Assembly: GCA_965207375.1 (NCBI GenBank)
Contig: OZ242274.1
Location: 1,472,001 to 1,536,000 of the forward strand
Direction of reading: 5' to 3'
Length of the DNA stretch: 64,000 nucleotides
From: Nitrosopumilaceae archaeon
GTDB lineage: Archaea > Thermoproteota > Nitrososphaeria > Nitrososphaerales > Nitrosopumilaceae
Below, in pieces: positions 1-64,000 of the stretch. Below the pieces are notes generated by a model. It ran no database searches and was not told the origin of the DNA. It was given only the letters and a program-made list of their open reading frames with translations. The position numbers were made by a program, and so were the translations under genes. The stretch's first letter is position 1; every line of letters starts with the position of its first letter.

Positions 1-23
1 ACGATAACACTGACTATGAAAAC

Positions 24-764
24 ATGATGTATCATGGACTGACAGACCTAAACGCATACATCAAAAACCACAAAATAAAGGTGGATAACACCAAGAGCAA
101 AAAACGAATGCGTGTATTCTACCTCCAACCGTACTCTTATGGAAGATACAAGGAAACTTGTACCTCAGATGATCTTCCAGAGGGGACGATCATAGTAGGT
201 GATGCATTTGATGTATTGTGTGGCATTGCAGCGATACAGCGGGGAGTAAATGACACTTACCACCTTGCTGTAAAGGCTAAAACTGCATCAAGTGGAATTA
301 CTTTGGAGCAGTTTATACATGAATCAGGCAGATATCTATACAACACCAATATTGGCATAATGACTGCTGCACAAATACGAGACTGCAAAAAACCTGTGGT
401 AATAACAGACCAGACCTTTGGGAGTCTATTTGGTTCACATAAAATCATAGTGAGGAAAAACCAATATGCTTTCAGACTCGCAGTCGTATTGAATAACCAA
501 TTCCAGGATCATATACTGTATCGTGATCTCACACCAGAAAACATCAATCAGTTACAGTTGATGTTTCCAAACAAAAATCTAAAAGATCACACAGATGGCA
601 AAACACTAGACATGATAAACTATACGCCATACATACAAAGTGACATCATCAAAAAATACATACCGCGTTTGTTTGATTTGACATCTTACTATCAAGAATC
701 GATGCTTGAGGTGCTGATGAAAATGGACAAAGAAATCATGGCTTTAAAAAAAGACCATGAATGA
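24..764 (+). CDS. hypothetical protein (MGE-like context)
   Basis: 246-aa ORF with no recognisable motif; co-oriented with the downstream small-gene cluster. Confidence 0.5.
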   Translation: MMYHGLTDLNAYIKNHKIKVDNTKSKKRMRVFYLQPYSYGRYKETCTSDDLPEGTIIVGDAFDVLCGIAAIQRGVNDTYHLAVKAKTASSGITLEQFIHESGRYLYNTNIGIMTAAQIRDCKKPVVITDQTFGSLFGSHKIIVRKNQYAFRLAVVLNNQFQDHILYRDLTPENINQLQLMFPNKNLKDHTDGKTLDMINYTPYIQSDIIKKYIPRLFDLTSYYQESMLEVLMKMDKEIMALKKDHE

Positions 765-1081
765 AACCGGAATAAAACTTTGGGCAATTACTACAACAGA
801 CAAAAAACATACAGATAGAGGCTGACATCCTTGCAGGGTCGTACAAGTCAACAATACTCAAACTGTGCACATATCTCAAGTCGATAAAGCCTATACGGGA
901 GATAAAAATGCGTGATACTTGGATGTCGTATCTGTTGTATGGTACAACAGACTATACCAAAGATATTTGCAAGTCCGAGATATCGGCACATCAACATGTC
1001 TTGTTGCATTCAAGCTGAATGTACAGACTACATCTGTGAGAAGATACGTATCCCAATTTCCTGAAACTAGGAGGTAATCTA

Positions 1082-1369
1082 ATGGAAAAAATACACTACT
1101 ATGCAGACGCAGGCCATGGCTGGCTCAGAGTACCTGTAATAGAACTGATACATTTGAAAATACACAAAAAGATAACTATACACTCGTACATGAGAGGCAG
1201 ATGGGTATATCTTGAAGAGGATCTTGATGCAGTAACCTACCTTGATGCAGTAAAATTACGCCCTAAAATTGTACAGCATGTATCAGATGGTTTTAGCACA
1301 ATACGCAAATTTGATTCGTTTAATGTAGAGAATTGGTTACAAAAAAACGAATTGGAGGTTATATCATGA
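1082..1369 (+). CDS. small hypothetical protein of phage/plasmid type
   Basis: DAGHGWL...VYLEEDLDA motif, recalled from MGE hypotheticals; GGAGGT SD-like site upstream; stop overlaps next ATG. Confidence 0.65.
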   Translation: MEKIHYYADAGHGWLRVPVIELIHLKIHKKITIHSYMRGRWVYLEEDLDAVTYLDAVKLRPKIVQHVSDGFSTIRKFDSFNVENWLQKNELEVIS

Positions 1370-1620
1370 CTGAAATGAACAAAAACGGTATAGTACAGTA
1401 TTTACACTGTGCAAAATGTATGCAAGAGATTCCAGATGGCTGCGTGCCTGCACTGTATCAGCGTGTCAATGTCGGATTTACCGTCAAAGGACTCCAGATA
1501 TGGTGTGTACGTCACGGAATCAATGTACTGCATGTGGACTTTGAGGGTGTAAAACATCCTGTAGACCTTACTGCTGGCAAGCCAGAAATGCCTGAATCTG
1601 TCTGTGAGGAACTCAGATGA
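1366..1620 (+). CDS. small Cys/His-rich hypothetical protein
   Basis: HCAKC...WCVRH; ATGA coupling at both ends; start moved to ATG 1366. Confidence 0.6.
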   Translation: MTEMNKNGIVQYLHCAKCMQEIPDGCVPALYQRVNVGFTVKGLQIWCVRHGINVLHVDFEGVKHPVDLTAGKPEMPESVCEELR

Positions 1621-2066
1621 GTCCTGACAGGATACCAGATGAGTCTGAAAAAAGGACTCGAAAAGAAAAGATCAGAGACCATGCAGAGGTAATCATCAAA
1701 AGGCCCATGGGTTGGTTGTTTATGGTGTTTGTGTACTTTGGGACATTTCTGATTATAATTGATGCCCCAAATACATGGCCTATAATGCAGGATCTACCCA
1801 TATTCGGTGTCTTTATTATTCCAGGGTTCGTAGGAGTAATCATGTTGCTGGTAACAAAGCAAGAGGTTAGAGAGATACGCGGTCGTTTTACCAACATAGA
1901 TGCAAAACTTGATAAAATTGATACAAGGCTTGAGAATATCGAGAAAACAATGGATACAAGGCTTGAGAATATCGAGAAAACAATGGATACAAGGCTTGGT
2001 ACAATAGAAAAGACACTCGTCTCAATGTATCATTTGTTAGATGAACGTCTGCCAAAACGTGTATAG
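1617..2066 (+). CDS. two-TM membrane protein with C-terminal coiled coil
   Basis: two hydrophobic segments followed by DTRLENIEKTM 11-aa (33-bp) repeats. Confidence 0.7.
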   Translation: MSPDRIPDESEKRTRKEKIRDHAEVIIKRPMGWLFMVFVYFGTFLIIIDAPNTWPIMQDLPIFGVFIIPGFVGVIMLLVTKQEVREIRGRFTNIDAKLDKIDTRLENIEKTMDTRLENIEKTMDTRLGTIEKTLVSMYHLLDERLPKRV

Positions 2067-2070
2067 GTGA

Positions 2071-2370
2071 ATGTTTATGCTGTTACTGACACAAAAAGAG
2101 GTTAGAGAGATACGCGGTCGTTTTACCAACATAGATGTAAAACTTGAAAACATCGAGAAAACACTGGACACAAGGCTTGGTAGTATGGATACAAGGCTTG
2201 GTAGTATGGATACAAGGCTTGGTAGTATGGATACAAGGCTTGGTAGTATGGATACAAGGCTTGGTAGTATGGATACAAGGCTTGGTAGTATGGATACAAG
2301 GCTTGAGAATATTGAAAAGACACTCGTCTCAATGTATCATTTGTTAGATGAACGTCTGCCAAAACAATGA
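2071..2370 (+). CDS. TM-less paralog of the upstream C-terminal coiled coil, with heptad repeats
   Basis: near-identical EVREIRGRFTNID and EKTLVSMYHLLDERLPK flanks; 6x DTRLGSM. Confidence 0.55.
   Translation: MFMLLLTQKEVREIRGRFTNIDVKLENIEKTLDTRLGSMDTRLGSMDTRLGSMDTRLGSMDTRLGSMDTRLGSMDTRLENIEKTLVSMYHLLDERLPKQ
2167..2305 (+). repeat. 21-bp tandem repeat GATACAAGGCTTGGTAGTATG, ~6.6 copies
   Basis: read directly in the sequence. Confidence 0.95.
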
Positions 2371-3011
2371 CGTTATCTGCAAAGATACTTGTCAAAATTT
2401 TTGAAAGATTAACAGAACCCAAATCAAAGAGAGCACTCAGACGGCTATACAAAGAAAGCAGTCAAGCAGGAAGAAAGGCGTGACTATACAGCACACCACA
2501 AACAAAAAAAATCCTAGAATCATTTCCAAAAGTGGCTGATACTTATGACACAAGTATCTGCACATTTGTAATGGTTCTAGACAATTTAAAACAAAACAAA
2601 TGCGAGCAATTAATCAAGCTCGTACTACATGGTGGAGGAGATGCAAAAAAGGCACTACAATTTAGTGCTGTATACTCCAACCATAGCAGGGAAATCCCCC
2701 TGATGAATTTGTGATATTGTACTGTTCTCTGAAAAATGGGAATTACATGTCATAAATGCTCCGTGAATCTAACACGGGGTTGACCGGGTCCTATATAGGG
2801 TCTGTGTCGAAACTCAAAGATGTATTTTACATCGGTGCAGTATCAGATGTTTTACATCTGTACTGCCTTTGAGTCGGGGAAACAAAACACCAAAATCTCT
2901 TCTATCTGTATCGTCTTGAGAAACAATGATGATTTCGTCAGGGGCGACCTGAAAACAGATGGGGTGTTTCCCCCAGATTAAACGGCATAGTCGTCAAAAA
3001 TAAAAATAATA

Positions 3012-3108
3012 GTATCTGTTAACGTTGTTTTGAATTTATGATATTCTAGGCATGAAATTACTTTGTCAAAAGATAGAATAAAAATTTAGAGGTGACGTTA
3101 ACACTTAT
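3012..3108. mobile_element. short IS66-type MITE/relic
   Basis: ends GTATCTGTTAACGT...ACGTTAACACTTAT resemble the IS66 TIR GTAAGTGTTAACGT; no TSD seen. Confidence 0.4.
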
Positions 3109-3589
3109 GGTACATCTATTATTTTTAGGACATGATTTCCATGCTTCTGTGTACCCTTACCCAAATCAACACCGTTGACACATCTACTGTTGGCTCTTAC
3201 ACTGTAACATACAGCTGTACTGATGATACAGGAAACGCCGCAGTACTGCAGGTTCGTAACGTAAATGTAATTTCGGTACCTGATATGCCAACTAATCTCG
3301 TAGCTGTTGCAGAAAATATGCGTGTCTTACTATCTTGGATTGCACCAATTGATAATGGTGGCTCACCTATAACAGGATATATGATACACCACAAGACATC
3401 AACAGATCCATGGCCTGGTACGGTATCTATTGTAAATAATGTCACATCCTATGTCGTACCGAATCTGACCAATGACATACAGTATGATTTCAGAATTAAC
3501 GCAACAAATGACGCAGGAACAGGTGTATCCTTTAATATTGTTAGTGTAACATTGGAATGGACTAGCTCCAAATCTGTATTTAAAAAAAC

Positions 3590-5095
3590 GTAAGTGTTTA
3601 CGCCGTGCCTAGATTTTGACCATTTACGATCAAATTTTTGGCAACATGATCTAAATGAGGTCAAATAGTCAAACCATACATTGCCAGATTACAAAAAACT
3701 CTACAAAGCCGAACGAACTAAGAATCTAAAACTCGAACAGATAATAGAGATAAAACATGACAACGAAAAAAAACTAAAAGATACAGTAAAAGAACAACAA
3801 AATGACATACACAATTTGAAAATTATTACAACTGATCTTAATAAGAGACTCCAATTTTATGATAACGCACATACTCCACCATCACGTAAGATGCCAGAAA
3901 AGAAAAAAACTGAGAATAAAAACAAGGATAAAAACAAGAAAACAACAGGTGAGCGAGGAGCACCAAAGGGACACAAAGGTGCAACAAACAAGCCAAAACC
4001 TACAAAATTCAAACAACACACGCCAGCAAAATGTCCAGAGTGTGCTCAAAAGATCTTAAAATTATCAAAACACAGATACGTGACATTACAGAGGTACCAC
4101 CACAGGTACAACCTGAAACAACACGTCATCATGTAGATTTGTGTTCATGTAAAAGCTGTGGCAAAAAAGACATAATCCCAGAGACTGATTTTCCTAAAAA
4201 AGGCAATTATGGCAACAATATAGTGACACAGGCAGTAGCAAATTATATCGACAGACTGCCCCACCGCAGAAACGCAGAAGCATTGACCTTGAGGGGAATC
4301 AAAATATCTCCAGCTTCTGCACACAACATAATAACAATGGTTGGTGCGTGCCTAACGGCACCCACAAAACAACTCCTAAAGGCAATCAGGGCTGCAGTCC
4401 TGTTACACATAGATGAGACATCAATACACCTAAACGGCAAAAACGTATGGGCGTGGGTATTTTACATTCCAGGTACAAATACTGCACTGTATGTGCTACG
4501 ACCTAGCAGGGGAAGAGACGTACTCGAAGAGATACTGGGATCTGACTGGAAGGGAACAATCATCTGTGACGGACACAAACCGTACATCGTATACGATATC
4601 CAAAGATGCTGGGCTCACATCATGCGTGAGATGCATCACGAGACACAAAAATGCGGATGTAAAAAATGTCTGGGTGCACTAGAGGCTCTCAAAAAAATCT
4701 ATGAAGATGCAAAAGATACCATAACTGCACGTATCTCGTATAAACGGCGCAAAAAAATACGGCGCAATCTGTATCGTCGTGTAAAGAGGATTATTGATAC
4801 ATACACTCCATTGCACAATCTCAAAAGATTCATGGGAAAGCTGGGACGAGCCCTCCCAAACCTGTTCAGGTTTGTGCTGGATCCTACCATACCTCCTACC
4901 AACAATGCAGCAGAACGTGCACTGCGTGAGATTGTCGTACACAGAAAAATACGAGGTGGAATCAGATCTGAGAAAAGCATGGAGACATTGGGCAATCTGT
5001 TTTCATGTGTGATGACGTGGAGAAATGCTGGATTAAATTATCTAGAAGAGATGGTAAAATACCTCTAGATGGGTAAAAACGACGTTAACACTTAC
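3590..5095 (+). mobile_element. IS66-family insertion sequence, copy 1
   Basis: GTAAGTGTT termini; 8-bp TSD AAAAAAAC at 3582-3589 and 5096-5103. Confidence 0.92.
3681..5068 (+). pseudogene. IS66 transposase, frameshifted near 4044
   Basis: HIDET, ICDG, QRCWAH, TNNAAERALR motifs; GAGTGTGCTC here vs GAGTGTGGCTC in copy 2. Confidence 0.88.
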
Positions 5096-5202
5096 AAAAA
5101 AACAGATATTGTATCTGATATGATTCCTCCTGTAATTGAAATAATAGGTTCTGATACCATCACAATAAACAAAGATTCTGTATTTTCAAATGTAGATGCA
5201 CT

Positions 5203-5690
5203 AAAAGATGTACGCTGTACCGATGACATGGATTCAAACCCTTCCCTTACGGTTGATACAAGTAGAGTTACTACTGCTACTGTAGGTGATTACACAATAG
5301 TGTACAGATGTGTAGACCATTCTGGTAATCATGCCGAACCTCAGATTAGGACGATACACATAGTTGATACAGTTGAAAACAAAAATATTTCTGACAGATC
5401 ATCTAGTCCGAGTACAACATCGTCTCGAGTCGGAGGTGGTGGTGGATTTACCTTGGGTCCTGTAGCAGTTGCATACAATCAATGTGGTATACATAACAAC
5501 TTTGTTCTTGTTGCAGCTACATATGGAGACAATCTTGCAGCATCAGTATCTTATGGAGAAACTACAATTCTAGGACAAATTACAATGTCGATATTTCAGA
5601 ATATGTCTCAAAGCGCACTCCGGCAAAATTGTATGCGTTTGATTTTGTAAATATGCCTACAGACGTATCCTCCTTTAAGCTAAATGTGTA
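5203..5690 (+). repeat. left copy of ~490-bp direct repeat (partner 59238-59723)
   Basis: colinear match, roughly 95% identical by eye, with small indels. Confidence 0.92.
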
Positions 5691-7236
5691 GTAATCGCAA
5701 AAAAGAATGGAACGCTTTCTGGCTGTAGCCTGTGCTATTAGATTTCAGCCACAGGTAAAACGCAAAATCATGACAGAATATGGGCAAATTCATAAAATCA
5801 AACATGTTGTGGCATGTTTTGGTATATTGGTGCAGTTTTGAGCTTAGGTTACCCTGAAAAGACAACCCTTGAAATCCTGATATGTTTTTCAGATTACAGA
5901 TGTCTGAAGGACGTTTTTGGCCTGATCTATTGCATCAAGCATGTATTTGAACAGCTTTACAGTTGCCACCTCGCCTGATTTTATGAGTTGTTTTATGGTA
6001 TCATGCATTTTTTCAAAGCTGCCAAAGTATCTTCCTGCAATGGCCCGTTTGATCTCACGCCACATCATCTCTATTGGATTGTGCTGTGGGGTGTACGGTG
6101 GAAGGTACCACAGGACAACATCGCCGCATGCCTTTTCCAAATACTCTTTGATCTTTTTGGATTTGTGGCCACTTGCATTATCACATATCACAAAGACTCT
6201 GCCATGCTTTTTACGTATCTGTTCAAGTAAATCTATGACACTATCAGATCCAACGTCGTCATAAAAATCCAAGACTAGTCCGTCTTGACCGAGTGCGCCT
6301 ATTGCCTTTGTGGTAGCAGTCTTAAAGTTAGACTTTACAGTTTCATGTCCACCTATGGGACGAATCCCACGAGCAGAAAACGGCGAGTCGGCAAATCCTA
6401 CAGCATCCAAACAACATATGGCATAATCAGCAGATGCATGTGACGTAATTGCTTGTATGGTGTTTGACACGTATTTGTCAATTGTCTCCTTGTCAGGTGT
6501 ATTGTATGGTACGGATCTAGGCACTCTGATGGAATAACCCATGCCATACGCAAGTGCAAGAGCTCCTGATGCACTGTATTGTGTACCATAATTGTTCTCA
6601 ATGTGTACTCCAAGCAGTCTAGCAGTCCAGTTTGAGCGCTCAAAACCGCTGCACATTGGATCCTGGACAAGAGATATTCTGACTGCCTCCTGTTGTACCT
6701 TTGAGAGCTTGCAGGGTCTTCCGGTACTCTTGCCGTCAAGTATCGCATCAGGTCCTTCTTTTTGCATCCTGTTGAGCCATCTTGAGATGCTGCCCTTACC
6801 TCGTCCTAGAATTTTACGTATAGATTCTAGATCTAGGCCCTGTCTGCGCAGCAGTGCTGCCTGTAGCCGCTCACGCGACTTGCCTGAGTGCTCTGCCTTT
6901 AGGCGATGTTCCATCTCAGACGTAGTGGTACCTTTGAGAAACTCTATTCCTCTCTTTACCCCTGAGGATGGCTTCATAAAATATCGTCCTCCCAACATGG
7001 GCAGTTAAATATGGCATTATCAAGTGTATCTTGATGTGCCTTTAGCTGTTGTATCATAATTGCTTCTAGGCACGTCAATCTTTTGTATCGCAAGTTCTAA
7101 TTTCATTGATCCCATACGTTACCAAATATGACAAAAATGCAACTAAGCAGGCACATTCCTGTCCAATTTGGCCCAAGATATGGGCATGCAGGCTCTTTTT
7201 TTCAGGAATTTGGGTTCCATTCTTTTTTCAAATTAC
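5691..7236 (-). mobile_element. IS630-family insertion sequence
   Basis: TIRs GTAATCGCAAAAAAGAATGGAAC / GTAATTTGAAAAAAGAATGGAAC with flanking TA duplication. Confidence 0.9.
5889..6998 (-). CDS. IS630-family DDE transposase
   Basis: N-terminal HTH with GRP motif; CDNASGH and YLPPYTPQHNPIEMMW DDE_3 motifs. Confidence 0.92.
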   Translation of the reverse strand: MLGGRYFMKPSSGVKRGIEFLKGTTTSEMEHRLKAEHSGKSRERLQAALLRRQGLDLESIRKILGRGKGSISRWLNRMQKEGPDAILDGKSTGRPCKLSKVQQEAVRISLVQDPMCSGFERSNWTARLLGVHIENNYGTQYSASGALALAYGMGYSIRVPRSVPYNTPDKETIDKYVSNTIQAITSHASADYAICCLDAVGFADSPFSARGIRPIGGHETVKSNFKTATTKAIGALGQDGLVLDFYDDVGSDSVIDLLEQIRKKHGRVFVICDNASGHKSKKIKEYLEKACGDVVLWYLPPYTPQHNPIEMMWREIKRAIAGRYFGSFEKMHDTIKQLIKSGEVATVKLFKYMLDAIDQAKNVLQTSVI

Positions 7237-7238
7237 TA

Positions 7239-7879
7239 TGTGTAATCTGCGGGTGTTTGGATGTGGGACATGAAGTTATAGAGACCTGAGAATGTGGACA
7301 CAAACAAAAAACTCAAAATCAAAGATGTGTCTTTATTTATTTTGAATTTAATAGTGAATCAATCTTTTGTTCTAGTCTATCTAACTTACCACAGTTCTCT
7401 TGTACTGCACTCTTCAATCCACTTACTGTATTCTTCAATCCACTTACTGTATTCTTCAATCCACTTACTTCATCTTTCATTTCCTTTATGGATGTATGAG
7501 TACTTTGCATTTCAACATTAAATGAATCAAATTTTGTACTCAATGTGTCTAATCGATTTATAATATCATCCATGAATTATACACATTATACGGTATTAAA
7601 AAAGCATCTGTTTTTTTAAAAATTGTTAATTACTTTCTATTTGCTTTAATACTTCTGCAATTTTAGGCCATAATGGACTAGAGTATTTCTTGCTATTTGC
7701 TTCAGCCTCTGTAGCCGTCATAGGATTGTCATGTTGTAATAATCCAAATCCTGCCAAAACTCTAGTTGATGGAAAGAACAAGTGGAAAACAATAATTCAA
7801 AATGCTAGTCTGTACAAGGAAAATTCTATCTAAGCGTGAAATTTCAATTTGGAGAAAATTAACACCCACAGATTACACA
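7239..7879. mobile_element. inverted-repeat-bounded, non-autonomous element-like segment
   Basis: 19-bp IR TGTGTAATCTG(C/T)GGGTGTT at both ends; no transposase inside. Confidence 0.5.
7337..7573 (-). CDS. small coiled-coil protein with 21-bp repeats
   Basis: VSGLKNT heptad repeats. Confidence 0.55.
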   Translation of the reverse strand: MDDIINRLDTLSTKFDSFNVEMQSTHTSIKEMKDEVSGLKNTVSGLKNTVSGLKSAVQENCGKLDRLEQKIDSLLNSK

Positions 7880-7955
7880 GAACCGATTTTTGAAAAATTA
7901 TTATACTAGTGTGTTATAGTATAATCGTGAACAAATTACTTTTTAAAACAAAAAC

Positions 7956-8132
7956 AATTAAAGTTTGTAAATTGCATTCTTTTTCACATGATAATTAAAG
8001 TTTGTAAATTGCATTCTTTTTCACATGATAATTAAAGTTTGTAAATTGCATTCTTTTTCACATGATAATTAAAGTTTGTAAATTGCATTCTTTTTCACAT
8101 GATAATTAAAGTTTGTAAATTGCATTCTTTTT
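7956..8132. repeat. perfect 37-bp tandem repeat, ~4.8 copies (iteron-like)
   Basis: unit AATTAAAGTTTGTAAATTGCATTCTTTTTCACATGAT, no spacers, in AT-rich intergenic DNA. Confidence 0.95.
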
Positions 8133-8545
8133 AAAATCAAATGAAAAATGCAGTAAACTTTTCTTGACCAAATAATTGTGTTAAAAATCAGTAAGAAAAG
8201 TCAATTTTTAGGCACATGTGGGCATGAATCTCAAATCAGAGACGAAGAAAAATTTTATGAAAAAATATGCATAAAAAGTGAATCTATCATAAATACCACG
8301 TTCAAACTATTTGATGATTTTTTATTGATAATGCCTGATACTGGGACATAAAGTGCCCAGATGAAATACACAAGGAGGTACTTGCAGAACGCGTTTTAAT
8401 TCAAAACAATAATGATAAAGAATCCTAATGTGTGCCCAGATAATATAATGATATCAAAAATAAAGCACAATGTAAAAAAGTACAAAATAAGAAATTACAT
8501 TTACATTTGAAGATTAAAATAATACGCCCACTTTATGCATATATT

Positions 8546-8939
8546 ATGTACCTAACTGAGCAAACCTCTACCTGTCCACGTTTCCTGGCAATATTTTGCC
8601 ATGGCCCTGTCTGTTCCTATGCGTATGTGGCTATCTCTGGTAACATATCCTATACGATAAAACGCCCCCCCCCCCTTTTGTGAGGGGCAGCGCAGGTGCG
8701 ACTCTACAAAGAATCGTACGGTTTTGGAATTTGCAGATAAATCCAGGATGTTATGTGATACCTGTGTTGGTTTCATCAAACGTAACTCTAACATAATTAC
8801 AATTTTAGCTAAAAGTATAGAGTGTGGCAAGACAGAAAATTATGATACTATAAAACGCTGTCTCTGGTGCAGAAAACATCTCTGCAAACCATACATGAAA
8901 CAGCACACTCATCACACACGGAGAGACTATGGCGTTTAG
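8546..8939 (+). pseudogene. Cys-rich hypothetical gene split at a C11 tract
   Basis: ATG 8546 frame stops at 8683 just after C11 (8665-8675); loss of one C joins it to ORF 8724-8939. Confidence 0.5.
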
Positions 8940-9222
8940 ATTTTCATCCGATCAGATAGCTGATTTGGCACAAATTTTAGGCGGTAAAACAGGGGAGGCA
9001 ATATCTAATTTAATGGATGATACTATATCTCATTATTACATATACGGCTATGACTGTACCGATGAACCAGTCACTGTTAAAATCAGTATTGATACCTTGG
9101 AGGCAGTTTCAGATTTTGGTCATTTGCATGAACTAAATGCTATACGTGAGTGCATGAGGTGTACAAAACAGGATTATATCGTACTGTACGGCAGGGCAGC
9201 AGTCAAGGAGGTAACAGCATGA
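8929..9222 (+). CDS. hypothetical protein
   Basis: part of a translationally coupled gene chain. Confidence 0.6.
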   Translation: MAFRFSSDQIADLAQILGGKTGEAISNLMDDTISHYYIYGYDCTDEPVTVKISIDTLEAVSDFGHLHELNAIRECMRCTKQDYIVLYGRAAVKEVTA

Positions 9223-9632
9223 GCTGGCTATATGTAGATAACGATAACAGTTCTGTTCAGCATTATTTTTATGATGTATCATCGTTATGTGGACAAATAA
9301 GCCTACCTTGTGCAGGTGTAGTATCTGCACGTCTCAGGTGTACGTGCAATACCTGTCGTGATATTTTAAAATCAACAAAGGTATACGGTCTTACCAAACG
9401 CATAAAAAAACAGCTAGACACAATAAACCAAAAAAATCTACACAACTTTGGCTGTGATACCAAACACATGCTACACAACTATCTGACATCAGGAGATTTG
9501 ATATCCTTTGATGATTTGGTGTCTATAATTTCTGATAGTATTGATAAACAATATCCGGTAGCACATGTGGTACAACTCATTTCTACCGGAAGATACCTTT
9601 GCGTACATGGCTGCATGGAGTATAGGCCATGA
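9219..9632 (+). CDS. Cys-rich hypothetical protein
   Basis: GGAGGT SD and ATGA overlap at 9219; ATGA overlap with next gene. Confidence 0.6.
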   Translation: MSWLYVDNDNSSVQHYFYDVSSLCGQISLPCAGVVSARLRCTCNTCRDILKSTKVYGLTKRIKKQLDTINQKNLHNFGCDTKHMLHNYLTSGDLISFDDLVSIISDSIDKQYPVAHVVQLISTGRYLCVHGCMEYRP

Positions 9633-9871
9633 AATTATGCTTTTTGTCCGGGCGTACCGGGGAATTTTCTGATGACGTAGAAAACCCTGCCAAACCCTTT
9701 AGCGATACCGTGGACAATGGTGACATGTGGATTTTGGTGCAGGGGACTGTATCAGGTGTACATGACTTTAACTTCAAAAACTATAGAAACTTCAACGACA
9801 TTATGGGAGGTTCTTCGGAATTGGTACAGACCGGAATTATGATACAAGAAGAGTCGTCCTCACCGGAATGA
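9629..9871 (+). CDS. hypothetical protein
   Basis: ATGA overlaps at both ends. Confidence 0.55.
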   Translation: MKLCFLSGRTGEFSDDVENPAKPFSDTVDNGDMWILVQGTVSGVHDFNFKNYRNFNDIMGGSSELVQTGIMIQEESSSPE

Positions 9872-11034
9872 ATAAAAAAATAGCCGATATCAAAATCGGC
9901 AAACGATTTAGATTACATGCTGACGTGGAATCATTGAAACAATCCATAGCAGAAAACGGACTGTTTCATGGTATTGTGATATCACCTGATAACGAACTGC
10001 TTGCCGGATACCGCAGATTAATAGCATGCAGGGAATTGGGACACAAAACAATACTGTGTAATGTGATAGATGTGGATTCAGCAAAGTGTGAGCTTGCATC
10101 AAACAAGGAGCAAAAATCATTTACACCAAGTGAAATTTATGCCGTCTGCAAATACGTCCAGTCAAACACTTGCAGGGGCAGACCAAAGTCTGGTCAAAGC
10201 TCAAAGTATCGAGGTCCAGTTGAAAAAAATGTAGAGAGTTTAACAGGCATATCATGCAGACAAATCTCTAAAATAAAATCTGTAATGGCAGCTTCTGAAT
10301 CAGATGAAACACTCAAACAGGTTGCACAAGAATTAGATGACGGCAAAATAAATGTGGATTCTGCCTACAAGACGGTCCGCACCAAACAACAGTATACTGC
10401 AGAATTAGCACAGATGGACGATACTAGACAAACCCGCAAAGACGTCACGCTGTATAATGGCGACTTTAGAGACATGAATATACCAAATGAATCAGTACAT
10501 CTCATATTTACTGATCCGCCGTACAGGGACTGTGATTTAGACAATTACACGGATCTGGCAAAACATGCAGAATCGATTCTGGTACCAGGTGGTTCATTGT
10601 TTTGTATTGTACCAAACGCCCATATTCATGAATTGATACCTGTATTGACACAGCATGGATTGACATACCACTGGACGTGTGCCATACAGCACTCATCATG
10701 GGGCACTAATGTCATGTGGGGAAAACATATCAGCGTACGATACAAGCCGCTAGTTTGGTGTGTCAAGGGTACACGTAGAACTAGACAAAATGTTAGTGAC
10801 ATGGTCAAATCCTCAAAGCCTGCAAAGTCACTGCATCCGTGGGAGCAATCAACTGTAGAATCTGACTATTACATCTCGACAGTTACGATACCAGGAGAAA
10901 CCATACATGACCCTTTTATGGGTTCAGGCACCTTTGGGGTATCAGCAGTATCAAACAAAAGAAAATTTATCGGTGCTGAAATTGAACAAAAATATTACGA
11001 CTATGCAGTCAGGCGAATAAACGCGATATCATGA
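9868..11034 (+). CDS. ParB/Srx-domain + N4/N6 DNA methyltransferase fusion
   Basis: LLAGYRRLIA ParB motif; TDPPY and DPFMGSGT motifs in beta-class order. Confidence 0.88.
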   Translation: MNKKIADIKIGKRFRLHADVESLKQSIAENGLFHGIVISPDNELLAGYRRLIACRELGHKTILCNVIDVDSAKCELASNKEQKSFTPSEIYAVCKYVQSNTCRGRPKSGQSSKYRGPVEKNVESLTGISCRQISKIKSVMAASESDETLKQVAQELDDGKINVDSAYKTVRTKQQYTAELAQMDDTRQTRKDVTLYNGDFRDMNIPNESVHLIFTDPPYRDCDLDNYTDLAKHAESILVPGGSLFCIVPNAHIHELIPVLTQHGLTYHWTCAIQHSSWGTNVMWGKHISVRYKPLVWCVKGTRRTRQNVSDMVKSSKPAKSLHPWEQSTVESDYYISTVTIPGETIHDPFMGSGTFGVSAVSNKRKFIGAEIEQKYYDYAVRRINAIS

Positions 11035-11219
11035 AACTAGACCGTACAATATTGAACCTACTACAGAACCGTAGATATTCTACACGTACCGATGTTATCG
11101 CGTATAATCTAGGTGGTGATATAAACAGAGAAAAGATAATTGCTGCCCTCTGGCGACTGGCAGATTCTGGACAGATACGTCTCAATGCAGATGGTACATG
11201 GGAGGCAATACTGACATGA
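11031..11219 (+). CDS. small winged-helix protein
   Basis: ILNLL...ALWRLADSGQI...GTW wHTH pattern. Confidence 0.6.
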   Translation: MKLDRTILNLLQNRRYSTRTDVIAYNLGGDINREKIIAALWRLADSGQIRLNADGTWEAILT

Positions 11220-11268
11220 ACTTTAAATCTATTCAAAACATCGTTGATATCATCTGGGAGAATTTGAA

Positions 11269-11643
11269 ATGATAGGCAAAAAACTACCAAAACCAATAAT
11301 CAAACTTATGATTAAAGAGGAATTATTTGTACCCGTAATTGATGGTAGCGGTTTAGGTTTGAATGAAGGTTTCTTAGAACTTGTGAGGGAAATACAAAAA
11401 AGTAAAGAATGTGGTGGGAATTTAACAAAAGCAGTATGGTGGGCAATTCAAGAATGGTGTCCTGATTTGGAAAAAAAAGTATGGGTGTTACTAGTTGATG
11501 GTGTGTTTTGGGCAATGTTGCAACTTGATCCTACACTTGTCAGTGAATTTGGCAAATACTTGGCAAAAGATCAAAGTAAAGCGTTACTAGAAAGAATCAA
11601 AACCATATCAGAATTACAGAGACATAATGATAATCTAAAATGA
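11269..11643 (+). CDS. hypothetical protein, WCPDL family (paralog of 21935-22249)
   Basis: shared G-x3-N-x2-F...WCPDL...DG-x2-W pattern. Confidence 0.65.
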   Translation: MIGKKLPKPIIKLMIKEELFVPVIDGSGLGLNEGFLELVREIQKSKECGGNLTKAVWWAIQEWCPDLEKKVWVLLVDGVFWAMLQLDPTLVSEFGKYLAKDQSKALLERIKTISELQRHNDNLK

Positions 11644-11855
11644 CTGACACTAGTGTTTCTGTAGATGATATTAGTGCAGATGAGGATACATGAATTATCA
11701 AAACGACACATCTGGCATAATTATACTATATAGTGGCAAGCCAGTTAGATTTGTAGACGATACTTGAGATTGCCTGTAAATATTTACATATGCAGTTTAT
11801 GTAACCGGCAGTTTACTGGTGCAGAAAATTATGCCAGACACAGGAGGACCTGTAA

Positions 11856-12053
11856 ATGAGCAATCAAATGATACACGTTTATGTATATATTGAGACTATC
11901 CTGGAGCACACACACCTGTTGAGACTAGCAGATTCTGAACAAATGTTACACTATGAAAACGGTGTATACAAACCAGATGGTGATATCAAGGTAGAGAACA
12001 TGATATATGATTTAGCAGCCAGATACAAAACAGGGCAAGACTATTTTTTGTAA
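11856..12053 (+). CDS. short paralog of the helicase D5_N-like segment
   Basis: HLLRLADSEQMLHYENGVY vs HFLSLRDTREILYYENGIY in 12218-14230. Confidence 0.5.
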   Translation: MSNQMIHVYVYIETILEHTHLLRLADSEQMLHYENGVYKPDGDIKVENMIYDLAARYKTGQDYFL

Positions 12054-12217
12054 CAGAGGGTGCTGATTCTTCTAGTTATGACATCCCCGTACGTGTGATT
12101 TGATTCTCAGACGCATATGAATCATGAGACCTTGAAAAATAAACTGAATTTAGAATCTGAAAAAAACGGCATACTAGACATTCTGATACGAGGCGCAGAA
12201 GACATCATAGGCGACAC

Positions 12218-14230
12218 ATGACTAGTATAGATGAAAAGTCACTTGCAGGCTATGCAGAAAAAAAGTTTGGTTGTGCTGTATCCAGACTAGAAGAATTTTG
12301 TAAACGATATACTGGTGACAATACCGGATATGGGGTGTGCAGCAAGGGTGAGCATGACATATCCTCTGAAAATACCATATTTTGTTTTGAAGGTGGCAGG
12401 CACAATCTAGAAACATCTGCATGTGTGCATCTTGACTGCTTTTTGTCAGGACTAGAACGGGACACGATATCTCAGATTGACGGTACTATACAAAAACCAA
12501 AAAAGAGCAAAAAGCATGATACAGAAACTCCCGATACTGCAGAATTTGTCCAGATGTTAATGTCGCAGGTACATTTTTTGAGTCTGCGTGATACACGAGA
12601 AATACTATATTATGAGAACGGAATATACCGGTTTGGCGGCGAGGTGCTAATTGAAGAGATGGCCGAATCCCTTGTAAGTCAATATACTATCTGTACTACT
12701 TCTATGCGTATTGAAATTACAAACAGCATACGTTCTAGGACCTATGTGGACAGAGAGACCTTTGATGCTGATGTTGATATAATTAATGTCAAAAACGGGC
12801 TATACAATATACAAGACGGCACATTTACACCACACAATCCAAGTTATGCTAGCCGTATGCAGCTAAACGTAGAATATCACCCCGGTATTGCCCCTAAGAG
12901 ATTTGTGTCCTTTATGGAGGAGATTCTGCCCGATATTGAGGATAGAACTATGGTATATGAGATGTTTGGTGCGATTTTGGTGAGTAGAATTTTGGATCTG
13001 CAAAAGATCTGTATCTTTGTTGGTGATGGTGCAAACGGCAAAAGCACATTACTAAAAACCATGACCGATATTATAGGCGTCAAAAACTGCTCGTTTCGTT
13101 CAATGCACTCGCTGATATACAACCGATTTGCAGCAGCTGACTTGGATGGAAAGCTAGCAAATATTTATGCTGATATCTCTGCTGATGAAATGAAAAATAT
13201 TGGATTGATAAAAAATCTAGTATCAGGGGATGAAACAAGCGTTGAAAAGAAAAACAAGTCCTCTTTTCCCATGAAAAATATTGCAAAGATGTTTTTTTCA
13301 TGTAATAGACTGCCTGATATTGAGGATGAAACAGGTGGAGTATTTAGGCGGTTTCATATTATTGAGTTTTTGACCGAATTTCATGGTGGTAAAGCAAAGG
13401 CTAGACTGTTAGATGAATTGATACAGGATTCAGAAAAAAGTGGAATATTGAATGTATTGATACAGCATGCCGGTACCATACTAAAAAAAGGTGAATTTAG
13501 TTATGCCCGTGATGTAGCTAGTATCAGAAAGGAATGGAAGGAGCGTGTAGATATGGTGTTAAGTTTTGTTAATGAAACAGTAGAGGCACATCCTGACTCT
13601 AATATAGCAAAGGATAGGTTATACGCTGAATATGCGAGGTACTGTGAGACAAAAAATGAGCGGCCAAAGGGTCAAAAGATATTCTCACAGAAAATGTCAA
13701 CATTTGGATACAAATGGGATAAACGGCGTTGGGAAGGCAAGGCACAAAATGTGTGGATAGGTATCCGGTTCAAGGGCTCAGTCACACCAGATGATACCGG
13801 TACAGTAAAGCCGGATACAAAGCCAGATGGTACCGATACAAAGCCAGATGGTACCGATACAAAGCCTGATGTGTCTAAACCAGAAATATCTAATAGTACC
13901 ATGTTGGGTATTGTGGATATTTTAAAGCCAGAATCTACAAAACAAAGTATTGTTGGTGATATATTTACGGCACTAGCAGATGAGAATGGGACATTATCCC
14001 AAAATGATCTAGTTACAGAAATGGTAAAATGTGAAAAATGGAACAAAGAGGAGGCCGTACGATATGTTGAGGAGCTAGTATCAGAGAAAAAACTCGTCAC
14101 CGGTCAGCCATCCAAGAAAAGATGGCGCTGCAAGTGTGGTGCAGGACCCTATGTTTCTGGTGAGGTAGCCTTTGCAGGCAAGCCCATCGAAGAGTATCAC
14201 AAGGGCGACGGCCACGAGATAATTTTCTGA
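12218..14230 (+). CDS. D5/P4-family SF3 helicase (primase-helicase type) without evident AEP domain
   Basis: INVKNG D5_N motif, Walker A GDGANGKST, FFSCNRLP motif C, RRF finger, D5 C-terminal wHTH; N-terminal Cys/His cluster. Confidence 0.9.
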   Translation: MTSIDEKSLAGYAEKKFGCAVSRLEEFCKRYTGDNTGYGVCSKGEHDISSENTIFCFEGGRHNLETSACVHLDCFLSGLERDTISQIDGTIQKPKKSKKHDTETPDTAEFVQMLMSQVHFLSLRDTREILYYENGIYRFGGEVLIEEMAESLVSQYTICTTSMRIEITNSIRSRTYVDRETFDADVDIINVKNGLYNIQDGTFTPHNPSYASRMQLNVEYHPGIAPKRFVSFMEEILPDIEDRTMVYEMFGAILVSRILDLQKICIFVGDGANGKSTLLKTMTDIIGVKNCSFRSMHSLIYNRFAAADLDGKLANIYADISADEMKNIGLIKNLVSGDETSVEKKNKSSFPMKNIAKMFFSCNRLPDIEDETGGVFRRFHIIEFLTEFHGGKAKARLLDELIQDSEKSGILNVLIQHAGTILKKGEFSYARDVASIRKEWKERVDMVLSFVNETVEAHPDSNIAKDRLYAEYARYCETKNERPKGQKIFSQKMSTFGYKWDKRRWEGKAQNVWIGIRFKGSVTPDDTGTVKPDTKPDGTDTKPDGTDTKPDVSKPEISNSTMLGIVDILKPESTKQSIVGDIFTALADENGTLSQNDLVTEMVKCEKWNKEEAVRYVEELVSEKKLVTGQPSKKRWRCKCGAGPYVSGEVAFAGKPIEEYHKGDGHEIIF

Positions 14231-14237
14231 TCGGCAC

Positions 14238-14527
14238 TTTTGTTCCATGTTCCAGATGAATTATTACTCTTCTATAATGACATATTATACACCAAATTTT
14301 TTGATTCTACAGCCTCAATGCATACCTGGAACATGGAACAAAATATCAAACTCTTCAAAATGGACTCTATTTGTCTGAAAGGCATCGATCATGTGGACTT
14401 TTTTTGTTCCACTTGTTCCACTTTGATTTTACCGATTTGCGAACTTTAGCCCAAAAATGACAAAAATGGCACATACGAAATTCGCTAAAATGAATTTGAT
14501 CTGGAACAAGTGGAATAAAGTGGAACA
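14238..14527. promoter_or_regulatory. candidate replication origin built from TGGAACA-type inverted repeats
   Basis: perfect 18-bp IR at 14238-14255 / 14326-14343; second IR at 14407-14420 / 14502-14515; immediately after the helicase stop. Confidence 0.55.
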
Positions 14528-15102
14528 CAGGCGTGTCATTTCGCAAATCAGACAAAAATCTTTGATCCCTCTTACGCCTAGCCAGATTTGATACTATGAT
14601 TTACAGTGCCAAAATTACCCATATTTTTGATGGAAATCATTTTTTTGCGATCCGAAATAGTGGGTATTTAAACCCCCGAAATAACACGATTTCTGTGCCT
14701 ATTTTGATCCCTGTTTGTTAACAAAACGGACAAAAACCCATTTTATGATATCTTTGATTTTTGATGGGAATATTTCAAATTGGCCAGATTGTGCCTCTGG
14801 TACCAATTTTGGGTCAAAATTGGCATTTTTTACGAAATTCGCACTCTCGGTACACCAAAGTGGTCTGCATAAAGAAAATAGATTAGATCGCTACATGTTT
14901 TTGTCTGATTTGATCTTTTCTGTTCACTATTTTCAAGGATTACAGATCCCACCCATACCTGACACTTTTCCACTTGCAAAACATCACGGACTCTGTCCAA
15001 AACTAACTTTGTTTCATCTGGAACACGCGATGATACTCTTTGATCCATACATTATACCACACAGGCACGAATTTGGTTTGTGCCAGATATCATTTCTGAT
15101 CC

Positions 15103-17493
15103 ATGTCTGATTCGCTACTGCTTTTATCAAACATGATACACAACGGTACTATACTGTTAAAGTTCTATAATGTGACATCACAAAATATCGTCTGTATATC
15201 AAAACCATACAAGCCATATTCTTTGGTGAATCATCCAAATGGTACCATACAAAAAACCAACAGTATCACTGGCCAAAAGATACGATGTAATAAAATACCA
15301 TACAGGGGCACATCTGAATCAGATTTAGAGTCAGAAATTAACCAAAGACACTCGTATTTGTGGGATGCAGGTTTAATTCCAGGCTGCTATTATGCCATAC
15401 AGGGCAAGGTTCTAGTCCGAGTACCACATGATATAGATGAAGATCTATTACACAAAATACTACACTCAGGTATAGGGGCTGGTCTGCCAGATGTTGAATC
15501 ATACAAACAAGAGATGACAGAAACTGCTTTGACTCTAAATGAGCCAATTCCGGACATACGCAGGGTAGCATTTGACATTGAACTTTCAGCAGTTGACGGA
15601 GAGATAAATGTAGAAAATCCCATATATTCAGTAACTGCTGTTTCGTTATCTTCTGAATCTGAATCTGTATGTTATGTTGTAGAGCCTGGCGGCATCAAAC
15701 ATATCACACAGGGAATAGAGGTAATTCCATGTGATACAGAAGGTATCATGATACGAAAAGCTCTGAACCATTTGGCGCAATATCCTGTATGGTTATCATA
15801 TTATGGAGAACAATTTGATTTGCCGTATCTGCATCATCGATGTGTGCGTCTTGGGTCTAGTTTAGATGACATTTTATACAATACAGGAGGCAGGATAACT
15901 CCGATACGACAGGTACATGTGGATCTATACTCGGTGTATAGCAATCCTTCGCTTCAAGCATATGCGTTTGGTGGAAGATATGATACGTATTCTCTAGATG
16001 CTGTGGCCTTTGGCATGCTTGGCCGTCACAAGTCAGGTACCGGTGAGGCAGCAGGTATTTTATCTGGAGACGATCTTGCCATATACTGCCATACTGATGC
16101 CAGACTGACATATGATCTAACAACATTTGCAGAATCTGCCACACTAAACATCCTAGTGATTATCTCTAGAATTTCTTCTTTACCCATCGATGTAGTATCT
16201 CAGACTAGGGTATCTACATGGACACAAAGCATGCTGAACCGACGACATAGAATCAAGGGAATTTTGATTCCAACAAAACAAGACATACAAGAAAAAACCA
16301 AAATGTTGGGAGTATCTGTTGCCAAGCCCATACAAAAGAACAAAAAGTATCGGGGCGGCATGGTGATGCAACAAACTTGTGGCCTATTTTGGAATATGAC
16401 GGTACTAGATTATGCCTCAATGTATCCGCATATTATACAGTTACACAACATATCTTATGAAACTATACAGTGTCCACATGATTCTTGTAAAGAATATACC
16501 ATACCTGGTACTGCATACTGGCGTTGTACAAAACAAAACGGCATGCTTGCATCTTGTATTGGTGCGTTACGTGAACTACGAGTTCAATATTACAAAAAAT
16601 TATCAAAAAATACCAAAATAAGCAAGCAAAGACGCATGCTGTACGAGTCAGTAGCCGGTGCAATCAAGGTGTTTATGAATGCCTCATATGGGGTCATGGG
16701 CTCTGAATTTTTCCCGTTATACTATCTACCGGTTGCAGATTCTGTAACTGCTGTTGGCAGAAAAATGATAACAGATACGATATCTGTATGTGAAAGTAAA
16801 GGTGTCAAGGTGTTATACGGCGATACTGATTCACTCTTTGTTGCACATGCCCCCTTGCAAACGTTACATGGTATAATATCTGCCACACTTACAATGCACG
16901 GGGCAGAACTTGAAATAGACAAACAGTACAGGTTTGCATTACTTACGGGTCTAAAGAAAAACTATCTGGGAATTCGTGATGATGGTACAGCAGATGTAAA
17001 GGGATTGCTTGGAAAAAAATCAGACACACCACAATTTATCAGAAATTCCTTTGAGAGAGTCGTTGGTATATTGTGTGGGGTCTCTGAAGAAGCTCAGATA
17101 GAGTCAGCAAAAGGTGACATATCTGATCTCATTAAACAGGATGTAAATAAAATACGTACAGGTGACTATACTCTGGGAGATATGACGTACAGAAAAAAAC
17201 TAAAGCAACCTTTGAATAAATATTCTGGCTCACCTCAACATGTTGCTGCTGCTAAAATGCTACAAAATGTAACTGGCATAAACATACAGGAGGGAAGCGT
17301 GATAAGATTCATCAAGACAAAATCAGGCCCCGTACCATTTGAGCTAGCCTCTTCTTCACAAATTGATACAGAAAAATACATTGATGCGCTAGGCTCAGTT
17401 GTATCTCAGATATTGCCACCACTAGACATGACAGCAGAAGGTGTCATTACAGGTACGACACAAAACTCTATGGATAATTTCTTTGCTGTCTAG
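15103..17493 (+). CDS. polB: family B DNA polymerase (archaeal, thaumarchaeal PolB-like)
   Basis: ExoI FDIE, ExoII FDLPYL, ExoIII YCHTD; Pol motifs DYASMYP, KVFMNASYG, YGDTDS; C-terminal PIP box QNSMDNFF. Confidence 0.95.
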   Translation: MSDSLLLLSNMIHNGTILLKFYNVTSQNIVCISKPYKPYSLVNHPNGTIQKTNSITGQKIRCNKIPYRGTSESDLESEINQRHSYLWDAGLIPGCYYAIQGKVLVRVPHDIDEDLLHKILHSGIGAGLPDVESYKQEMTETALTLNEPIPDIRRVAFDIELSAVDGEINVENPIYSVTAVSLSSESESVCYVVEPGGIKHITQGIEVIPCDTEGIMIRKALNHLAQYPVWLSYYGEQFDLPYLHHRCVRLGSSLDDILYNTGGRITPIRQVHVDLYSVYSNPSLQAYAFGGRYDTYSLDAVAFGMLGRHKSGTGEAAGILSGDDLAIYCHTDARLTYDLTTFAESATLNILVIISRISSLPIDVVSQTRVSTWTQSMLNRRHRIKGILIPTKQDIQEKTKMLGVSVAKPIQKNKKYRGGMVMQQTCGLFWNMTVLDYASMYPHIIQLHNISYETIQCPHDSCKEYTIPGTAYWRCTKQNGMLASCIGALRELRVQYYKKLSKNTKISKQRRMLYESVAGAIKVFMNASYGVMGSEFFPLYYLPVADSVTAVGRKMITDTISVCESKGVKVLYGDTDSLFVAHAPLQTLHGIISATLTMHGAELEIDKQYRFALLTGLKKNYLGIRDDGTADVKGLLGKKSDTPQFIRNSFERVVGILCGVSEEAQIESAKGDISDLIKQDVNKIRTGDYTLGDMTYRKKLKQPLNKYSGSPQHVAAAKMLQNVTGINIQEGSVIRFIKTKSGPVPFELASSSQIDTEKYIDALGSVVSQILPPLDMTAEGVITGTTQNSMDNFFAV

Positions 17494-18964
17494 TTTTCCT
17501 CCAGGGTACACCATGCGGGAGCAACAAAAAAAGATAATACAGCAGATATACGAGGCTGTACAGTCAGGGTATCGACACATTATACTCTGTGCACCTACAG
17601 GAATAGGAAAATCACATATCGGTGTAACCTTTGGCAGGCATTTTGGTTCATGTGATGTTGTTGTGTCACAAAAGGTGTTACAAGATCAGTATTGTACAGA
17701 CTTTGGATTTTTGACATCATCTAAAGGACGAAGCAACTATCCGTGTATGGCATCAGGTGAGAAGAGCTGTGAGGCAGGCCTCTGCTCTTGGCACGAAAAT
17801 AAAAAGATACAGTTTTGTAACTATAAACCTGCAATTACAGATTATATTGTAACAGATTCTGGCAATGTAATTTCACCACCTGATTCCTGCAGATATTACG
17901 ATGCAAAATATACTGCTTTACTCTCAAAATATGCAGTATACAATTATCTGATATTTTTTCATTTTGCACGAGAAAAACTGATGAAAAACTCTGCCTGTAT
18001 TGTGGCAGACGAAGCTCATGAGATTGAAATGTATTTGGCAGACTTTGGCTCGGTGTCTTTATCTCCAGAAGAGCAGTTTGGGGTGTCATCTCTAGAGCCT
18101 GATGGTATCATAGAATCCTTGTACCAGTGTATACAGTATCACAAAGCAGATGACATATCTGGTGTATACAAGATACAGCGATGTAACATGATATTACGTG
18201 AATTAAAAAAGCGACCTGAAAACTATACCATACAAAAAAGGGGTGATACGATATACATTACTCCAATAGATGTTTCGTATCTGGCAAAAACTGTGTTTGA
18301 TTCACCGTACAATTTGTTCATGTCAGGTACCATACATCCAGATGTGTTTTTGCCTACAATGGGATTTGATTCACGTGACTGTGCGTATATAGAGGCAAAA
18401 CCTTCCCCCTTTGAAAAACAAAACAGACAGGTAAAGTTTTGCAATGTGATATCTTTGAATCATGCCTCTACTCCTGCAGATTACGGTATCGCATATTCTG
18501 CTGTTTCAAAAATAGTATCACATCATCCAGAAAAGGGGCTGATACTGTGCACCAGTACAAAACAATGTGATGAGATAACTAGAATTTTAGGAAAACGTGC
18601 AGTACCTGCTTATGGTGTGTACAGGGATGAGGCCATATCAAAACATGCGTCTTCTGATAATACCATACTAGTATCGCCCAGTCTATACAACGGACTTGAT
18701 TTAACAGACGATTTGTCTAGATTTCAGATTATTTTAAAAGCACCATATCTGTCAATGTCAGATATCAGGACTGCTAGTATCGCAAAAAAATCTGCCTTGT
18801 GGTACAGGTATCAGGCTTTAGCACGATTTCTTCAAGGATGTGGCAGGTCAATACGCCATGATACAGATTATGCTGTAACTTATGTTATTGATTCAGCAGT
18901 ATTAGAGCTGTTATACACCATGAAACGGTACATTCCCCATGCGTATCAGGATATGTTACCATGA
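17441..18964 (+). CDS. DinG/XPD-family SF2 helicase
   Basis: APTGIGKS, GRSNYPC, DEAH, MSGT, QGCGRSIRH; true start may be ~17483. Confidence 0.9.
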   Translation: MSLQVRHKTLWIISLLSSFPPGYTMREQQKKIIQQIYEAVQSGYRHIILCAPTGIGKSHIGVTFGRHFGSCDVVVSQKVLQDQYCTDFGFLTSSKGRSNYPCMASGEKSCEAGLCSWHENKKIQFCNYKPAITDYIVTDSGNVISPPDSCRYYDAKYTALLSKYAVYNYLIFFHFAREKLMKNSACIVADEAHEIEMYLADFGSVSLSPEEQFGVSSLEPDGIIESLYQCIQYHKADDISGVYKIQRCNMILRELKKRPENYTIQKRGDTIYITPIDVSYLAKTVFDSPYNLFMSGTIHPDVFLPTMGFDSRDCAYIEAKPSPFEKQNRQVKFCNVISLNHASTPADYGIAYSAVSKIVSHHPEKGLILCTSTKQCDEITRILGKRAVPAYGVYRDEAISKHASSDNTILVSPSLYNGLDLTDDLSRFQIILKAPYLSMSDIRTASIAKKSALWYRYQALARFLQGCGRSIRHDTDYAVTYVIDSAVLELLYTMKRYIPHAYQDMLP

Positions 18965-19920
18965 ATTTGTCTGATGTTATAAATGAACATCTGCTTGGCG
19001 GGGGTCTAGATGTACTGTATCAGCGCGGATTTCCAATAGGTGAGATACTGCAAGGAGGTACGATACATGATACACAGTTGCTCAAACTTGCCACAGAATC
19101 AGTGGCATCATCAATATCACAGTCAAAGATGAGTCTCTCTACGGGTATAGTATCGATACATTCGAAAATATTTCCACGCGAAGCTGCAGTCTTTGCTGTA
19201 TCTGCTGTGTTAATTTCTCATATATCTGATGATTTGGTTGCAAAAAAGTATGCTCTCTCTTGTGGTAAATTATTTTGTAATGTTTTGTCAAAATCATGGG
19301 ATACTTGGGGCAGAGATATTGCTGAATCTATACTACACTGTATAGTACAGGATGGATTTTTTCTAGTACCGGTATCATCATATCTTGACTCTTCGGTCAA
19401 AATAGGATCTGACACCTGGCGGCTTGCAAATCGTGATGTACGGTCTGGTTTTGTCCATGGACTGTCTAAAAAGGAGATTGTGCGCATGATTCTGCCGCAG
19501 GCCACTGATGTCTTGTATGGTATGATAAAATCTGCAAAATGTTCTGATAATATCACCTTGGATGATTATGTCTCCCAGATACGAGATATTATGCCCATAC
19601 ATCGCAGTGTAGGAGTATCGGGACGACCACCCTGTGTCATACATGCAATACAATACATGTCACAGGGTGAGAATCTCAGCCATTTTGGACGATTCCTTGT
19701 TGCATCTTGGCTGTTACGGGCTGGCATACCACAAGAGGATGTGTGCGGGTACTTTACAGGAGCTCCGGATTATTCTAAAACCATAACAAAATCCCAGGTA
19801 TCCCACATGGCAAAATCTAGATACATGGTACCGTCCTGTAAAAAGATTGCATCAGCTGGCCTTTGTTGTAAAGATGAGACGTGTCGTAATATCACAAATC
19901 CGGTCCAGTATGGCACCTAA
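18961..19920 (+). CDS. priL: archaeal primase large subunit
   Basis: PPC...GENLSHFGRF...APDY...PSC...GLC...C..ITNP Fe-S domain pattern. Confidence 0.9.
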   Translation: MNLSDVINEHLLGGGLDVLYQRGFPIGEILQGGTIHDTQLLKLATESVASSISQSKMSLSTGIVSIHSKIFPREAAVFAVSAVLISHISDDLVAKKYALSCGKLFCNVLSKSWDTWGRDIAESILHCIVQDGFFLVPVSSYLDSSVKIGSDTWRLANRDVRSGFVHGLSKKEIVRMILPQATDVLYGMIKSAKCSDNITLDDYVSQIRDIMPIHRSVGVSGRPPCVIHAIQYMSQGENLSHFGRFLVASWLLRAGIPQEDVCGYFTGAPDYSKTITKSQVSHMAKSRYMVPSCKKIASAGLCCKDETCRNITNPVQYGT

Positions 19921-20812
19921 ATCCTTTTTGTATCCATGTGTTACGCCTGCACACTATGATGTGTTACGTGTAAATCCAGAATTTGTAAAATTGGTCAGAC
20001 CACACACTAGAGAGGAGCGTAAGGCATTGCATGAATCTTTGCTTGTACATGGACAGCGCGAGCCTATAGTTGTGGATTCTGAAGGTACTATTGTAGCCGG
20101 TCACAATAGGGCAGAACTCTTGATGTCTATGGGCCGACCAATTAAGACAATTATCGGGGACTTTGAGGATGACAACGCAAAGGCGCAATATGTCATAGAA
20201 TCAAATTTGATTGGCAGGCACTATTCAAATACATTTTTGAGGATAGTAGCTGCTCTTCCATTATATCGAATCATAAAGTCAAAACAGCATTTTGGCGGGG
20301 ACCGTAAAACAGTCAAAAAAGTAGGCTGTACCACTGCAATTGTTGGAAGACATATTGGTGTGAATAGAAATCTGGTACAGCAGGCAATATGGCTGTATGA
20401 GAATGCACCACCTGATGTAATAAAATCATTACAGGACGGTGGTACCAAAATCACGGCTGCATACAACTTGTTGCGACATGCAAAAATTGGTACTATACAT
20501 CATGTGAGTCATGTTTCTAGAAAATCCAAAGATACAACAAAAAAGTTCAAAAATGATACAAAACGGTACAGATTACTACACACGTTATTGTCAGGTTATA
20601 CATTACGCGATGATCTAATGAAGGTGACCGGTACCACAAACAAAAATACCTTGCAGGCGTTACTATTTTGTATCAGACAGAGGGGTATCAAGGTATATTG
20701 TACACCTGCTTATACTGTGTCTCGCAGTTGGGGGATTTGTTGCAAATGTGGCGTATCTTGTATGGGTATAGATACGACACAAGGCACTATATGTGAAAAA
20801 TGTATTCTTTAA
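19910..20812 (+). CDS. ParB/Srx N-terminal domain protein with HTH and C-terminal Cys cluster
   Basis: GQREPIVVD...IVAGHNR, ESNLIGRH; start moved to ATG 19910, which overlaps priL. Confidence 0.8.
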   Translation: MAPKSFLYPCVTPAHYDVLRVNPEFVKLVRPHTREERKALHESLLVHGQREPIVVDSEGTIVAGHNRAELLMSMGRPIKTIIGDFEDDNAKAQYVIESNLIGRHYSNTFLRIVAALPLYRIIKSKQHFGGDRKTVKKVGCTTAIVGRHIGVNRNLVQQAIWLYENAPPDVIKSLQDGGTKITAAYNLLRHAKIGTIHHVSHVSRKSKDTTKKFKNDTKRYRLLHTLLSGYTLRDDLMKVTGTTNKNTLQALLFCIRQRGIKVYCTPAYTVSRSWGICCKCGVSCMGIDTTQGTICEKCIL

Positions 20813-21259
20813 AGGGTGATACTATCAAATTAGCAGCAGTTGCTAGTTATTTGATACATACATGTAACATGCCAAAACGCCTCAAGACAAGTCATTTTCT
20901 GCTGTTGTGTAACTATATCATGCTGGGACTATTTTTCAGCTCAGATGTACCATATGATAAGGTCAAAATGTATCATGCGGTTTGTTATCAAAATTGATGG
21001 TATCGTTTAGTATGTGGACTGTGCGCAGGACGAAACTAGTCATAAACATTACAGGCGATGCGATACTATACAAGACATTAAAGCATTTTGTGATACTATA
21101 TGGTTTGAGCATATCTATGAAAATGTACCGACGTATCTTTGATGTGTCTATATCGTGTCTGTAATTTTTTTATAACTGGGACTATATACCAAATATTTTG
21201 TGTATATTCAATGATGTCATTTTACAAGAATTCTGTGGACTAGTATTTTTGAGAAAGAA

Positions 21260-21466
21260 ATGAGCTGCATAAACTTATGCGTGCAGTACGATATAAAGAT
21301 GCACGGAGGTGTACCCAAGTATACAGAATGTGCAAAAAGGTGTAGTGTATGCGGTATATGCCTAAATTATAAAGGCCTCTGGTGTCCTTGCTGTAGCCTG
21401 CGCCTATGGTGCAATCCAAGGAGCAACAAGAGAAGAAATGCAATATGTCATAGGCGTGTACCATGA
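21260..21466 (+). CDS. small zinc-finger protein
   Basis: RCSVC...GLWCPCC..RL..NPR, a pattern recalled from thaumarchaeal small proteins. Confidence 0.65.
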   Translation: MSCINLCVQYDIKMHGGVPKYTECAKRCSVCGICLNYKGLWCPCCSLRLWCNPRSNKRRNAICHRRVP

Positions 21467-21717
21467 ACTGTATAATATGCGGTGCAACCTTTACCCGCAA
21501 ATGCAACAAACTAACCTGTAGCCCCAAATGTTCCCGCGCTAATTTAATCAACAAGATGCGTATCCAAAACGAAAAGAGGCGTAATGTCGCAATAAAACCG
21601 GAATTGCTTGAAGGCATAATCGCCTTACCTTTGCGCGTGAACTGCCTACCTCATGAATTAATCAACGATTCAGGCACTATACATGAAATCCGGAGGTTAT
21701 TAAAACGGGGTGTCTGA
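21463..21717 (+). CDS. small zinc-finger protein
   Basis: CIICGATF...TCSPKC motif; ATGA overlap. Confidence 0.6.
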   Translation: MNCIICGATFTRKCNKLTCSPKCSRANLINKMRIQNEKRRNVAIKPELLEGIIALPLRVNCLPHELINDSGTIHEIRRLLKRGV

Positions 21718-21934
21718 TGCCACAAAATAATCAAATTCGTAAAATTATATCAAAATATTGAGTAAATATTATAAACTAATGTTTTTGTTTAGTTTATCGT
21801 ACACAGGGGTACCAGTATATACTAGTGTAAAGGTACCAATACTGGTTTTAGTATGATTCTTGTGATAATGACTGAATTGAACAAAACGAGACTGTACTAT
21901 GCTCTTTAATCTACCTGTACTAGTATACAGGTTC

Positions 21935-22249
21935 ATGGTTGCACAAGACGTGCTTGTAATTCACCCAAACGGGGGGACCAGCATAAATCCGGCGTTCCAG
22001 AATTGTCTTTATGAGCTAGCAGAGAAAAAGAAATATGACGATACCTTGGGGAATGTGGCACAATTGACAGTACGGCAATGGTGTCCGGACCTGACAGAAG
22101 AGTTTCAACATATCATATATGACGGGATCAAGTGGATATCTTTTCAGGCTCAACCAGAGTTTTACTCTAATGCTGATGTGGAGGCTCTAGAAAATAGACT
22201 GAACCAGCATCAGAGACGCCTTGAAACATTACGAAAATATCAACAATGA
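21935..22249 (+). CDS. hypothetical protein, WCPDL family (paralog of 11269-11643)
   Basis: motif similarity to 11269-11643. Confidence 0.65.
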   Translation: MVAQDVLVIHPNGGTSINPAFQNCLYELAEKKKYDDTLGNVAQLTVRQWCPDLTEEFQHIIYDGIKWISFQAQPEFYSNADVEALENRLNQHQRRLETLRKYQQ

Positions 22250-22471
22250 ACGATAATTTCTTTAGTTCGAATCATTGACTCTGAAAATTGATATCACAAC
22301 ATGAGATGATATCATGACTTTGTGTGATTCTTGGAATGCAATCAAACGAGAATTGATTATACACGGTATGATTAACAAAATGACATTTGCCGAATCCCTC
22401 GATTTGATAGAACTGTTACAGTTTCGTACACGGCAGAAAATCATCGATTCTATATATGATACACACAGAAA

Positions 22472-23044
22472 ATGATATTTACAAAACTAGACGATATTCC
22501 TAGAAATAGGTACAAGACGATAATCATGGATGTACCTTGGCCGGTGAATGCGACATTATCCAGTAAAATATATCGTGTGAAAACAATGACTTATGATTTG
22601 CTGAGTATACCAGAGATAAAATCAATACCTGTTGCAGACTTTGCTTCAGAGAACTGTATTATTTTCTTTTGGACTACACACAGGTTTTTGCCTGATTCCT
22701 TTGATGTTTTAAAACAATATGGGTTTTCGTACCATGGTACAATATCATGGTACAAACATGATGGTTTGACACATTTGGGATTTTATCGTGGTACTGAATT
22801 TTGTCTTGTTGGGTATCGTGGCAGATGGACTGATTGTTTAGATTTATGTGGCGAGCCTTTGAAGAGTTTTATTGATGAGCCCTCTCGTGGACATTCGATA
22901 AAGCCTGCGTCTTTGGATAGAATCATATTGAAAAAGACACGAGGTCCGCGCCTTGACATGTTTGCACGTGTGCAAAAGCCCGGCTTTGATAGCTTTGGTG
23001 ATCAGGTTATATCTTCTGATACCCTTGAGCGATATTTGGTATGA
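22472..23044 (+). CDS. MT-A70-family adenine methyltransferase
   Basis: YKTIIMDVPW, FFWTT, TEFCLVG, HSIKP, LDMFAR. Confidence 0.88.
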   Translation: MIFTKLDDIPRNRYKTIIMDVPWPVNATLSSKIYRVKTMTYDLLSIPEIKSIPVADFASENCIIFFWTTHRFLPDSFDVLKQYGFSYHGTISWYKHDGLTHLGFYRGTEFCLVGYRGRWTDCLDLCGEPLKSFIDEPSRGHSIKPASLDRIILKKTRGPRLDMFARVQKPGFDSFGDQVISSDTLERYLV

Positions 23045-23115
23045 TGTTGTATCATCTGGGTTTTTTGATTTGTATCAACAATGTTTATTTTAAACTATAT
23101 ACGATACGTGATACC

Positions 23116-23394
23116 ATGAATGATAATTTAACACAAATGAGGACACAGATAGACAGGATAGATTATGATATAATATCTGCCGTACAAAAGCGAATGATAC
23201 TTGTAAGAAAGATAGCAGCATACAAGAAGGAAAACTCGATAGATATTATAGACAAATCAAGAGAAGATTCTGTATTGGCCTTTTTTGAGGATAATTTTGA
23301 ATCAAAGGGTATGGGTGCAGTTGCAGGAAGAATGATAGCAGAAGCACTAATTGATATAGCTATATCCGAAGAGAATCAACTTTTATCTCGTTGA
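23116..23394 (+). CDS. chorismate mutase (AroQ / CM_2 type)
   Basis: LTQMRTQIDRID...KR...IAAYK...D.SRE; TATA-like TTTAAA ~25 bp upstream of ATG 23116. Confidence 0.85.
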   Translation: MNDNLTQMRTQIDRIDYDIISAVQKRMILVRKIAAYKKENSIDIIDKSREDSVLAFFEDNFESKGMGAVAGRMIAEALIDIAISEENQLLSR

Positions 23395-23457
23395 TTGTGT
23401 GAAGTCTGTAAAATGTACAGTAAACTCTGATTACTTGAATTTGTTCTAGTTTCAAAC

Positions 23458-24348
23458 ATGATGCCAAAAGATGTTACCATGCTGCAATCTGCATTTAAGA
23501 GGTATTATTTTGAGAATTTTAATTTAATGCATATTGATGATATGAAACATCACGAGTTTGGGTACCAAAGGTTTGATGATACCATGTATAGACATGTGGT
23601 TTTTTCTAGTGTTGAAGAATTTCGTTTGTTTTTGATGAATAAAATCCCTAGTGATGTGTATTGTTCTAGTGCATATTATGACTTTCCTGGGTTAGCCATG
23701 AAAGACAAGGGATTTCGTGGGGCTGATTTGATATTTGATATAGATGCTAAAGACTTGAAGTTATCATGTCGTGATAAACACGTGATATACACATGTGTTA
23801 CTTGTGGTTCTTTGAAGAATATGTGTAGATGTGATGTTTCCAAGGTACAGGTACAGTCGCTTGCCTGTGATAGGTGCATTGATGCGGCAAGAAATGAGGC
23901 TGTAAAATTGGTGAGTATTTTATCTGATGACTTTGGGATACCCGATGTTTCTGTTTATTTTTCTGGCAACGAGGGGTTTCATGTTCATGCAGGAAATACA
24001 TATGCGAGTCTTGATTCACGTCAGCGCCAGGAGATATGTGATTATGTGTCGTCTCGTGGTGTTAAAATCGATTCGCAGGTGACAACTGATGTTTCTCGGA
24101 TTTTCCGGCTTGCAGGTACTCTGAATTCTAAATCTGGACTTGCAAAGATGCATTGTGATAATCTGGATGAATTTGTGCCGTATACAGAATCCTGTGTGAT
24201 AGATGATGATACTGTAGATATTTGTGCTGATTGTCCTGTGTCGTTTAGTTTGAAGGGTGAGCAGTTTGGGCCGTGGTACAACGAGACTGTTAGTTTGCCA
24301 AGGTTTGCAGCAGTGTATCTGGTGTGTAAGAGGTTTGGAAAGATGTGA
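23458..24348 (+). CDS. priS: archaeal primase small subunit (compact)
   Basis: EFGY, DLIFDIDAKD, FSGNEGFHVH, KID..VT.D.SRIFRL.GTLNSKSGL. Confidence 0.92.
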   Translation: MMPKDVTMLQSAFKRYYFENFNLMHIDDMKHHEFGYQRFDDTMYRHVVFSSVEEFRLFLMNKIPSDVYCSSAYYDFPGLAMKDKGFRGADLIFDIDAKDLKLSCRDKHVIYTCVTCGSLKNMCRCDVSKVQVQSLACDRCIDAARNEAVKLVSILSDDFGIPDVSVYFSGNEGFHVHAGNTYASLDSRQRQEICDYVSSRGVKIDSQVTTDVSRIFRLAGTLNSKSGLAKMHCDNLDEFVPYTESCVIDDDTVDICADCPVSFSLKGEQFGPWYNETVSLPRFAAVYLVCKRFGKM

Positions 24349-24606
24349 TAGGACATCCAAAAAGAGGACAGTTGTCCTGCAGGATATTTGTTATTCTCCC
24401 ACTCGTCTCTTTGAGACATTTTCTGGTACCGAGGTCTTGCGCCTCAGAGGGTATTTCGGTTATTTCCCTATCCATCCTATCATGGTGTCATAGGTTAAAC
24501 TGGTATTTAATGAAAAATGACAAAGTTAAGATGGTCTTTCAACATGGGGATATAGTTAAGTTGTCAAAATCGCTAAACATATTTACTCTTTAAGTTTTTA
24601 ACAATC

Positions 24607-24816
24607 ATGGTTGTGTTAGGCATTATCAAACATTTTATCAAATACGAAACAACATGCAAAAGAAGAAAATACCACAACCCCAACCCTGAAGATCTTGAGG
24701 ATTTTCTCAAAAACATGAAATTCGGAAAAGAAACTTTTTGCGTTGATTGTGACGCTGCTATTGAGTTGAAACAGGACGAAGATGATGAGGAATCATACTG
24801 GGTAAAGGACATCTGA
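24607..24816 (+). CDS. small hypothetical protein
   Basis: C...H...CVDC pattern with acidic tail. Confidence 0.5.
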   Translation: MVVLGIIKHFIKYETTCKRRKYHNPNPEDLEDFLKNMKFGKETFCVDCDAAIELKQDEDDEESYWVKDI

Positions 24817-24989
24817 TGATATATGAGATCTTTTCGAGTTACACTCCTAGTCTCTTATGTTTCGAGTTGATTTTCTAAAGTATCACACACCTAAATTGCA
24901 TCTAAAAACCACAATCTCATAAAACACGTAACCTTCCTCATTAACGGTAATTATTCAAAATGTTCCCAAAGATCAAAATAAGATTTGTT

Positions 24990-25772
24990 ATTACAGAACC
25001 GGCGTCCTGCCGCTGTTTTTGATCAGTGCACAGTTTTCCTTTGAAAGGTATACTGCATCTAACAACACATAGCCATCTCCCTGTGGTATTTTTTCTTATA
25101 TTTTCCTAAATACGGGAGAATCGTGTCGTCTGCCTTTTGTCACATCACATGTAACTATCATTCCATGCGGTGCCATCAATATGTGCTGTTTCTCAAACAT
25201 ATGCCTTGATACTATTCCATTTTTGGCTTCCTCCCAATCTTCGTATTTCAGGATAGAAAACCCAGATGAATCGCCTGCTAGTGTGCCGTAGGTGTCATTT
25301 TGTGCCTGAACAAGCAAGGATATTTTGTATCATCTCCAAATCATCAGAGTGGAGTTTTATGAAATCGTGCAGTCCTGATTTTGAGGGAATACTTTAGGCC
25401 ATATGTGTTTACAGAACCAGAGTGCTCGTGCATGTATGCTACATGTATACGCAACGAGTAGTCGCGAAATACCATATCAAGGATGCACAAAAACATTGCA
25501 AGCTCTGGTTTGGATATTTCAGGATACGTGGCGAGGATCAACTTTTTGAGTTTGGAGATCCTCACCAATTTTGTTTTACCTTCGTTTTTTCGTTTCCTTT
25601 CATATTCGGTATAGTTTCTGCATTCTTTGTTTTTGAGTCTGCGAATTTCCTTTTTGTATGTCCTTACATGAGCATCATGGTTTTCCTTTCTGTGTCGTCT
25701 CTTTGTTTTGGAACTCATCCGGTATAATGCAAAATTCTGTGATCGACAAGCCTTATCCTGCACTTAGGTCAT
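24990..25772 (-). pseudogene. IS5-like transposase remnant
   Basis: GDSSGFS, RHDSP and LDAVY motifs spread over broken frames with internal stops; boundaries approximate. Confidence 0.7.
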
Positions 25773-26043
25773 GATCTTTAAGCTTTTCACTCTTTTTTTG
25801 AAAAAATGTGGACATCGCCGTAATAGATTTGGAAGGATTTTGTTGGTCATCTAGAAGAGGCATGTACCATCCAAAATATTGTGTATTCTACTAGGCACAT
25901 TCCATAAAATGATCAGAACTTTTCAATCAAATATTGTGCAATACTAAACCTAAATAAAAAACCCATAATATCAGTCAATATAGGAAATAATAGATATGAA
26001 TTATATTATTAAAAATCAATTTCAGTGTTTTGTAGATAATAGC

Positions 26044-26095
26044 TACACAGACTTTACACAGACTTTACACAGACTTTACACAGACTTTACACAGA
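26044..26095. repeat. 11-bp tandem repeat TACACAGACTT, ~4.7 copies
   Basis: read directly; ends ~33 bp upstream of the MTase start. Confidence 0.95.
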
Positions 26096-26128
26096 ACGTT
26101 GTAGTAGATTATATGTCGAGGAGGACTT

Positions 26129-29100
26129 TTGCCTCCTTTAGAGACCTTGCTTGCCTCTATGGGAGTAAGCCTTGATACAAAACAAGAAATCAAACTGCAT
26201 GAAAAATGGCTTTGCTACAGTCTAAATCACCACAATCCGTCAAAAGATGTTCCAATTGTACTAATACAAAATGGACCAAAAAATATTACTGAGATAAAAA
26301 AACAAGTAAAGAATTTCTCTACTTGTATAGTATTCTTTGAAGAAAAAAATGTCTTATTTTTCAAACATCTAGATGAAAGTCACATTCTAACCTTACAAAA
26401 TGATTCAGAATATTGGAGAATTGCATCTATTTTAAGATCTACTGGTGTGGCAACTGCACAGGATGAAATTGATTTACAGATTGCAATACAAAAACTGATT
26501 AAAGATATTCCCAGTGCCACAGGTGATTTTGTAAACAAGGGATTATTCTCAACACATTATCTTCGTAGTAGAATATTTGATGATACAAGGCAGGATGTTA
26601 ATATCAAACTAGATGACATAAAAGAAAAGATAGGAGACACAAAGAAAATACTGCAAGCATTAGGATGGGACATTTCAAATCAATCAGGCTCTTACTATGA
26701 CAATACGGTATCAATTACGATTACAGAACAAGATGATTTTAGCATACGAAAAGAAGAATCTGATATTGCTCCGAGTTATATTGCCGTTTCGACATTGCGT
26801 AGGTCTCAATGGGCAATACTTACCAACGGCAAAAAGTGGAGACTGTACAGTGCTAAAATTTCTGCATCAAGTACGAATTATTTTGAGATTGATCTAGATC
26901 CTCAACGCGATAATATAACAAAATATCTCATCATACTATTTAGTGCAGAATCATTTTTACAAAAAGATCAAAAGACTGATGTTGACACATTCTTTGATGA
27001 GGGAAAAAACTATGGTAAAAAACTAGAAAATAATTTGTCTGAGAAAATAATGAAACCAGATGGTCTGTTCCTAGATATCGTAAAAGGTGTATTGGAACAC
27101 GACATGAAAAAGACGTTTACCTCTAAGGAATTAGAATCTGCAAAGCAGATATCTCTGAAGATAATGTATCGTATTTGGTTTTTAGCATATGCAGAATCCC
27201 GGAATCTACTACCTATCAAGGATGTAAAGTATAGTCCAATATCACTACAATCCATCCGAAATCATCTTGATTCCTTCGAGTCAGAGTCTGATGAAGATCA
27301 TTGTTGGAAGAAACTGCTTGTCCTGTTTGATGGAATAAGAAACGGAAGTAAGGAACACAATCTTCCACAATACAATGGAGATCTATTCAAAAGCAATCCT
27401 GCAATAGATAACATATCCATTAAAAACGAGTTTATCGTAAGTGCACTACGTGGTTTATTAGAAGATGACGGCACCGCAATTGATTATGCTGATTTTAGTG
27501 TAAGACATCTTGGAAACATCTTTGAGACGCTGATGGAGTACAGTCCACGCCAGACTGACAAAGACGTCATGTTACTTGAAGATTCAAAAGGAATAAGAGA
27601 GGTAAAGACAATACAAGATGCTACATACTCTTACAAGAAAAATGACTTGTATCTTGCATCAAAGGGAGGAATTGCATCACGCAAGACTTCTGCTAGTTTT
27701 TACACGCCCGAGGACATCGTAAAGTTTCTGGTAAACCGTGGACTAACTCCAATATTTTACGAACGTGAAGCATTAGTTGCAAATGATATACAACAATACA
27801 AAAAAAGCAAGAGTAAGGAGGATTTGCAAACATGCATGGATCGAATACTTGACATACAGGTATTAGATCCTTCAATGGGTAGTGGACACTTTCTTGTAGA
27901 GGCACTTAACAGGATCACTTTATGGGCAACAGATATTTTGAAAAAACATGTAGATCATCCCTTACTGTCTGAGATAGAATCAGACAGGGAAACTATCCTA
28001 AAAGAACAAAAGAAAAATGGCATAACCATTGATGATAGCCTCTTAACACACGATGTATTGTTAAAACGCAAAATCATGAAACGCTGTATCTTTGGTGTAG
28101 ATCTTAATCCGATGGCAGTAGAGCTTGCAAAAGTATCTTTATGGTTAGATTCTTTTGCCATTGGTGTTCCTTTAACTTACATCAGTCATCATATTAGATT
28201 AGGTGATTCAACTATTGGCATACGACTCGATGAAATAAAGAATCCAACAGAACATACTCTTGATAGCTGGATGGAAGATCCAGAAAAATCTTCTGGATTT
28301 CTTAATCTTATTGGACATACTGCAGATATTACCATAAATCAAGTACAGGATAGTAAGAACACATATGCAGAATATGTAAAACGAATTAAGCCCTATAAAA
28401 TGATGCTTGACATGTTAACTGCATTAAAAATGGATAAAAACATCATTTCAAAAACAGCTCAAAAAAATCTTCCTGCATACCTTAAGCGTCTTGCAGATGC
28501 TGTTTCAGGCAACAATTCCAATCCCGATGATGATTTAAAACACACAATAGAAAAAATCCGTAGTAAATCAACAGAATATAGATTTTTTCAATGGGAGTTG
28601 GAGATGATGGATGCATTTACTGATTCAAGACGTGGTTTCGATCTGATAATTGGTAATCCTGCTTGGGATAAGGTAAGGCCAAATGCCAATGAATTTTTTC
28701 AGAGCTTAGATCCTACCTACAAAGAAAAATCAAGCAAAGATAAGAAAAAAATCCGTGATAAATACAATAATGATTACAAACAATACAAACAGCGTTTTGA
28801 TGATAAAAGAGAATTTTACAAGAATCATGGGGGTCTTGGAGAAAATACAGATTTTGATCTGTATCGAATTATCATAGAACGTGCATTACAAATTTTGGCT
28901 CCAGATGGAATGTTTTCAATGATTATGCCTTCTGCCATAGTAAATTCACGAGGTGCTACTACATTACGAAAGCACATACTTGCAAAAGATGTAAAATTAT
29001 TATATGTATTTGAAAACAAAAAAAAGATATTTCCAATTCATTCAGCATATCGATTCGCACTGTTGAGTATCCGAAATAGTAATGATCCTGATGAGTTTCC

Positions 29101-30148
29101 CGCTGGTTTTTACTTACACGATTTAAAAGAATTAGAGAATTTAGGTGATAAAGAATTAACACTATCTAAAAAGAAAATTAATGAATTGTCTCCACACATG
29201 TCAATGATTTATGAAGTAAAAAATCCCAAAGACTATGAAATAATAAAAAAATTATATTCGTTGCATCCAAGATTGGAAAATATAAAAAAATGGCAGGTTG
29301 ATCTAGGAAGAGAATTAAACTTGGGAGAAGACAAGGATAAAAAATTACTTGTCAAAGAAGGTGGTTGGCCCGTGATAGAATCAAAGAATTTTCATCAACA
29401 CATACACAGTTTCTCTACGCCAAATAATCATGCAGATATCAAAAAGACATTAGCGCGAGTCAAGACCATTAGAAAATTCAATGGTTTTAGTAAAGAGATA
29501 CATGAGAATCCACGACTGGTATACAGAAGCATAAGCAGTTCAACCAATACGAGAACCATGATATCGTGTATTGTGTCACAATCGGTGTTTACAGCTATTG
29601 GCACATACATGGCACTTCCACGTATAGGTATTTTTGAAATTAATTCTGATTATCATAAACTCAATACATACTTGTGTGGGATTTTTAATTCAACCACATA
29701 TGATTTTCTAATGAGAATAAAAATAGATAAAAATGTAGAAACATATCATATCTATGACACACCAATACCTGAAGATTTTGCAAATGATATTGGTAACAAA
29801 ATATCTAGACTAAGTGCAATTCTAACACTTTCTGAGATGTGGCATGATGATATGGCAGATGTATTTTCAATCACAAAAAATGAAATTAATGATTTTAATC
29901 TAAAAAAACGAATAGAGATAACTGCTAAAATTGATGCATTAGCAGCACTACAGTATGGATTGACAAGAAATGAATATGAATTAGTGTTAAAGAATTTTAA
30001 ATTTGATGACACTTTATTTTCAGAAACAGAATTAACGCAAAATATTAGATATAATCAATTAGTAGATTCTGATCGAAATAAACACATGAGGATGTTTTAC
30101 GGTAAAGTGTACAAACACGCACTACAATACTTTGAGGAAATATCATGA
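26129..30148 (+). CDS. large N6-adenine DNA methyltransferase (Eco57I / type IIG / DrmMI-like)
   Basis: LTNGKKWRLY, YAESR, SFYTP, DPSMGSGHFL, IIGNPAW, C-terminal TRD-like region. Confidence 0.9.
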   Translation: MPPLETLLASMGVSLDTKQEIKLHEKWLCYSLNHHNPSKDVPIVLIQNGPKNITEIKKQVKNFSTCIVFFEEKNVLFFKHLDESHILTLQNDSEYWRIASILRSTGVATAQDEIDLQIAIQKLIKDIPSATGDFVNKGLFSTHYLRSRIFDDTRQDVNIKLDDIKEKIGDTKKILQALGWDISNQSGSYYDNTVSITITEQDDFSIRKEESDIAPSYIAVSTLRRSQWAILTNGKKWRLYSAKISASSTNYFEIDLDPQRDNITKYLIILFSAESFLQKDQKTDVDTFFDEGKNYGKKLENNLSEKIMKPDGLFLDIVKGVLEHDMKKTFTSKELESAKQISLKIMYRIWFLAYAESRNLLPIKDVKYSPISLQSIRNHLDSFESESDEDHCWKKLLVLFDGIRNGSKEHNLPQYNGDLFKSNPAIDNISIKNEFIVSALRGLLEDDGTAIDYADFSVRHLGNIFETLMEYSPRQTDKDVMLLEDSKGIREVKTIQDATYSYKKNDLYLASKGGIASRKTSASFYTPEDIVKFLVNRGLTPIFYEREALVANDIQQYKKSKSKEDLQTCMDRILDIQVLDPSMGSGHFLVEALNRITLWATDILKKHVDHPLLSEIESDRETILKEQKKNGITIDDSLLTHDVLLKRKIMKRCIFGVDLNPMAVELAKVSLWLDSFAIGVPLTYISHHIRLGDSTIGIRLDEIKNPTEHTLDSWMEDPEKSSGFLNLIGHTADITINQVQDSKNTYAEYVKRIKPYKMMLDMLTALKMDKNIISKTAQKNLPAYLKRLADAVSGNNSNPDDDLKHTIEKIRSKSTEYRFFQWELEMMDAFTDSRRGFDLIIGNPAWDKVRPNANEFFQSLDPTYKEKSSKDKKKIRDKYNNDYKQYKQRFDDKREFYKNHGGLGENTDFDLYRIIIERALQILAPDGMFSMIMPSAIVNSRGATTLRKHILAKDVKLLYVFENKKKIFPIHSAYRFALLSIRNSNDPDEFPAGFYLHDLKELENLGDKELTLSKKKINELSPHMSMIYEVKNPKDYEIIKKLYSLHPRLENIKKWQVDLGRELNLGEDKDKKLLVKEGGWPVIESKNFHQHIHSFSTPNNHADIKKTLARVKTIRKFNGFSKEIHENPRLVYRSISSSTNTRTMISCIVSQSVFTAIGTYMALPRIGIFEINSDYHKLNTYLCGIFNSTTYDFLMRIKIDKNVETYHIYDTPIPEDFANDIGNKISRLSAILTLSEMWHDDMADVFSITKNEINDFNLKKRIEITAKIDALAALQYGLTRNEYELVLKNFKFDDTLFSETELTQNIRYNQLVDSDRNKHMRMFYGKVYKHALQYFEEIS

Positions 30149-33100
30149 CTGCGCCAATCAAAAAGGACATCATTGACAATCAGAAAGATATTACAATGCA
30201 AAAGATTCTAAACTCTGAAATTCCACATGCACAAAACATTGACATCTCAACTGGATACTTTGATGTTAAAGGATATGGAATGCTTCGAAACACCTTGGAT
30301 AAGGCTGCTACAGATAAATTATTTTCAATGCGATTACTCTTAGGCAAAGAAGCAATACTGCCACAGGAAGGCCCTTTTGAAAAGTATGCAAAAAAATACA
30401 ATGAATCAATTGCAGAATCATCACTAAAGACAAATCTGGATGATACAGAACTCTCCGTTAGGTCAAGAGATGACACCACTGCATTGATCAAACTATTACA
30501 ACAAGAAAACATCCATGTAAGACTAGGTGCTAGCAGATTCAACCATTCAAAATGCTACATTTTAGGAAACAATTCGGTCTTTATTGGTTCTAGCAACCTT
30601 ACGGCAGGAGGCATGACTGGAAACTATGAACTCAACGCAGGTCTGTACCAACCAGGAATTGCAGAGCAAACAAGGCAATGGTTTGACCGAATGTGGAGCA
30701 CCGCCGAAGATACAAAACAGCAGCTAATCGACGTGTTACAACGATCAAAGTTTGGTGCGCCAGCTGAGCCATACGAAGTATACATGAAGATGTTATTTGA
30801 GCGGTTTAGACCTTTGCTTGAACAGGTAGACCCCGACACTAGAGAAAACAAGACACTAACAAAGTTTCAGCAAGATGCAATACACGCTGCAATGTTTATT
30901 GTATCTGAATTTGGTGGAGTAATGATTGCAGATGCCACGGGTCTAGGCAAGACCAACATGGGAATTGAAATGGTACGACAAAAGGTGTTAAAGGAAGGCA
31001 AAAAAGTACTGCTTGTAGCACCTGCACAGGTTCTGCACAGCATGTGGACAGAAAAGCTAAAGGAGGTAGACATTAACATTCGTGAGACGCTCACCATGGA
31101 ATCTCTAGGCAGAGAGGACATCATAAACACGCTTGGCAAATATAGAAACATAGATTTGGTATTAATTGACGAATCACAGAACTTTCGTTCAAAGGGTGCA
31201 AACAGAAGAACAAACCTGATGAAATTGATGAGCATAGGAAAAAGAAAGCAGGTCATATTACTGACTGCTACACCAATTAACAATTCACTGATGGATCTAT
31301 ACTATCAGATATCTATAATATCAGGCGGTGAGGATCATTACTTTTACCGTCATACGGGAATACCTGACCTGTACAAGCACATGAGGGATGCTGCAAACAA
31401 GGATCTTGCACAGGGACTAGAAAAGATACAACAACTGTTAGATTTTATCATGGTGCGGCGCACTAGGTCATACATTAAAGAGGTATACAAAGATGACAAG
31501 ATAGGAAACAAGGCAATAAAGTTTCCAACACACGACTATTCTCCAATCAAATATGACCTTGCAGATCTATTTGGAAACATCTTTAAAAAAATTCTAGATG
31601 ATATTGGTCAGCTTACAATGGCCCCATACGGGCTTGGCAGATACGACAAGAGACTATCTGAAGAAGAACAGGAAAAGTACAGGGCAGCAGGCCATCTACA
31701 GGTCACATTATTGCTAAAGAGATTTGAGAGCAGTGTGGAGGCTGTACGAATAAGTCTTGAAAACAAGGTAAACCTGTACCGATACATCAAAAAAGTCATA
31801 GATGAGGGAAAGATTCTCCGTGTACGAGATTTTAACAAAATAATGACAAAGTGGAGCTCTGCTGAATCAAGCAAGGACCCAGACCTAGATACAGATGAAG
31901 ATGAAAAGATGAAATTCTTTCTTGATGCGATTGCAGGAATTCAAAAAGAGGAGATGGGCAAAAACTATAATGTCAAAACCCTAAGAGATGATATACAAAA
32001 AGACATGACAATTTTGGAAAACTTGCTAGATGAGGTCAAAAAGATAACAGTAGATACAAAAATAGACCGAGTAATTGAGACTATTCTGCGCGAGCAGGCA
32101 CTATATACATTTAGCAAAAAAGTTCTAATATTTACCGAATACACTGCAACTGCCAGATATGTCACAAAAAAACTGCGGGAAAAATTCCCACAAAATGTAA
32201 TTGAATGCATAACAGGCAACACAAGACAAGAAACAAGAATCAACTATATCCGAAGATTTTCACCTAATGCAAATCTGTTAGAAGATGAAACTCTAGATTC
32301 TGATGAAATTGACATTTTGGTATCAACTGAGGTCTTATCAGAGGGGCAGAACTTGCAGGATTGCAACTATGTGATTAACTATGATTTACCATGGAATCCG
32401 ATGAGAATAGTACAAAGAACAGGAAGGGTAGACAGGCTTACCAGCAAATATGATGTAATTCATACTAGGGCATGTTATCCAGACAAGGAACTAGATGGTA
32501 TCTTGAAGCTTATGGGAAAACTATTAGACAAGATCAATGTGGCAAATGAGGTAATTGGTGTAGATTCTGAAATACTAGGAGAGACGCCAAACCCGAAACA
32601 GTTTAACGGCACAGCACAGCGAATCGAAAAACTTGCAGGTAAGGGTGCAGACGAGCTAGTCAAACAACTAGAACAAGAATCAGACGTCATGCCTTCATTG
32701 TCTCCAATTAATGAGCTTGGACGATTCATTAAAGAAAAGGGAATAGAAACTGTACAGGACATTCCTATTGGACGGCGCAGTGGCAAAACAGGCCAGGATA
32801 AAAAGATGATTCTAGCATACCTGCAAGAAAAGCCTGAAAGGCGTGTATATTTTGTCCAGTATGACTTTAAGACAGATACGGCATGGGTTTCAGATGATGA
32901 CTCTGAGGCAATACGTCTTGTGTCGTGTCACAAAGATACTGCGATATATTTGCCGATGGATACTGTAGGAAATCAAGAGTCCTTTGAGATGTTGCTTGGA
33001 ATTGATCCAAAGGCACGCCTGGCCATAAAGGAAAAAAATGATGCTGTATCAACATATGTTAAAGATCTTCAGAGAAACAATCGTAAAAAACATGACAAAA

Positions 33101-33465
33101 ACATTGAAGAGATATCAAAGTTGATATTTGATGCAATTTTGGAGGGTAAAATCATCAAAGATGAAGGCAAAAAGGCAATAAACATTGTAAAGTCAGAATA
33201 CATACAGCACTGGTCTGGTGATTTAGATTCTTTATTATCTGAGTACAGACGTGATCCTGATGTTGTCAGTCTAATATCTGGAATCAAAAAAATGGGTGCA
33301 TATATTGGAATACAGCAAAAGACTGCACCCATCAAGGCAAAAGAACAAGATGCAAGAGAGTCACTTGAATTAAAATTGATAGGTGCCATGTTTATTACTC
33401 CAAAGGATGAGAAAAAGTCTGAATTGGACGAGTTCATACCTTCATCTAAACTATCTAAATTATGA
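30145..33465 (+). CDS. PLD-nuclease + SNF2-type helicase
   Basis: HSKCY...GSSNLT PLD motif; DATGLGKT, DESQ, TATP, SEGQNLQ, QRTGRVDR; ATGA-coupled to the MTase. Confidence 0.9.
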   Translation: MTAPIKKDIIDNQKDITMQKILNSEIPHAQNIDISTGYFDVKGYGMLRNTLDKAATDKLFSMRLLLGKEAILPQEGPFEKYAKKYNESIAESSLKTNLDDTELSVRSRDDTTALIKLLQQENIHVRLGASRFNHSKCYILGNNSVFIGSSNLTAGGMTGNYELNAGLYQPGIAEQTRQWFDRMWSTAEDTKQQLIDVLQRSKFGAPAEPYEVYMKMLFERFRPLLEQVDPDTRENKTLTKFQQDAIHAAMFIVSEFGGVMIADATGLGKTNMGIEMVRQKVLKEGKKVLLVAPAQVLHSMWTEKLKEVDINIRETLTMESLGREDIINTLGKYRNIDLVLIDESQNFRSKGANRRTNLMKLMSIGKRKQVILLTATPINNSLMDLYYQISIISGGEDHYFYRHTGIPDLYKHMRDAANKDLAQGLEKIQQLLDFIMVRRTRSYIKEVYKDDKIGNKAIKFPTHDYSPIKYDLADLFGNIFKKILDDIGQLTMAPYGLGRYDKRLSEEEQEKYRAAGHLQVTLLLKRFESSVEAVRISLENKVNLYRYIKKVIDEGKILRVRDFNKIMTKWSSAESSKDPDLDTDEDEKMKFFLDAIAGIQKEEMGKNYNVKTLRDDIQKDMTILENLLDEVKKITVDTKIDRVIETILREQALYTFSKKVLIFTEYTATARYVTKKLREKFPQNVIECITGNTRQETRINYIRRFSPNANLLEDETLDSDEIDILVSTEVLSEGQNLQDCNYVINYDLPWNPMRIVQRTGRVDRLTSKYDVIHTRACYPDKELDGILKLMGKLLDKINVANEVIGVDSEILGETPNPKQFNGTAQRIEKLAGKGADELVKQLEQESDVMPSLSPINELGRFIKEKGIETVQDIPIGRRSGKTGQDKKMILAYLQEKPERRVYFVQYDFKTDTAWVSDDDSEAIRLVSCHKDTAIYLPMDTVGNQESFEMLLGIDPKARLAIKEKNDAVSTYVKDLQRNNRKKHDKNIEEISKLIFDAILEGKIIKDEGKKAINIVKSEYIQHWSGDLDSLLSEYRRDPDVVSLISGIKKMGAYIGIQQKTAPIKAKEQDARESLELKLIGAMFITPKDEKKSELDEFIPSSKLSKL

Positions 33466-33510
33466 CAATTAAAACAAGTATTTAATGAAAAATAGCAGAT
33501 TCTATGGGAT

Positions 33511-34926
33511 TTATGGAAGACGTTTGGTGCCAAAACCACACGACAAGCATGTTTCATAATGTGTGTTTATTTCAGTAGCCCATCCGCGTCCTACGTTCAG
33601 TTTATCTAGGGACTTTTTCAAATCGTAAATGTCATTGTAATGTTTTTTGTTTCTTTTGATAAGAATATCCTTGAATTCTTCGTATGGGAGATAGTTATTC
33701 TTTTTGCGATTACATGACTGACATGCCAGAACTAAATTCCACGCCTCATCACGAAATATGTACGACCATGGAATAAAATGATCCACTTCCGTATAGTTTT
33801 TTTCTAGACGTGTCCTACAATAAAAACAACAGCAATCATACTTACCATACATGTTTTGGTATTTTTTCAATACTCCTCGTTCTTTATTTGGGATCTCTAT
33901 TTTTGATACCAAATCTGGTAATGAACCGTTTGCTCTTTCCAAGAATTTTGCCCATTCTGCAATTACTGCCTTGAACAGTATGGCATGATTACGTCTGAAA
34001 AAATCAACAGCCTCGGGACGCATGTAGATCATTTGTTTATCATCGTTATAGTCATAGAAAATACTGTATTCTACCATCTCACCATCATTACCTGGAATAT
34101 TTTGAAATCTTGGCACGACCATAGATTTTCTTTTTCTATCATGACCAAATACGTTTTTGAGTATTTCGCTTTTGGCTGTGACAATGTGTTTCTTATCGAT
34201 GTGTTCAAAGTCTGCAGGAGGATCATCACCAAATACCCTGTGTAGTGCCTTGATTACCTCTGGTTGTTTCTTCTTCTTAAAGTCCTGTTTTATCTTGTAT
34301 ACGTATTCTTGATACCAATAATGTTCTAAGAATTTTTCTGCAAGATAAGAATATGGTATATTGTATGTTCGGTTGTTCAGAGAATAGTCTAGGAGAATCT
34401 TGGCTAGTGTGAACTTGTAAGTGTTATCCTTTTCACCTCTTGGTGTTATTATGGATGTAAAGACACGCCTCATGTCGTTTTCTTCTCCGAATTTTATTGT
34501 GGCCTTTTCCTCATATGGAGGAGGATCAATTATCCATGTTTGAGTATCGATGGGAACTTGTGTTTGGGGTGAGGTTAATCTCAATGCAAGTCGCCACTTG
34601 TATTTTGATTTGTTCCATACTGAGACTAACCCGTCTTTTCGAAGTTTTTCTATTACTTCTATGGTTCTATCGTAAAAATCATTGTTTCTTCTATTTGGAC
34701 CGATTAGATCTGGACTGAGCTTGATCTCATCGGCTACTGCAATTCTAAGGTAATCAAGTGTATGCCATACATGTTTTGTTTTGTATGGTACCTGTAAGTT
34801 ATCTCCTGCAGGTATCTCGTTGTTTTTGTCTAGCTCTGCTATGGTTTTGCCTTTCATGCTGAGTTGATTTAATATGGAAATACGAATTATGTCTCTTGGG
34901 ATTTTTCTTTTGATTTTAAATGTCAA
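33511..34926 (-). CDS. HNH endonuclease with TYKF helical domain and extra N-terminal domain
   Basis: NTYKFTLAK; CFYC...EVDHFIPW...NLVLACQSCNRKK. Confidence 0.88.
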   Translation of the reverse strand: MTFKIKRKIPRDIIRISILNQLSMKGKTIAELDKNNEIPAGDNLQVPYKTKHVWHTLDYLRIAVADEIKLSPDLIGPNRRNNDFYDRTIEVIEKLRKDGLVSVWNKSKYKWRLALRLTSPQTQVPIDTQTWIIDPPPYEEKATIKFGEENDMRRVFTSIITPRGEKDNTYKFTLAKILLDYSLNNRTYNIPYSYLAEKFLEHYWYQEYVYKIKQDFKKKKQPEVIKALHRVFGDDPPADFEHIDKKHIVTAKSEILKNVFGHDRKRKSMVVPRFQNIPGNDGEMVEYSIFYDYNDDKQMIYMRPEAVDFFRRNHAILFKAVIAEWAKFLERANGSLPDLVSKIEIPNKERGVLKKYQNMYGKYDCCCFYCRTRLEKNYTEVDHFIPWSYIFRDEAWNLVLACQSCNRKKNNYLPYEEFKDILIKRNKKHYNDIYDLKKSLDKLNVGRGWATEINTHYETCLSCGFGTKRLP

Positions 34927-35905
34927 TGTTTTTCTCCCATATCATATGCCCATATTTTTTGGCATTATCATAGTGTGATTCTATGTCTTGATTACCATTT
35001 GTAAGAGTCTGTGTGGAATCATCAAGTTTTTTGATTTTTTTGCCATACCACTCATTACGTCGTATCAATCTTGCAACATATTCAGGTCTAGGAAGTGAAC
35101 TTGATTTTTCACAGTTACATTTTTGACATGCAACAACTAGATTCCACATCTCGTTTTCACTCACATAGTCAAATGGTAAAAGATGATCTACGTGGATCTT
35201 TCTTCCAGCAAGGGATTGTCTGCAATAAAAGCAAGTATCAAAGAAACATAGCAAAATCTTGCGGAATTGGGACAGATTCCGAGAGGGTTTGAAACGTCCA
35301 TCTATCTTTCTTGTCAGATTTGGCATTCCAAAATTACGATTCTCAAGAAATCTCACCCAACCCAAGATTGTAGCCCTGTACAAAGGATGATAATTCTTGT
35401 GTAGTACATTTACAGTATGTTTTTTCAACGTTATTCCGTCATCAGGATCTATTTCTTTGTTGTCTGCTGAATCCTTGTACTCTTTTGTTATTTTGTATGT
35501 GTATAGTTTATCTCCATTTTTTTGAAATCTTGGAATAACATCATCAAAGCATTCTTCTGAAATTTTTTTAATACAATTACGAACCTTGTTTGGGTGTTTT
35601 TTACATATCTTTTCATAAGATGGATACGTATCTTCTATTGGAAATTCTTTTCTTATGATATCTATTATAATCGGTGGTTGATTTTTTGGACCCTGACGCA
35701 ATCTGTACTTGCATTCTTGTTTCCAATAATACTCAAAAAAATCTTGTGCTATCTCATCATAGCTTACAAACAATTTGGAATTTTGTTCATTACAATGATC
35801 TAAGAGAGATCTTGCCAAGGCAAACTTGTATGTGTTATTAAATCTATTTTTGGAACTTGGAGTGATATTTGTGACAAAAGAATCTATGATGTTGCTTTCT
35901 TTCAA
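34916..35905 (-). CDS. HNH endonuclease, paralog of 33511-34926
   Basis: NTYKFALAR; CFYC...HVDHLLPF...NLVVACQKCNCEK. Confidence 0.88.
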   Translation of the reverse strand: MKESNIIDSFVTNITPSSKNRFNNTYKFALARSLLDHCNEQNSKLFVSYDEIAQDFFEYYWKQECKYRLRQGPKNQPPIIIDIIRKEFPIEDTYPSYEKICKKHPNKVRNCIKKISEECFDDVIPRFQKNGDKLYTYKITKEYKDSADNKEIDPDDGITLKKHTVNVLHKNYHPLYRATILGWVRFLENRNFGMPNLTRKIDGRFKPSRNLSQFRKILLCFFDTCFYCRQSLAGRKIHVDHLLPFDYVSENEMWNLVVACQKCNCEKSSSLPRPEYVARLIRRNEWYGKKIKKLDDSTQTLTNGNQDIESHYDNAKKYGHMIWEKNIDI

Positions 35906-36096
35906 AAGATATCATTTGTACATTAATTCTTGTTTGTTATATTCATGTCGAATAATTTAAGTTAAAATAATTTGTATATTTAACAAGATGAAAATGAATT
36001 TTCATGATTTATCAATGACACATAATGCTATCATGCATCTAAAATCAAATCCTTTACAGTAATCTATTTTAGATTATGATTTAAAATCTACATAAC

Positions 36097-36969
36097 ATGG
36101 TAAATCAGTATTGTATTTTAGTAGACAAAAGAGATGTCGAAAAATTACGTATATTTCAAATTGGCAAATTCAATATGCAAATAAAAAAAATTTTAGATGA
36201 CCATGGATACAAATTTATCTGGGGGTTTCACAAAAGTCAGATATCTGATTCATGGAAAAAAATACGTAAAAATGATCGTGTGTTTTTTTCCATTCCTAAA
36301 AATAACTTTGAAATTACATCATTGGTGGCAAAGAAGCTGTTTGACAAGAAGATCGGAAAACGTCTTTGGCCTGACAACTTGGACTCACAAGAAATAACTC
36401 ATTTTTTGTTGTTTGATTCTATCCAACATGTGAATTTGTCGTTTCTTCAGACAATTGAAAATGCATCAGACGAAATCAAAATTCTATTTCCTGGAATATA
36501 TGAGCTCAAAAAAAGTTTTAAAATAAACATAGATAAATCAGACTTGCAGAACAAACATAAATCGATCCCAAAACCCTTCATCGTGCCCTCTACCAAAGTT
36601 GGGCCTGCACAAAAGGATATCTTTGAGGTTATACGATTCATACGTGATTCCACAAAGGTGAAAAAACTAAAAAAACTATACAACAACAAATGCCAAATTT
36701 GTAACTATACATTTGAGTACAAGAAAAATCACTTTTATTCTGAAGTACATCATTACAATCCTTTGAAAGCAAATGCCGATGATGAATTAGATAACATGAT
36801 TGTGGTTTGTCCAAACCATCATGCAGAATTTGATTACAACATGATTGCAATTGCTCATGATGGTACAAGTATTATAGATAAAAAAGGTAACAAAATTGCA
36901 ACAATATATTTTAAAGATGGGCACAGATTAAATATTAAAAATATTACAAACCAATTACGAGAAATTTGA
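36097..36969 (+). CDS. HNH endonuclease with putative EVE/PUA-like N-terminal reader domain
   Basis: WGF...WKKIRKNDRVFF; CQIC...EVHH...NMIVVCPNHHAEFD. Confidence 0.82.
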   Translation: MVNQYCILVDKRDVEKLRIFQIGKFNMQIKKILDDHGYKFIWGFHKSQISDSWKKIRKNDRVFFSIPKNNFEITSLVAKKLFDKKIGKRLWPDNLDSQEITHFLLFDSIQHVNLSFLQTIENASDEIKILFPGIYELKKSFKINIDKSDLQNKHKSIPKPFIVPSTKVGPAQKDIFEVIRFIRDSTKVKKLKKLYNNKCQICNYTFEYKKNHFYSEVHHYNPLKANADDELDNMIVVCPNHHAEFDYNMIAIAHDGTSIIDKKGNKIATIYFKDGHRLNIKNITNQLREI

Positions 36970-36970
36970 T

Positions 36971-39073
36971 ATGTTATTTCATGAACTTGACATCAAACCA
37001 TCTTATGATTCTAAGAAAACAGATGTATTTAATGAATTCTTTAACACTGTTTTACCACATTCAAAATACTATCGCAGATTTGGAGGGGTGTTTTCGGCAA
37101 AGCGATTTGCACTGATGGCTGAAGGTCTTCAAGAATTTATCAAGGAAAACAATGGAATGATGGAACTTGCAATAATTCCAAATTTTTCTCAGAATGACCG
37201 AGAAGCATTGATGAGAGGTGTATCTGTTGATGACATAGTTGCAAAAAATTGGATAGATGATCTGTCAAAAATCAGAGAAAAAATACTTGAGGATCATATA
37301 AGGGCGATTTCATGGATGATAGCAAATCAATATCTTACAGTCAAGATTATTCTACCAGAACATGAAGACGGTTCAATGTTTACCGAGGCCGAACTAAACG
37401 AGGTAGCAATGTTTCGACGAGAGATTGGAATTTTTTACAACAAGGAAGATAATTCACAACTGTCTTTTCACGGGATTATTGACAGGGATGATTCTGAAAT
37501 GGGTGAGATATACTCCTTGGATGTGTCAAGAAATTGGATAGAGACAGAAACAAGTAGAGTTGCATCTGATCACGAAGATTTTACAAATTACTGGAATGAC
37601 GAAACCATACAAATGGGAACACTGTCATGTAAAATAAGACCATTATCACAAAAGTTAGTAGATCATTTTAAAGTGAACTCTCCTAAAACAAAATCTGAGA
37701 TTCCGGATCTAAAAAAAATACCTGTTTTAAGAAAATATCAAATCGAGGCTATAGATGCATGGTTGGAAAATGACGGACGTGGTATATTTGAAATGGCCAC
37801 AGGGACCGGTAAGACATTTACTGCCATAGGAGGAATAAGAAAAATCCAAGAGATGGAAGACAAGTTGCTTGTTATAGTTGCTGTGCCGTATAGAAATTTA
37901 ATTGATCAATGGAAAAAAGAACTTGCAAAATGGTTTATTGATTCTATTATTCTCGAATCTGGAAGTTGGAGACGTGATTTACATGATGAGATTTCATATA
38001 TGAACAGAGCTAGAGAGAAAACATACTCCGTATTAATAACATCCCATGATCTGTTTTCAGATAATAAATTTCTTGAACAGATAGAAAATTGTCAATTTTC
38101 TACAATGCTACTAGTAGATGAGGCACATCATGTTGGTACATTTATTGGAAGAAGGGGTCTTTTACCGAATTATTCATACAGGATGGCATTATCTGCAACA
38201 ATTGAACGATATTTTGATGATGACGGTACATGTTTTTTACGAGATTATTTCAAAGGTTCAACTGGCAAATCCACGGTGATGGAATATTCACTGGAAATGG
38301 CAATCAAAGACAACAGATTATGCGGATACAACTATTACCCATTCTTTGTAGACTTAACCCTGGAAGAAATGACAGAATATCAAATACTGACATATCGAGC
38401 AGTTAGGCTGTTACATTCTAAGAAAACAGCGACACGAGAAAAAGGAGAGATGTTAATTAAAAAAAGAGCAAAAATTGTAAGAGATGCAAAAAATAAAATT
38501 AAGTGCTTAAAACAGATACTTCCACAAATCCCACACCTCAAACATCTTTTGATATTTTGCTCTGAAAATCAATTTGAGGCAATCGATGAAATACTAAACA
38601 ACCCAATAAAACACTGTGGTATAGACAGGTCACTTTTGTTTAGAAAAATCACTTATGAAAATCCACCTGATAAAAAAGACAGAACTAAAATTCTAAATGA
38701 CTTTGCAAATGAAGATTGGGACATATTATTATCAAACAAAATACTTGATGAGGGAATGGATATTCCACAGGCAAGAAGATGTATAGTTATGGCATCTACT
38801 GGAAACCCCACACAGTTTATCCAAAGACGTGGACGGGTATTACGTACATTTGCAGAACCATACAAGGACGGAAGTAGAAAAACACACGCAGATATTTTTG
38901 ATATTCTAGTGAAACCACAAATTAACAACCTTGATGATCCTGACTCCATCAAAATGGAGCTTGGTATGATCAAAAGTCAGTTATCAAGAATTACTCAGAT
39001 GAGTGAGTTGGCCATGAACAGAAAAGACTGTATGGAAAAAATCAAAGAATTTACATATGGATTTGAATTTTAA
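36971..39073 (+). CDS. pbeA: PbeA-like SF2 helicase with degenerate PLD-like N-terminus
   Basis: MATGTGKT, DEAH, LSAT, DEGMD, QRRGRVLR; helicase-small-ATPase-small gene order next to dnd. Confidence 0.72.
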   Translation: MLFHELDIKPSYDSKKTDVFNEFFNTVLPHSKYYRRFGGVFSAKRFALMAEGLQEFIKENNGMMELAIIPNFSQNDREALMRGVSVDDIVAKNWIDDLSKIREKILEDHIRAISWMIANQYLTVKIILPEHEDGSMFTEAELNEVAMFRREIGIFYNKEDNSQLSFHGIIDRDDSEMGEIYSLDVSRNWIETETSRVASDHEDFTNYWNDETIQMGTLSCKIRPLSQKLVDHFKVNSPKTKSEIPDLKKIPVLRKYQIEAIDAWLENDGRGIFEMATGTGKTFTAIGGIRKIQEMEDKLLVIVAVPYRNLIDQWKKELAKWFIDSIILESGSWRRDLHDEISYMNRAREKTYSVLITSHDLFSDNKFLEQIENCQFSTMLLVDEAHHVGTFIGRRGLLPNYSYRMALSATIERYFDDDGTCFLRDYFKGSTGKSTVMEYSLEMAIKDNRLCGYNYYPFFVDLTLEEMTEYQILTYRAVRLLHSKKTATREKGEMLIKKRAKIVRDAKNKIKCLKQILPQIPHLKHLLIFCSENQFEAIDEILNNPIKHCGIDRSLLFRKITYENPPDKKDRTKILNDFANEDWDILLSNKILDEGMDIPQARRCIVMASTGNPTQFIQRRGRVLRTFAEPYKDGSRKTHADIFDILVKPQINNLDDPDSIKMELGMIKSQLSRITQMSELAMNRKDCMEKIKEFTYGFEF

Positions 39074-39111
39074 GATTTTATCTATTTATATAACAATTGT
39101 GGACAACATAC

Positions 39112-39336
39112 GTGGTAGTCCTTAATCCGATAATTCTTGATGCTCTAGATACGTATTTCAAAGAAAAACCAGACACCCCAACAAAGATGCAGCAATTGAT
39201 TAAAAAATTATTGGAGCTTGAAAGCGTTGCAAGCGGTACCAATGAGGGAATGGACAAACTATACGATCAGGTTCTTGATCAGTTTGTTTCTGATGATGAT
39301 TTTATGCAATGGAGTAAAAAATATGTCAGCGGATAA
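39112..39336 (+). CDS. pbeB: PbeB-like small protein
   Basis: small helical ORF between helicase and ATPase; call is positional only. Confidence 0.5.
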   Translation: MVVLNPIILDALDTYFKEKPDTPTKMQQLIKKLLELESVASGTNEGMDKLYDQVLDQFVSDDDFMQWSKKYVSG

Positions 39337-41422
39337 AGAGCGTCTTTTTATTAAAAAAATAGAGATGTCAAACGTAGGACGATTTTACGGTTCGGGTCAC
39401 TCCGTAATGCTTTCTAGCTCTACAGAAAAAAATATCACCGTAATTATAGGATACAGTGGAAGAGGCAAGTCAACAATTCATGATTTAATTTATTGGTGTC
39501 TTTATGGGGAACATAAAAAACACTCTGAAGATGAGCGTCGTGGATTAGATTATGGATTAATCAATGTGGATGCATTATCAAATCTATCAAAAGGAAACAG
39601 TGTAACTGCATCCATCACATTGACACTACACAATGACAAAGAAAAAAAATATGTCCTTACTAGAGAATTAATTGCAACATATAATCGAGACTCTACCAAA
39701 CGTGAATTTAAACCTGAAAACAACTCTCAAGTTCAATCGGGAATTGATTTTGAATCAACTGTTAGACTTGAAATGAAAGATGTTTCAGGTCAATTAATAC
39801 CAGAACGAAATCCAACAATGATTAGAAATGAAATGAATAAATATTTTCCACAACATCTATCTGATTTTTTCCTCTTTGATGGTGAAAATCTGATCAAATT
39901 TCAAAATAATACCTCCTCTGATTTTATAAAAAATGGCATTACGAAAATCTCTGGACTGGGAATTTTAGGATCTCTTTCAAAATCTGCTGGAAATACTGCA
40001 ACAAAAATAAGTAATCATCTTGGTGGCAAAAGCGCCGAAGCCGCACCATATTCGAGTACCGTAAAACGATTGACAATTCAAGCAAAAACACTACAAAACG
40101 AAATTGTAGAACATAAGACAAAATCAGATCGTTTTAGAATATTGCATGATGAAATATCGGAAAAAATTAGGCAAAACAAGGAAGGCTCTAAACTAGTCAA
40201 GGATGAAAAGCAAACTAGAAGAAACAAGAGCAACGCATCTAGGGATCTTAGAGAGACAAATGACCAAATAAAAGATATGCTTTTTGAGAAAATCCCACAG
40301 TTATTGATTAGAAATACGCTTGAAAAATCAGAAGAAATTTTTGCAAGGCTAGAAGATGAGGACAAGATACCTCCTTCAATATCTAGAGGTGCAATAGACA
40401 AAATTCTAGGTTCAGATCCGCTAAGATGCGTATGTGGAAGAGAGTTTGAGAAAAATCAACATGATCCAGACTCACCTTGGATGATTTTGAACAGAATAAA
40501 GGGTACGATTATTGAAGATGATCTATCACAAGGGATATCATTAGGACGTGACTTGATCAGTAGAATAATTGACAATGCATCTACTGAAAAATCAGGCAAG
40601 GACTATTATGCTTTGATAGACAAACGCAGGGAAAAAACAAGAGAGATTCAGGAATATAATGCAGAAATTGAAGAACTTACGGCCAAAATGAAGGATCTAG
40701 AATATGAAGATATGGAGAATCTTGGCACCCTAAAACAAGAATATATGGAGAATATGCTAGAGGAAAATGGAAACATCCGCTCCAAGCAAGAAAAACTTGA
40801 TGAATTGGAAAGTACCATCAAGGAAAATGAAAAACTACAAAATGTTGCACTAGAAAAAGAAAGAATATACAGTACAGAGATAAATAAAATATCTCTGGCA
40901 AATGCAGTCAGCAAATTTTCAAAGATCTTAGAAAAGCGAATTGAAGAGATTTTTAGAGACAAGACAGAGAAAACCACAAGCGAATATTTCCTTCAAAGTG
41001 CACCACAAAAAGAAGAATTTGATCAGGTTAACATTTCTGAAAATTATGATATTGCAGTAAAGGACGTAAATAACTTAACGGCGGGTCTATCTAAAGGTCA
41101 GGCCCATGTGCTTGGTCTGTCATATGTAGCAGGAATCAGAGAAATCACACACACTAACACGTTTTTGATTATAGATTCCCCATTACACAATATATCTGGA
41201 ACAGCACGAAATGAAATATCCGAGGTATTTTCAAAGTATTTACCAAATGTTCAAATCGTACTGCTTGTAACTGATACTGAATATCTTCACAGTGATCCAA
41301 ATGGTGCCAAACCAGTAAAGGACATTTTACGAACCAATGGACGAATATGGAAAGAATATTTCATAGATGAGGTAGAAACAGATGGAATAAAGAGCAGAAA
41401 AATCACGGAGTATACATCATAA
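39323..41422 (+). CDS. pbeC: PbeC-like SMC/ABC ATPase
   Basis: GYSGRGKS, FLFDGE, long coiled coil with CVCG hook, LSKGQ, IIDSP; start at ATG 39323. Confidence 0.75.
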   Translation: MSADKERLFIKKIEMSNVGRFYGSGHSVMLSSSTEKNITVIIGYSGRGKSTIHDLIYWCLYGEHKKHSEDERRGLDYGLINVDALSNLSKGNSVTASITLTLHNDKEKKYVLTRELIATYNRDSTKREFKPENNSQVQSGIDFESTVRLEMKDVSGQLIPERNPTMIRNEMNKYFPQHLSDFFLFDGENLIKFQNNTSSDFIKNGITKISGLGILGSLSKSAGNTATKISNHLGGKSAEAAPYSSTVKRLTIQAKTLQNEIVEHKTKSDRFRILHDEISEKIRQNKEGSKLVKDEKQTRRNKSNASRDLRETNDQIKDMLFEKIPQLLIRNTLEKSEEIFARLEDEDKIPPSISRGAIDKILGSDPLRCVCGREFEKNQHDPDSPWMILNRIKGTIIEDDLSQGISLGRDLISRIIDNASTEKSGKDYYALIDKRREKTREIQEYNAEIEELTAKMKDLEYEDMENLGTLKQEYMENMLEENGNIRSKQEKLDELESTIKENEKLQNVALEKERIYSTEINKISLANAVSKFSKILEKRIEEIFRDKTEKTTSEYFLQSAPQKEEFDQVNISENYDIAVKDVNNLTAGLSKGQAHVLGLSYVAGIREITHTNTFLIIDSPLHNISGTARNEISEVFSKYLPNVQIVLLVTDTEYLHSDPNGAKPVKDILRTNGRIWKEYFIDEVETDGIKSRKITEYTS

Positions 41423-41925
41423 TGTCAGAAAAGACAACAAGAGGAACAAAAATTGACATATCTGCAAAAAAAATTGTTGCAGGATGGCCAAAAGTAGGTT
41501 ACGACGGAAACAATGAGAAGATTCGTAGTTTTTACTATAGGGAAGCTGGTACCACAAAAGACAGAAAGTCATTATTTGTACACAAAAAGCTTGCTGATGT
41601 GTTTATTTTTGCAATGACGCTTGGAAAAAGAGCAGGAATAAAAAAACCATATGCCAACAAAAAAGATAGACAAGACAGTATCGATAGTGAATACATTGCC
41701 ACTAGACCAGAGTATGTCTGGATGATGATTGCCATTGCCATAGATGAATCAAAGGGTGATCTTGAAATTTTCAGTGACCCCAAAACACGGATCATCGATG
41801 TATGTGAAGAGTATGCCAATTATGGAATAGAGTTGCTGATAGAGATGGAACAAGATGCTAGTACTTCTGATCCCTTTTCAGGATATGAAAAGAAATTTGA
41901 AGATCTACTAAAAGAACTAGAATGA
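41422..41925 (+). CDS. pbeD: PbeD-like protein
   Basis: DVFIFAMTLG...EEYANYG DndE-like helical pattern; TAATG coupling. Confidence 0.55.
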   Translation: MSEKTTRGTKIDISAKKIVAGWPKVGYDGNNEKIRSFYYREAGTTKDRKSLFVHKKLADVFIFAMTLGKRAGIKKPYANKKDRQDSIDSEYIATRPEYVWMMIAIAIDESKGDLEIFSDPKTRIIDVCEEYANYGIELLIEMEQDASTSDPFSGYEKKFEDLLKELE

Positions 41926-44135
41926 TGCAGTGCCCAATATGTAACGAGTCATTTGACACCCAGAAATTGTTTTCTGAACATCTTGAATATCATAAAAAAC
42001 AATCTTTTCTAAATCAAATACCTGAACCCGCCCAAATTCAAAATTCTGACCAGTCACAACATCGTTTGATAGATGTTACTAATTTCTTTGGAAAAGAAAG
42101 ATTTGAGACTATGGTTTTACAAAAATTACAAAACATTCAAGATATGGAAGAGTTGTTTCATAGGAGAAATTTTGTTGAGCAGGTAAAGAAACTAATTTCT
42201 AGACATCCGTTTATACATATTCCATATTTTGTAGATGATTTGTTATATGGAAATGAATCTAAATTTTTACGTAAGAAATATTACATTTCACATTCGCTGG
42301 CTCTAAAAAACACAGTGCATAAAATATTAAAGTTTGATAGAACACGATACCGTCAAAAGCAATATGATGATGCATTTGCAATGAACATGAAGATTCCAAC
42401 ATGGAATGATAAATATGATATTTTAAAAAATAACTGTGATTTTTTCAAAGACGAACTAACAGAATTGTTGTTTCTTAATGTTCTAAGATCGTTTATACTC
42501 ATAATAGTAACTGACTATGTAAATACGGGAATTTCAAAACAGGATATTATTACCAAATCTAGGCAATTACAGAATAATTATAACTTATTTAAATTCATTG
42601 ACGAACCATTAAAAAATTCTTTTACAAAGTATTTTGAAAATGCTTTTGATGAAACAGTTCTTATGCTTGTAGATGAATTAATTCTAGCAAAAATACTGAA
42701 AAAGAAATTAGGTAATTCAGAAATGATTGTGGGGAGAATGTCTATTGACAATCTCAAGGAAAGCATAATACGTGAATTAGAGTACAATAATGGTTCTCAA
42801 AGCGAATATGAGATCAAAGACAGAATAAAGGAACAATATCCGAGTTTGAAACTCTTACCCAATCTTGGAATCTGGGAGACTGCATTAAATGAACTATATC
42901 ATGAACAGATGATCAGATTTAAAACCGACCGTAACGGTAGACGTTCTTCAATAATCTTTCTAAATGAAAATTATCAGAAAATACAGCAACAGATTCAAAT
43001 GTTTGGAAGTGGTGATGTCAAGTTTTATGGAAGAAAAATAACACCTGATCAATTCATTGACGAGTTGAAGGATCTTGAGCTAGGTGACTTTAAAGATGAT
43101 GATGACCAAGTAACCCGTATAGCTGGATTGGTGCTTGCTGAATCCGTTAATCTTCAAGCCCCACACGAGCATATTTCACAATTTGACTTTTTGATTGACA
43201 TTACCGACTATCATTTTAGAGATGAACAGATCGAGACTATGAAAAAACTTGATTTCAAAATAAATTCTAGAATATTTCACTGTAAAGTAATGCTACATGA
43301 TACATTGAGCATGCAAAAATATGAACAAATTAAAGAATATCTACCAAATGGAGAACAGGCAGTTGTTATTACATTTCGGAAAATTCCATCAGATGTAAAA
43401 GCAGAATTGGAAAAAGATGATTCTATTCAGATAATTGATGAGGAAGGCATACGTATATGGGTTTCAATAACCTCAAAGATTCCATCTAGAGTAGGTTCTA
43501 TCGCAAAATTACACAAAGATCCAATCAGTGGATTAGAAAGAAGGTTGGTAAGAATCAATCGGGTCAATTATGAGGATGGATTAGCAACAGTTACCGTCTT
43601 GCCAGATAAAAATGATGCTGTGGTGCTTGTAAGGTCATTAGAGGAGATTTCATTAAATGAAGAACACCCAAAATATTTTGAGACACTAACTTGTAATTAC
43701 ATGGAGTTTTTAGATGTACTAGCCAAACTCACCACATTAGAGGATCTTGTTAACGGATTGTTTAATGTGAATATGCCTGACTCTTATCCAAAATCCACTT
43801 CGGTCACTATGTATTTTGAAAACTGTACAACAGAACTATTCCTGTCTATGCACCATAAGGACCGTATGCTTGATTGTGGTTGTCTGAGATGGCTTGAAAA
43901 CAAATTTTATTTGTGTCCACATCTGATCTATTTGATTGATTATACAGTGAGAACCAAGTATTTAGACACTTGGAATGATAAGGGCAATTTGATGAAATCG
44001 ATATTGGAGAAAATTATAATAAAAAACATATCCACTATATTGGACAGACTCGGATTAGAATCACAACAAAATGATGAACTTTACAATAAAATGAAAGAAT
44101 TCATTTTGTGTGTATATGAAACTAGAAAAGATTGA
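41922..44135 (+). CDS. C2H2-ZnF + putative Mrr-like nuclease fold + SWIM-finger protein
   Basis: CPIC..H...H; FDFLID...HCKV...AVVITF...IQIIDEEG; CGC...CPH; ATGA overlap with the pbeD-like gene. Confidence 0.6.
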   Translation: MMQCPICNESFDTQKLFSEHLEYHKKQSFLNQIPEPAQIQNSDQSQHRLIDVTNFFGKERFETMVLQKLQNIQDMEELFHRRNFVEQVKKLISRHPFIHIPYFVDDLLYGNESKFLRKKYYISHSLALKNTVHKILKFDRTRYRQKQYDDAFAMNMKIPTWNDKYDILKNNCDFFKDELTELLFLNVLRSFILIIVTDYVNTGISKQDIITKSRQLQNNYNLFKFIDEPLKNSFTKYFENAFDETVLMLVDELILAKILKKKLGNSEMIVGRMSIDNLKESIIRELEYNNGSQSEYEIKDRIKEQYPSLKLLPNLGIWETALNELYHEQMIRFKTDRNGRRSSIIFLNENYQKIQQQIQMFGSGDVKFYGRKITPDQFIDELKDLELGDFKDDDDQVTRIAGLVLAESVNLQAPHEHISQFDFLIDITDYHFRDEQIETMKKLDFKINSRIFHCKVMLHDTLSMQKYEQIKEYLPNGEQAVVITFRKIPSDVKAELEKDDSIQIIDEEGIRIWVSITSKIPSRVGSIAKLHKDPISGLERRLVRINRVNYEDGLATVTVLPDKNDAVVLVRSLEEISLNEEHPKYFETLTCNYMEFLDVLAKLTTLEDLVNGLFNVNMPDSYPKSTSVTMYFENCTTELFLSMHHKDRMLDCGCLRWLENKFYLCPHLIYLIDYTVRTKYLDTWNDKGNLMKSILEKIIIKNISTILDRLGLESQQNDELYNKMKEFILCVYETRKD

Positions 44136-45030
44136 AAATATCCTTGTATTTTGAATTCCTTGGAAGTAAATTTAGATAATCTTTCAAAAGTTCAAACATC
44201 TTTTCATGTGAATAATCTACGTAATTTTGCTCTGAATCAAGTTGTCTATAATATTGTCGTAACCAACTCTGTGTTCTTTCTATATTTATTTTGGTGTTAG
44301 GATCATCAGATATCTGCTGTTCATATTCTGTTGATTCGTTTATGGATTTGACAGAATCAGATGTGTTGTGTGCTATTTTTGAACTAGATTTATTTCTGTA
44401 CCATGGGTCATATCCTAACTTATCTAACATATATTCCCATGATTCAAATTCTGTATCATAATAGGATAGATTTATCTCAGAATATTTGTCAATATCTTGT
44501 TTTGTTGGAGTTTTCCCAATTATTTCTCGAATTCTTTCAAACTCTATTATTAGAGATATTTTGTTAGGTGGATTCATTGTTTGTGCAAAGCGAAGTATTT
44601 CGTCAATTGTTACATTAAATTCTATTTGAATATCTGTTACAGTTATTTTTTCTCTTGTTAGCATATCTTCGAATTTATTTACTGGATTATCATGTTTTTC
44701 AAAAATACATTTTGCAATCTTTTTGATAATTATGGCTCTTTGTTTACTGAGATATGACAGGTCAATTTGTGATTCATAATTGTGGTTTTTAGGATTTGAT
44801 TGATGTTTTGATTCTGGTTTTATTTTTCTTAAATATCGATAAATTATACCGTTGCAACAGTTACATAGCCATATTGTTGAATCATCCGCTGTTTTACTTT
44901 CATCCTCCAAATGACACATATTTTGTTCTATCCAAATGTTGCAAACAAAACACATACCATGTTTGGTTTTGTGTTGATTTTGTATCTGAAATTTTCTACA
45001 TTTACCTTTACAAAATTTAACAGTTTTCAC
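44122..45030 (-). CDS. Zn-finger + homing-endonuclease-associated-repeat-like protein
   Basis: N-terminal CKGKC/CFVC/CNCC; IGKTPT...FESW...LG repeat motif. Confidence 0.6.
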   Translation of the reverse strand: MKTVKFCKGKCRKFQIQNQHKTKHGMCFVCNIWIEQNMCHLEDESKTADDSTIWLCNCCNGIIYRYLRKIKPESKHQSNPKNHNYESQIDLSYLSKQRAIIIKKIAKCIFEKHDNPVNKFEDMLTREKITVTDIQIEFNVTIDEILRFAQTMNPPNKISLIIEFERIREIIGKTPTKQDIDKYSEINLSYYDTEFESWEYMLDKLGYDPWYRNKSSSKIAHNTSDSVKSINESTEYEQQISDDPNTKINIERTQSWLRQYYRQLDSEQNYVDYSHEKMFELLKDYLNLLPRNSKYKDIFNLF

Positions 45031-45203
45031 ACTGCCAAATGATTATTACATCATATATGAAAGTGTAGATCCTAGGAAATACCATTTCTAATATTTAGTT
45101 CAGTTTTTGAATCTATATGAATTCTAGGTTGGCAAAATGGATAATCTAAGGCATATTTTCATACTTTTGAAAGCCTAAATAGTAACTAATGCATCATCAA
45201 ACT

Positions 45204-45371
45204 ATGACTGAAACTAAAATTGGAGGACGATCAGTTACTATAACAAAAGAAGACAACAGTATCAAGGTGACCTTTCATCCAATAGCAAAGGGGGCAAAAC
45301 ACCCCAAGGCAAATGTCTTTACCGTGAAACTCTCAAAATCTGATATCGATACTCTAAAAAAGGCACTATAA
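45204..45371 (+). CDS. small hypothetical protein
   Basis: TATA-like box ~25 bp upstream; protein-like composition. Confidence 0.5.
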   Translation: MTETKIGGRSVTITKEDNSIKVTFHPIAKGAKHPKANVFTVKLSKSDIDTLKKAL

Positions 45372-45441
45372 AAGACATACTTCCTACTTGAAATAACATA
45401 CTTCCAAATCTTTTTAACATACTTCCATTATATCTAATACA

Positions 45442-46530
45442 ATGGATGAGGAACGTGCTGTAGGCAGTGAAACGTACAGCTTTGATGCGTTACGTGGAAT
45501 CCAGGCAGGTCGTAGCTATTACGTTGCAATGTGTCCACTAAAGATAATTCCAAAGCTGTTTATCTTTAATGATTATGATTTACCACCGGACCTTCGAGCC
45601 CAACGAACTCTCAAGGACTCTAGAATCCCAGCACTAAAAAATTACATTTTACAAAACCCAAAAAACTACATATTTTCATCACTTACTGCCTCAGTTGACG
45701 GTAATATGAAGTTCATACCATCAGTAAATCTAGGTCCGGATGGTAAGCTTGGAAGACTTTACATCAACATGGATTCTCGAATGTTGATAAATGACGGACA
45801 GCACAGGCGCAAGGCAATTGAGGAGGCACTCAAAGACAAACCCGAACTTGGACATGAGACAATCTCTGTTGTCTTTTTTGAAGATTCAGGACTAGAGCGA
45901 AGCCAACAGATGTTTTCGGACCTTAACAAAAACGCCATGAAAACTACAAAATCATTGAACATACTTTATGATCATCGTGATGTATTTAGTAAATTCATTG
46001 TAGACATGACAAAAAAAATTGAGATATTCCGAGACAGGGTAGAACTAGAAAACACTACATTATCAAACCGTACAAAAAAAGTATTCACATTAAATGGTGT
46101 CACAGATGCCACAATGAGATTTCTTGGTAGCAAATCCATCAAAAAGATATCAACACAACAAAAAGAGGACATATACAAGTTTTGGAATACTTTGGCAGAA
46201 ACAATTCCAGAATGGAAATTATTACTAGAAGGTAACATTGAACCAAAGGATATACGTAAAGTGTACATTCATGGAAATACAAACATGCTCAATACGTTAG
46301 GAATTGCAGCGCATACCATCAAACAGGAATATCCAGATTCCTGGATAAAACAATTAGGTAAACTGCGTAATGTCGACTGGTCAAGACGCAACCCGATGTG
46401 GGAGGGAAACTTGCTGCAAGGTGGACGCATGGTAAAGACTACTATGGGGCTTGAACTTGGGGCAAATGTTTTATTGAGAAATTGTGGGATAAAACTGTCA
46501 AAGGCAAGACTGGGGTTTGAAAGTAAATGA
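45442..46530 (+). CDS. dndB: DNA sulfur modification protein DndB
   Basis: RAQR, INDGQHR, QQMFSDLN (DGQHR domain). Confidence 0.92.
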   Translation: MDEERAVGSETYSFDALRGIQAGRSYYVAMCPLKIIPKLFIFNDYDLPPDLRAQRTLKDSRIPALKNYILQNPKNYIFSSLTASVDGNMKFIPSVNLGPDGKLGRLYINMDSRMLINDGQHRRKAIEEALKDKPELGHETISVVFFEDSGLERSQQMFSDLNKNAMKTTKSLNILYDHRDVFSKFIVDMTKKIEIFRDRVELENTTLSNRTKKVFTLNGVTDATMRFLGSKSIKKISTQQKEDIYKFWNTLAETIPEWKLLLEGNIEPKDIRKVYIHGNTNMLNTLGIAAHTIKQEYPDSWIKQLGKLRNVDWSRRNPMWEGNLLQGGRMVKTTMGLELGANVLLRNCGIKLSKARLGFESK

Positions 46531-47960
46531 GCGTTTTTGATCAAAAATCACTAGATACAATATATACAGAAATACAACAGGTGTACCTCAACGATGAGCG
46601 CCCATGGATTTTGGGATACAGTGGAGGAAAAGATTCCACATGCATGGTACAAATCGTATGGAAGGCGTTATCTGGATTACCTGCGGAACAACTGACCAAA
46701 AAAATCTATGTGATATCTTCTGATACTTTGGTAGAGTCGCCCCAAATTGTAGACAGAATTACTGGCTCTTTGTCCAGAATAGAAAAGGCTGCCAAAGACA
46801 CGAAACTACCAATATCTACAAATTTACTGCGACCACCAATTTCTGATACCTTTTGGGTCAGAATTTTAGGACTTGGATATCCTGCACCGACTTCAATGTT
46901 TCGCTGGTGTACTGAAATGCTAAAGATTGCAAATGCAGACAGATTCATCAAAGAAAGAGTTTCTGAATATGGTGAGGTTATCGTGCTTTTGGGAACCCGG
47001 AAAAGCGAAAGTACCACAAGACAGCAAACAATGAATCTTTTAGAGATAGAAAATAGTGTATTATCACATCACAAAAAGTTTGCACAGACATATGTGTATA
47101 CTCCATTAGTTGATTTTGATACACAAGATGTCTGGAACTATCTACTTCAAGACGATAATCCATGGGGAGAAAACAACCGTGATCTACTTGCGTTGTACCA
47201 GGATGCAAATGCTGCTGAATGTCCTTTGGTAGTAGATACTAGTACACCCTCTTGTGGTAGTGGGAGATTTGGATGTTGGACATGTACCGTAGTAGACAAG
47301 CAAAAGTCGTTGGATTCCATGATTGAGAGCGGTGCAGAATGGATGGAGCCACTAGCCGAGCTACGTCACGAATTAAAACTTACACAAGAGCCTGAAATGT
47401 GGCCAAAGATACGCCAGATAACTAGAAGAAACGGACATGTTGATCTCAAAAACAATGGAACAGACTATACTCCTGGCCCTTATACTCTAGATTTTAGAAA
47501 ACAATATCTCGAAAAACTGCTTTACGGTCAGCAAAAGATACAAAGACATGATCCTGCAATGGTTCTGATTTCAGAAGACGAAATACACGAGATACAAAGA
47601 ATATGGCGCATGGAGCAGGGAGATTGGCAAAATACCGCATATGCAATATATGAAAAGGTAACAGGCATACGCCTTGAATCAATATCTGATGACAGGGGTC
47701 AGTTTGGCAGAACAGAACAAAGCCTGCTCGAGCAAGTATGCAAAAACCACGATGTACCGTACAAACTAGTAAGTAATTTGTTAAATGCAGAGTTACAACT
47801 ACAGGGTGGTTCCAGACATTCAAAGATATTTTCAAAATTAAAATCAGAGTTTTCAAAGGAATGGAGAGATGACATTGATACTATACGAAAGGAACTGTTT
47901 GAACAACGTGATTTAGAAGAGGAGGTAAAGCCAAATGCTTTTACGGAAAATAATACTTGA
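46527..47960 (+). CDS. dndC: DNA phosphorothioation sulfurtransferase DndC
   Basis: YSGGKDS, GYPAP...FRWCT, SCGSGRFGCWTCTVV. Confidence 0.95.
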   Translation: MSVFDQKSLDTIYTEIQQVYLNDERPWILGYSGGKDSTCMVQIVWKALSGLPAEQLTKKIYVISSDTLVESPQIVDRITGSLSRIEKAAKDTKLPISTNLLRPPISDTFWVRILGLGYPAPTSMFRWCTEMLKIANADRFIKERVSEYGEVIVLLGTRKSESTTRQQTMNLLEIENSVLSHHKKFAQTYVYTPLVDFDTQDVWNYLLQDDNPWGENNRDLLALYQDANAAECPLVVDTSTPSCGSGRFGCWTCTVVDKQKSLDSMIESGAEWMEPLAELRHELKLTQEPEMWPKIRQITRRNGHVDLKNNGTDYTPGPYTLDFRKQYLEKLLYGQQKIQRHDPAMVLISEDEIHEIQRIWRMEQGDWQNTAYAIYEKVTGIRLESISDDRGQFGRTEQSLLEQVCKNHDVPYKLVSNLLNAELQLQGGSRHSKIFSKLKSEFSKEWRDDIDTIRKELFEQRDLEEEVKPNAFTENNT

Positions 47961-49935
47961 TGATTTTAAAACATATGGTGGAAGACATGAGATAGATCTT
48001 GTCACGACACCTGACAAGCCAATAATTTTATGTGGTGGAACAAATGGTGCAGGAAAAACTACACTGTTTGATTCAATATCCTTGTGTCTTTATGGTAGAC
48101 ATGCAACAGAATCAAAAATGACACTAAAGCAGTATAAACAACAAATTCTCAAATCCTTTCACAAATCACAGGGTGTAACGGCACAGGAGGCGTCAATTAC
48201 ACTAGAGTTTGACTATGCCCATGATTCACAGATAACCAGATACATGATAACACGTGGCTGGCAAAACGATAACGGCACACCTGTAGAGGATCTTCATATC
48301 AGCAAAAAATCACCAAAAGATGCAGAATATCAGAGTCTTGATTCAGTCGAGCAGTCACAGTGGCAGACATTTGTGGATCATCTTTTACCAAGTGGAATCA
48401 CAAAACTGTTCTTTTTTGATGGTGAAAAGATCAAAAAGATTGCAGAATCTGGCAAGGAAGACGAGCATATTCGTTCCTCTTTTGATACGTTACTGGGACT
48501 AGACCTGATTACACAGCTTTGTGAAGACATTGGATTATACATTTTGAGAAATTCTGATGACTCGGACCAAAACATACTAGAAGATATAGACAAAAAGATA
48601 CAGGAGAAAAAGGATGCAGAGTGTAAAATAGATGAGCTTGGAGAAAAGCAGGCATATTTGCGCTCTGAGATGGAAGGACTTCAAACAAAACTAAAAGTAT
48701 TAGAAGAAAAGTTTACGAAATTGGGTGGAAACTTTGCCCAGAGGAGACAACATCTAGTAGAGCAAAAGACATCCCTTGAGACTAGATTGCACGAAGTAGA
48801 AAAATATATTCGTGATATATGTACCGATACACTTCCACTATCACTTGTTCCAAGACAGATGGATATGCTCCAAAAAGAATTAAAGGAAGATACACAAAAA
48901 ATGCAAAGCAGATTCGAAAAGGACATTTTGAATAATTCCATACAAGACATATCTGATAACTTTGAGAAACTACTTGAAGGTAAAATACAAAACGATATAC
49001 TTGGGAAACTCCGTTGTGCTATACAGGATAAAATAAAATCGCTTCCCAAATCAGATAATTTACTGCACAATCTTTCACTCGATGATAATCGTGCAATGCG
49101 AGAATTAATTCATGATATTGCAACACATGATCTCAAGGAGATTGAAGAGTACACGGTACAACATGACAAAATACTTGCTGAATTAAGTCGTGTAAAGTCT
49201 GATTTGGATATTTCACCGCAACAAGATGAGATAGGACCTATATTTTCAGAAATAAAACAGAAAAGCTCTGATTTAGGTGAGATGCAAAAGGAACTTGACC
49301 AACTTGAGAATCTAGAGGCACAACAAAAGACGATAATAGTGCTCATAAACTCGCGCATACGTCAGGATCTTGCAAAGAAAAAGATACACTCTAGAGAGAA
49401 AATAGGATTAAACCTAGCACCTCGTGTTCAGGATACACTGGAGGAATATGCAAAAGAGATTCGTCTCAAAAAGATATCCCTGCTTGAGCAAAACATACTA
49501 GATGCAATAAAACGATTATTTCATAAAAAGGACTTTATCACAGGAATCAAGATAGATCCAGACACCTTTGAGATAAAACTGTACGAAAATGATGAAGAAA
49601 AAACACGAGATATGTTGTCCAAGGGGGAACTTCAGATTTACTCTACTGCAATTGTGTGGGGTTTGGCAAAAACTTCTGGCAGACCACTTCCATTTGTTAT
49701 TGATACACCACTTGCACGTCTTGATTTGAAACATCGGGAAAATCTAGTTAGTGGTTTCTTTCCACATGCATCACATCAGACAATAATACTTTCCACAGAT
49801 ACTGAGATAACTGCACCGTACCATATGGCTTTACAAGACTATACATCTAAAGAGTTGAAAATATCACAAAATAACGGAAAAACTGCACTAGAGGACGGAT
49901 ATTTTTCATTGGAGGAGCAAATTGAAGTTCGGTAA
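47935..49935 (+). CDS. dndD: DNA sulfur modification ATPase DndD
   Basis: GGTNGAGKTT, FFFDGEKI, LSKGE, IDTPLARLD, LSTDTEI. Confidence 0.95.
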   Translation: MLLRKIILDDFKTYGGRHEIDLVTTPDKPIILCGGTNGAGKTTLFDSISLCLYGRHATESKMTLKQYKQQILKSFHKSQGVTAQEASITLEFDYAHDSQITRYMITRGWQNDNGTPVEDLHISKKSPKDAEYQSLDSVEQSQWQTFVDHLLPSGITKLFFFDGEKIKKIAESGKEDEHIRSSFDTLLGLDLITQLCEDIGLYILRNSDDSDQNILEDIDKKIQEKKDAECKIDELGEKQAYLRSEMEGLQTKLKVLEEKFTKLGGNFAQRRQHLVEQKTSLETRLHEVEKYIRDICTDTLPLSLVPRQMDMLQKELKEDTQKMQSRFEKDILNNSIQDISDNFEKLLEGKIQNDILGKLRCAIQDKIKSLPKSDNLLHNLSLDDNRAMRELIHDIATHDLKEIEEYTVQHDKILAELSRVKSDLDISPQQDEIGPIFSEIKQKSSDLGEMQKELDQLENLEAQQKTIIVLINSRIRQDLAKKKIHSREKIGLNLAPRVQDTLEEYAKEIRLKKISLLEQNILDAIKRLFHKKDFITGIKIDPDTFEIKLYENDEEKTRDMLSKGELQIYSTAIVWGLAKTSGRPLPFVIDTPLARLDLKHRENLVSGFFPHASHQTIILSTDTEITAPYHMALQDYTSKELKISQNNGKTALEDGYFSLEEQIEVR

Positions 49936-50296
49936 TGTAAAGACAAGTTCTAGAACTACAAACTTGTTTGGACATCTAAAGCCCAGTCTAAATCTGACAC
50001 CTAACATTCTTGCCCGATTTGCAATTTGTCTTTCAATACAACAGAGGGGAATTCCAAATCCTGATGAATATAACAAGGATGGTTCAGAGTTTACACCTGC
50101 CGTTTTGTTCGGGAATCATGAACCATTATACCTCGCATTGATGATATCACGATTACGACAAGACGGCCTTGACCCAGAAGAGTATTTGGGTGAGATGACT
50201 AGGGCACATCTAAACCGTGGTGCAATTGCATTCAAGCAACGAGTAGATAGTCTGTCTGATTTTTACAAATTGGTAAAGGAGGCTAGATTGGGTTGA
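49922..50296 (+). CDS. dndE: DNA sulfur modification protein DndE
   Basis: TPNILARFAICLS...HLNRG; position after dndD. Confidence 0.9.
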   Translation: MKFGNVKTSSRTTNLFGHLKPSLNLTPNILARFAICLSIQQRGIPNPDEYNKDGSEFTPAVLFGNHEPLYLALMISRLRQDGLDPEEYLGEMTRAHLNRGAIAFKQRVDSLSDFYKLVKEARLG

Positions 50297-50332
50297 GTAA
50301 CTGTTTCTTTTGTGACTGCACATTAAACCGAG

Positions 50333-51505
50333 ATGAGTTTTTTAGATATGCCTGATTCAAAACCTCCGATATATCTTGACTCTCATGCTACCACGCCTGT
50401 TGATCCACGCGTGGTAGATGCAATGTTGCCGTACTTTACTAGTATTTTTGGAAACTCTTCAAGCCTTGATCATATGTTTGGTCATGATGCCTCTGAAGCT
50501 GTAAAAAAAGCACGTGCAGATATTGCTGGTGCCATAAATGCGGATTCCAGTGATGTGATATTCATGTCTGGTGCCACAGAATCTGATAATCTTGCGTTAA
50601 CCGGTGTCATGTTAAAAAGTAAAAAGAATCATCTCATTACATGTCAAACAGAACACAAGGCCGTACTTGATACTGCAAAGAATCTAGAATCACAGGGAAT
50701 ACATGTGACATATCTGCCTGTAGATGAGTTTGGTCTGATAGACACAGAACAATTAATTGATGTCATATCTGATGACACTGCTCTGATATCTGTAATGTTT
50801 GCAAATAATGAGATTGGTACCATACAGGATATTGCAGAGATTGGAAAGATTGCACACGAGAACAATGTGTTATTTCATACAGATGCTGCCCAGGCAGTAG
50901 GACACATTCCAATTGATGTGCAAAAGCTGAATATTGATTTGATGTCGTTTTCATCTCACAAGATTTACGGGCCAAAGGGAATTGGTGCCTTGTATATGCG
51001 GGGTATTATGCCTAGGGTAAAGGTTGCACCAATTATTCATGGTGGTGGGCAGGAGAAAAACGTCCGCTCTGGAACACTTAATGTTCCTGGAATTGTTGGC
51101 TTTGCAAAGGCTGTAAGTATAGCACAGCGTGAAATGGATGCAGAAAATATACGGTTTAGGCACTGGAGTAAACAGATGTTGGATGAACTGTTTGTGGTAG
51201 ATGCCAAGCTGAATGGACATCCTACAAGACGACTATTTCACAACCTTAACATCCGGTTTGAAGGAATAGATGGAAAGGCCATAATCAATTCTGTTTCCAA
51301 AATGTTAGCTATCTCAGCAGGATCTGCATGTACTACTCAAATGGTAGAACCGTCACATGTACTTCTTGCCCTAGGACTGACAGAAAAACAAGCGCATTCT
51401 TCAATTAGAATTGGATGCGGCAGGTTCAACACTGACGAAGAGATCAAAATTGCTACTTATGAAATATCTGAATGTATATCTTCTCTAACCCGAATTCAAA
51501 TCTAA
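50333..51505 (+). CDS. dndA: cysteine desulfurase DndA/IscS
   Basis: YLDSHATTP, SSHKIYGPKG (PLP lysine), SAGSACT (catalytic Cys). Confidence 0.92.
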   Translation: MSFLDMPDSKPPIYLDSHATTPVDPRVVDAMLPYFTSIFGNSSSLDHMFGHDASEAVKKARADIAGAINADSSDVIFMSGATESDNLALTGVMLKSKKNHLITCQTEHKAVLDTAKNLESQGIHVTYLPVDEFGLIDTEQLIDVISDDTALISVMFANNEIGTIQDIAEIGKIAHENNVLFHTDAAQAVGHIPIDVQKLNIDLMSFSSHKIYGPKGIGALYMRGIMPRVKVAPIIHGGGQEKNVRSGTLNVPGIVGFAKAVSIAQREMDAENIRFRHWSKQMLDELFVVDAKLNGHPTRRLFHNLNIRFEGIDGKAIINSVSKMLAISAGSACTTQMVEPSHVLLALGLTEKQAHSSIRIGCGRFNTDEEIKIATYEISECISSLTRIQI

Positions 51506-51561
51506 TTGTAAATTATTTTGATAAAACACAACAATAGTTTTTAATTCATCTGATAATAATT

Positions 51562-52344
51562 TTGAATATGGATACCGATTCACCTGCAAAATTACTAGAA
51601 AACATAGGCGTAGGATTACGAGTAAAAATAGAAAGAAAAAGAATTAGAAAAATTATGGAGGGACATATCATAGAAATTTTGGATGATGGACCGTTTAATG
51701 AAAATGGGATAGAAGTTAAAATTACGGGTAATTATTCAGGTAATGTTAAACAAATTATAAAAGAAGGAGAATTAATCTCTGTATCAGAAATACTTGAGAA
51801 GATTCAAAAGCATGAAAGTAAACATTTTGAATTAAAATCCAGTTTCAAATATGATATTAATATATCAAAACATACTGGAACCCCAACCTCAAATGAATCT
51901 TTACGAAGAAAAATTGCTGAAGAAACTGCATCATTTATGAATTCTGATGGTGGAATTATCTGTATAGGTGTAGATAATGAAAAAAATATTTTGGGGCTTG
52001 AGAATGACTATAAACTACAAAGTAGTTATAGGCTAGACAAGGATCCGTCACTATTACAGGATCAACTTCGCCTAGAGATTACACAGACTCTAAAAGATTA
52101 TCTAGGGAATGAAATTCTTAGCCTGTATGAGATAGAGTTTGTCTCAATTAATGGCACATCTGTTTGTTGTATCATGATAAAAAAATCTCCTGAACCTGTA
52201 TTTGTTAAAATGAATATACTTGCTATAATAGATAAACAGAACAAAAAAGAGAAACTCTGGAAATGCTGGATACGTGTAGATAATGGAATTATGAATATCC
52301 AGTTTGATTCGTTTATGAAATATTGGCAACACCGAGAACAATAG
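51562..52344 (+). CDS. YwbE(DUF2196)-like + AlbA_2 (Schlafen-like) protein
   Basis: EGHIIEIL...GIEVKI..GNVKQI; ESKHFELKSS...ASFMNSDGGIICIGVDN. Confidence 0.78.
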   Translation: MNMDTDSPAKLLENIGVGLRVKIERKRIRKIMEGHIIEILDDGPFNENGIEVKITGNYSGNVKQIIKEGELISVSEILEKIQKHESKHFELKSSFKYDINISKHTGTPTSNESLRRKIAEETASFMNSDGGIICIGVDNEKNILGLENDYKLQSSYRLDKDPSLLQDQLRLEITQTLKDYLGNEILSLYEIEFVSINGTSVCCIMIKKSPEPVFVKMNILAIIDKQNKKEKLWKCWIRVDNGIMNIQFDSFMKYWQHREQ

Positions 52345-52375
52345 GATTTTTTAAGAGGAATAGAAAAAGCAATTC

Positions 52376-54172
52376 ATGCTAAAACCACCAATGGATCCAT
52401 CTCCCATTCAATATGAGGATCTCTATGATTATGATGCACGATATATCATACCTAAATTTCAACGCGATTATAATTGGAAGCTAGATCACATTGACGAGTT
52501 TTGGAATGATCTTATAGAGCAGTGGAATAATTGGAAAGAGAAAAAAAAGAAAAAAGAACGCACTCCTTATTATTTTGGTAGTATGATGCTGGTGAATAAG
52601 GATAAAGCAGATTCTACCTATCTAGTTGTCGATGGGCAACAAAGAATGACAACAAGCATGATTTTTTTTATTGCACTACGTGATTATTTTCTAGAATGTG
52701 GGAACAGAAATGATGTTGAATATTTCAATCGTATAATCTATTATGAAAACGAGGAAGAACAATTAGAGCCACGACTTGAATTGAACCGTTACAACAATCC
52801 CTATTTTAAAGAAAAAATAATTGAAGAAAAGGAAATAACCGCAAAGAAATTATCGATTGGTACAGGATATCGGGTTAAAGACCGAGAGTTGGCCAATTGT
52901 TATAAACAAATTGCCACAAAACTTGTTGATTTTAAGATAGAATCGGAAGATAAATCTGACCAACTCCGTGATCTAGGAGAGCATCTACTACGAAATTTTT
53001 ATGTGGTTAGAAATATTTTTGAAACCAAACAATTAGCTTATAGGATTTTTGAAACAATCAATCATAAAGGACTTCATCTTGATGAAAACGATCTAGTAAA
53101 AAATTATCTTATGGAATTAATTGACGATACAGGTTCTGTTGAAGAGTCTCAGGATGTCATTGATGCGGATGATAAATGGGAATGCATCATGTCAAAATTG
53201 GAAAGCGTTAAAATTAAAGAAGATTTCTTTCTGCGAACTCATCTTACAGCATTTGTTGGCAAGACTCCTAAAGATAAAATCTATGAGAACATATTGAAGA
53301 AAATAAAAACCAAAACACAGACACAGAGTTTTCTAAATGATCTAGAGAAAAGCACGGAGTTTCTATTCAAAATTAAAAATGCAGAAGATAGGGATTGGAA
53401 TTCGGATCAGGAGATTATTGATAACCTTAACGGATTAAATGCTCTAACTGATGGAGGAATGTATCCAATTCTTCTTGCGGCCTATGAAAAACTGAAACCA
53501 AACGAAATGAAAAAGTTGATTGAATTAGTTACAAAACTACATTTTCGTGCAAAAACTGTATGTGGTCTAAGCTATACATCGATTGAAGGATTAGTTGTAA
53601 AAATCTGTGATGGGTTGGCTAATCAGAATTATTCAATATCAGACATACAAAAAGAGGTGATTTCTTGGCCACAATATCCAACAGATGATGAATTTGAAGT
53701 AAAGTTCAACCAACTTGAATTATCATCATCTGCCAAAGCTAGATATGTTTTAACAGAGATAGAGTATAGCAAGACGGGTGGGCGTTCAACTGCATCAACC
53801 CACATAGTTCAAGACATACAAGTTGAGCATATAATGCCGAAATCAATTGATGGAGATTGGCATGATGAATTAAAGACACGTCCGGGTCTGGAAACACCAA
53901 CAAAAATTGATGATTATAAGAAAAGAAATCTCAACCGATTGGGGAATCTGACGTTATTGTCTTCTAATGCAAATGCAATCATTCAAAACGACGGTTATCA
54001 AAAGAAATTAAATGGAGATAGAAAATATTCAGGATATCGTAATGATAGATTGGAAATAACTTCCAGCCTAGTAAAATACAATCAGTGGAATGAAGAAGTA
54101 ATGAAGGCCAGAGAAGCTGATTTTTATGTTCATGCTAAAAAAATATGGGATTTGAAATTGTGCAGTATGTAA
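52376..54172 (+). CDS. GmrSD/SspE-like DUF262 + DUF1524 protein
   Basis: IPKFQRDYNW, VVDGQQRMTT, FETIN.KG; VEHIMP...LGNLTLL...N. Confidence 0.9.
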   Translation: MLKPPMDPSPIQYEDLYDYDARYIIPKFQRDYNWKLDHIDEFWNDLIEQWNNWKEKKKKKERTPYYFGSMMLVNKDKADSTYLVVDGQQRMTTSMIFFIALRDYFLECGNRNDVEYFNRIIYYENEEEQLEPRLELNRYNNPYFKEKIIEEKEITAKKLSIGTGYRVKDRELANCYKQIATKLVDFKIESEDKSDQLRDLGEHLLRNFYVVRNIFETKQLAYRIFETINHKGLHLDENDLVKNYLMELIDDTGSVEESQDVIDADDKWECIMSKLESVKIKEDFFLRTHLTAFVGKTPKDKIYENILKKIKTKTQTQSFLNDLEKSTEFLFKIKNAEDRDWNSDQEIIDNLNGLNALTDGGMYPILLAAYEKLKPNEMKKLIELVTKLHFRAKTVCGLSYTSIEGLVVKICDGLANQNYSISDIQKEVISWPQYPTDDEFEVKFNQLELSSSAKARYVLTEIEYSKTGGRSTASTHIVQDIQVEHIMPKSIDGDWHDELKTRPGLETPTKIDDYKKRNLNRLGNLTLLSSNANAIIQNDGYQKKLNGDRKYSGYRNDRLEITSSLVKYNQWNEEVMKAREADFYVHAKKIWDLKLCSM

Positions 54173-54430
54173 CAGAATGAATTTCCAAAAAATAAACACA
54201 CATGTTGTCTGTGATTATGTGCCTGATTTTTTGAACAGGTATGCAAATCTCATGCCTGAAAAATTTACGACTAGAGTTTGTACGGATCGAGAATAATGAA
54301 TAATATAAAGGAGAAAAACACCAAGTGTAACATGGACGAAACTAGTAGTGAAGAAACTAACAAGACTACAGATAATACCAACATGGATAAAGAAAATAGT
54401 AAAACAGACAATACCAAAATAGATCCAATA

Positions 54431-55955
54431 GTAAGTGTTAACGTCGTTTTTACCCATCTAGAGGTATTTTACCATCTCTTCTAGATAATTTAATCCGGCA
54501 TTTCTCCACGTCATCACACATGAAAACAAATTGCCCAATGTCTCCATGCTTTTCTCAGATCTGATTCCACCTCGTATTTTTCTGTGTACGACAATCTCAC
54601 GCAGTGCACGTTCTGCTGTATTGTTGGTAGGAGGTATGGTAGAATCCAGCACAAACCTGAACAGGTTTGGTAGGGCTCGTCCCAGCTTTCCCATGAATCT
54701 TTTGAGATTGTGCAATGGAGTGTATGTGTTAATAATTCTCTTTACACGACGATACAGATTGCGCCGTATTTTTTTGCGCCGTTTATACGAGATACGTGCA
54801 GTTATGGTATCTTTTGCATCCTCATAGATTTTTTTGAGAGTTTCTAGTGCACCCAGACATTTTTTACATCCACATTTTTGTGTCTCGTGGTGCATCTCAC
54901 GCATGATGTGAGCCCAGCATCTCTGAATATCGTATACAATGTACGGTTTGTGTCCGTCACAGATGATGGTTCCCTTCCAGTCATCTCCCAGTATCTCTTC
55001 GAGTACGTCTCTTCCCCTGCTAGACCGTACCACATACAGTGCAGTATTTGTACCTGGAATGTAAAATACCCACGCCCATACGTTTTTGCCGTTTAGATGT
55101 ATTGATGTCTCATCTATGTGTAGCAGGACTGCAGCCCTGATTGCCTTTAGGAGTTGTTTTGTGGGTGCCGTTAGGCACGCACCAACCATGGTTATTATGT
55201 TGTGTGCAGAAGCTGGAGATATTTTGATTCCCCTCAAGGTCAGTGCTTCTGCGTTTCTGCGGTGGGGCAGTCTGTCGATATAATTTGCTACTGCCTGTGT
55301 CACTATATTGTTGCCATAATTGCCTTTTGTAGGAAAATCAGTCTCTGGGATTATGTCTTTTTTGCCACAGCTTTTACATGAACACAAATCTACATGATGA
55401 CGTGTTGTTTCAGGTTGTACCTGTGGTGGTACCTCTGTAATGTCACGTATCTGTGTTTTGATAATTTTAAGATCTTTTGAGCCACACTCTGGACATTTTG
55501 CTGGCGTGTGTTGTTTGAATTTTGTAGGTTTTGGCTTGTTTGTTGCACCTTTGTGTCCCTTTGGTGCTCCTCGCTCACCTGTTGTTTTCTTGTTTTTATC
55601 CTTGTTTTTATTCTCAGTTTTCTTTTCTGGCATCTTGCGTGATTATACAGTATGTGCGTTATCATAAAATTGGAGTTTTTTATTAAGATCAGTGGCAATA
55701 GTTTTCAAATTGTGTATGTTGTTTTCTAACTCCTTTACTAGATCTTTTAGTTTTTTTTCGTTGTCATCTTTTTTTTGGATCATGGCATCTTTCAACTCCA
55801 TCATCTGTTCGAGTTTTAGATTCTTAGTTTATTCGGCTTTGTAGAGTTTTTTGAAATCTGTCAATGTATGGTTTGACTATTTGACCTCATTTAGATCATG
55901 TTGCCAAAAATTTGATCGTAAATGGTCAAAATCTAGGCATGGCGTTAACACTTAC
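54431..55955 (-). mobile_element. IS66-family insertion sequence, copy 2
   Basis: GTAAGTGTTAACG TIRs; highly similar to 3590-5095 in inverted orientation; flanks do not form a TSD. Confidence 0.92.
54458..55864 (-). pseudogene. IS66 transposase with N-terminal nonsense codons
   Basis: TAA at 55829-55831 and 55643-55645 relative to copy 1; catalytic part 54458-55633 open. Confidence 0.82.
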
Positions 55956-56076
55956 GCCAACTTTGAAGTTGTGTGAGTAACACAACATCAAAACCATAAA
56001 TTTTTACATCTAAATTAGAGACTATATTTCACAAACTTGATCAGCAGCCGTCAACTATATTCTTTACAAATTCTGT

Positions 56077-56274
56077 TCATGTGTTGTCTTTTTGTTCTCT
56101 TTGTCTTTTAATCTCTACTGCTACTGCCTCTTGAATTTCTAGAGGAAGATCCTCATGATGGATTAGCGACACGCGCAGGCCCATTATTATTGCCTGCACA
56201 TCTAGTTCCTCGTTTTTCATATGAGGAGCAAACGTGTTCTTAAATGTCCTGCTAGATGAATTCTGGAGAGTCAT
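56077..56274 (-). CDS. hypothetical protein
   Basis: 65-aa ORF only. Confidence 0.3.
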   Translation of the reverse strand: MTLQNSSSRTFKNTFAPHMKNEELDVQAIIMGLRVSLIHHEDLPLEIQEAVAVEIKRQREQKDNT

Positions 56275-56339
56275 TGCCTTTTAACACCACTATGTATGCT
56301 TGGTCGTACTCTTGTTTATACTTTAACGCATCACCAGTA

Positions 56340-56563
56340 TCTATGTGCAGTCTTAATAAAGACTTGGTTGGATTTTGCTAGTTGGAGTATGACTTTCACT
56401 AGAACAATACTTTTTCAAAAATGAAGGTCGGAAATGTATCTATTCGGGCATTAAATCCCAGTACCATGCTTCATCCATTCATTAGGGTCAAAGTGTAGTT
56501 AGTTCCCCGGGCATCGAATCCCATACTGTGATCACACAAATCCCTAACCATAATGATATCATC
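56340..56563 (-). ncRNA. putative IS1111-type bridge/seekRNA region (right non-coding end)
   Basis: ~220-nt structured region downstream of the IS110 transposase: closing stem GGTTGGGATTT / AAATCCCTAACC, two GGGCAT..AATCCC motifs, internal GTATCTAT identical to the element end. Confidence 0.6.
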
Positions 56564-57772
56564 TCAACTTCGCAGCTGACGTGCAGTGCTCTTTTGTCCC
56601 TCCTTTATACACGTCTCAAAATCAATCTGTTTAATCAACATCCAAAATACACTTTTTAATAATTTGGCAGCAGCTGCTACCCTGGCCTTTGACCTCCCAC
56701 GCCTTTTTGCAAGACGTTTGTAAAACACACTAACAGGCGTATATGATTCCCTTTTCTCGGTGACTGCTAGATGTGTAACTACTGCCTCGACAAGTGCGTG
56801 TCTTACTAGAGATGCGCCCATCTTTGTTATGTGTCCATGATGGACAGTATCTGCAGAACGTCTAACTGATGGAACCAATCCAAAATACGATGCCAGATGA
56901 TCTTCATCAGAAAACCTTGCAATATCATCTATTTCAGAAGACAACACAAGTGCAGTATAGTTGGCTATTCCGGGTATCGTGGTGAGAAGTTGTGCGTTTT
57001 TATCCTCCTGTACCTGTTGTTTGATTTGCAGGTTGGCATACGTGATACTGTCTGTAACAGAGGCTAGATTCTTTAGATGCTGGTCTATTCTCCAGTTGTT
57101 TAGCTGGAGCAGTCTCTTTGTATATGGTCCACAAAACGGCGTTCCAGGTATGTCAATGCCTTCCTGTAACAAGATTCCGTGTATCATGTTCTTAAAGCGA
57201 GTAGACTCTTGGACCATCTTGTGTCTGTATCTGACAAGCTGTTGCTTTTTTACAGTGTTTTCATCTGGTACATGGCATGCTGCAACATAATCTCCACGCA
57301 GGAGGTCTGCAAGTATTTGCGCATCTACCTTATCTGTCTTCTTTTTAGACTCTGCAATGAGCCTTGTTTTGTATGGGTTAGATAATGTTACGTCTAGTTT
57401 CAGCTTATCTGTGAGCATACGGTATATGCCGTACCATACAGATGATGATTCTAGTACGTATTTTGCATTCTTTGGCATTTTGGAAAACGCCTTTTTGATT
57501 GCAACCGGATTGCACTCTATCCTGCGGTTCTCATGCACCTTGCCGTCTTTATCCATTACTGCGACCTGCATGAATTTTTTGTGTAGATCTATTCCAACAA
57601 AGTATTTGGGTTTGGTTTTGGGGGTGTTGTTTTGGCCTGTCTTAGATGTCTTTACCTTTGAATTTGTTTTTTTGACAGACCTCACATTTTTTGGATTTTT
57701 TTTGCATAATCTGTTTGTTTGCTTTTTGGTAGCATTACCGGTACCATCTAAACCAGAGTTTTTTCGGGGCAC
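56564..57772 (-). CDS. IS110-family (IS1111-like) transposase/recombinase
   Basis: VGIDLHK, VLES, KTDKVDA DEDD domain; TIPGI and GLVPSVRRS C-terminal domain. Confidence 0.93.
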   Translation of the reverse strand: MPRKNSGLDGTGNATKKQTNRLCKKNPKNVRSVKKTNSKVKTSKTGQNNTPKTKPKYFVGIDLHKKFMQVAVMDKDGKVHENRRIECNPVAIKKAFSKMPKNAKYVLESSSVWYGIYRMLTDKLKLDVTLSNPYKTRLIAESKKKTDKVDAQILADLLRGDYVAACHVPDENTVKKQQLVRYRHKMVQESTRFKNMIHGILLQEGIDIPGTPFCGPYTKRLLQLNNWRIDQHLKNLASVTDSITYANLQIKQQVQEDKNAQLLTTIPGIANYTALVLSSEIDDIARFSDEDHLASYFGLVPSVRRSADTVHHGHITKMGASLVRHALVEAVVTHLAVTEKRESYTPVSVFYKRLAKRRGRSKARVAAAAKLLKSVFWMLIKQIDFETCIKEGQKSTARQLRS

Positions 57773-58013
57773 ATATGGTTAGTTCCGATTATAGATCACA
57801 GGTCACTATTTAGACAATATTTTTTGACATACCGATCCAAATAACGGAATAATCCTACCCATCTTAACCTTGAGAGAAAAAGATGGGCAAGATATCCCAA
57901 TAAAATCCGGAACACGAGGGTTTAAAGTATTTCAATCTGCACTAGGCAGGCTGCCCATTTCGTTTGGAACAGGAAACAACACGAGGTATGGACTCTCAAA
58001 CGCAGTCAACATG

Positions 58014-59095
58014 AGAGGTGATCCGTAATTATTTGTCATGCGTGTCTGCTGCCATCCAGATGCCCTGCCTCAATCAGGCCATCTGATCTAACCGCCACAA
58101 TATGCTGCGGTTTACCAAACCGCACACAATATCGTTGATCCGGTCGTATTTTATGAGTGGATTCCTGTATACGTTTCCCATAATACGCCAGGTCTTGACC
58201 CTGCGTATTGCATGTTCTACATATACACGAATCTTTGAGTGGATTTTGTTGTATTCTTTTTGCTCCTCTGTGAGCTTTGCACCCTTTTTCTTTTTGATTG
58301 GGGTGCACAGTATCCCTCCAGGAACCTCAGGTGCCCCTTGGTATCCTCTGTCTGCATATATGGTGACCTGTGCCTCATCAGGTATTTTCTCTGGAAATGT
58401 TGGAGGTTTTTTCTTGTATACTGTAACGTCATGTATTTTTCCTGGCGAATGACGTGTCTTGTGCACTATTATTCCATGTGTGTTAGTCGTGTATTGCACC
58501 TTAGAGGTGTGTTCTCCTGCCTTGCCAGAATAGTGAGACTTTTCCATGTCCTTGCGTTCGGGCCTTTGTATTTCCTGTTCTGAGGCATCAACAAAACATC
58601 TGAGACCTGGAAGAATTTCTTCTAATTCCTCAATGGAGGAAATTCTTTGCATCTTGTCATGTATTTTGGTAGGTATTGGAATGCATAGTTTTAGGATGGG
58701 CTCTATATGTGTAATAGAGCGCGATACTGATGCTTGTCCTATTCCAAACATGACTGCTGCTACATCTTGTGTGCAGTATGTACGATAGTAAAACAAAAGC
58801 AGCATCACCTGGTCTCGTACATTTAATGCGAATCTGCGGCCTGCACCTATTGCGCGCACTCTGTTTTCTCTAGAGAGCCTCTTTTTTTCTGCTCTTGGAT
58901 ACTTTTTTTCCACCTTAGATACTAACAAATCAAATTCTTTGGCAGACATGCCTGTTATGGCACGAAATCTTCTGGTATTTTTTACCAGTTTTTCATAGGA
59001 CATCATGAGTTGTGGTAGATTCGGGTGATATTTGGATCTTTTTGGTATTGCTAGGCGTGAAATTTAGGGAAATTGGCTAATTACGAATCACATCT
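58014..59095 (-). mobile_element. IS5-family (DDE_Tnp_4 / ISL2-like) insertion sequence
   Basis: 18-bp TIR AGAGGTGATCCGTAATTA / AGATGTGATTCGTAATTA; 3-bp TSD ATG. Confidence 0.9.
58074..59006 (-). CDS. DDE_Tnp_4 transposase
   Basis: VDASEQ, YSGK, HD, ADRGYQG, RVYVEHAI. Confidence 0.92.
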   Translation of the reverse strand: MMSYEKLVKNTRRFRAITGMSAKEFDLLVSKVEKKYPRAEKKRLSRENRVRAIGAGRRFALNVRDQVMLLLFYYRTYCTQDVAAVMFGIGQASVSRSITHIEPILKLCIPIPTKIHDKMQRISSIEELEEILPGLRCFVDASEQEIQRPERKDMEKSHYSGKAGEHTSKVQYTTNTHGIIVHKTRHSPGKIHDVTVYKKKPPTFPEKIPDEAQVTIYADRGYQGAPEVPGGILCTPIKKKKGAKLTEEQKEYNKIHSKIRVYVEHAIRRVKTWRIMGNVYRNPLIKYDRINDIVCGLVNRSILWRLDQMA

Positions 59096-59237
59096 ATGCT
59101 ACAGGTCATGTCAGTATACGGCGTGGCTGCCAACAGTGCACACCAATACGCTCCTTCAGGAATAGATATTCCAGGCGGAGACTGGCTTGTACAAAAGATA
59201 ACCCCAATCGATCATGACGACATGATAAAACATGGAG

Positions 59238-60222
59238 AAAAGATGTACACTGTACCGATGACATGGATTCAAACCCCTCCCTTACGGTTGATACAAGTAG
59301 AGTTACTACTGCTACTGTAGGCGATTATACAATAGTGTACAGATGTGTAGACTATTCTGGCAATCATGCCGAACCTCAGACTAGGACGATACACATAGTT
59401 GATACAGTTGAAAACAAAAATATTTCTGACAGATCATCTAGCCCGAGTACAACATCGTCTCGAGTCGGAGGTGGTGGATTTACCTTGGGTCCTGTAGCAG
59501 TTGCATACAATCAATGTGGTATACATAACAACTTTGTTCTTGTTGCAGCTACATATGGAGACAATCTTGCAGCATCTGTATCTTATGAGGAAACTACGAT
59601 TCTAGGACAAAACTACAATGTCGATATTTCAGAATATACCTCAAAGCGCACTCCAGCAAAATTGTATGCGTTTGATTTTGCAGATATGCCTACAGACGTA
59701 TACTCTTTTAAGATAAATGTGTATGATAAAAGTGGCAAAAAGGCCACATTGCCGTTATCCATGTCTGGTGAATGCTCAAGCGTGCATAGCTTTGATATAA
59801 TCAAGGGCATCTCAGTAGGTGATTCTTTGGGTGATATTGTATCTGGCACTGATGATAAACTATCCGGTGATACACTATCAGATGACATGACTGAACGAGC
59901 AGATGTTGATGTGAAACCTATAGAACCAATAGAGCCTACAGAACCAGTTGAACCAATAGACTCAGTTGAACCTGTCGAGCCTATCGCTCCTATAGAGCCT
60001 GTGGAACCTGTGGAACCTATAGAGCCTGTGGAACCAATAGAGACTATAGAACCCATGGATTTAGTTGAACCTATAGAACCTATCCGTGTTCAACAGATGA
60101 GTTCTTTCCCGTTTGTATTATCACAGGTATCAGATATTGTAGTATATGTCATACTTGGTGTATTTGTTGTAGTTGCTTTAGCATATTTGTTCAGGCGCAC
60201 GAAAATAACTATTCGCACGTAG
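59238..60222 (+). pseudogene. 3' part of the surface protein: Ig repeat, Pro/Glu-rich stalk, C-terminal TM anchor
   Basis: 59238-59723 duplicates 5203-5690; (P[IV]E)n repeats; hydrophobic tail ending FRRTK; 5' end replaced by IS debris. Confidence 0.8.
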
Positions 60223-60416
60223 CATATCGTAAGAGGCTATTGGGTCTAACATGACAAGTTTACGTAAATTGTGCATAGAATTGAATATACAGGAAACAGT
60301 GAATCTAGTCTCTTACTAGCATATCTGGACTGCACATATTCATGTCGCCTCTGATTCTATGTCTATCTTTTGAACATATCTGAAATTTTCATGCCTGAAA
60401 AATTTACGACCAGAGT

Positions 60417-60601
60417 CAGTATCTATGTGCAGTTTTAAAGACTTGGAGTATGGCTTTTGCTAGAACAATACCAAGTCAGAAATGTATCTATTATATCATC
60501 AAATCCTAGTACCATACTTCATTAGGGTCAAAGTATAGTTTTCTAGGGCATCAAATCCCACACTGCATCCACACAAATCCCTAACCATAAAATAATCTCA
60601 A
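60417..60601 (-). mobile_element. orphan copy of the IS1111-type right end / RNA region, without transposase
   Basis: colinear with 56335-56566, with deletions and substitutions; ends at the position of the transposase stop. Confidence 0.8.
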
Positions 60602-60654
60602 TAGCTTGAGCTAAAATTCGATCATTATTTATCAGTCAAATATAACGCTGTTTT

Positions 60655-61662
60655 ATGAAAATTCAATCCATAGCCTTTGTAGCAATTGCAGGTATAGCAC
60701 TAGGCGTCATGATAATGCTTGATGCAGGCCCAAAAGAGGATCAAAACAGGATAAGAGTAGCATATTTTCCAAACATAGGACATGCCATACCAATTATAGG
60801 GATTGAAAAAGGCATTTTTACAGATCACATGCCAGATGTTGAAATTCAAACGCGACTGTTTGACAGCGGTCCTCAAGTAATAGAGGCGTTTTTTGCAAAC
60901 TCGATTGATATTGCATATGTTGGTCCGGGCCCGGCAATTACGGGATTTTTAAATTCACATAATGGCAATCTAAAGATTTTAGCAGGGGCAGCTAGTGGCG
61001 GTGCAAGTTTCATAGTACATCCGGATTCAGAGGAAAAAAATTTTAGCTTTGATGGCAAAAAGATCGCAGCCCCTCAGATTGGAAATACACAAGATGTTTC
61101 TTTGAGGCATTATTTGTCGCAACACAATCTAAAAACAGCAGAAAGAGGAGGAAGCGTAACAATATACAATGTTGCAAATCCAGACATTTACACACTGTTT
61201 ACCAAAGGTGATATTGATGGTGCATGGGTTGCAGAACCTTGGGCCACCATACTAGAAAATGAGCTTGGCGGCACTAGATTATTTTATGAAAAAGACTTGT
61301 GGCCAGATAAACGATTTGCATCAGTGGTACTAGTTGCAAACAGCAATTATGTAGATAAAAACCCAGAAATTATCCAATCTTGGTTACAAGCTCACGATTT
61401 TACCGTCAAAGAGATAAATGCAGATAAAAAAGAGACAGGCAGAATTTTTAATGTTTTTATGGCTGATATATTTGGTAGAGGATTGGACCAACATATAGTT
61501 GACGAGTCACTATCCCACATTGAGATAACTGCTGACCCAATACCTGAATCTGTGCAACTGTTTGCCCAGCGTGCAGACAAGCTAGGTTATTTGGGACGAG
61601 ACGGTTACAATTTAGATGGAATTTTTTACAAGACGGATTCAAATTGGAGGCAGGACACCTAA
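60655..61662 (+). CDS. ssuA: SsuA/NMT1-family ABC substrate-binding protein
   Basis: N-terminal anchor; YFPNIGHA, YVGPGP, PQIGNTQD, AEPW. Confidence 0.85.
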   Translation: MKIQSIAFVAIAGIALGVMIMLDAGPKEDQNRIRVAYFPNIGHAIPIIGIEKGIFTDHMPDVEIQTRLFDSGPQVIEAFFANSIDIAYVGPGPAITGFLNSHNGNLKILAGAASGGASFIVHPDSEEKNFSFDGKKIAAPQIGNTQDVSLRHYLSQHNLKTAERGGSVTIYNVANPDIYTLFTKGDIDGAWVAEPWATILENELGGTRLFYEKDLWPDKRFASVVLVANSNYVDKNPEIIQSWLQAHDFTVKEINADKKETGRIFNVFMADIFGRGLDQHIVDESLSHIEITADPIPESVQLFAQRADKLGYLGRDGYNLDGIFYKTDSNWRQDT

Positions 61663-62427
61663 TTGAGCAAATTAGAGGCGCAAAATATTGTAAAGTATTT
61701 CATGCATGATTCACACAAGCTCAAGGCCTTGGGAGGAATAAATCTAAAGGTAGAAGCAGGAGATTTTGTGTGTTTGGTAGGCCCGTCTGGATGTGGCAAG
61801 TCTACATTTCTTAGAATAGTGGCAGGCCTAGAATCCCCTGATGACGGGCAGATTCTCTTTGATGGCAGACCCGTTACCACTACAGGTCCTGAACGCATCA
61901 TGGTGTTTCAGGAAGGTGCGTTATTTCCGTGGTTAAAGGTTCAAGATAATGTTGAATTTGGTCTCAAGATGGCAGGTATTCCAAAAGACGAGCGTGTCAA
62001 GATATCAAACAGATATCTAGACATGATGCAATTGACAAAATTTGCAGATTCATATACGTATCAGCTATCCACTGGAATGAAGCAGCGTGTAGCTATAGCT
62101 CGTGCACTTGTAATGGACCCTGATGTCTTGCTTATGGATGAGCCGTTTGCAGCCCTTGATGCACAGACGCGTGATCTTTTGCTTGTAGAGATGCAGTTGA
62201 TTTGGGAAAAGACAAAAAAGACCATATTGTTTGTAACTCACAATGTTGCAGAAGCCGCAATACTAGGTACAAAGATTGCAATATTTAGCAACAGACCATC
62301 TGTAATCAAAAAGGAGGTAACTAATAATTTTCCACGACCACGAGTAACTGAAGATGATGCAATGAAACAGTTTCAACATGGTATTTTGGCCCAATTAAGA
62401 CCAGAGGTAAAAAAAAGTGATTCATGA
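61663..62427 (+). CDS. ssuB: nitrate/sulfonate ABC ATPase
   Basis: GPSGCGKST, LSTGMKQR, LMDEPF. Confidence 0.88.
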   Translation: MSKLEAQNIVKYFMHDSHKLKALGGINLKVEAGDFVCLVGPSGCGKSTFLRIVAGLESPDDGQILFDGRPVTTTGPERIMVFQEGALFPWLKVQDNVEFGLKMAGIPKDERVKISNRYLDMMQLTKFADSYTYQLSTGMKQRVAIARALVMDPDVLLMDEPFAALDAQTRDLLLVEMQLIWEKTKKTILFVTHNVAEAAILGTKIAIFSNRPSVIKKEVTNNFPRPRVTEDDAMKQFQHGILAQLRPEVKKSDS

Positions 62428-63185
62428 TGGTAAAAAATTACCTACCCTATAGAATTGCATTTTATGCTGGAATAATTGTACTATGGGGTATAATTGCAGC
62501 AATTGAGATATGGCCATCTAATGTCTTTCCATCCCCATACGAGGTGGCAAAAGATTTGATGTTTAGTGCATCTGATGGGAGTCTGTTTTATGGAATTGCA
62601 GTAAGTATGGGACGGCTGTTAATAGGACTAGCAATTGCCATCGGTGGAGGTATAGTTTTAGGCGTATTTATGGCTAGAGTCGAGGTTGTAAACCAGACTG
62701 TGGGTTCATTGGTACTTGGTCTACAATCAATCCCCTCTATTGCATGGGTCCCACTAGCAATTCTTTGGTACGGATTAAATGATGTAGGAATAATTTTCGT
62801 AGTAGCAATTGGTGCAATATTTGCAGTAACAATTAACACGTATACAGGAGTAAAAAATATCGACCCACACTATATTGAGGCTGCACGAAACATGGGTGCA
62901 AAGGGCAGTCAGCTAGTCACTAGTGTTTTGCTTCCTGCTGCATTTCCATACATGATTTCAGGATTCAAGCAAGGGTGGGCCTTTGCATGGAGGGGAGTCA
63001 TAGGTGCAGAATTACTCTTTGCATTTTTGGGTCTTGGGCATTTGCTGTATGCTGCACGCTCCCTTACAGATGTTTCCCAAGTTATTGCAATAATGCTTGT
63101 AATCATGGGAATTGGGTTGCTAGTTGATGGTATAATTTTCAAAAGACTAGAAAACAAGGTAATGGCGCGCTGGGGCCTGCGCTAG
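62424..63185 (+). CDS. ssuC: nitrate/sulfonate ABC permease
   Basis: multiple TM helices; EAARNMGA motif. Confidence 0.88.
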   Translation: MMVKNYLPYRIAFYAGIIVLWGIIAAIEIWPSNVFPSPYEVAKDLMFSASDGSLFYGIAVSMGRLLIGLAIAIGGGIVLGVFMARVEVVNQTVGSLVLGLQSIPSIAWVPLAILWYGLNDVGIIFVVAIGAIFAVTINTYTGVKNIDPHYIEAARNMGAKGSQLVTSVLLPAAFPYMISGFKQGWAFAWRGVIGAELLFAFLGLGHLLYAARSLTDVSQVIAIMLVIMGIGLLVDGIIFKRLENKVMARWGLR

Positions 63186-63229
63186 AACAGCTTGGAGGAG
63201 GGGTGCATGCCAATACCTTTGCAACATTA

Positions 63230-63450
63230 ACTGATGCACAACGTGCAGAAAATATGAAAGTGGAAAAAACAGGTAGGATACGGTAGAAGATGGCTAGTTG
63301 AGATAATGTTTTCGGCATTCAAGTAAATGTTTGGAAGCGCTGTAATGGCAGTAAAGATGGAAAACATAGTTCGGGAGATTTCATTTAAGGTATTTGCATA
63401 CAAAAAGATGCTAGACATAGCGCAGGAGGCCATGGCTAGAGATAATGACT
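63230..63450 (+). pseudogene. C-terminal remnant of an IS5-like transposase
   Basis: WKKQVGYGRRWLVEIMFSAFK*MFG with in-frame stop. Confidence 0.65.
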
Positions 63451-63736
63451 GTAAACTGTACCGTACAAGTCAATCAGACTTGGATCAAGTTAGATTTGGA
63501 CCAAGTCGGAGTTGCGCTACTGTCTATCGAGATCTGGGAATTTTTATAGTATGAGATACAATAGATTGTATCAGGATCTGAATTCCCTAGACTAACGTAA
63601 ACCTTATGGTATAACGATGGTACGTGGGCGAAATGTGGATTCTGGGCACGCATTTTAGCATATCCTGCCGCATTTCTGCGCATATCTTACCTGCAAGATC
63701 AGTATCTCTGCATTGATCGATTTTGATGTCATGCAG

Positions 63737-63958
63737 AGAGTTGATTCGTAATTAGAAAATCACACCTAACAAGAGCAAAAATCTGTGCCCAGATCTAATG
63801 ATATCTCTGAAATCCAAAGAAAATACGACCAGCTAAACTATATTGTGTGTGGTTTGGTAAACTATACCATATTGCAGCAGTCAAATCAGATGACCTGACT
63901 AAAACAAGGCATCCCGATGACAGCATACACGCATAAAAAATAATTACAGAACGCCTCT
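63737..63958 (+). mobile_element. MITE derived from the IS5/ISL2-like element
   Basis: TIRs AGAGTTGATTCGTAATTA / AGAGGCGTTCTGTAATTA match 58014-59095; interior resembles that transposase's 3' end. Confidence 0.8.
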
Positions 63959-64000
63959 CTGATACAATCTATTTTGCTATACCAATAAAAGATAGCTAGT

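Follow-up and report, generated by a model that had tools for sequence, protein, structure and literature searches.

Large integrated elements with conjugation genes have already been described in Nitrososphaeria (Krupovic et al. 2019, PMC6563490). As presented in the main text of that report, these thaumarchaeal integrative-conjugative elements possess a VirB4/VirD4 ATPase pair with VirB6-, TadC- and FlaI/PilT-type genes, an integrase and ParB-like proteins, all of them reported with TFIIB next to ParB; they lack a relaxase, carry defense and other cargo and, in some cases, replicate with an SF3 helicase fused to a primpol domain. The same text gives PolB only for NitEve-E6, where it is casposon-like, and makes no mention of PriL, PriS or XPD/DinG. 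Other thaumarchaeal self-replicating elements with a PolB are the family 1 casposons, which use Cas1 and a protein-primed polymerase. Beyond these, the accounts of PolpTN2 and of the PriCT-bearing primases of archaeal plasmids (PMC5862659, PMC3973330) present mobile elements that supply a PriL-related priming function, with the PriL-like or PriCT part fused to a divergent AEP of the plasmid's own.

Our window is a stretch of 64,000 nucleotides on contig C1 of a Nitrosopumilaceae genome (4.3 Mb; an ammonia-oxidizing archaeon). The original prediction had placed here a self-contained, capsid-less element of 16 kb whose gene combination was not recognized as a described class of thaumarchaeal replicon. 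Conjugation genes upstream of the window instead make the block a module of a much larger element, and, judging by the main text of PMC6563490, the class itself has been described; the novelty lies in the replication module. We consider it likely that window positions 8.9-24.6 kb constitute the replication and partition module of an integrated conjugative element of ~190 kb in the Nitrosopumilaceae chromosome. Here a helicase of viral type, deprived of its former primase, is paired with a polymerase and primase subunits of the host lineage.

All the open reading frames (ORFs) from 8929 to 24593 are on the plus strand, and neighbors frequently overlap (9629/9632, 9868/9871, 15103/15110, 17441/17493, 18961/18964, 19847/19920, 23041/23044 and 24345/24348); the sole minus-strand ORFs within the block, 8552-8830 and 21240-21617, are both mechanical, and the latter matches no Pfam family. 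The ORF map together with Pfam, PHROGs and motif analysis bears out the predicted one-strand, overlapping set of helicase, PolB with a PIP box, DinG, PriL, PriS, ParB proteins and methyltransferases. The block contains a gene (9868-11034; Pfam) that joins a ParB_N-like domain to an N6/N4 DNA methyltransferase and has a homologue (31% identity) immediately before the helicase in a related element (G402, see below). Next comes what is left of another, decayed D5_N-type gene (11856-12182), recovered when the region upstream of the helicase was searched by tblastn with the helicase itself; at this position another relative (G401) has an intact D5_N-type paralogue of 419 residues (G401_32617-33876; Pfam). 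Further members are a ParB-like nuclease/partition protein (19847-20812; PHROGs), whose G401 homologue has a ParB_N domain, an MT-A70 family adenine methyltransferase (22472-23044; Pfam), a chorismate mutase type II-like ORF (23041-23394; Pfam, E = 1.3e-13) and a 131-residue ORF overlapping the start of PolB (14715-15110), which belongs to no Pfam or PHROG family.

The SF3 helicase (12218-14230, plus strand; 670 residues) combines Pfam D5_N, DUF5906 (the SF3 ATPase) and Pox_D5. Its best sequence-profile and fold matches are the D5/P4-type primase-helicases: a profile search against PDB recovered 7ola as the best hit (E = 1.7e-39; residues 109-505), and Foldseek searches with an AF2 model (pLDDT 79) gave the SaPI5, ASFV and MPXV primase-helicases as top matches. 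The core of D5_N, SF3 ATPase and winged-helix domains is common to the element helicase and to vaccinia/MPXV D5/E5, ASFV C962R and SaPI5 PriRep. However, where these proteins have an N-terminal AEP primase domain, the element helicase has a domain of 91 residues (1-91) with the pattern C-x4-H...C-x4-C, and it ends in a C-terminal Cys/His tail. As originally predicted, Pfam detects no AEP/Prim-Pol domain in this protein, unlike the primpol-fused helicases of the described conjugative elements; many of its more distant homologues carry PF09250. The residues C41, H46, C69 and C74 are invariant in all 17 sequences compared, and the domain showed no clear structural match. A small Cys/His domain stands in place of the ancestral fused primase domain.

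The four remaining replication proteins belong to cellular families. The PolB (15103-17493, plus strand; Pfam DNA_pol_B, E = 1e-46) is an RNA-primed polymerase of the PolB1 type with an exonuclease domain, whose best PDB match is S. solfataricus Dpo1 (1s5j, E = 2.5e-136). It retains the FDIE, YxxxD, DxxSMYP, KxxxNASYG and YGDTDS motifs and terminates in QNSMDNFF, a PIP box; as a cellular, PolB1-type enzyme it differs from both the casposon polymerases and the casposon-like PolB of NitEve-E6. The XPD/DinG-family SF2 helicase (17441-18964, plus strand; Pfam Helicase_C_2, ResIII and DEAD_2) has Walker A and DEAH motifs and, in the alignment, conserved cysteines at the position of the Fe-S cluster; it is 33-34% identical to two host paralogues. 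The PriL-like large primase subunit (18961-19920, plus strand; 319 residues; Pfam DNA_primase_lrg) aligns over its full length with the host PriL and keeps four invariant cysteines at the Fe-S positions. In the catalytic subunit PriS (23458-24348, plus strand; 296 residues; Pfam DNA_primase_S) the DxD, GFHV and zinc motifs align with those of S. solfataricus PriS (1zt2, E = 1e-37). While catalytic motifs, Fe-S cysteines and the PIP box are thus shared with cellular PolB1 and PriS-PriL, the element copies are fast-evolving and shorter: part of the N-terminal region is missing from PolB, and PriS and PriL have 296 and 319 residues as against 386 and ~400. Moreover, the cellular enzymes partner with MCM and those of the element with an SF3 helicase. 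Canonical PolB (C1:1147493-1149679) and PriL with PriS (C1:629.6-631.4 kb) are encoded elsewhere in the genome, so the element genes are extra copies and not the relocated only ones. PCNA, MCM and Cdc6 are each encoded once in the genome and in every case outside the element, in keeping with the proposal that PCNA and accessory factors are borrowed from the host.

In a scan covering 185,579 species genomes, the order helicase-PolB-DinG-PriL turned up in three other Nitrosopumilaceae genomes, G311, G401 (OZ245003.1) and G402 (OY759726.1), which places the arrangement beyond chance. Helicase, PolB and DinG are 41-47% identical to their counterparts in these relatives, PriL 33-37%. Since the G402 genome has a GC content of ~68% against 38% here, the module has been kept across a long divergence. 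PriL is encoded in all four elements and PriS only in that of the present genome, the three relatives having no second PriS. Accordingly, the idea that both host-type subunits replaced the primase holds for this element only. In this family the catalytic subunit is either a recently captured cellular PriS or absent, and PriL is a full-length, separately encoded protein; this differs from the fused plasmid AEPs as they are presented in PMC5862659 and PMC3973330.

Phylogenetic analysis upheld the predicted capture from Nitrososphaerota for two of the three genes. The PolB sequences of the elements form a clade (support 100) whose sister, within Nitrososphaeria (96), is the cellular PolB of Nitrosopumilaceae (union 99), and an AU test rejected cellular monophyly (p = 0.0017), the tree being an LG+G4 quick search and the tested group having been named after the tree was seen; in a first tree, sampled at phylum level and computed under a mixture model, this clade could not be placed. 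The PriS is nested inside the Nitrosopumilaceae clade with support 100, whereas the PriL sequences of the elements form a deep clade of their own (support 100). On these trees, the stem lineage of Nitrosopumilaceae would be the source of PolB, PriS would come from inside the family, and PriL appears to be an older, element-specific acquisition.

Both of the predicted origin-like repeat regions were recovered. Between helicase and polB (14238-14525), TGTTCCA/TGGAACA doublets form two inverted pairs around AT-rich spacers, with 8 of the 21 copies in the window falling within these ~290 bp. Inverted iteron doublets with AT-rich spacers occupy this interval in all four elements, the core being TTCCA in G311 and G401 and GGACATAG in G402. 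The other region, just to the left of where the block had been taken to begin, spans 7403-8132, is AT-rich (GC 0.33 over 7001-9000) and comprises tandem repeats of 21 bp x3.2 (7403-7469) and 37 bp x4.8 (7956-8132; 100% matches); it is a candidate partition or second origin-like site. A truncated second copy of part of the module (C1:346072-348081; 96% nucleotide identity) preserves the origin-like site at 96% and the small ORF before PolB at 94%, and the stretch 7885-8390 adjoining the tandem repeats recurs there (C1:346072-346440; 85-92%).

Upstream of the window, at distances of 4-130 kb, are the conjugation genes; they include a TrwB/VirD4-like protein (C1:1414579-1417455; 958 residues), a VirB4-like AAA_10/TraG-P-loop protein (C1:1370512-1372416; 634 residues) and a T2SSE ATPase with T2SSF (all Pfam); a weak Pfam match in G402 only (E = 0.0024) hints at a TrbL/VirB6-like gene in the set. 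Wherever the context suffices, in three of three genomes (the G311 contig, C26, is too short at 19.7 kb), the module lies with VirB4/VirD4-type genes, and the genes here are colinear, in circularly permuted order, with their homologues next to the G402 and G401 modules. These observations are probably best explained as a whole by an element reaching from C1:~1.338 Mb to ~60 kb of the window, and the parent of the module is probably a very large, conjugative one. In this genome, neither an integrase nor an att site nor a clear-cut boundary was detected: a PF00589 search gave no hits at 1.34-1.53 Mb and five genome-wide, none inside the window. Nor does TFIIB adjoin ParB in the window, the three TFIIB genes of the genome being elsewhere, in contrast to the described elements. 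A 435-residue ORF bordering the G402 element resembles a weak integrase hit of G000, which we count as a sign of an element.

An unlikely alternative is that the block is a chromosomal, non-mobile second set of polymerase, helicase and primase for repair, damage tolerance or defense, residing in a variable defense island. The missing integrase and att site would fit this, as would the adjoining Dnd-Pbe, type IIG and GmrSD genes, the two host XPD-like paralogues of the same build, and the archaeal PolB operons with proposed repair roles noted in the main text of PMC6563490 (NitGar-E5). But a D5-type SF3 helicase, iteron arrays and ParB-like genes are replication equipment of plasmid or virus type, the genomic context differs in each genome with conjugation genes always near, the present genome contains a truncated duplicate as well, and the set is rare, an element-type PolB or second PriS being found in none of 40 other Nitrososphaeria genomes sampled. 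We judge it similarly improbable that a small cryptic integrated element, with its replication and defense island, became the neighbor of an unrelated conjugative element through IS-driven rearrangement. The IS load is heavy, a ~205-kb inversion has one breakpoint at window 60590-60622, the 14 kb between the last conjugation-linked gene and the ParB-methyltransferase are filled with IS copies and gene fragments, and a 489-bp direct repeat (5203-5690 and 59238-59723; 95% identical) brackets window 5691-59237. However, the two modules are also found near each other in G402 (at a distance of 7 kb) and G401 (35 kb), their circular order being the same, and ORF 1617-2066, to the left of the repeat, is matched by a homologous gene of the G401 element. 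The repeat, made up of pieces of an Ig-like surface-protein gene, was rejected as the limit of the whole element; given the many IS copies and the inversion, the two modules may have been joined secondarily in this genome. Finally, an integrated virus with structural genes outside the window, or a satellite borrowing them, is very improbable: D5-like helicases, PolB and ParB-methyltransferases are common in large dsDNA viruses, the helicase fold matches poxvirus, ASFV and SaPI proteins, and 7 of 20 large upstream ORFs (the scan covered large ORFs only) have no Pfam family, but those 20 ORFs and the 50 of the window (Pfam; 10 by PHROGs) yielded no capsid, portal or terminase, type-IV-secretion-like ATPases lie upstream instead, and none of eight IMG/VR loci with helicase relatives carries PolB, PriL or PriS. 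The prediction that the window also lacks Cas1, relaxase and tyrosine integrase was confirmed on the same 50 and 10 ORFs.

For the module of a conjugative element, we propose that the SF3 helicase would use its winged-helix part to recognize the iteron/AT-rich site that separates its gene from polB and would melt this site, acting as initiator and replicative helicase instead of host Orc1/Cdc6 and MCM. Priming would then occur in trans by a cellular-type primase, the catalytic PriS being encoded by the element here and presumably supplied by the host in the relatives. The element polymerase could extend these primers on host PCNA via its PIP box, with the XPD/DinG 5'-3' helicase aiding on the other strand or clearing obstacles. 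The ParB-like proteins and methyltransferases may serve in partition and self-marking, and transfer would rely on the VirB4/VirD4/pilus-type genes upstream.

Downstream of the replication block lies defense cargo, which would make up the downstream third of the element. It comprises a type IIG RM/DrmMI-like enzyme (1339 residues) with an HKD-Snf2 (DrmD-like) helicase (1106 residues; together 26129-33465; Pfam, PADLOC), the restriction arm of an archaeal-type Dnd system with PbeA (PADLOC, E = 1e-164), PbeC (E = 4e-62) and two further ORFs (36971-44135), the DNA phosphorothioation genes DndB, DndC, DndD and DndE with a cysteine desulfurase (45442-51505; Pfam), and a Schlafen/AlbA_2 protein with a GmrSD type IV restriction enzyme (51562-54172; Pfam), all on the plus strand. 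The Dnd genes have their counterpart in a homologous cluster of the G401 element. The transposases in the window represent four IS families (Pfam); a nest of IS66, IS110 and IS5-like DDE_Tnp_4 copies (54431-59103, minus strand) follows the cargo, its members being multi-copy in C1 at 91-99.7% identity.

The window covers positions 1472001-1536000 of contig C1 in the source genome G000. The replication block occupies window positions 8929-24593, where all credible ORFs are read from the + strand, most of them overlapping the next by 4-74 bases. Pfam searches recovered a protein combining ParB_N with an N6/N4 methyltransferase (9868-11034), the SF3 helicase with matches to D5_N, DUF5906 and Pox_D5 (12218-14230), a family B polymerase with an exonuclease domain (15103-17493), an XPD/DinG-type helicase (17441-18964), the primase large subunit PriL (18961-19920), an MT-A70 protein (22472-23044) and the primase small subunit PriS (23458-24348). 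A further ParB-like protein (19847-20812) was recognized through PHROGs and also through its homologue in G401 (OZ245003.1), a Nitrosopumilaceae relative. The polymerase has intact motifs for exonuclease and polymerase activity and carries QNSMDNFF, a PCNA-binding tail, at its C-terminus; by these motifs, this tail and its tree position it is of the PolB1 type, i.e. an RNA-primed family B enzyme. The catalytic motifs of PriS align with those of S. solfataricus PriS (PDB: 1zt2), the DinG-like protein retains Walker A, DEAH and the cysteine cluster, and the four cysteines at the Fe-S positions of PriL are invariant in all four element PriL sequences; phmmer searches with PriL and DinG against PDB returned no match. 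Judged from their sequences, the enzymes of the block look functional. The ORF layout, the Pfam and PHROGs domains and the intact enzyme motifs thus confirm the gene block described in the original prediction, and this block is a real, coherent feature. The window contains no tRNA genes. The MT-A70 gene overlaps by 4 bases a chorismate mutase type II-like ORF (23041-23394; Pfam), which has no obvious role within the block.

The helicase contains the D5_N domain and SF3 ATPase core of the D5/P4-type primase-helicases. A profile derived from it and 19 homologues matched the SaPI5 primase-helicase (PDB: 7ola; e-value 1.7e-39) and ASFV C962R, with the match confined to residues 109-505, and an AF2 model of the protein (pLDDT 79) was nearest to SaPI5, ASFV C962R and MPXV E5. 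However, while these three proteins bear an N-terminal primase domain, the element helicase has a small domain of 91 residues in its place, and no Pfam family for an AEP/primpol or other primase domain was found in its residues 1-110. This small domain is marked by C41, H46, C69 and C74, which are invariant in all 17 sequences compared. Foldseek recovered no PDB match for it at e-value <= 0.001, and the best Z in a VIA-align comparison with 48,161 chains was 3.9, with no convincing structural match. The Prim-Pol domain (PF09250) is present in many distant homologues of the helicase but absent from the closest ones; this helicase subfamily has therefore lost the primase. The database proteins P0002 and P0003 are homologues of the helicase at 86% and 44%, respectively, and are encoded on ENA contigs of 77.8 kb and 15.9 kb.

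We scanned one genome per species across 185,579 species with the helicase profile, and recovered 10 loci with helicase relatives. Three of these code for the helicase, PolB, DinG and PriL in the same order, namely G311, which belongs to the same genus, G401 and G402 (OY759726.1; GC ~68%), with identities of 41-47% (33-37% for PriL). The helicase-polB-dinG-priL synteny therefore recurs in genome assemblies. The original prediction had also proposed looking for it in IMG/VR and MAGs. Scans of IMG/VR with the single helicase or PolB protein gave no match, and profile scans yielded 80 loci with distant helicase relatives in metagenomes and 8 in IMG/VR, none of them spanning the N-terminal domain. 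PolB, PriL or PriS was encoded near the helicase at none of these 88 loci, and a DinG-like neighbour was seen at one. A second PriS is absent from G311, G401 and G402, and neither a second PriS nor an element-type PolB was found in 40 other Nitrososphaeria genomes sampled. On two unrelated metagenomic contigs a D5-like SF3 helicase is either fused to a DinG/XPD-type helicase (P0027; 989 aa) or adjacent to one (L199:1252-4995), which hints at a recurrent functional pairing of the two.

The interval between the helicase and polB genes (14238-14525) holds doublets of TGTTCCA/TGGAACA, with two inverted pairs flanking AT-rich spacers; 8 of the 21 copies of this motif in the window fall within these ~290 bp. 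Each of the relatives displays its own repeats at the same position: four 17-nt repeats with a GTGTTCCA core and an inverted arm in G311, ATTCCAGTC arrays with inverted partners in G401, and GGACATAG doublets inverted around the sole AT-rich patch in G402. The strongest argument for a putative cis-acting replication site is this iteron architecture, which all four elements keep at ~45% identity between their proteins. Another repeat region (7403-8132), with units of 21 bp (x3.2) and 37 bp (x4.8), precedes the block. A truncated copy is found at C1:346072-348081, on the same contig (C1) of the source genome (G000), comprising the repeat region, the 3' end of the helicase gene, the iteron region, a small ORF and the first 91 codons of PolB at 85-96% nucleotide identity (96% for the helicase end, iteron and PolB part). 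Thus, the element has been present twice in this genome.

PolB, PriS, PriL and DinG had been regarded in the original prediction as captured archaeal genes, and a search for second copies did recover canonical PolB, PriL and PriS elsewhere in the source genome. A second PolB, 39% identical to that of the element, is encoded at C1:1147493-1149679, and a PriL-PriS operon is situated at C1:629.6-631.4 kb; its PriL is 34% identical to the element PriL over the C-terminal 199 residues and its PriS 47% and 62% identical to the element PriS in two segments. PCNA, MCM and Cdc6 are each present once in the genome, and all three are encoded outside the element region. In an earlier PolB tree, built under a mixture model from a phylum-wide sample, the position of the element clade had stayed open. 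The tree that resolved it (12 further Nitrososphaeria PolB sequences plus outgroups; LG+G4, quick search) unites the five element-type PolBs in one clade (support 100), which is sister to the Nitrosopumilaceae cellular clade (support 99 for the union) and lies within Nitrososphaeria (96). When the 18 cellular Nitrososphaeria PolBs are constrained to be monophyletic, the log-likelihood drops by 49 units (p-AU 0.0017, under LG+G4 with a quick search and for a group that was named after the tree was seen). Likewise, a PriS tree of 17 rows places the element PriS inside the Nitrosopumilaceae clade with support of 100. These positions uphold the inference of capture for PolB and PriS. In the PriL tree, the four element PriLs form a clade of their own (support 100), separate from 20 cellular sequences; PriL has belonged to the element family for longer. 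A related observation concerns G407, a 3.2 Mb genome of the same genus, which has two full-length host-type PolB1 genes (C2:32096-34342 and 2796909-2799095), both 41% identical to the element PolB.

Taken together, the components suggest a replication cycle in which the SF3 helicase would initiate at the iterons and unwind the DNA, while PriL, with the element PriS in G000 or the host PriS in the relatives, would prime in trans, replacing the lost fused primase. PolB1 would then elongate on host PCNA with the assistance of the XPD/DinG helicase, and the ParB-like proteins and methyltransferases would partition and mark the DNA. More specifically, we offer as a speculative and rather doubtful proposal a chimeric primosome of a family of giant archaeal conjugative elements, in which the small zinc-type N-terminal domain of the SF3 helicase might recruit a cellular-type PriS-PriL primase, with the element PriL acting as an adaptor that captures host PriS, a PriS gene having been added only in G000, and primers being passed to the captured PolB1 on host PCNA. 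Were this true, it would be the first known mobile element to pair a viral-type helicase with a cellular-type primase and polymerase, and an element-host exchange of PolB and PriSL would have been caught in progress.

The gene context revises the scale and class of the element. ORFs upstream of the window (C1:1339714-1468042) are colinear with module-adjacent ORFs in G402 and, more loosely, in G401. They include, by Pfam, a VirB4-like protein of 634 aa with AAA_10 and TraG P-loop matches (C1:1370512-1372416) and a TrwB/VirD4-like protein of 958 aa with TrwB_AAD_bind and AAA_10 (C1:1414579-1417455), i.e. the ATPase pair of integrative-conjugative elements (ICEs), colinear with the G402 and G401 elements. 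Components of the pilus and membrane machinery are also encoded upstream, namely a TadC/T2SSF protein (e-value 7e-19) and a T2SSE ATPase of the FlaI/PilT type (e-value 3e-31). VirB6/TrbL is represented by a weak Pfam match in the G402 homologue (e-value 0.0024), and the G000 homologue has no Pfam match. The order of modules is replication then conjugation in G402, replication, cargo with Dnd and conjugation in G401, and conjugation, replication and cargo with Dnd in G000; these are a single circular order opened at different points. These colinear conjugation genes refute, in scale, a stand-alone element of 16 kb: the proposed ICE is ~190 kb long, extending from C1:~1.338 Mb to window ~60 kb.

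A viral origin would call for structural genes. Searches of 50 ORFs of the window with Pfam, of 10 ORFs with PHROGs and of 20 upstream ORFs found no capsid, portal or terminase, although Pfam misses divergent archaeal capsids. Ten of these upstream ORFs, all of them large, have surface-protein, HD, AAA_16 or SNase domains or nothing, with no capsid or integrase among them. Family 1 casposons combine the Cas1 casposase with a protein-primed PolB, whereas this element has a PolB1-type enzyme, and the scan of 50 window ORFs revealed no Cas1. It does match the thaumarchaeal ICEs as described in section 12 of Krupovic et al. 2019 (PMC6563490). A genome-wide search for integrases (PF00589) gave five matches, none in C1:1.34-1.53 Mb. 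The three TFIIB genes of the genome all lie outside the element region, which has no TFIIB-ParB pair; in the G401 element, a TFIIB-like ORF adjacent to a ParB-like one was detected by tblastn only. A large staphylococcal-nuclease-domain protein is present in all three elements (G000:C1:1397098-1399131, G402 L064:5831-7813 and G401 L062:9959-11347); because no relaxase is present, we consider it a candidate DNA-processing enzyme.

No boundary or att repeats of the element were identified; the border of the G402 element carries an unassigned 435-aa ORF. A 489-bp direct repeat (5203-5690 and 59238-59723; 95% identical), made up of fragments of a gene for an Ig-like surface protein, encloses the part with the replication genes and the cargo. 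It was rejected as the element limit because the G401 element encodes a homologue of an ORF lying left of the repeat. Two adjacent coiled-coil ORFs at 1617-2370 are composed of 21- and 33-nt tandem repeats, and one of them has a G401 element homologue. An ABC-transporter operon (window 60655) is conserved in genomes of the same genus, while the left flank is not syntenic. The blocks flanking a ~195-kb region (C1:1326945-1337752 and this operon) directly adjoin one another in G311 and G407, where their relative orientation is the reverse of that in G000, and a 33-bp piece of the spacer (window 60590-60622) has an inverted duplicate beside an IS at C1:1326865-1326897. These two features indicate that a ~205-kb inversion ends in that spacer. 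The adjacency in G311 and G407 was therefore rejected as a clean empty site, and the locus is not readable as a simple insertion.

Mobile elements have long been seen as the source of additional copies of replication genes in archaea. Within the library searched, no paper describing the present gene combination was found. Section 12 of PMC6563490 gives the ICE replication modules as primpol-SF3 fusions, Cdc6, UvrD or one casposon-like PolB, and leaves PriL, PriS, PolB1 and XPD/DinG unmentioned for ICEs. Across 142 archaeal genomes, PriS and PriL are reported to be essentially single-copy (PMC3914693). PMC5862659 ties PriL 'nearly exclusively' to chromosomal primases and assigns fused PriCT domains to mobile elements in its place. 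The thaumarchaeal ICE is already known, and the replication module described here is new. The core idea of the original prediction was largely right, but it had to be corrected on how large the element is and which class it belongs to, and on the separate histories of PriL and PriS. Full-length PriL emerges as a conserved gene of a mobile-element family, beside a host-lineage PolB1 and a helicase that shed its primase, and one member, the G000 element, went on to acquire PriS. This offers a testable case of mobile elements assembling replisomes from viral and cellular parts, with helicase-primase coupling rewired. The size range known for thaumarchaeal conjugative elements is likewise raised to ~190 kb, with a polymerase of their own, and such elements bring a heavy load of defence genes (Dnd-Pbe, type IIG, GmrSD) from one ammonia-oxidising archaeon to another.

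The defence cargo lies downstream of the block in the window and comprises a type IIG/DrmMI-like enzyme, HKD-Snf2, three HNH proteins, PbeA and PbeC, further DndBCDE with a desulfurase, a Schlafen-like protein and GmrSD, followed by nested IS copies. A second Dnd cluster at G000:C1:125027-130972 shows 52-80% amino acid identity to that of the G401 element, which is only 34-61% identical to the window's own cluster. IS66-, IS630-like (DDE_3), IS110- and IS5-like copies are found at 3589-5095, 5684-7240, 54431-55956, 56332-57806 and 58009-59103; each of these types has ~10-20 copies in C1 at 91-99.9% identity, which looks like a recent IS expansion. The source assembly amounts to 4.30 Mb in four contigs, as against 1.1-3.2 Mb in other genomes of the family. 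C1 (2.16 Mb; GC 0.382) holds 46 of the 60 tRNA genes and all the replication genes found, while just 14 tRNAs are encoded on C2-C4 (2.14 Mb; GC 0.367-0.369), which share almost none of the IS copies of C1 and are possibly giant accessory replicons or DNA of foreign origin. Finally, another D5-like helicase (28% identical) and an ORF with a weak tyrosine-integrase match lie a few kb apart at G000:C1:145394-146659 and 151189-152400, and are likely to represent a separate small integrated element.

Follow-up and report, generated by a model that had tools for sequence, protein, structure and literature searches.

A Pbe-type defence operon of a Nitrosopumilaceae archaeon with a degenerate HKD motif in PbeA and two additional flanking genes

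Which component, if any, cuts DNA in a Pbe cassette whose helicase lacks the catalytic residues of its HKD domain? The mechanism of Pbe is poorly understood. In the founding study an HKD-bearing Pbe arrested the replication of viral DNA, but neither cleavage nor breakdown of the viral DNA was seen despite the PLD domain (Xiong et al. 2019, PMC6459918; pfam13091 is present in the PbeA of H. jeotgali). A comparative study published afterwards made the case that DNA must be cut by the HKD nuclease. We analysed a six-gene variant of this system encoded in a 64,000-nucleotide stretch of Nitrosopumilaceae DNA (the window). No published description of this variant was found, and it could help explain how Pbe stops viruses. 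A preceding sequence-only reading had interpreted the locus as a candidate undescribed subtype whose helicase/SMC sensor no longer possesses a nuclease and recruits separate effectors instead.

Organization of the operon and its Pbe core

The operon (36097-44135, + strand) consists of six tightly packed genes in the order g1 (EVE-HNH), pbeA, pbeB-like, pbeC, pbeD-like and g6, as the sequence-only reading had described it. The TGA stop codon of g1 (36097-36969, +, 290 aa) ends at 36969 and is followed by a single spacer base and the ATG of PbeA at 36971 (36971-39073, +, 700 aa). The PbeB-position ORF (39097-39336, +) encodes 79 aa when read from a TTG, its true start being uncertain. Its end overlaps by 14 nt with the ATG at 39323 that was taken as the start of the PbeC ATPase (39323-41422, +, 699 aa); the ORF list opens this frame at TTG 39218. 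The TAA of PbeC and the ATG of the PbeD-position ORF (41422-41925, +, 167 aa, DndE-like) have one base in common (TAATG). Finally, g6 (41922-44135, +, 737 aa) starts in an ATGA overlap with the preceding stop codon. The in-frame ATG at 41925 could serve as the start just as well and is the one used in the database copy P0121. Both the 1-bp gap after g1 and the ATGA overlap had been noted before and were confirmed.

The phosphorothioate modification genes dndB, dndC, dndD, dndE and dndA (45442-51505, +), the partner module, begin 1.3 kb downstream of the operon. The first four were identified by PADLOC (DndB, E 1.4e-137; DndC, 8e-181; DndD, 8.9e-165; DndE, 3.5e-41) and dndA (50333-51505) by a match to Pfam Aminotran_5 (E 4.3e-82). 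The surroundings constitute a dense defence island with a type IIG-like methylase accompanied by an HKD-SNF2 protein, two more HNH genes, AlbA_2 and GmrSD.

In position and order, the four core genes of the window correspond to those of PbeABCD, also termed the CxC-type ABC ATPase-DndE system (Xiong et al. 2019, PMC6459918; Rakesh, Aravind and Krishnan 2024, PMC10853773). In both cases an SF2 helicase is followed by a small protein, a DndD-like CxC ATPase and a DndE-like protein, and dnd modification genes adjoin. The PADLOC models gave a divided result. PbeA (PDLC02707, E 1.2e-164, residues 3-690 covered) and PbeC (PDLC02723, E 3.6e-62) passed, but, in a difference from the published system, neither the PbeB-like nor the PbeD-like protein had a PADLOC match at E<=0.01. 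Pfam detected ResIII (2.2e-22), Helicase_C (2.7e-14) and DEAD in PbeA. Among the best 25 PADLOC rows for PbeC, 23 were PbeC models and two were DndD models. PbeC matches Pfam AAA_23 and carries a C-V-C motif in the middle of the protein. It had been named an SMC ATPase; the ATPase assignment stands, but the protein is better called a DndD-like CxC-type ABC ATPase, following the terminology in use for DndD-like ATPases (PMC10853773).

The PbeB-position protein had no match in Pfam or NCBIfam either. A weak homologue was detected at the same position in locus L005 (tblastn, 33% over 70 aa, E 1.4e-7), and blastp found weak homologues only in L001 and L005. The PbeD-position protein matched NCBIfam TIGR04062 (dnd_assoc_4) with an E-value of 3.8e-8 but scored no more than 33.6 bits, the cut-off being 74.25, and hhalign comparison of 54 PbeD-position ORFs with 22 DndE sequences gave a probability of 50% (E 1.6e-4, 107 columns). 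By gene order the locus has the four-gene layout recognized earlier, with the helicase and the ATPase assigned to Pbe and the two small proteins as PbeB-like and PbeD-like candidates. Pbe is not confined to haloarchaea, the group named in the earlier description. The locus would extend phosphorothioate-linked defence to ammonia-oxidising archaea living in the ocean and in sponges.

The N-terminal domain of PbeA

PbeA is an SF2 helicase with an N-terminal HKD/PLD-derived domain without catalytic residues, in contrast to the published PbeA, which is described as a fusion of helicase and HKD nuclease. The helicase motifs had been reported as intact, and they proved to be unchanged across 36 aligned relatives (GTGKT, residues 278-282; DEAH, 383-386; SAT, 408-410; QRRGR, 618-622). 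To place the degenerate motif, the window was aligned with 74 loci and this alignment served as the ruler, because the N-terminus of the neighbouring HKD-SNF2 protein gave no meaningful blastp alignment with that of PbeA (E 0.031). The segment FRREIGIF...FHGIID, in which the loss had been proposed, spans residues 148-171. In the aligned columns the H corresponds to R149, the K to E151, and G-S-x-N to G168-I169-I170-D171. The motif at residues 149-171 (37415-37483, +) therefore reads R-R-E...G-I-I-D where relatives have H-x-K...G-S-x-N. Thus the proposed loss of the HKD residues was correct but its register was off by one residue.

Canonical PbeA does not share the loss: all 69 assessable more distant PbeA loci of the alignment retained H-x-K...G-S-x-N. 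On the other hand, the H-x-K pair was found in none of the 119 clusters possessing the N-terminus among the 120 closest PbeA protein clusters, and none of the 120 carried PF13091. The window PbeA did not match Pfam PLDc_2 even at E<=10. In a control, PLDc_2 was detected in nine of the ten intact N-termini examined and in none of five HxK-less ones. These results supported the claim that PbeA has lost its own nuclease and established, at the level of sequence, that the catalytic HKD residues are lost and the domain itself is retained.

A neighbour-joining tree of PbeA with 100 bootstraps included 26 HxK-less sequences (the window, five loci and 20 sampled clusters). The HxK-less sequences were monophyletic in 100/100 bootstraps. 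So far this clade occurs mostly in Nitrosopumilaceae-type archaea.

The flanking genes g1 and g6

A further difference from the published PbeABCD system is that the core is bordered here by g1 and g6, two additional conserved genes. The g1 protein comprises an EVE/PUA-type reader (approximately residues 1-140) and an HNH endonuclease domain (approximately 185-290). Its AF2 model (mean pLDDT 88.7) was matched in the PDB by TagI (E 4.2e-8), the EVE-HNH enzyme VcaM4I (3.8e-5), the EVE protein MJECL36 (1.1e-4, TMt 0.59) and the McrB N-domain of T. gammatolerans (2.6e-4). Further matches were YTH and ASCH domains and PH1033 for the reader, and EcoKMcrA and ScoMcrA for the HNH part. The model thus shows the fold of an EVE/PUA-type reader joined to an HNH domain. 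The EVE/PUA-HNH label given to g1 before was borne out by this fold search and not by Pfam, in which residues 1-198 matched no family even at E<=10. Pfam HNH scored 21.6 bits, just over the cut-off of 21.4. C199, C202, H218, H219, N233, C238, H241 and H242, the HNH catalytic and zinc residues, were invariant in 63 homologues; from this conservation the HNH domain looks active and g1 is a predicted nuclease.

In having a PUA-superfamily reader followed by HNH, g1 resembles the EVE-HNH and SRA-HNH enzymes VcaM4I and TagI, its best fold matches. It differs from them in that its reader lacks a Pfam sequence match and in that the gene opens a Pbe operon instead of standing alone. EVE-HNH enzymes such as VcaM4I are described as acting alone as modification-dependent restriction enzymes (PMC7897488). 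Assignment of g1 to the NCBIfam family 'phosphorothioated DNA-binding restriction endonuclease' was not adopted, as only the HNH part matched, with 32 bits vs a cut-off of 180. No result showed a sign of a sulfur-binding (SBD) domain in g1 or g6; the fold match of ScoMcrA to g1 reached only E ~4e-3 over ~230 columns.

The architecture of g6, modelled by AF2 with a mean pLDDT of 85.6, consists of an N-terminal C2H2 finger, a helical and winged-helix region, a central domain, a beta-barrel, a SWIM finger and C-terminal helices. The C2H2 / Mrr-like / SWIM description given earlier fared unevenly. The SWIM-type zinc finger (C-x-C-x10-C-x-H; 43875-43922, +), likening g6 to SWIM proteins, was recognized by pattern only: C651, C653, C664 and H666 (P0121 numbering, also used below) were invariant in 69/69 aligned homologues, and the Pfam SWIM profile was touched by one of 57 homologues (E 0.74). 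The C2H2 finger is weak in Pfam (E 0.003 in the window protein; 23 of 57 homologues match).

The conserved central domain (43023-43472, +) is a putative Mrr/FokI-like PD-(D/E)xK domain. Over 90% of homologues have conserved each of its residues D421, H452 and K454 (D...HxK). The His occupies a motif position that is usually E or Q in the family of Mrr, MspJI and FokI-type nucleases. Similarity to these nucleases by fold and profile was weak and below every curated threshold. Pfam Mrr_cat was above cut-off in none of 57 homologues and did not match the window protein; it was sub-threshold in five of the 57 (12-15 bits vs 21), all in the same region and all ending at approximately profile position 112-115 of 115. 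In the PDB fold search nothing was found at E<=0.001, the weak matches being FokI (E 2.3e-3, probability 0.82), MspJI (E 0.027, probability 0.99), Nt.BspD6I and winged-helix proteins. The nuclease assignment of this domain is thus weakly supported. Searching PDB sequences with the g6 alignment profile returned two chance-level rows only (E 0.33 and 1.8), and ESM Atlas look-ups with the central part and the whole protein gave no usable match. Distant relatives, which have only the C-terminal half in common with g6, yielded weak HTH and KOW matches and no functional lead in a domain scan. None of the g6 homologues (99 clusters) carried a Pfam domain or an informative name, and no characterised protein with the whole architecture was found.

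When 80 loci were searched by tblastn, g1 homologues were detected in five, exactly the five HxK-less ones, and each adjoins PbeA directly upstream. Homologues of g6 were found in three of these same five loci, each after PbeD. Both genes were absent from the other 75 loci, including L004, L006, L008 and L013, which served as a taxon control (Nitrosopumilaceae/Nitrososphaerota with intact HKD). HKD-less PbeA is thus accompanied elsewhere, too, by g1 (5/5 loci) and in part by g6 (3/5), and the combination recurs in related marine archaea. L003 lacks g6 and L017 has a pair of unrelated HNH genes in its place; g6 is therefore not obligatory but dispensable or exchangeable. As a proxy for linkage, 27 of 76 g1 clusters and 25 of 99 g6 clusters had a longest contig equal in length to that of one of the 120 listed PbeA clusters.

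Identities between the window and its relatives were 29-36% for g1, 39-43% for PbeA and 27-32% for g6. The start/stop junctions of g1 and g6 are of 1 nt or 4 nt. All five related loci, like the window with its dndBCDEA, are linked to dnd. Their order is dndBCDE, an ORF of ~385 aa in the dndA position, g1, pbeA-D and g6. In the window dnd lies downstream of pbe, yet g1 and g6 remain with pbe, so that the two genes are linked to pbe rather than to dnd. The co-occurrence sample comprised the five related loci with flanks. Since all co-occurrence comes from one clade, it represents one evolutionary event, from which function and hitch-hiking cannot be separated.

Taken together, the retention of the HKD residues in canonical PbeA, the recurrence of the flanking genes and the PADLOC matches of helicase and ATPase supported the proposal of a candidate undescribed subtype; the overall interpretation of the sequence-only reading was partly supported.

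Possible mode of action

On balance, the locus is probably a distinct subtype of the phosphorothioate-linked Pbe cassette, in which the HKD site was lost, an EVE-HNH gene was coupled and cutting, if there is any, takes place in trans. The site would have been lost from PbeA at the base of one clade with the domain kept. In all loci seen, the pbe genes of this clade are preceded by a gene for a translationally coupled EVE-HNH endonuclease, and often they are followed by one for a zinc-finger / winged-helix / Mrr-like / SWIM protein. PbeC and PbeD would scan DNA and PbeA would translocate, in keeping with the model put forward for Pbe. If DNA is cut, this would happen in trans, through the HNH domain of g1 and possibly also the Mrr-like domain of g6, and the EVE domain may add read-out of some DNA modification. 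The conserved gene order suggests that the extra nucleases may be physically recruited. Such a mechanism would resemble McrBC-type systems, in which a motor with a modification reader cooperates with a separate nuclease subunit. The comparison is a working analogy only: NTP-driven translocation with cutting by another polypeptide and the likeness of the g1 reader to an McrB N-domain are shared, but the McrBC motor proteins have no homology to those of Pbe. The points counted against the subtype were the single clade, the few loci, the dispensable or exchangeable g6, its weak nuclease call, the existence of stand-alone EVE-HNH enzymes and the failure of Xiong et al. (2019, PMC6459918) to see viral DNA cut by a Pbe with an HKD domain.

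It is possible, if rather unlikely, that g1 and perhaps g6 are self-contained type IV modification-dependent enzymes riding with dnd/pbe, the loss of the HKD site being unrelated and this Pbe clade non-cutting. The architecture of g1 is that of the stand-alone enzymes TagI and VcaM4I, the locus lies in a defence island, g6 was lost or replaced in two of the five relatives, many different nucleases adjoin Dnd genes (Rakesh et al. 2024, PMC10853773), and DNA cleavage was not seen by Xiong et al. (2019, PMC6459918). However, riders would not be expected to track the HxK-less clade exactly (5/5 vs 0/75 other loci for g1), to have 1-nt or 4-nt junctions, to keep their position down to ~30% identity and to stay with pbe when dnd moved.

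The arrest of viral replication by an HKD-bearing Pbe without cleavage or degradation (Xiong et al. 2019, PMC6459918) also suggests that Pbe may need no nuclease at all. HxK-less PbeA might then halt viral replication as a translocase or roadblock, and g1 and g6, with their EVE, zinc-finger, winged-helix and SWIM parts, would serve mainly to read DNA modification, to regulate or to anchor. The wealth of DNA-binding-type modules in g6 and its atypical D...HxK motif would fit such a role, but the HNH domain of g1, with its invariant catalytic and zinc residues, speaks for a nuclease that works, and D421, H452 and K454 of g6 are highly conserved, making a non-cutting cassette improbable. That the N-domain of PbeA is still an active phosphodiesterase using other residues, so that no nuclease was lost, is very improbable: although conservation of the domain in the clade is good, with residues 1-250 containing many invariant positions, and in some members a Lys or His persists close to the former motif, the catalytic nucleophile of PLD-superfamily enzymes is a His, no member keeps the H-x-K pair and, unlike an active site, the former motif columns hold differing residues (R, K, Q, L, V, T).

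If the cassette is a distinct subtype with cutting in trans, it would provide a natural separation of function, because the clade has removed the HKD site and carries separate nuclease genes, so that motor/sensor and cutter could be mutated independently. A more far-reaching version, which we regard as doubtful, is that the Pbe motor is a pure ATP-driven sensor/translocase licensing two exchangeable trans nucleases, with the EVE-HNH protein reading DNA modification. One operon would then join phosphorothioate self-marking with recognition of modified invaders, or else the EVE domain would be a new phosphorothioate reader. With either role of EVE, such a sensor/translocase would for the first time allow the place of cutting in Pbe defence to be approached directly. 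The g6 proteins form a small family, so far uncharacterised, that has 162 representatives among 1.84 billion clusters and whose genomic partner is clear.

Layout and identity of the Pbe core

The operon (36097-44135, + strand of the window) consists of six ORFs with almost no spacing between them. The first gene, g1 (36097-36969), which encodes an EVE/PUA-type reader with an HNH part, ends one base before PbeA (36971-39073), the second ORF of the operon. A 79-aa ORF in the PbeB position (39097-39336) follows 23 bases after PbeA, and its end overlaps by 14 nt with the ATG at 39323, which was adopted as the start of the PbeC ATPase (39323-41422); in the ORF list this frame opens at TTG 39218. 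The 167-aa ORF in the PbeD position (41422-41925) shares one base of its start with the ATPase stop (TAATG), and its own stop codon runs into the start codon of g6 (41922-44135), the gene of a 737-aa protein, through an ATGA overlap. A second ATG three bases downstream is an alternative start of g6. The ORF list and the junction sequences showed that the coordinates and junctions in the sequence-only reading were correct. Downstream of pbe, on the same strand and separated from it by one convergent gene, PADLOC identified dndB, C, D and E (45442-50296, +), and downstream of dndE a class-V aminotransferase gene (50333-51505, +) occupies the dndA position.

The helicase was matched over its full length by PADLOC models of PbeA (PDLC02707, E 1.2e-164, residues 3-690), and the ATPase by those of PbeC (best E 3.6e-62). 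By Pfam, PbeA has ResIII, Helicase_C and DEAD domains, and PbeC has AAA_23. The translated PbeC contains a C-V-C motif and therefore fits the 'CxC-type ABC ATPase' described in the available text of Rakesh, Aravind and Krishnan 2024 (PMC10853773), where the original 'SMC-like' label is corrected. The small ORF in the PbeB position had no family matches in PADLOC, Pfam or NCBIfam. The ORF in the PbeD position matched TIGR04062 ('DNA phosphorothioation-associated protein 4') with E 3.8e-8, under the cut-off. When 54 PbeD-position ORFs were compared with 22 DndE sequences by hhalign (probability 50%, E 1.6e-4), the profile similarity was consistent with PbeD being the cognate of DndE, which is the published view. 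Judged by profile and gene order, the core is classed as a member of the Pbe/CxC-DndE family.

Loss of the HKD site in a PbeA clade

According to the available text of Xiong et al. 2019 (PMC6459918), PbeA is composed of a PLD domain, ResIII and a helicase C domain. In the window PbeA, Pfam PLDc_2 was absent even at E<=10 when residues 1-250 were searched alone. For comparison, 592 stretches were matched in genome contigs, 495 of them were confirmed, and the best 80 of the 495 were used. PbeA exceeds 600 aa in 74 of these 80 loci, and these 74 entered an alignment with the window; the remaining six have a truncated PbeA. The PLD nuclease (HKD) motif F-H-x-K-x-G-I...G-S-x-N was present in 69 of the 74 aligned loci. 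It was missing from the window and from the other five loci (L001, L002, L003, L005 and L017), which are called HxK-less. In the window PbeA the His is replaced by R149, the Lys by E151, and G-S-x-N by G168-I-I-D171. The HKD loss noticed in the sequence-only reading thus holds, with the motif register one residue off in that reading; the helicase motifs, which had been described as intact, were invariant in the alignment. As a control, PLDc_2 was detected at E<=0.01 in nine of ten HxK-intact N-termini tested vs none of five HxK-less ones. Among the best 120 protein clusters, with identity down to 36%, none had PF13091 in the precomputed domains, and the H-x-K pair occurred in none of the 119 that have the N-terminus. 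A few clusters retain the His, with Glu replacing the Lys.

A neighbour-joining tree was constructed from 95 sequences (the window, the 74 loci and 20 sampled clusters; 661 trimmed columns). All 26 HxK-less sequences formed a single clade, recovered in 100 of 100 bootstrap replicates, with an HKD-intact Nitrosopumilus locus (L004) adjacent to it. By title, four of the five HxK-less loci belong to Nitrosopumilaceae or Cenarchaeum MAGs and the fifth to a 'Deltaproteobacteria' MAG; the G+C content of the window is 32-42%. The N-domain of PbeA is well conserved inside the clade, and from this sequence pattern it appears to be retained for a role other than catalysis.

Association of g1 and g6 with the HxK-less cassette

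In tblastn searches (E<=0.01) of the best 80 of the 495 loci, g1 matches were found in five, exactly the five HxK-less ones. Each match stops at the PbeA start, and in four of the five the g1 and PbeA ORFs overlap by 4 nt. Among the same 80 loci g6 matches were found in three (L001, L002 and L005), in each case directly behind PbeD. L003 has no gene at the g6 position after PbeD, and L017 has two HNH genes there, kin of the HNH genes upstream of the operon in the window (33511-35905). Both g1 and g6 were missing from four HKD-intact Nitrosopumilaceae/Nitrososphaerota loci (L004, L006, L008 and L013), indicating that the pattern tracks the PbeA clade and not the host taxon. By a rough proxy, equal longest-contig size, a partner among the 120 PbeA clusters listed was found for 27 of the 76 g1 clusters and for 25 of the 99 g6 clusters, and thirteen sizes were common to g1, g6 and PbeA clusters; these figures are lower bounds, and many contigs are short. 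The co-occurrence of g1 and g6 with pbe represents one lineage and one gain event.

The main rival explanation sees g1 and g6 as type IV-like enzymes that act on their own and are carried along in the defence island. In all five relatives the gene order is dndBCDE, a ~385-aa ORF (dndA position), g1 and pbeA-D. In the window the dnd block is on the opposite side of pbe, yet g1 and g6 are still joined to pbe. In the related loci dnd and pbe together make up a single co-oriented block, up to eleven genes long, in which the ~385-aa ORF lies between dndE and g1 (at about 7700-9100 in each of L001-L005 and L017); the window has the two blocks in reverse order.

Fold searches confirmed the earlier description of g1 as EVE/PUA-like-HNH. 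Of its 80 homologue clusters, 76 are of nearly full length, and the AF2 model of g1 has a mean pLDDT of 88.7. PDB fold matches included TagI (E 4.2e-8), the EVE-HNH enzyme VcaM4I (3.8e-5), the EVE proteins MJECL36 and PH1033, YTH and ASCH domains, and the m5C-binding N-domain of T. gammatolerans McrB; the C-terminal part matched EcoKMcrA and ScoMcrA. In the homologue alignment neither the HNH nor the zinc ligands vary.

For g6 there are 99 homologue clusters (162 representatives among 1.84 billion), none of which has a Pfam domain or an informative name. In the AF2 model (mean pLDDT 85.6) an N-terminal C2H2 finger, detected by Pfam in 23 of 57 homologues and missing with this end from many distant ones, is followed by a long helical/winged-helix region, a conserved alpha/beta domain, a beta-barrel, a CxC...CxH finger (invariant in all 69 aligned homologues) and C-terminal helices. 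A fold search with the whole chain gave nothing at E<=0.001; FokI (2.3e-3), MspJI (probability 0.99, E 0.027), Nt.BspD6I and several winged-helix proteins ranked highest. Sub-threshold Pfam Mrr_cat matches were found in five of 57 homologues; each of the five reaches about position 112-115 of the 115-position profile and covers the near-invariant H452-x-K454 strand (numbering of the database copy P0121). The central domain of g6 probably adopts a nuclease fold of the Mrr/FokI type, in which the D...HxK motif would be unusual; this is a weak assignment of a candidate nuclease.

The Pbe core, devoid of a nuclease site of its own, shares a transcription unit with two genes of nuclease type, of which g1 is always present and g6 often. 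Following the model put forward for Pbe in the available parts of PMC6459918 and PMC10853773, the PbeC/PbeD pair would scan DNA and PbeA would translocate. In this variant cutting would be passed to the HNH part of g1, perhaps also to g6, and the EVE domain of g1 would supply the read-out of a modification.

The window core shares profiles and gene order with the Pbe/CxC-DndE family, but the published defining feature, the HKD nuclease, is missing from its PbeA. No account of an HKD-less PbeA clade or of the g1 and g6 partners was found in the available parts of the literature, and the supplements of the papers could list such neighbourhoods. In the available text of PMC10853773 SWIM, PUA and Mrr do not occur, and none of the 12 passages displayed, out of 20 term matches, applies 'inactive' to PbeA; in passages of two sponge-Thaumarchaeota papers dnd genes alone are mentioned. 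The HxK-less clade is evidently already covered by PbeA models in PADLOC, thus automated annotation would label the cassette an ordinary Pbe system. The cassette is a genuine variant of Pbe that recurs in related loci and is so far undescribed; it is of moderate to good interest because motor and nuclease are separated in a system whose mechanism is disputed.

The surrounding defence island

Divergent from g1 are two overlapping paralogous genes (33511-34926 and 34916-35905, both -), which encode proteins of 471 and 329 aa with a C-terminal HNH domain each and N-terminal regions without assignment. The related pair of L017 (33-39% identity) lies directly after PbeD, in the place of g6, and the window pair may serve this Pbe cassette as an alternative accessory module. 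Further upstream, a type IIG-like methylase gene of the Eco57I/MmeI type (26129-30148, +; 1339 aa) overlaps the start of a gene for an HKD(PLDc_2)-SNF2 helicase (30145-33465, +; 1106 aa), which is DrmD-like and matched PADLOC 'C3a139 HKD+Snf2' (E 1.7e-53). In contrast to that of PbeA, the HKD domain of this protein was found by Pfam. The two genes are a second, separate defence pair.

The pbe block is divided from dndB by a 302-aa gene (44122-45030, -), convergent with g6 and overlapping it by 14 nt. Its product is rich in Cys at the N-terminus and matches the Pfam 'homing endonuclease associated repeat' (E 2.2e-6); a homologue was found in none of the 80 loci. Directly behind dndA, a Schlafen/AlbA_2-domain gene and a GmrSD-type (DUF262/DUF1524) type IV restriction gene (51562-54172, +) extend the defence island.

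No tRNA genes were found within the window. Transposase genes flank the island (4031-24348 and 54458-59006), comprising IS66-type (4031-5068 and 54458-55633), DDE_3, IS110-type and DDE_Tnp_4 genes. Upstream there is a replication set (D5-like primase-helicase, family B DNA polymerase, helicase, large and small primase subunits) and two DNA methylases. The transposase brackets and the replication set suggest an integrated mobile element.
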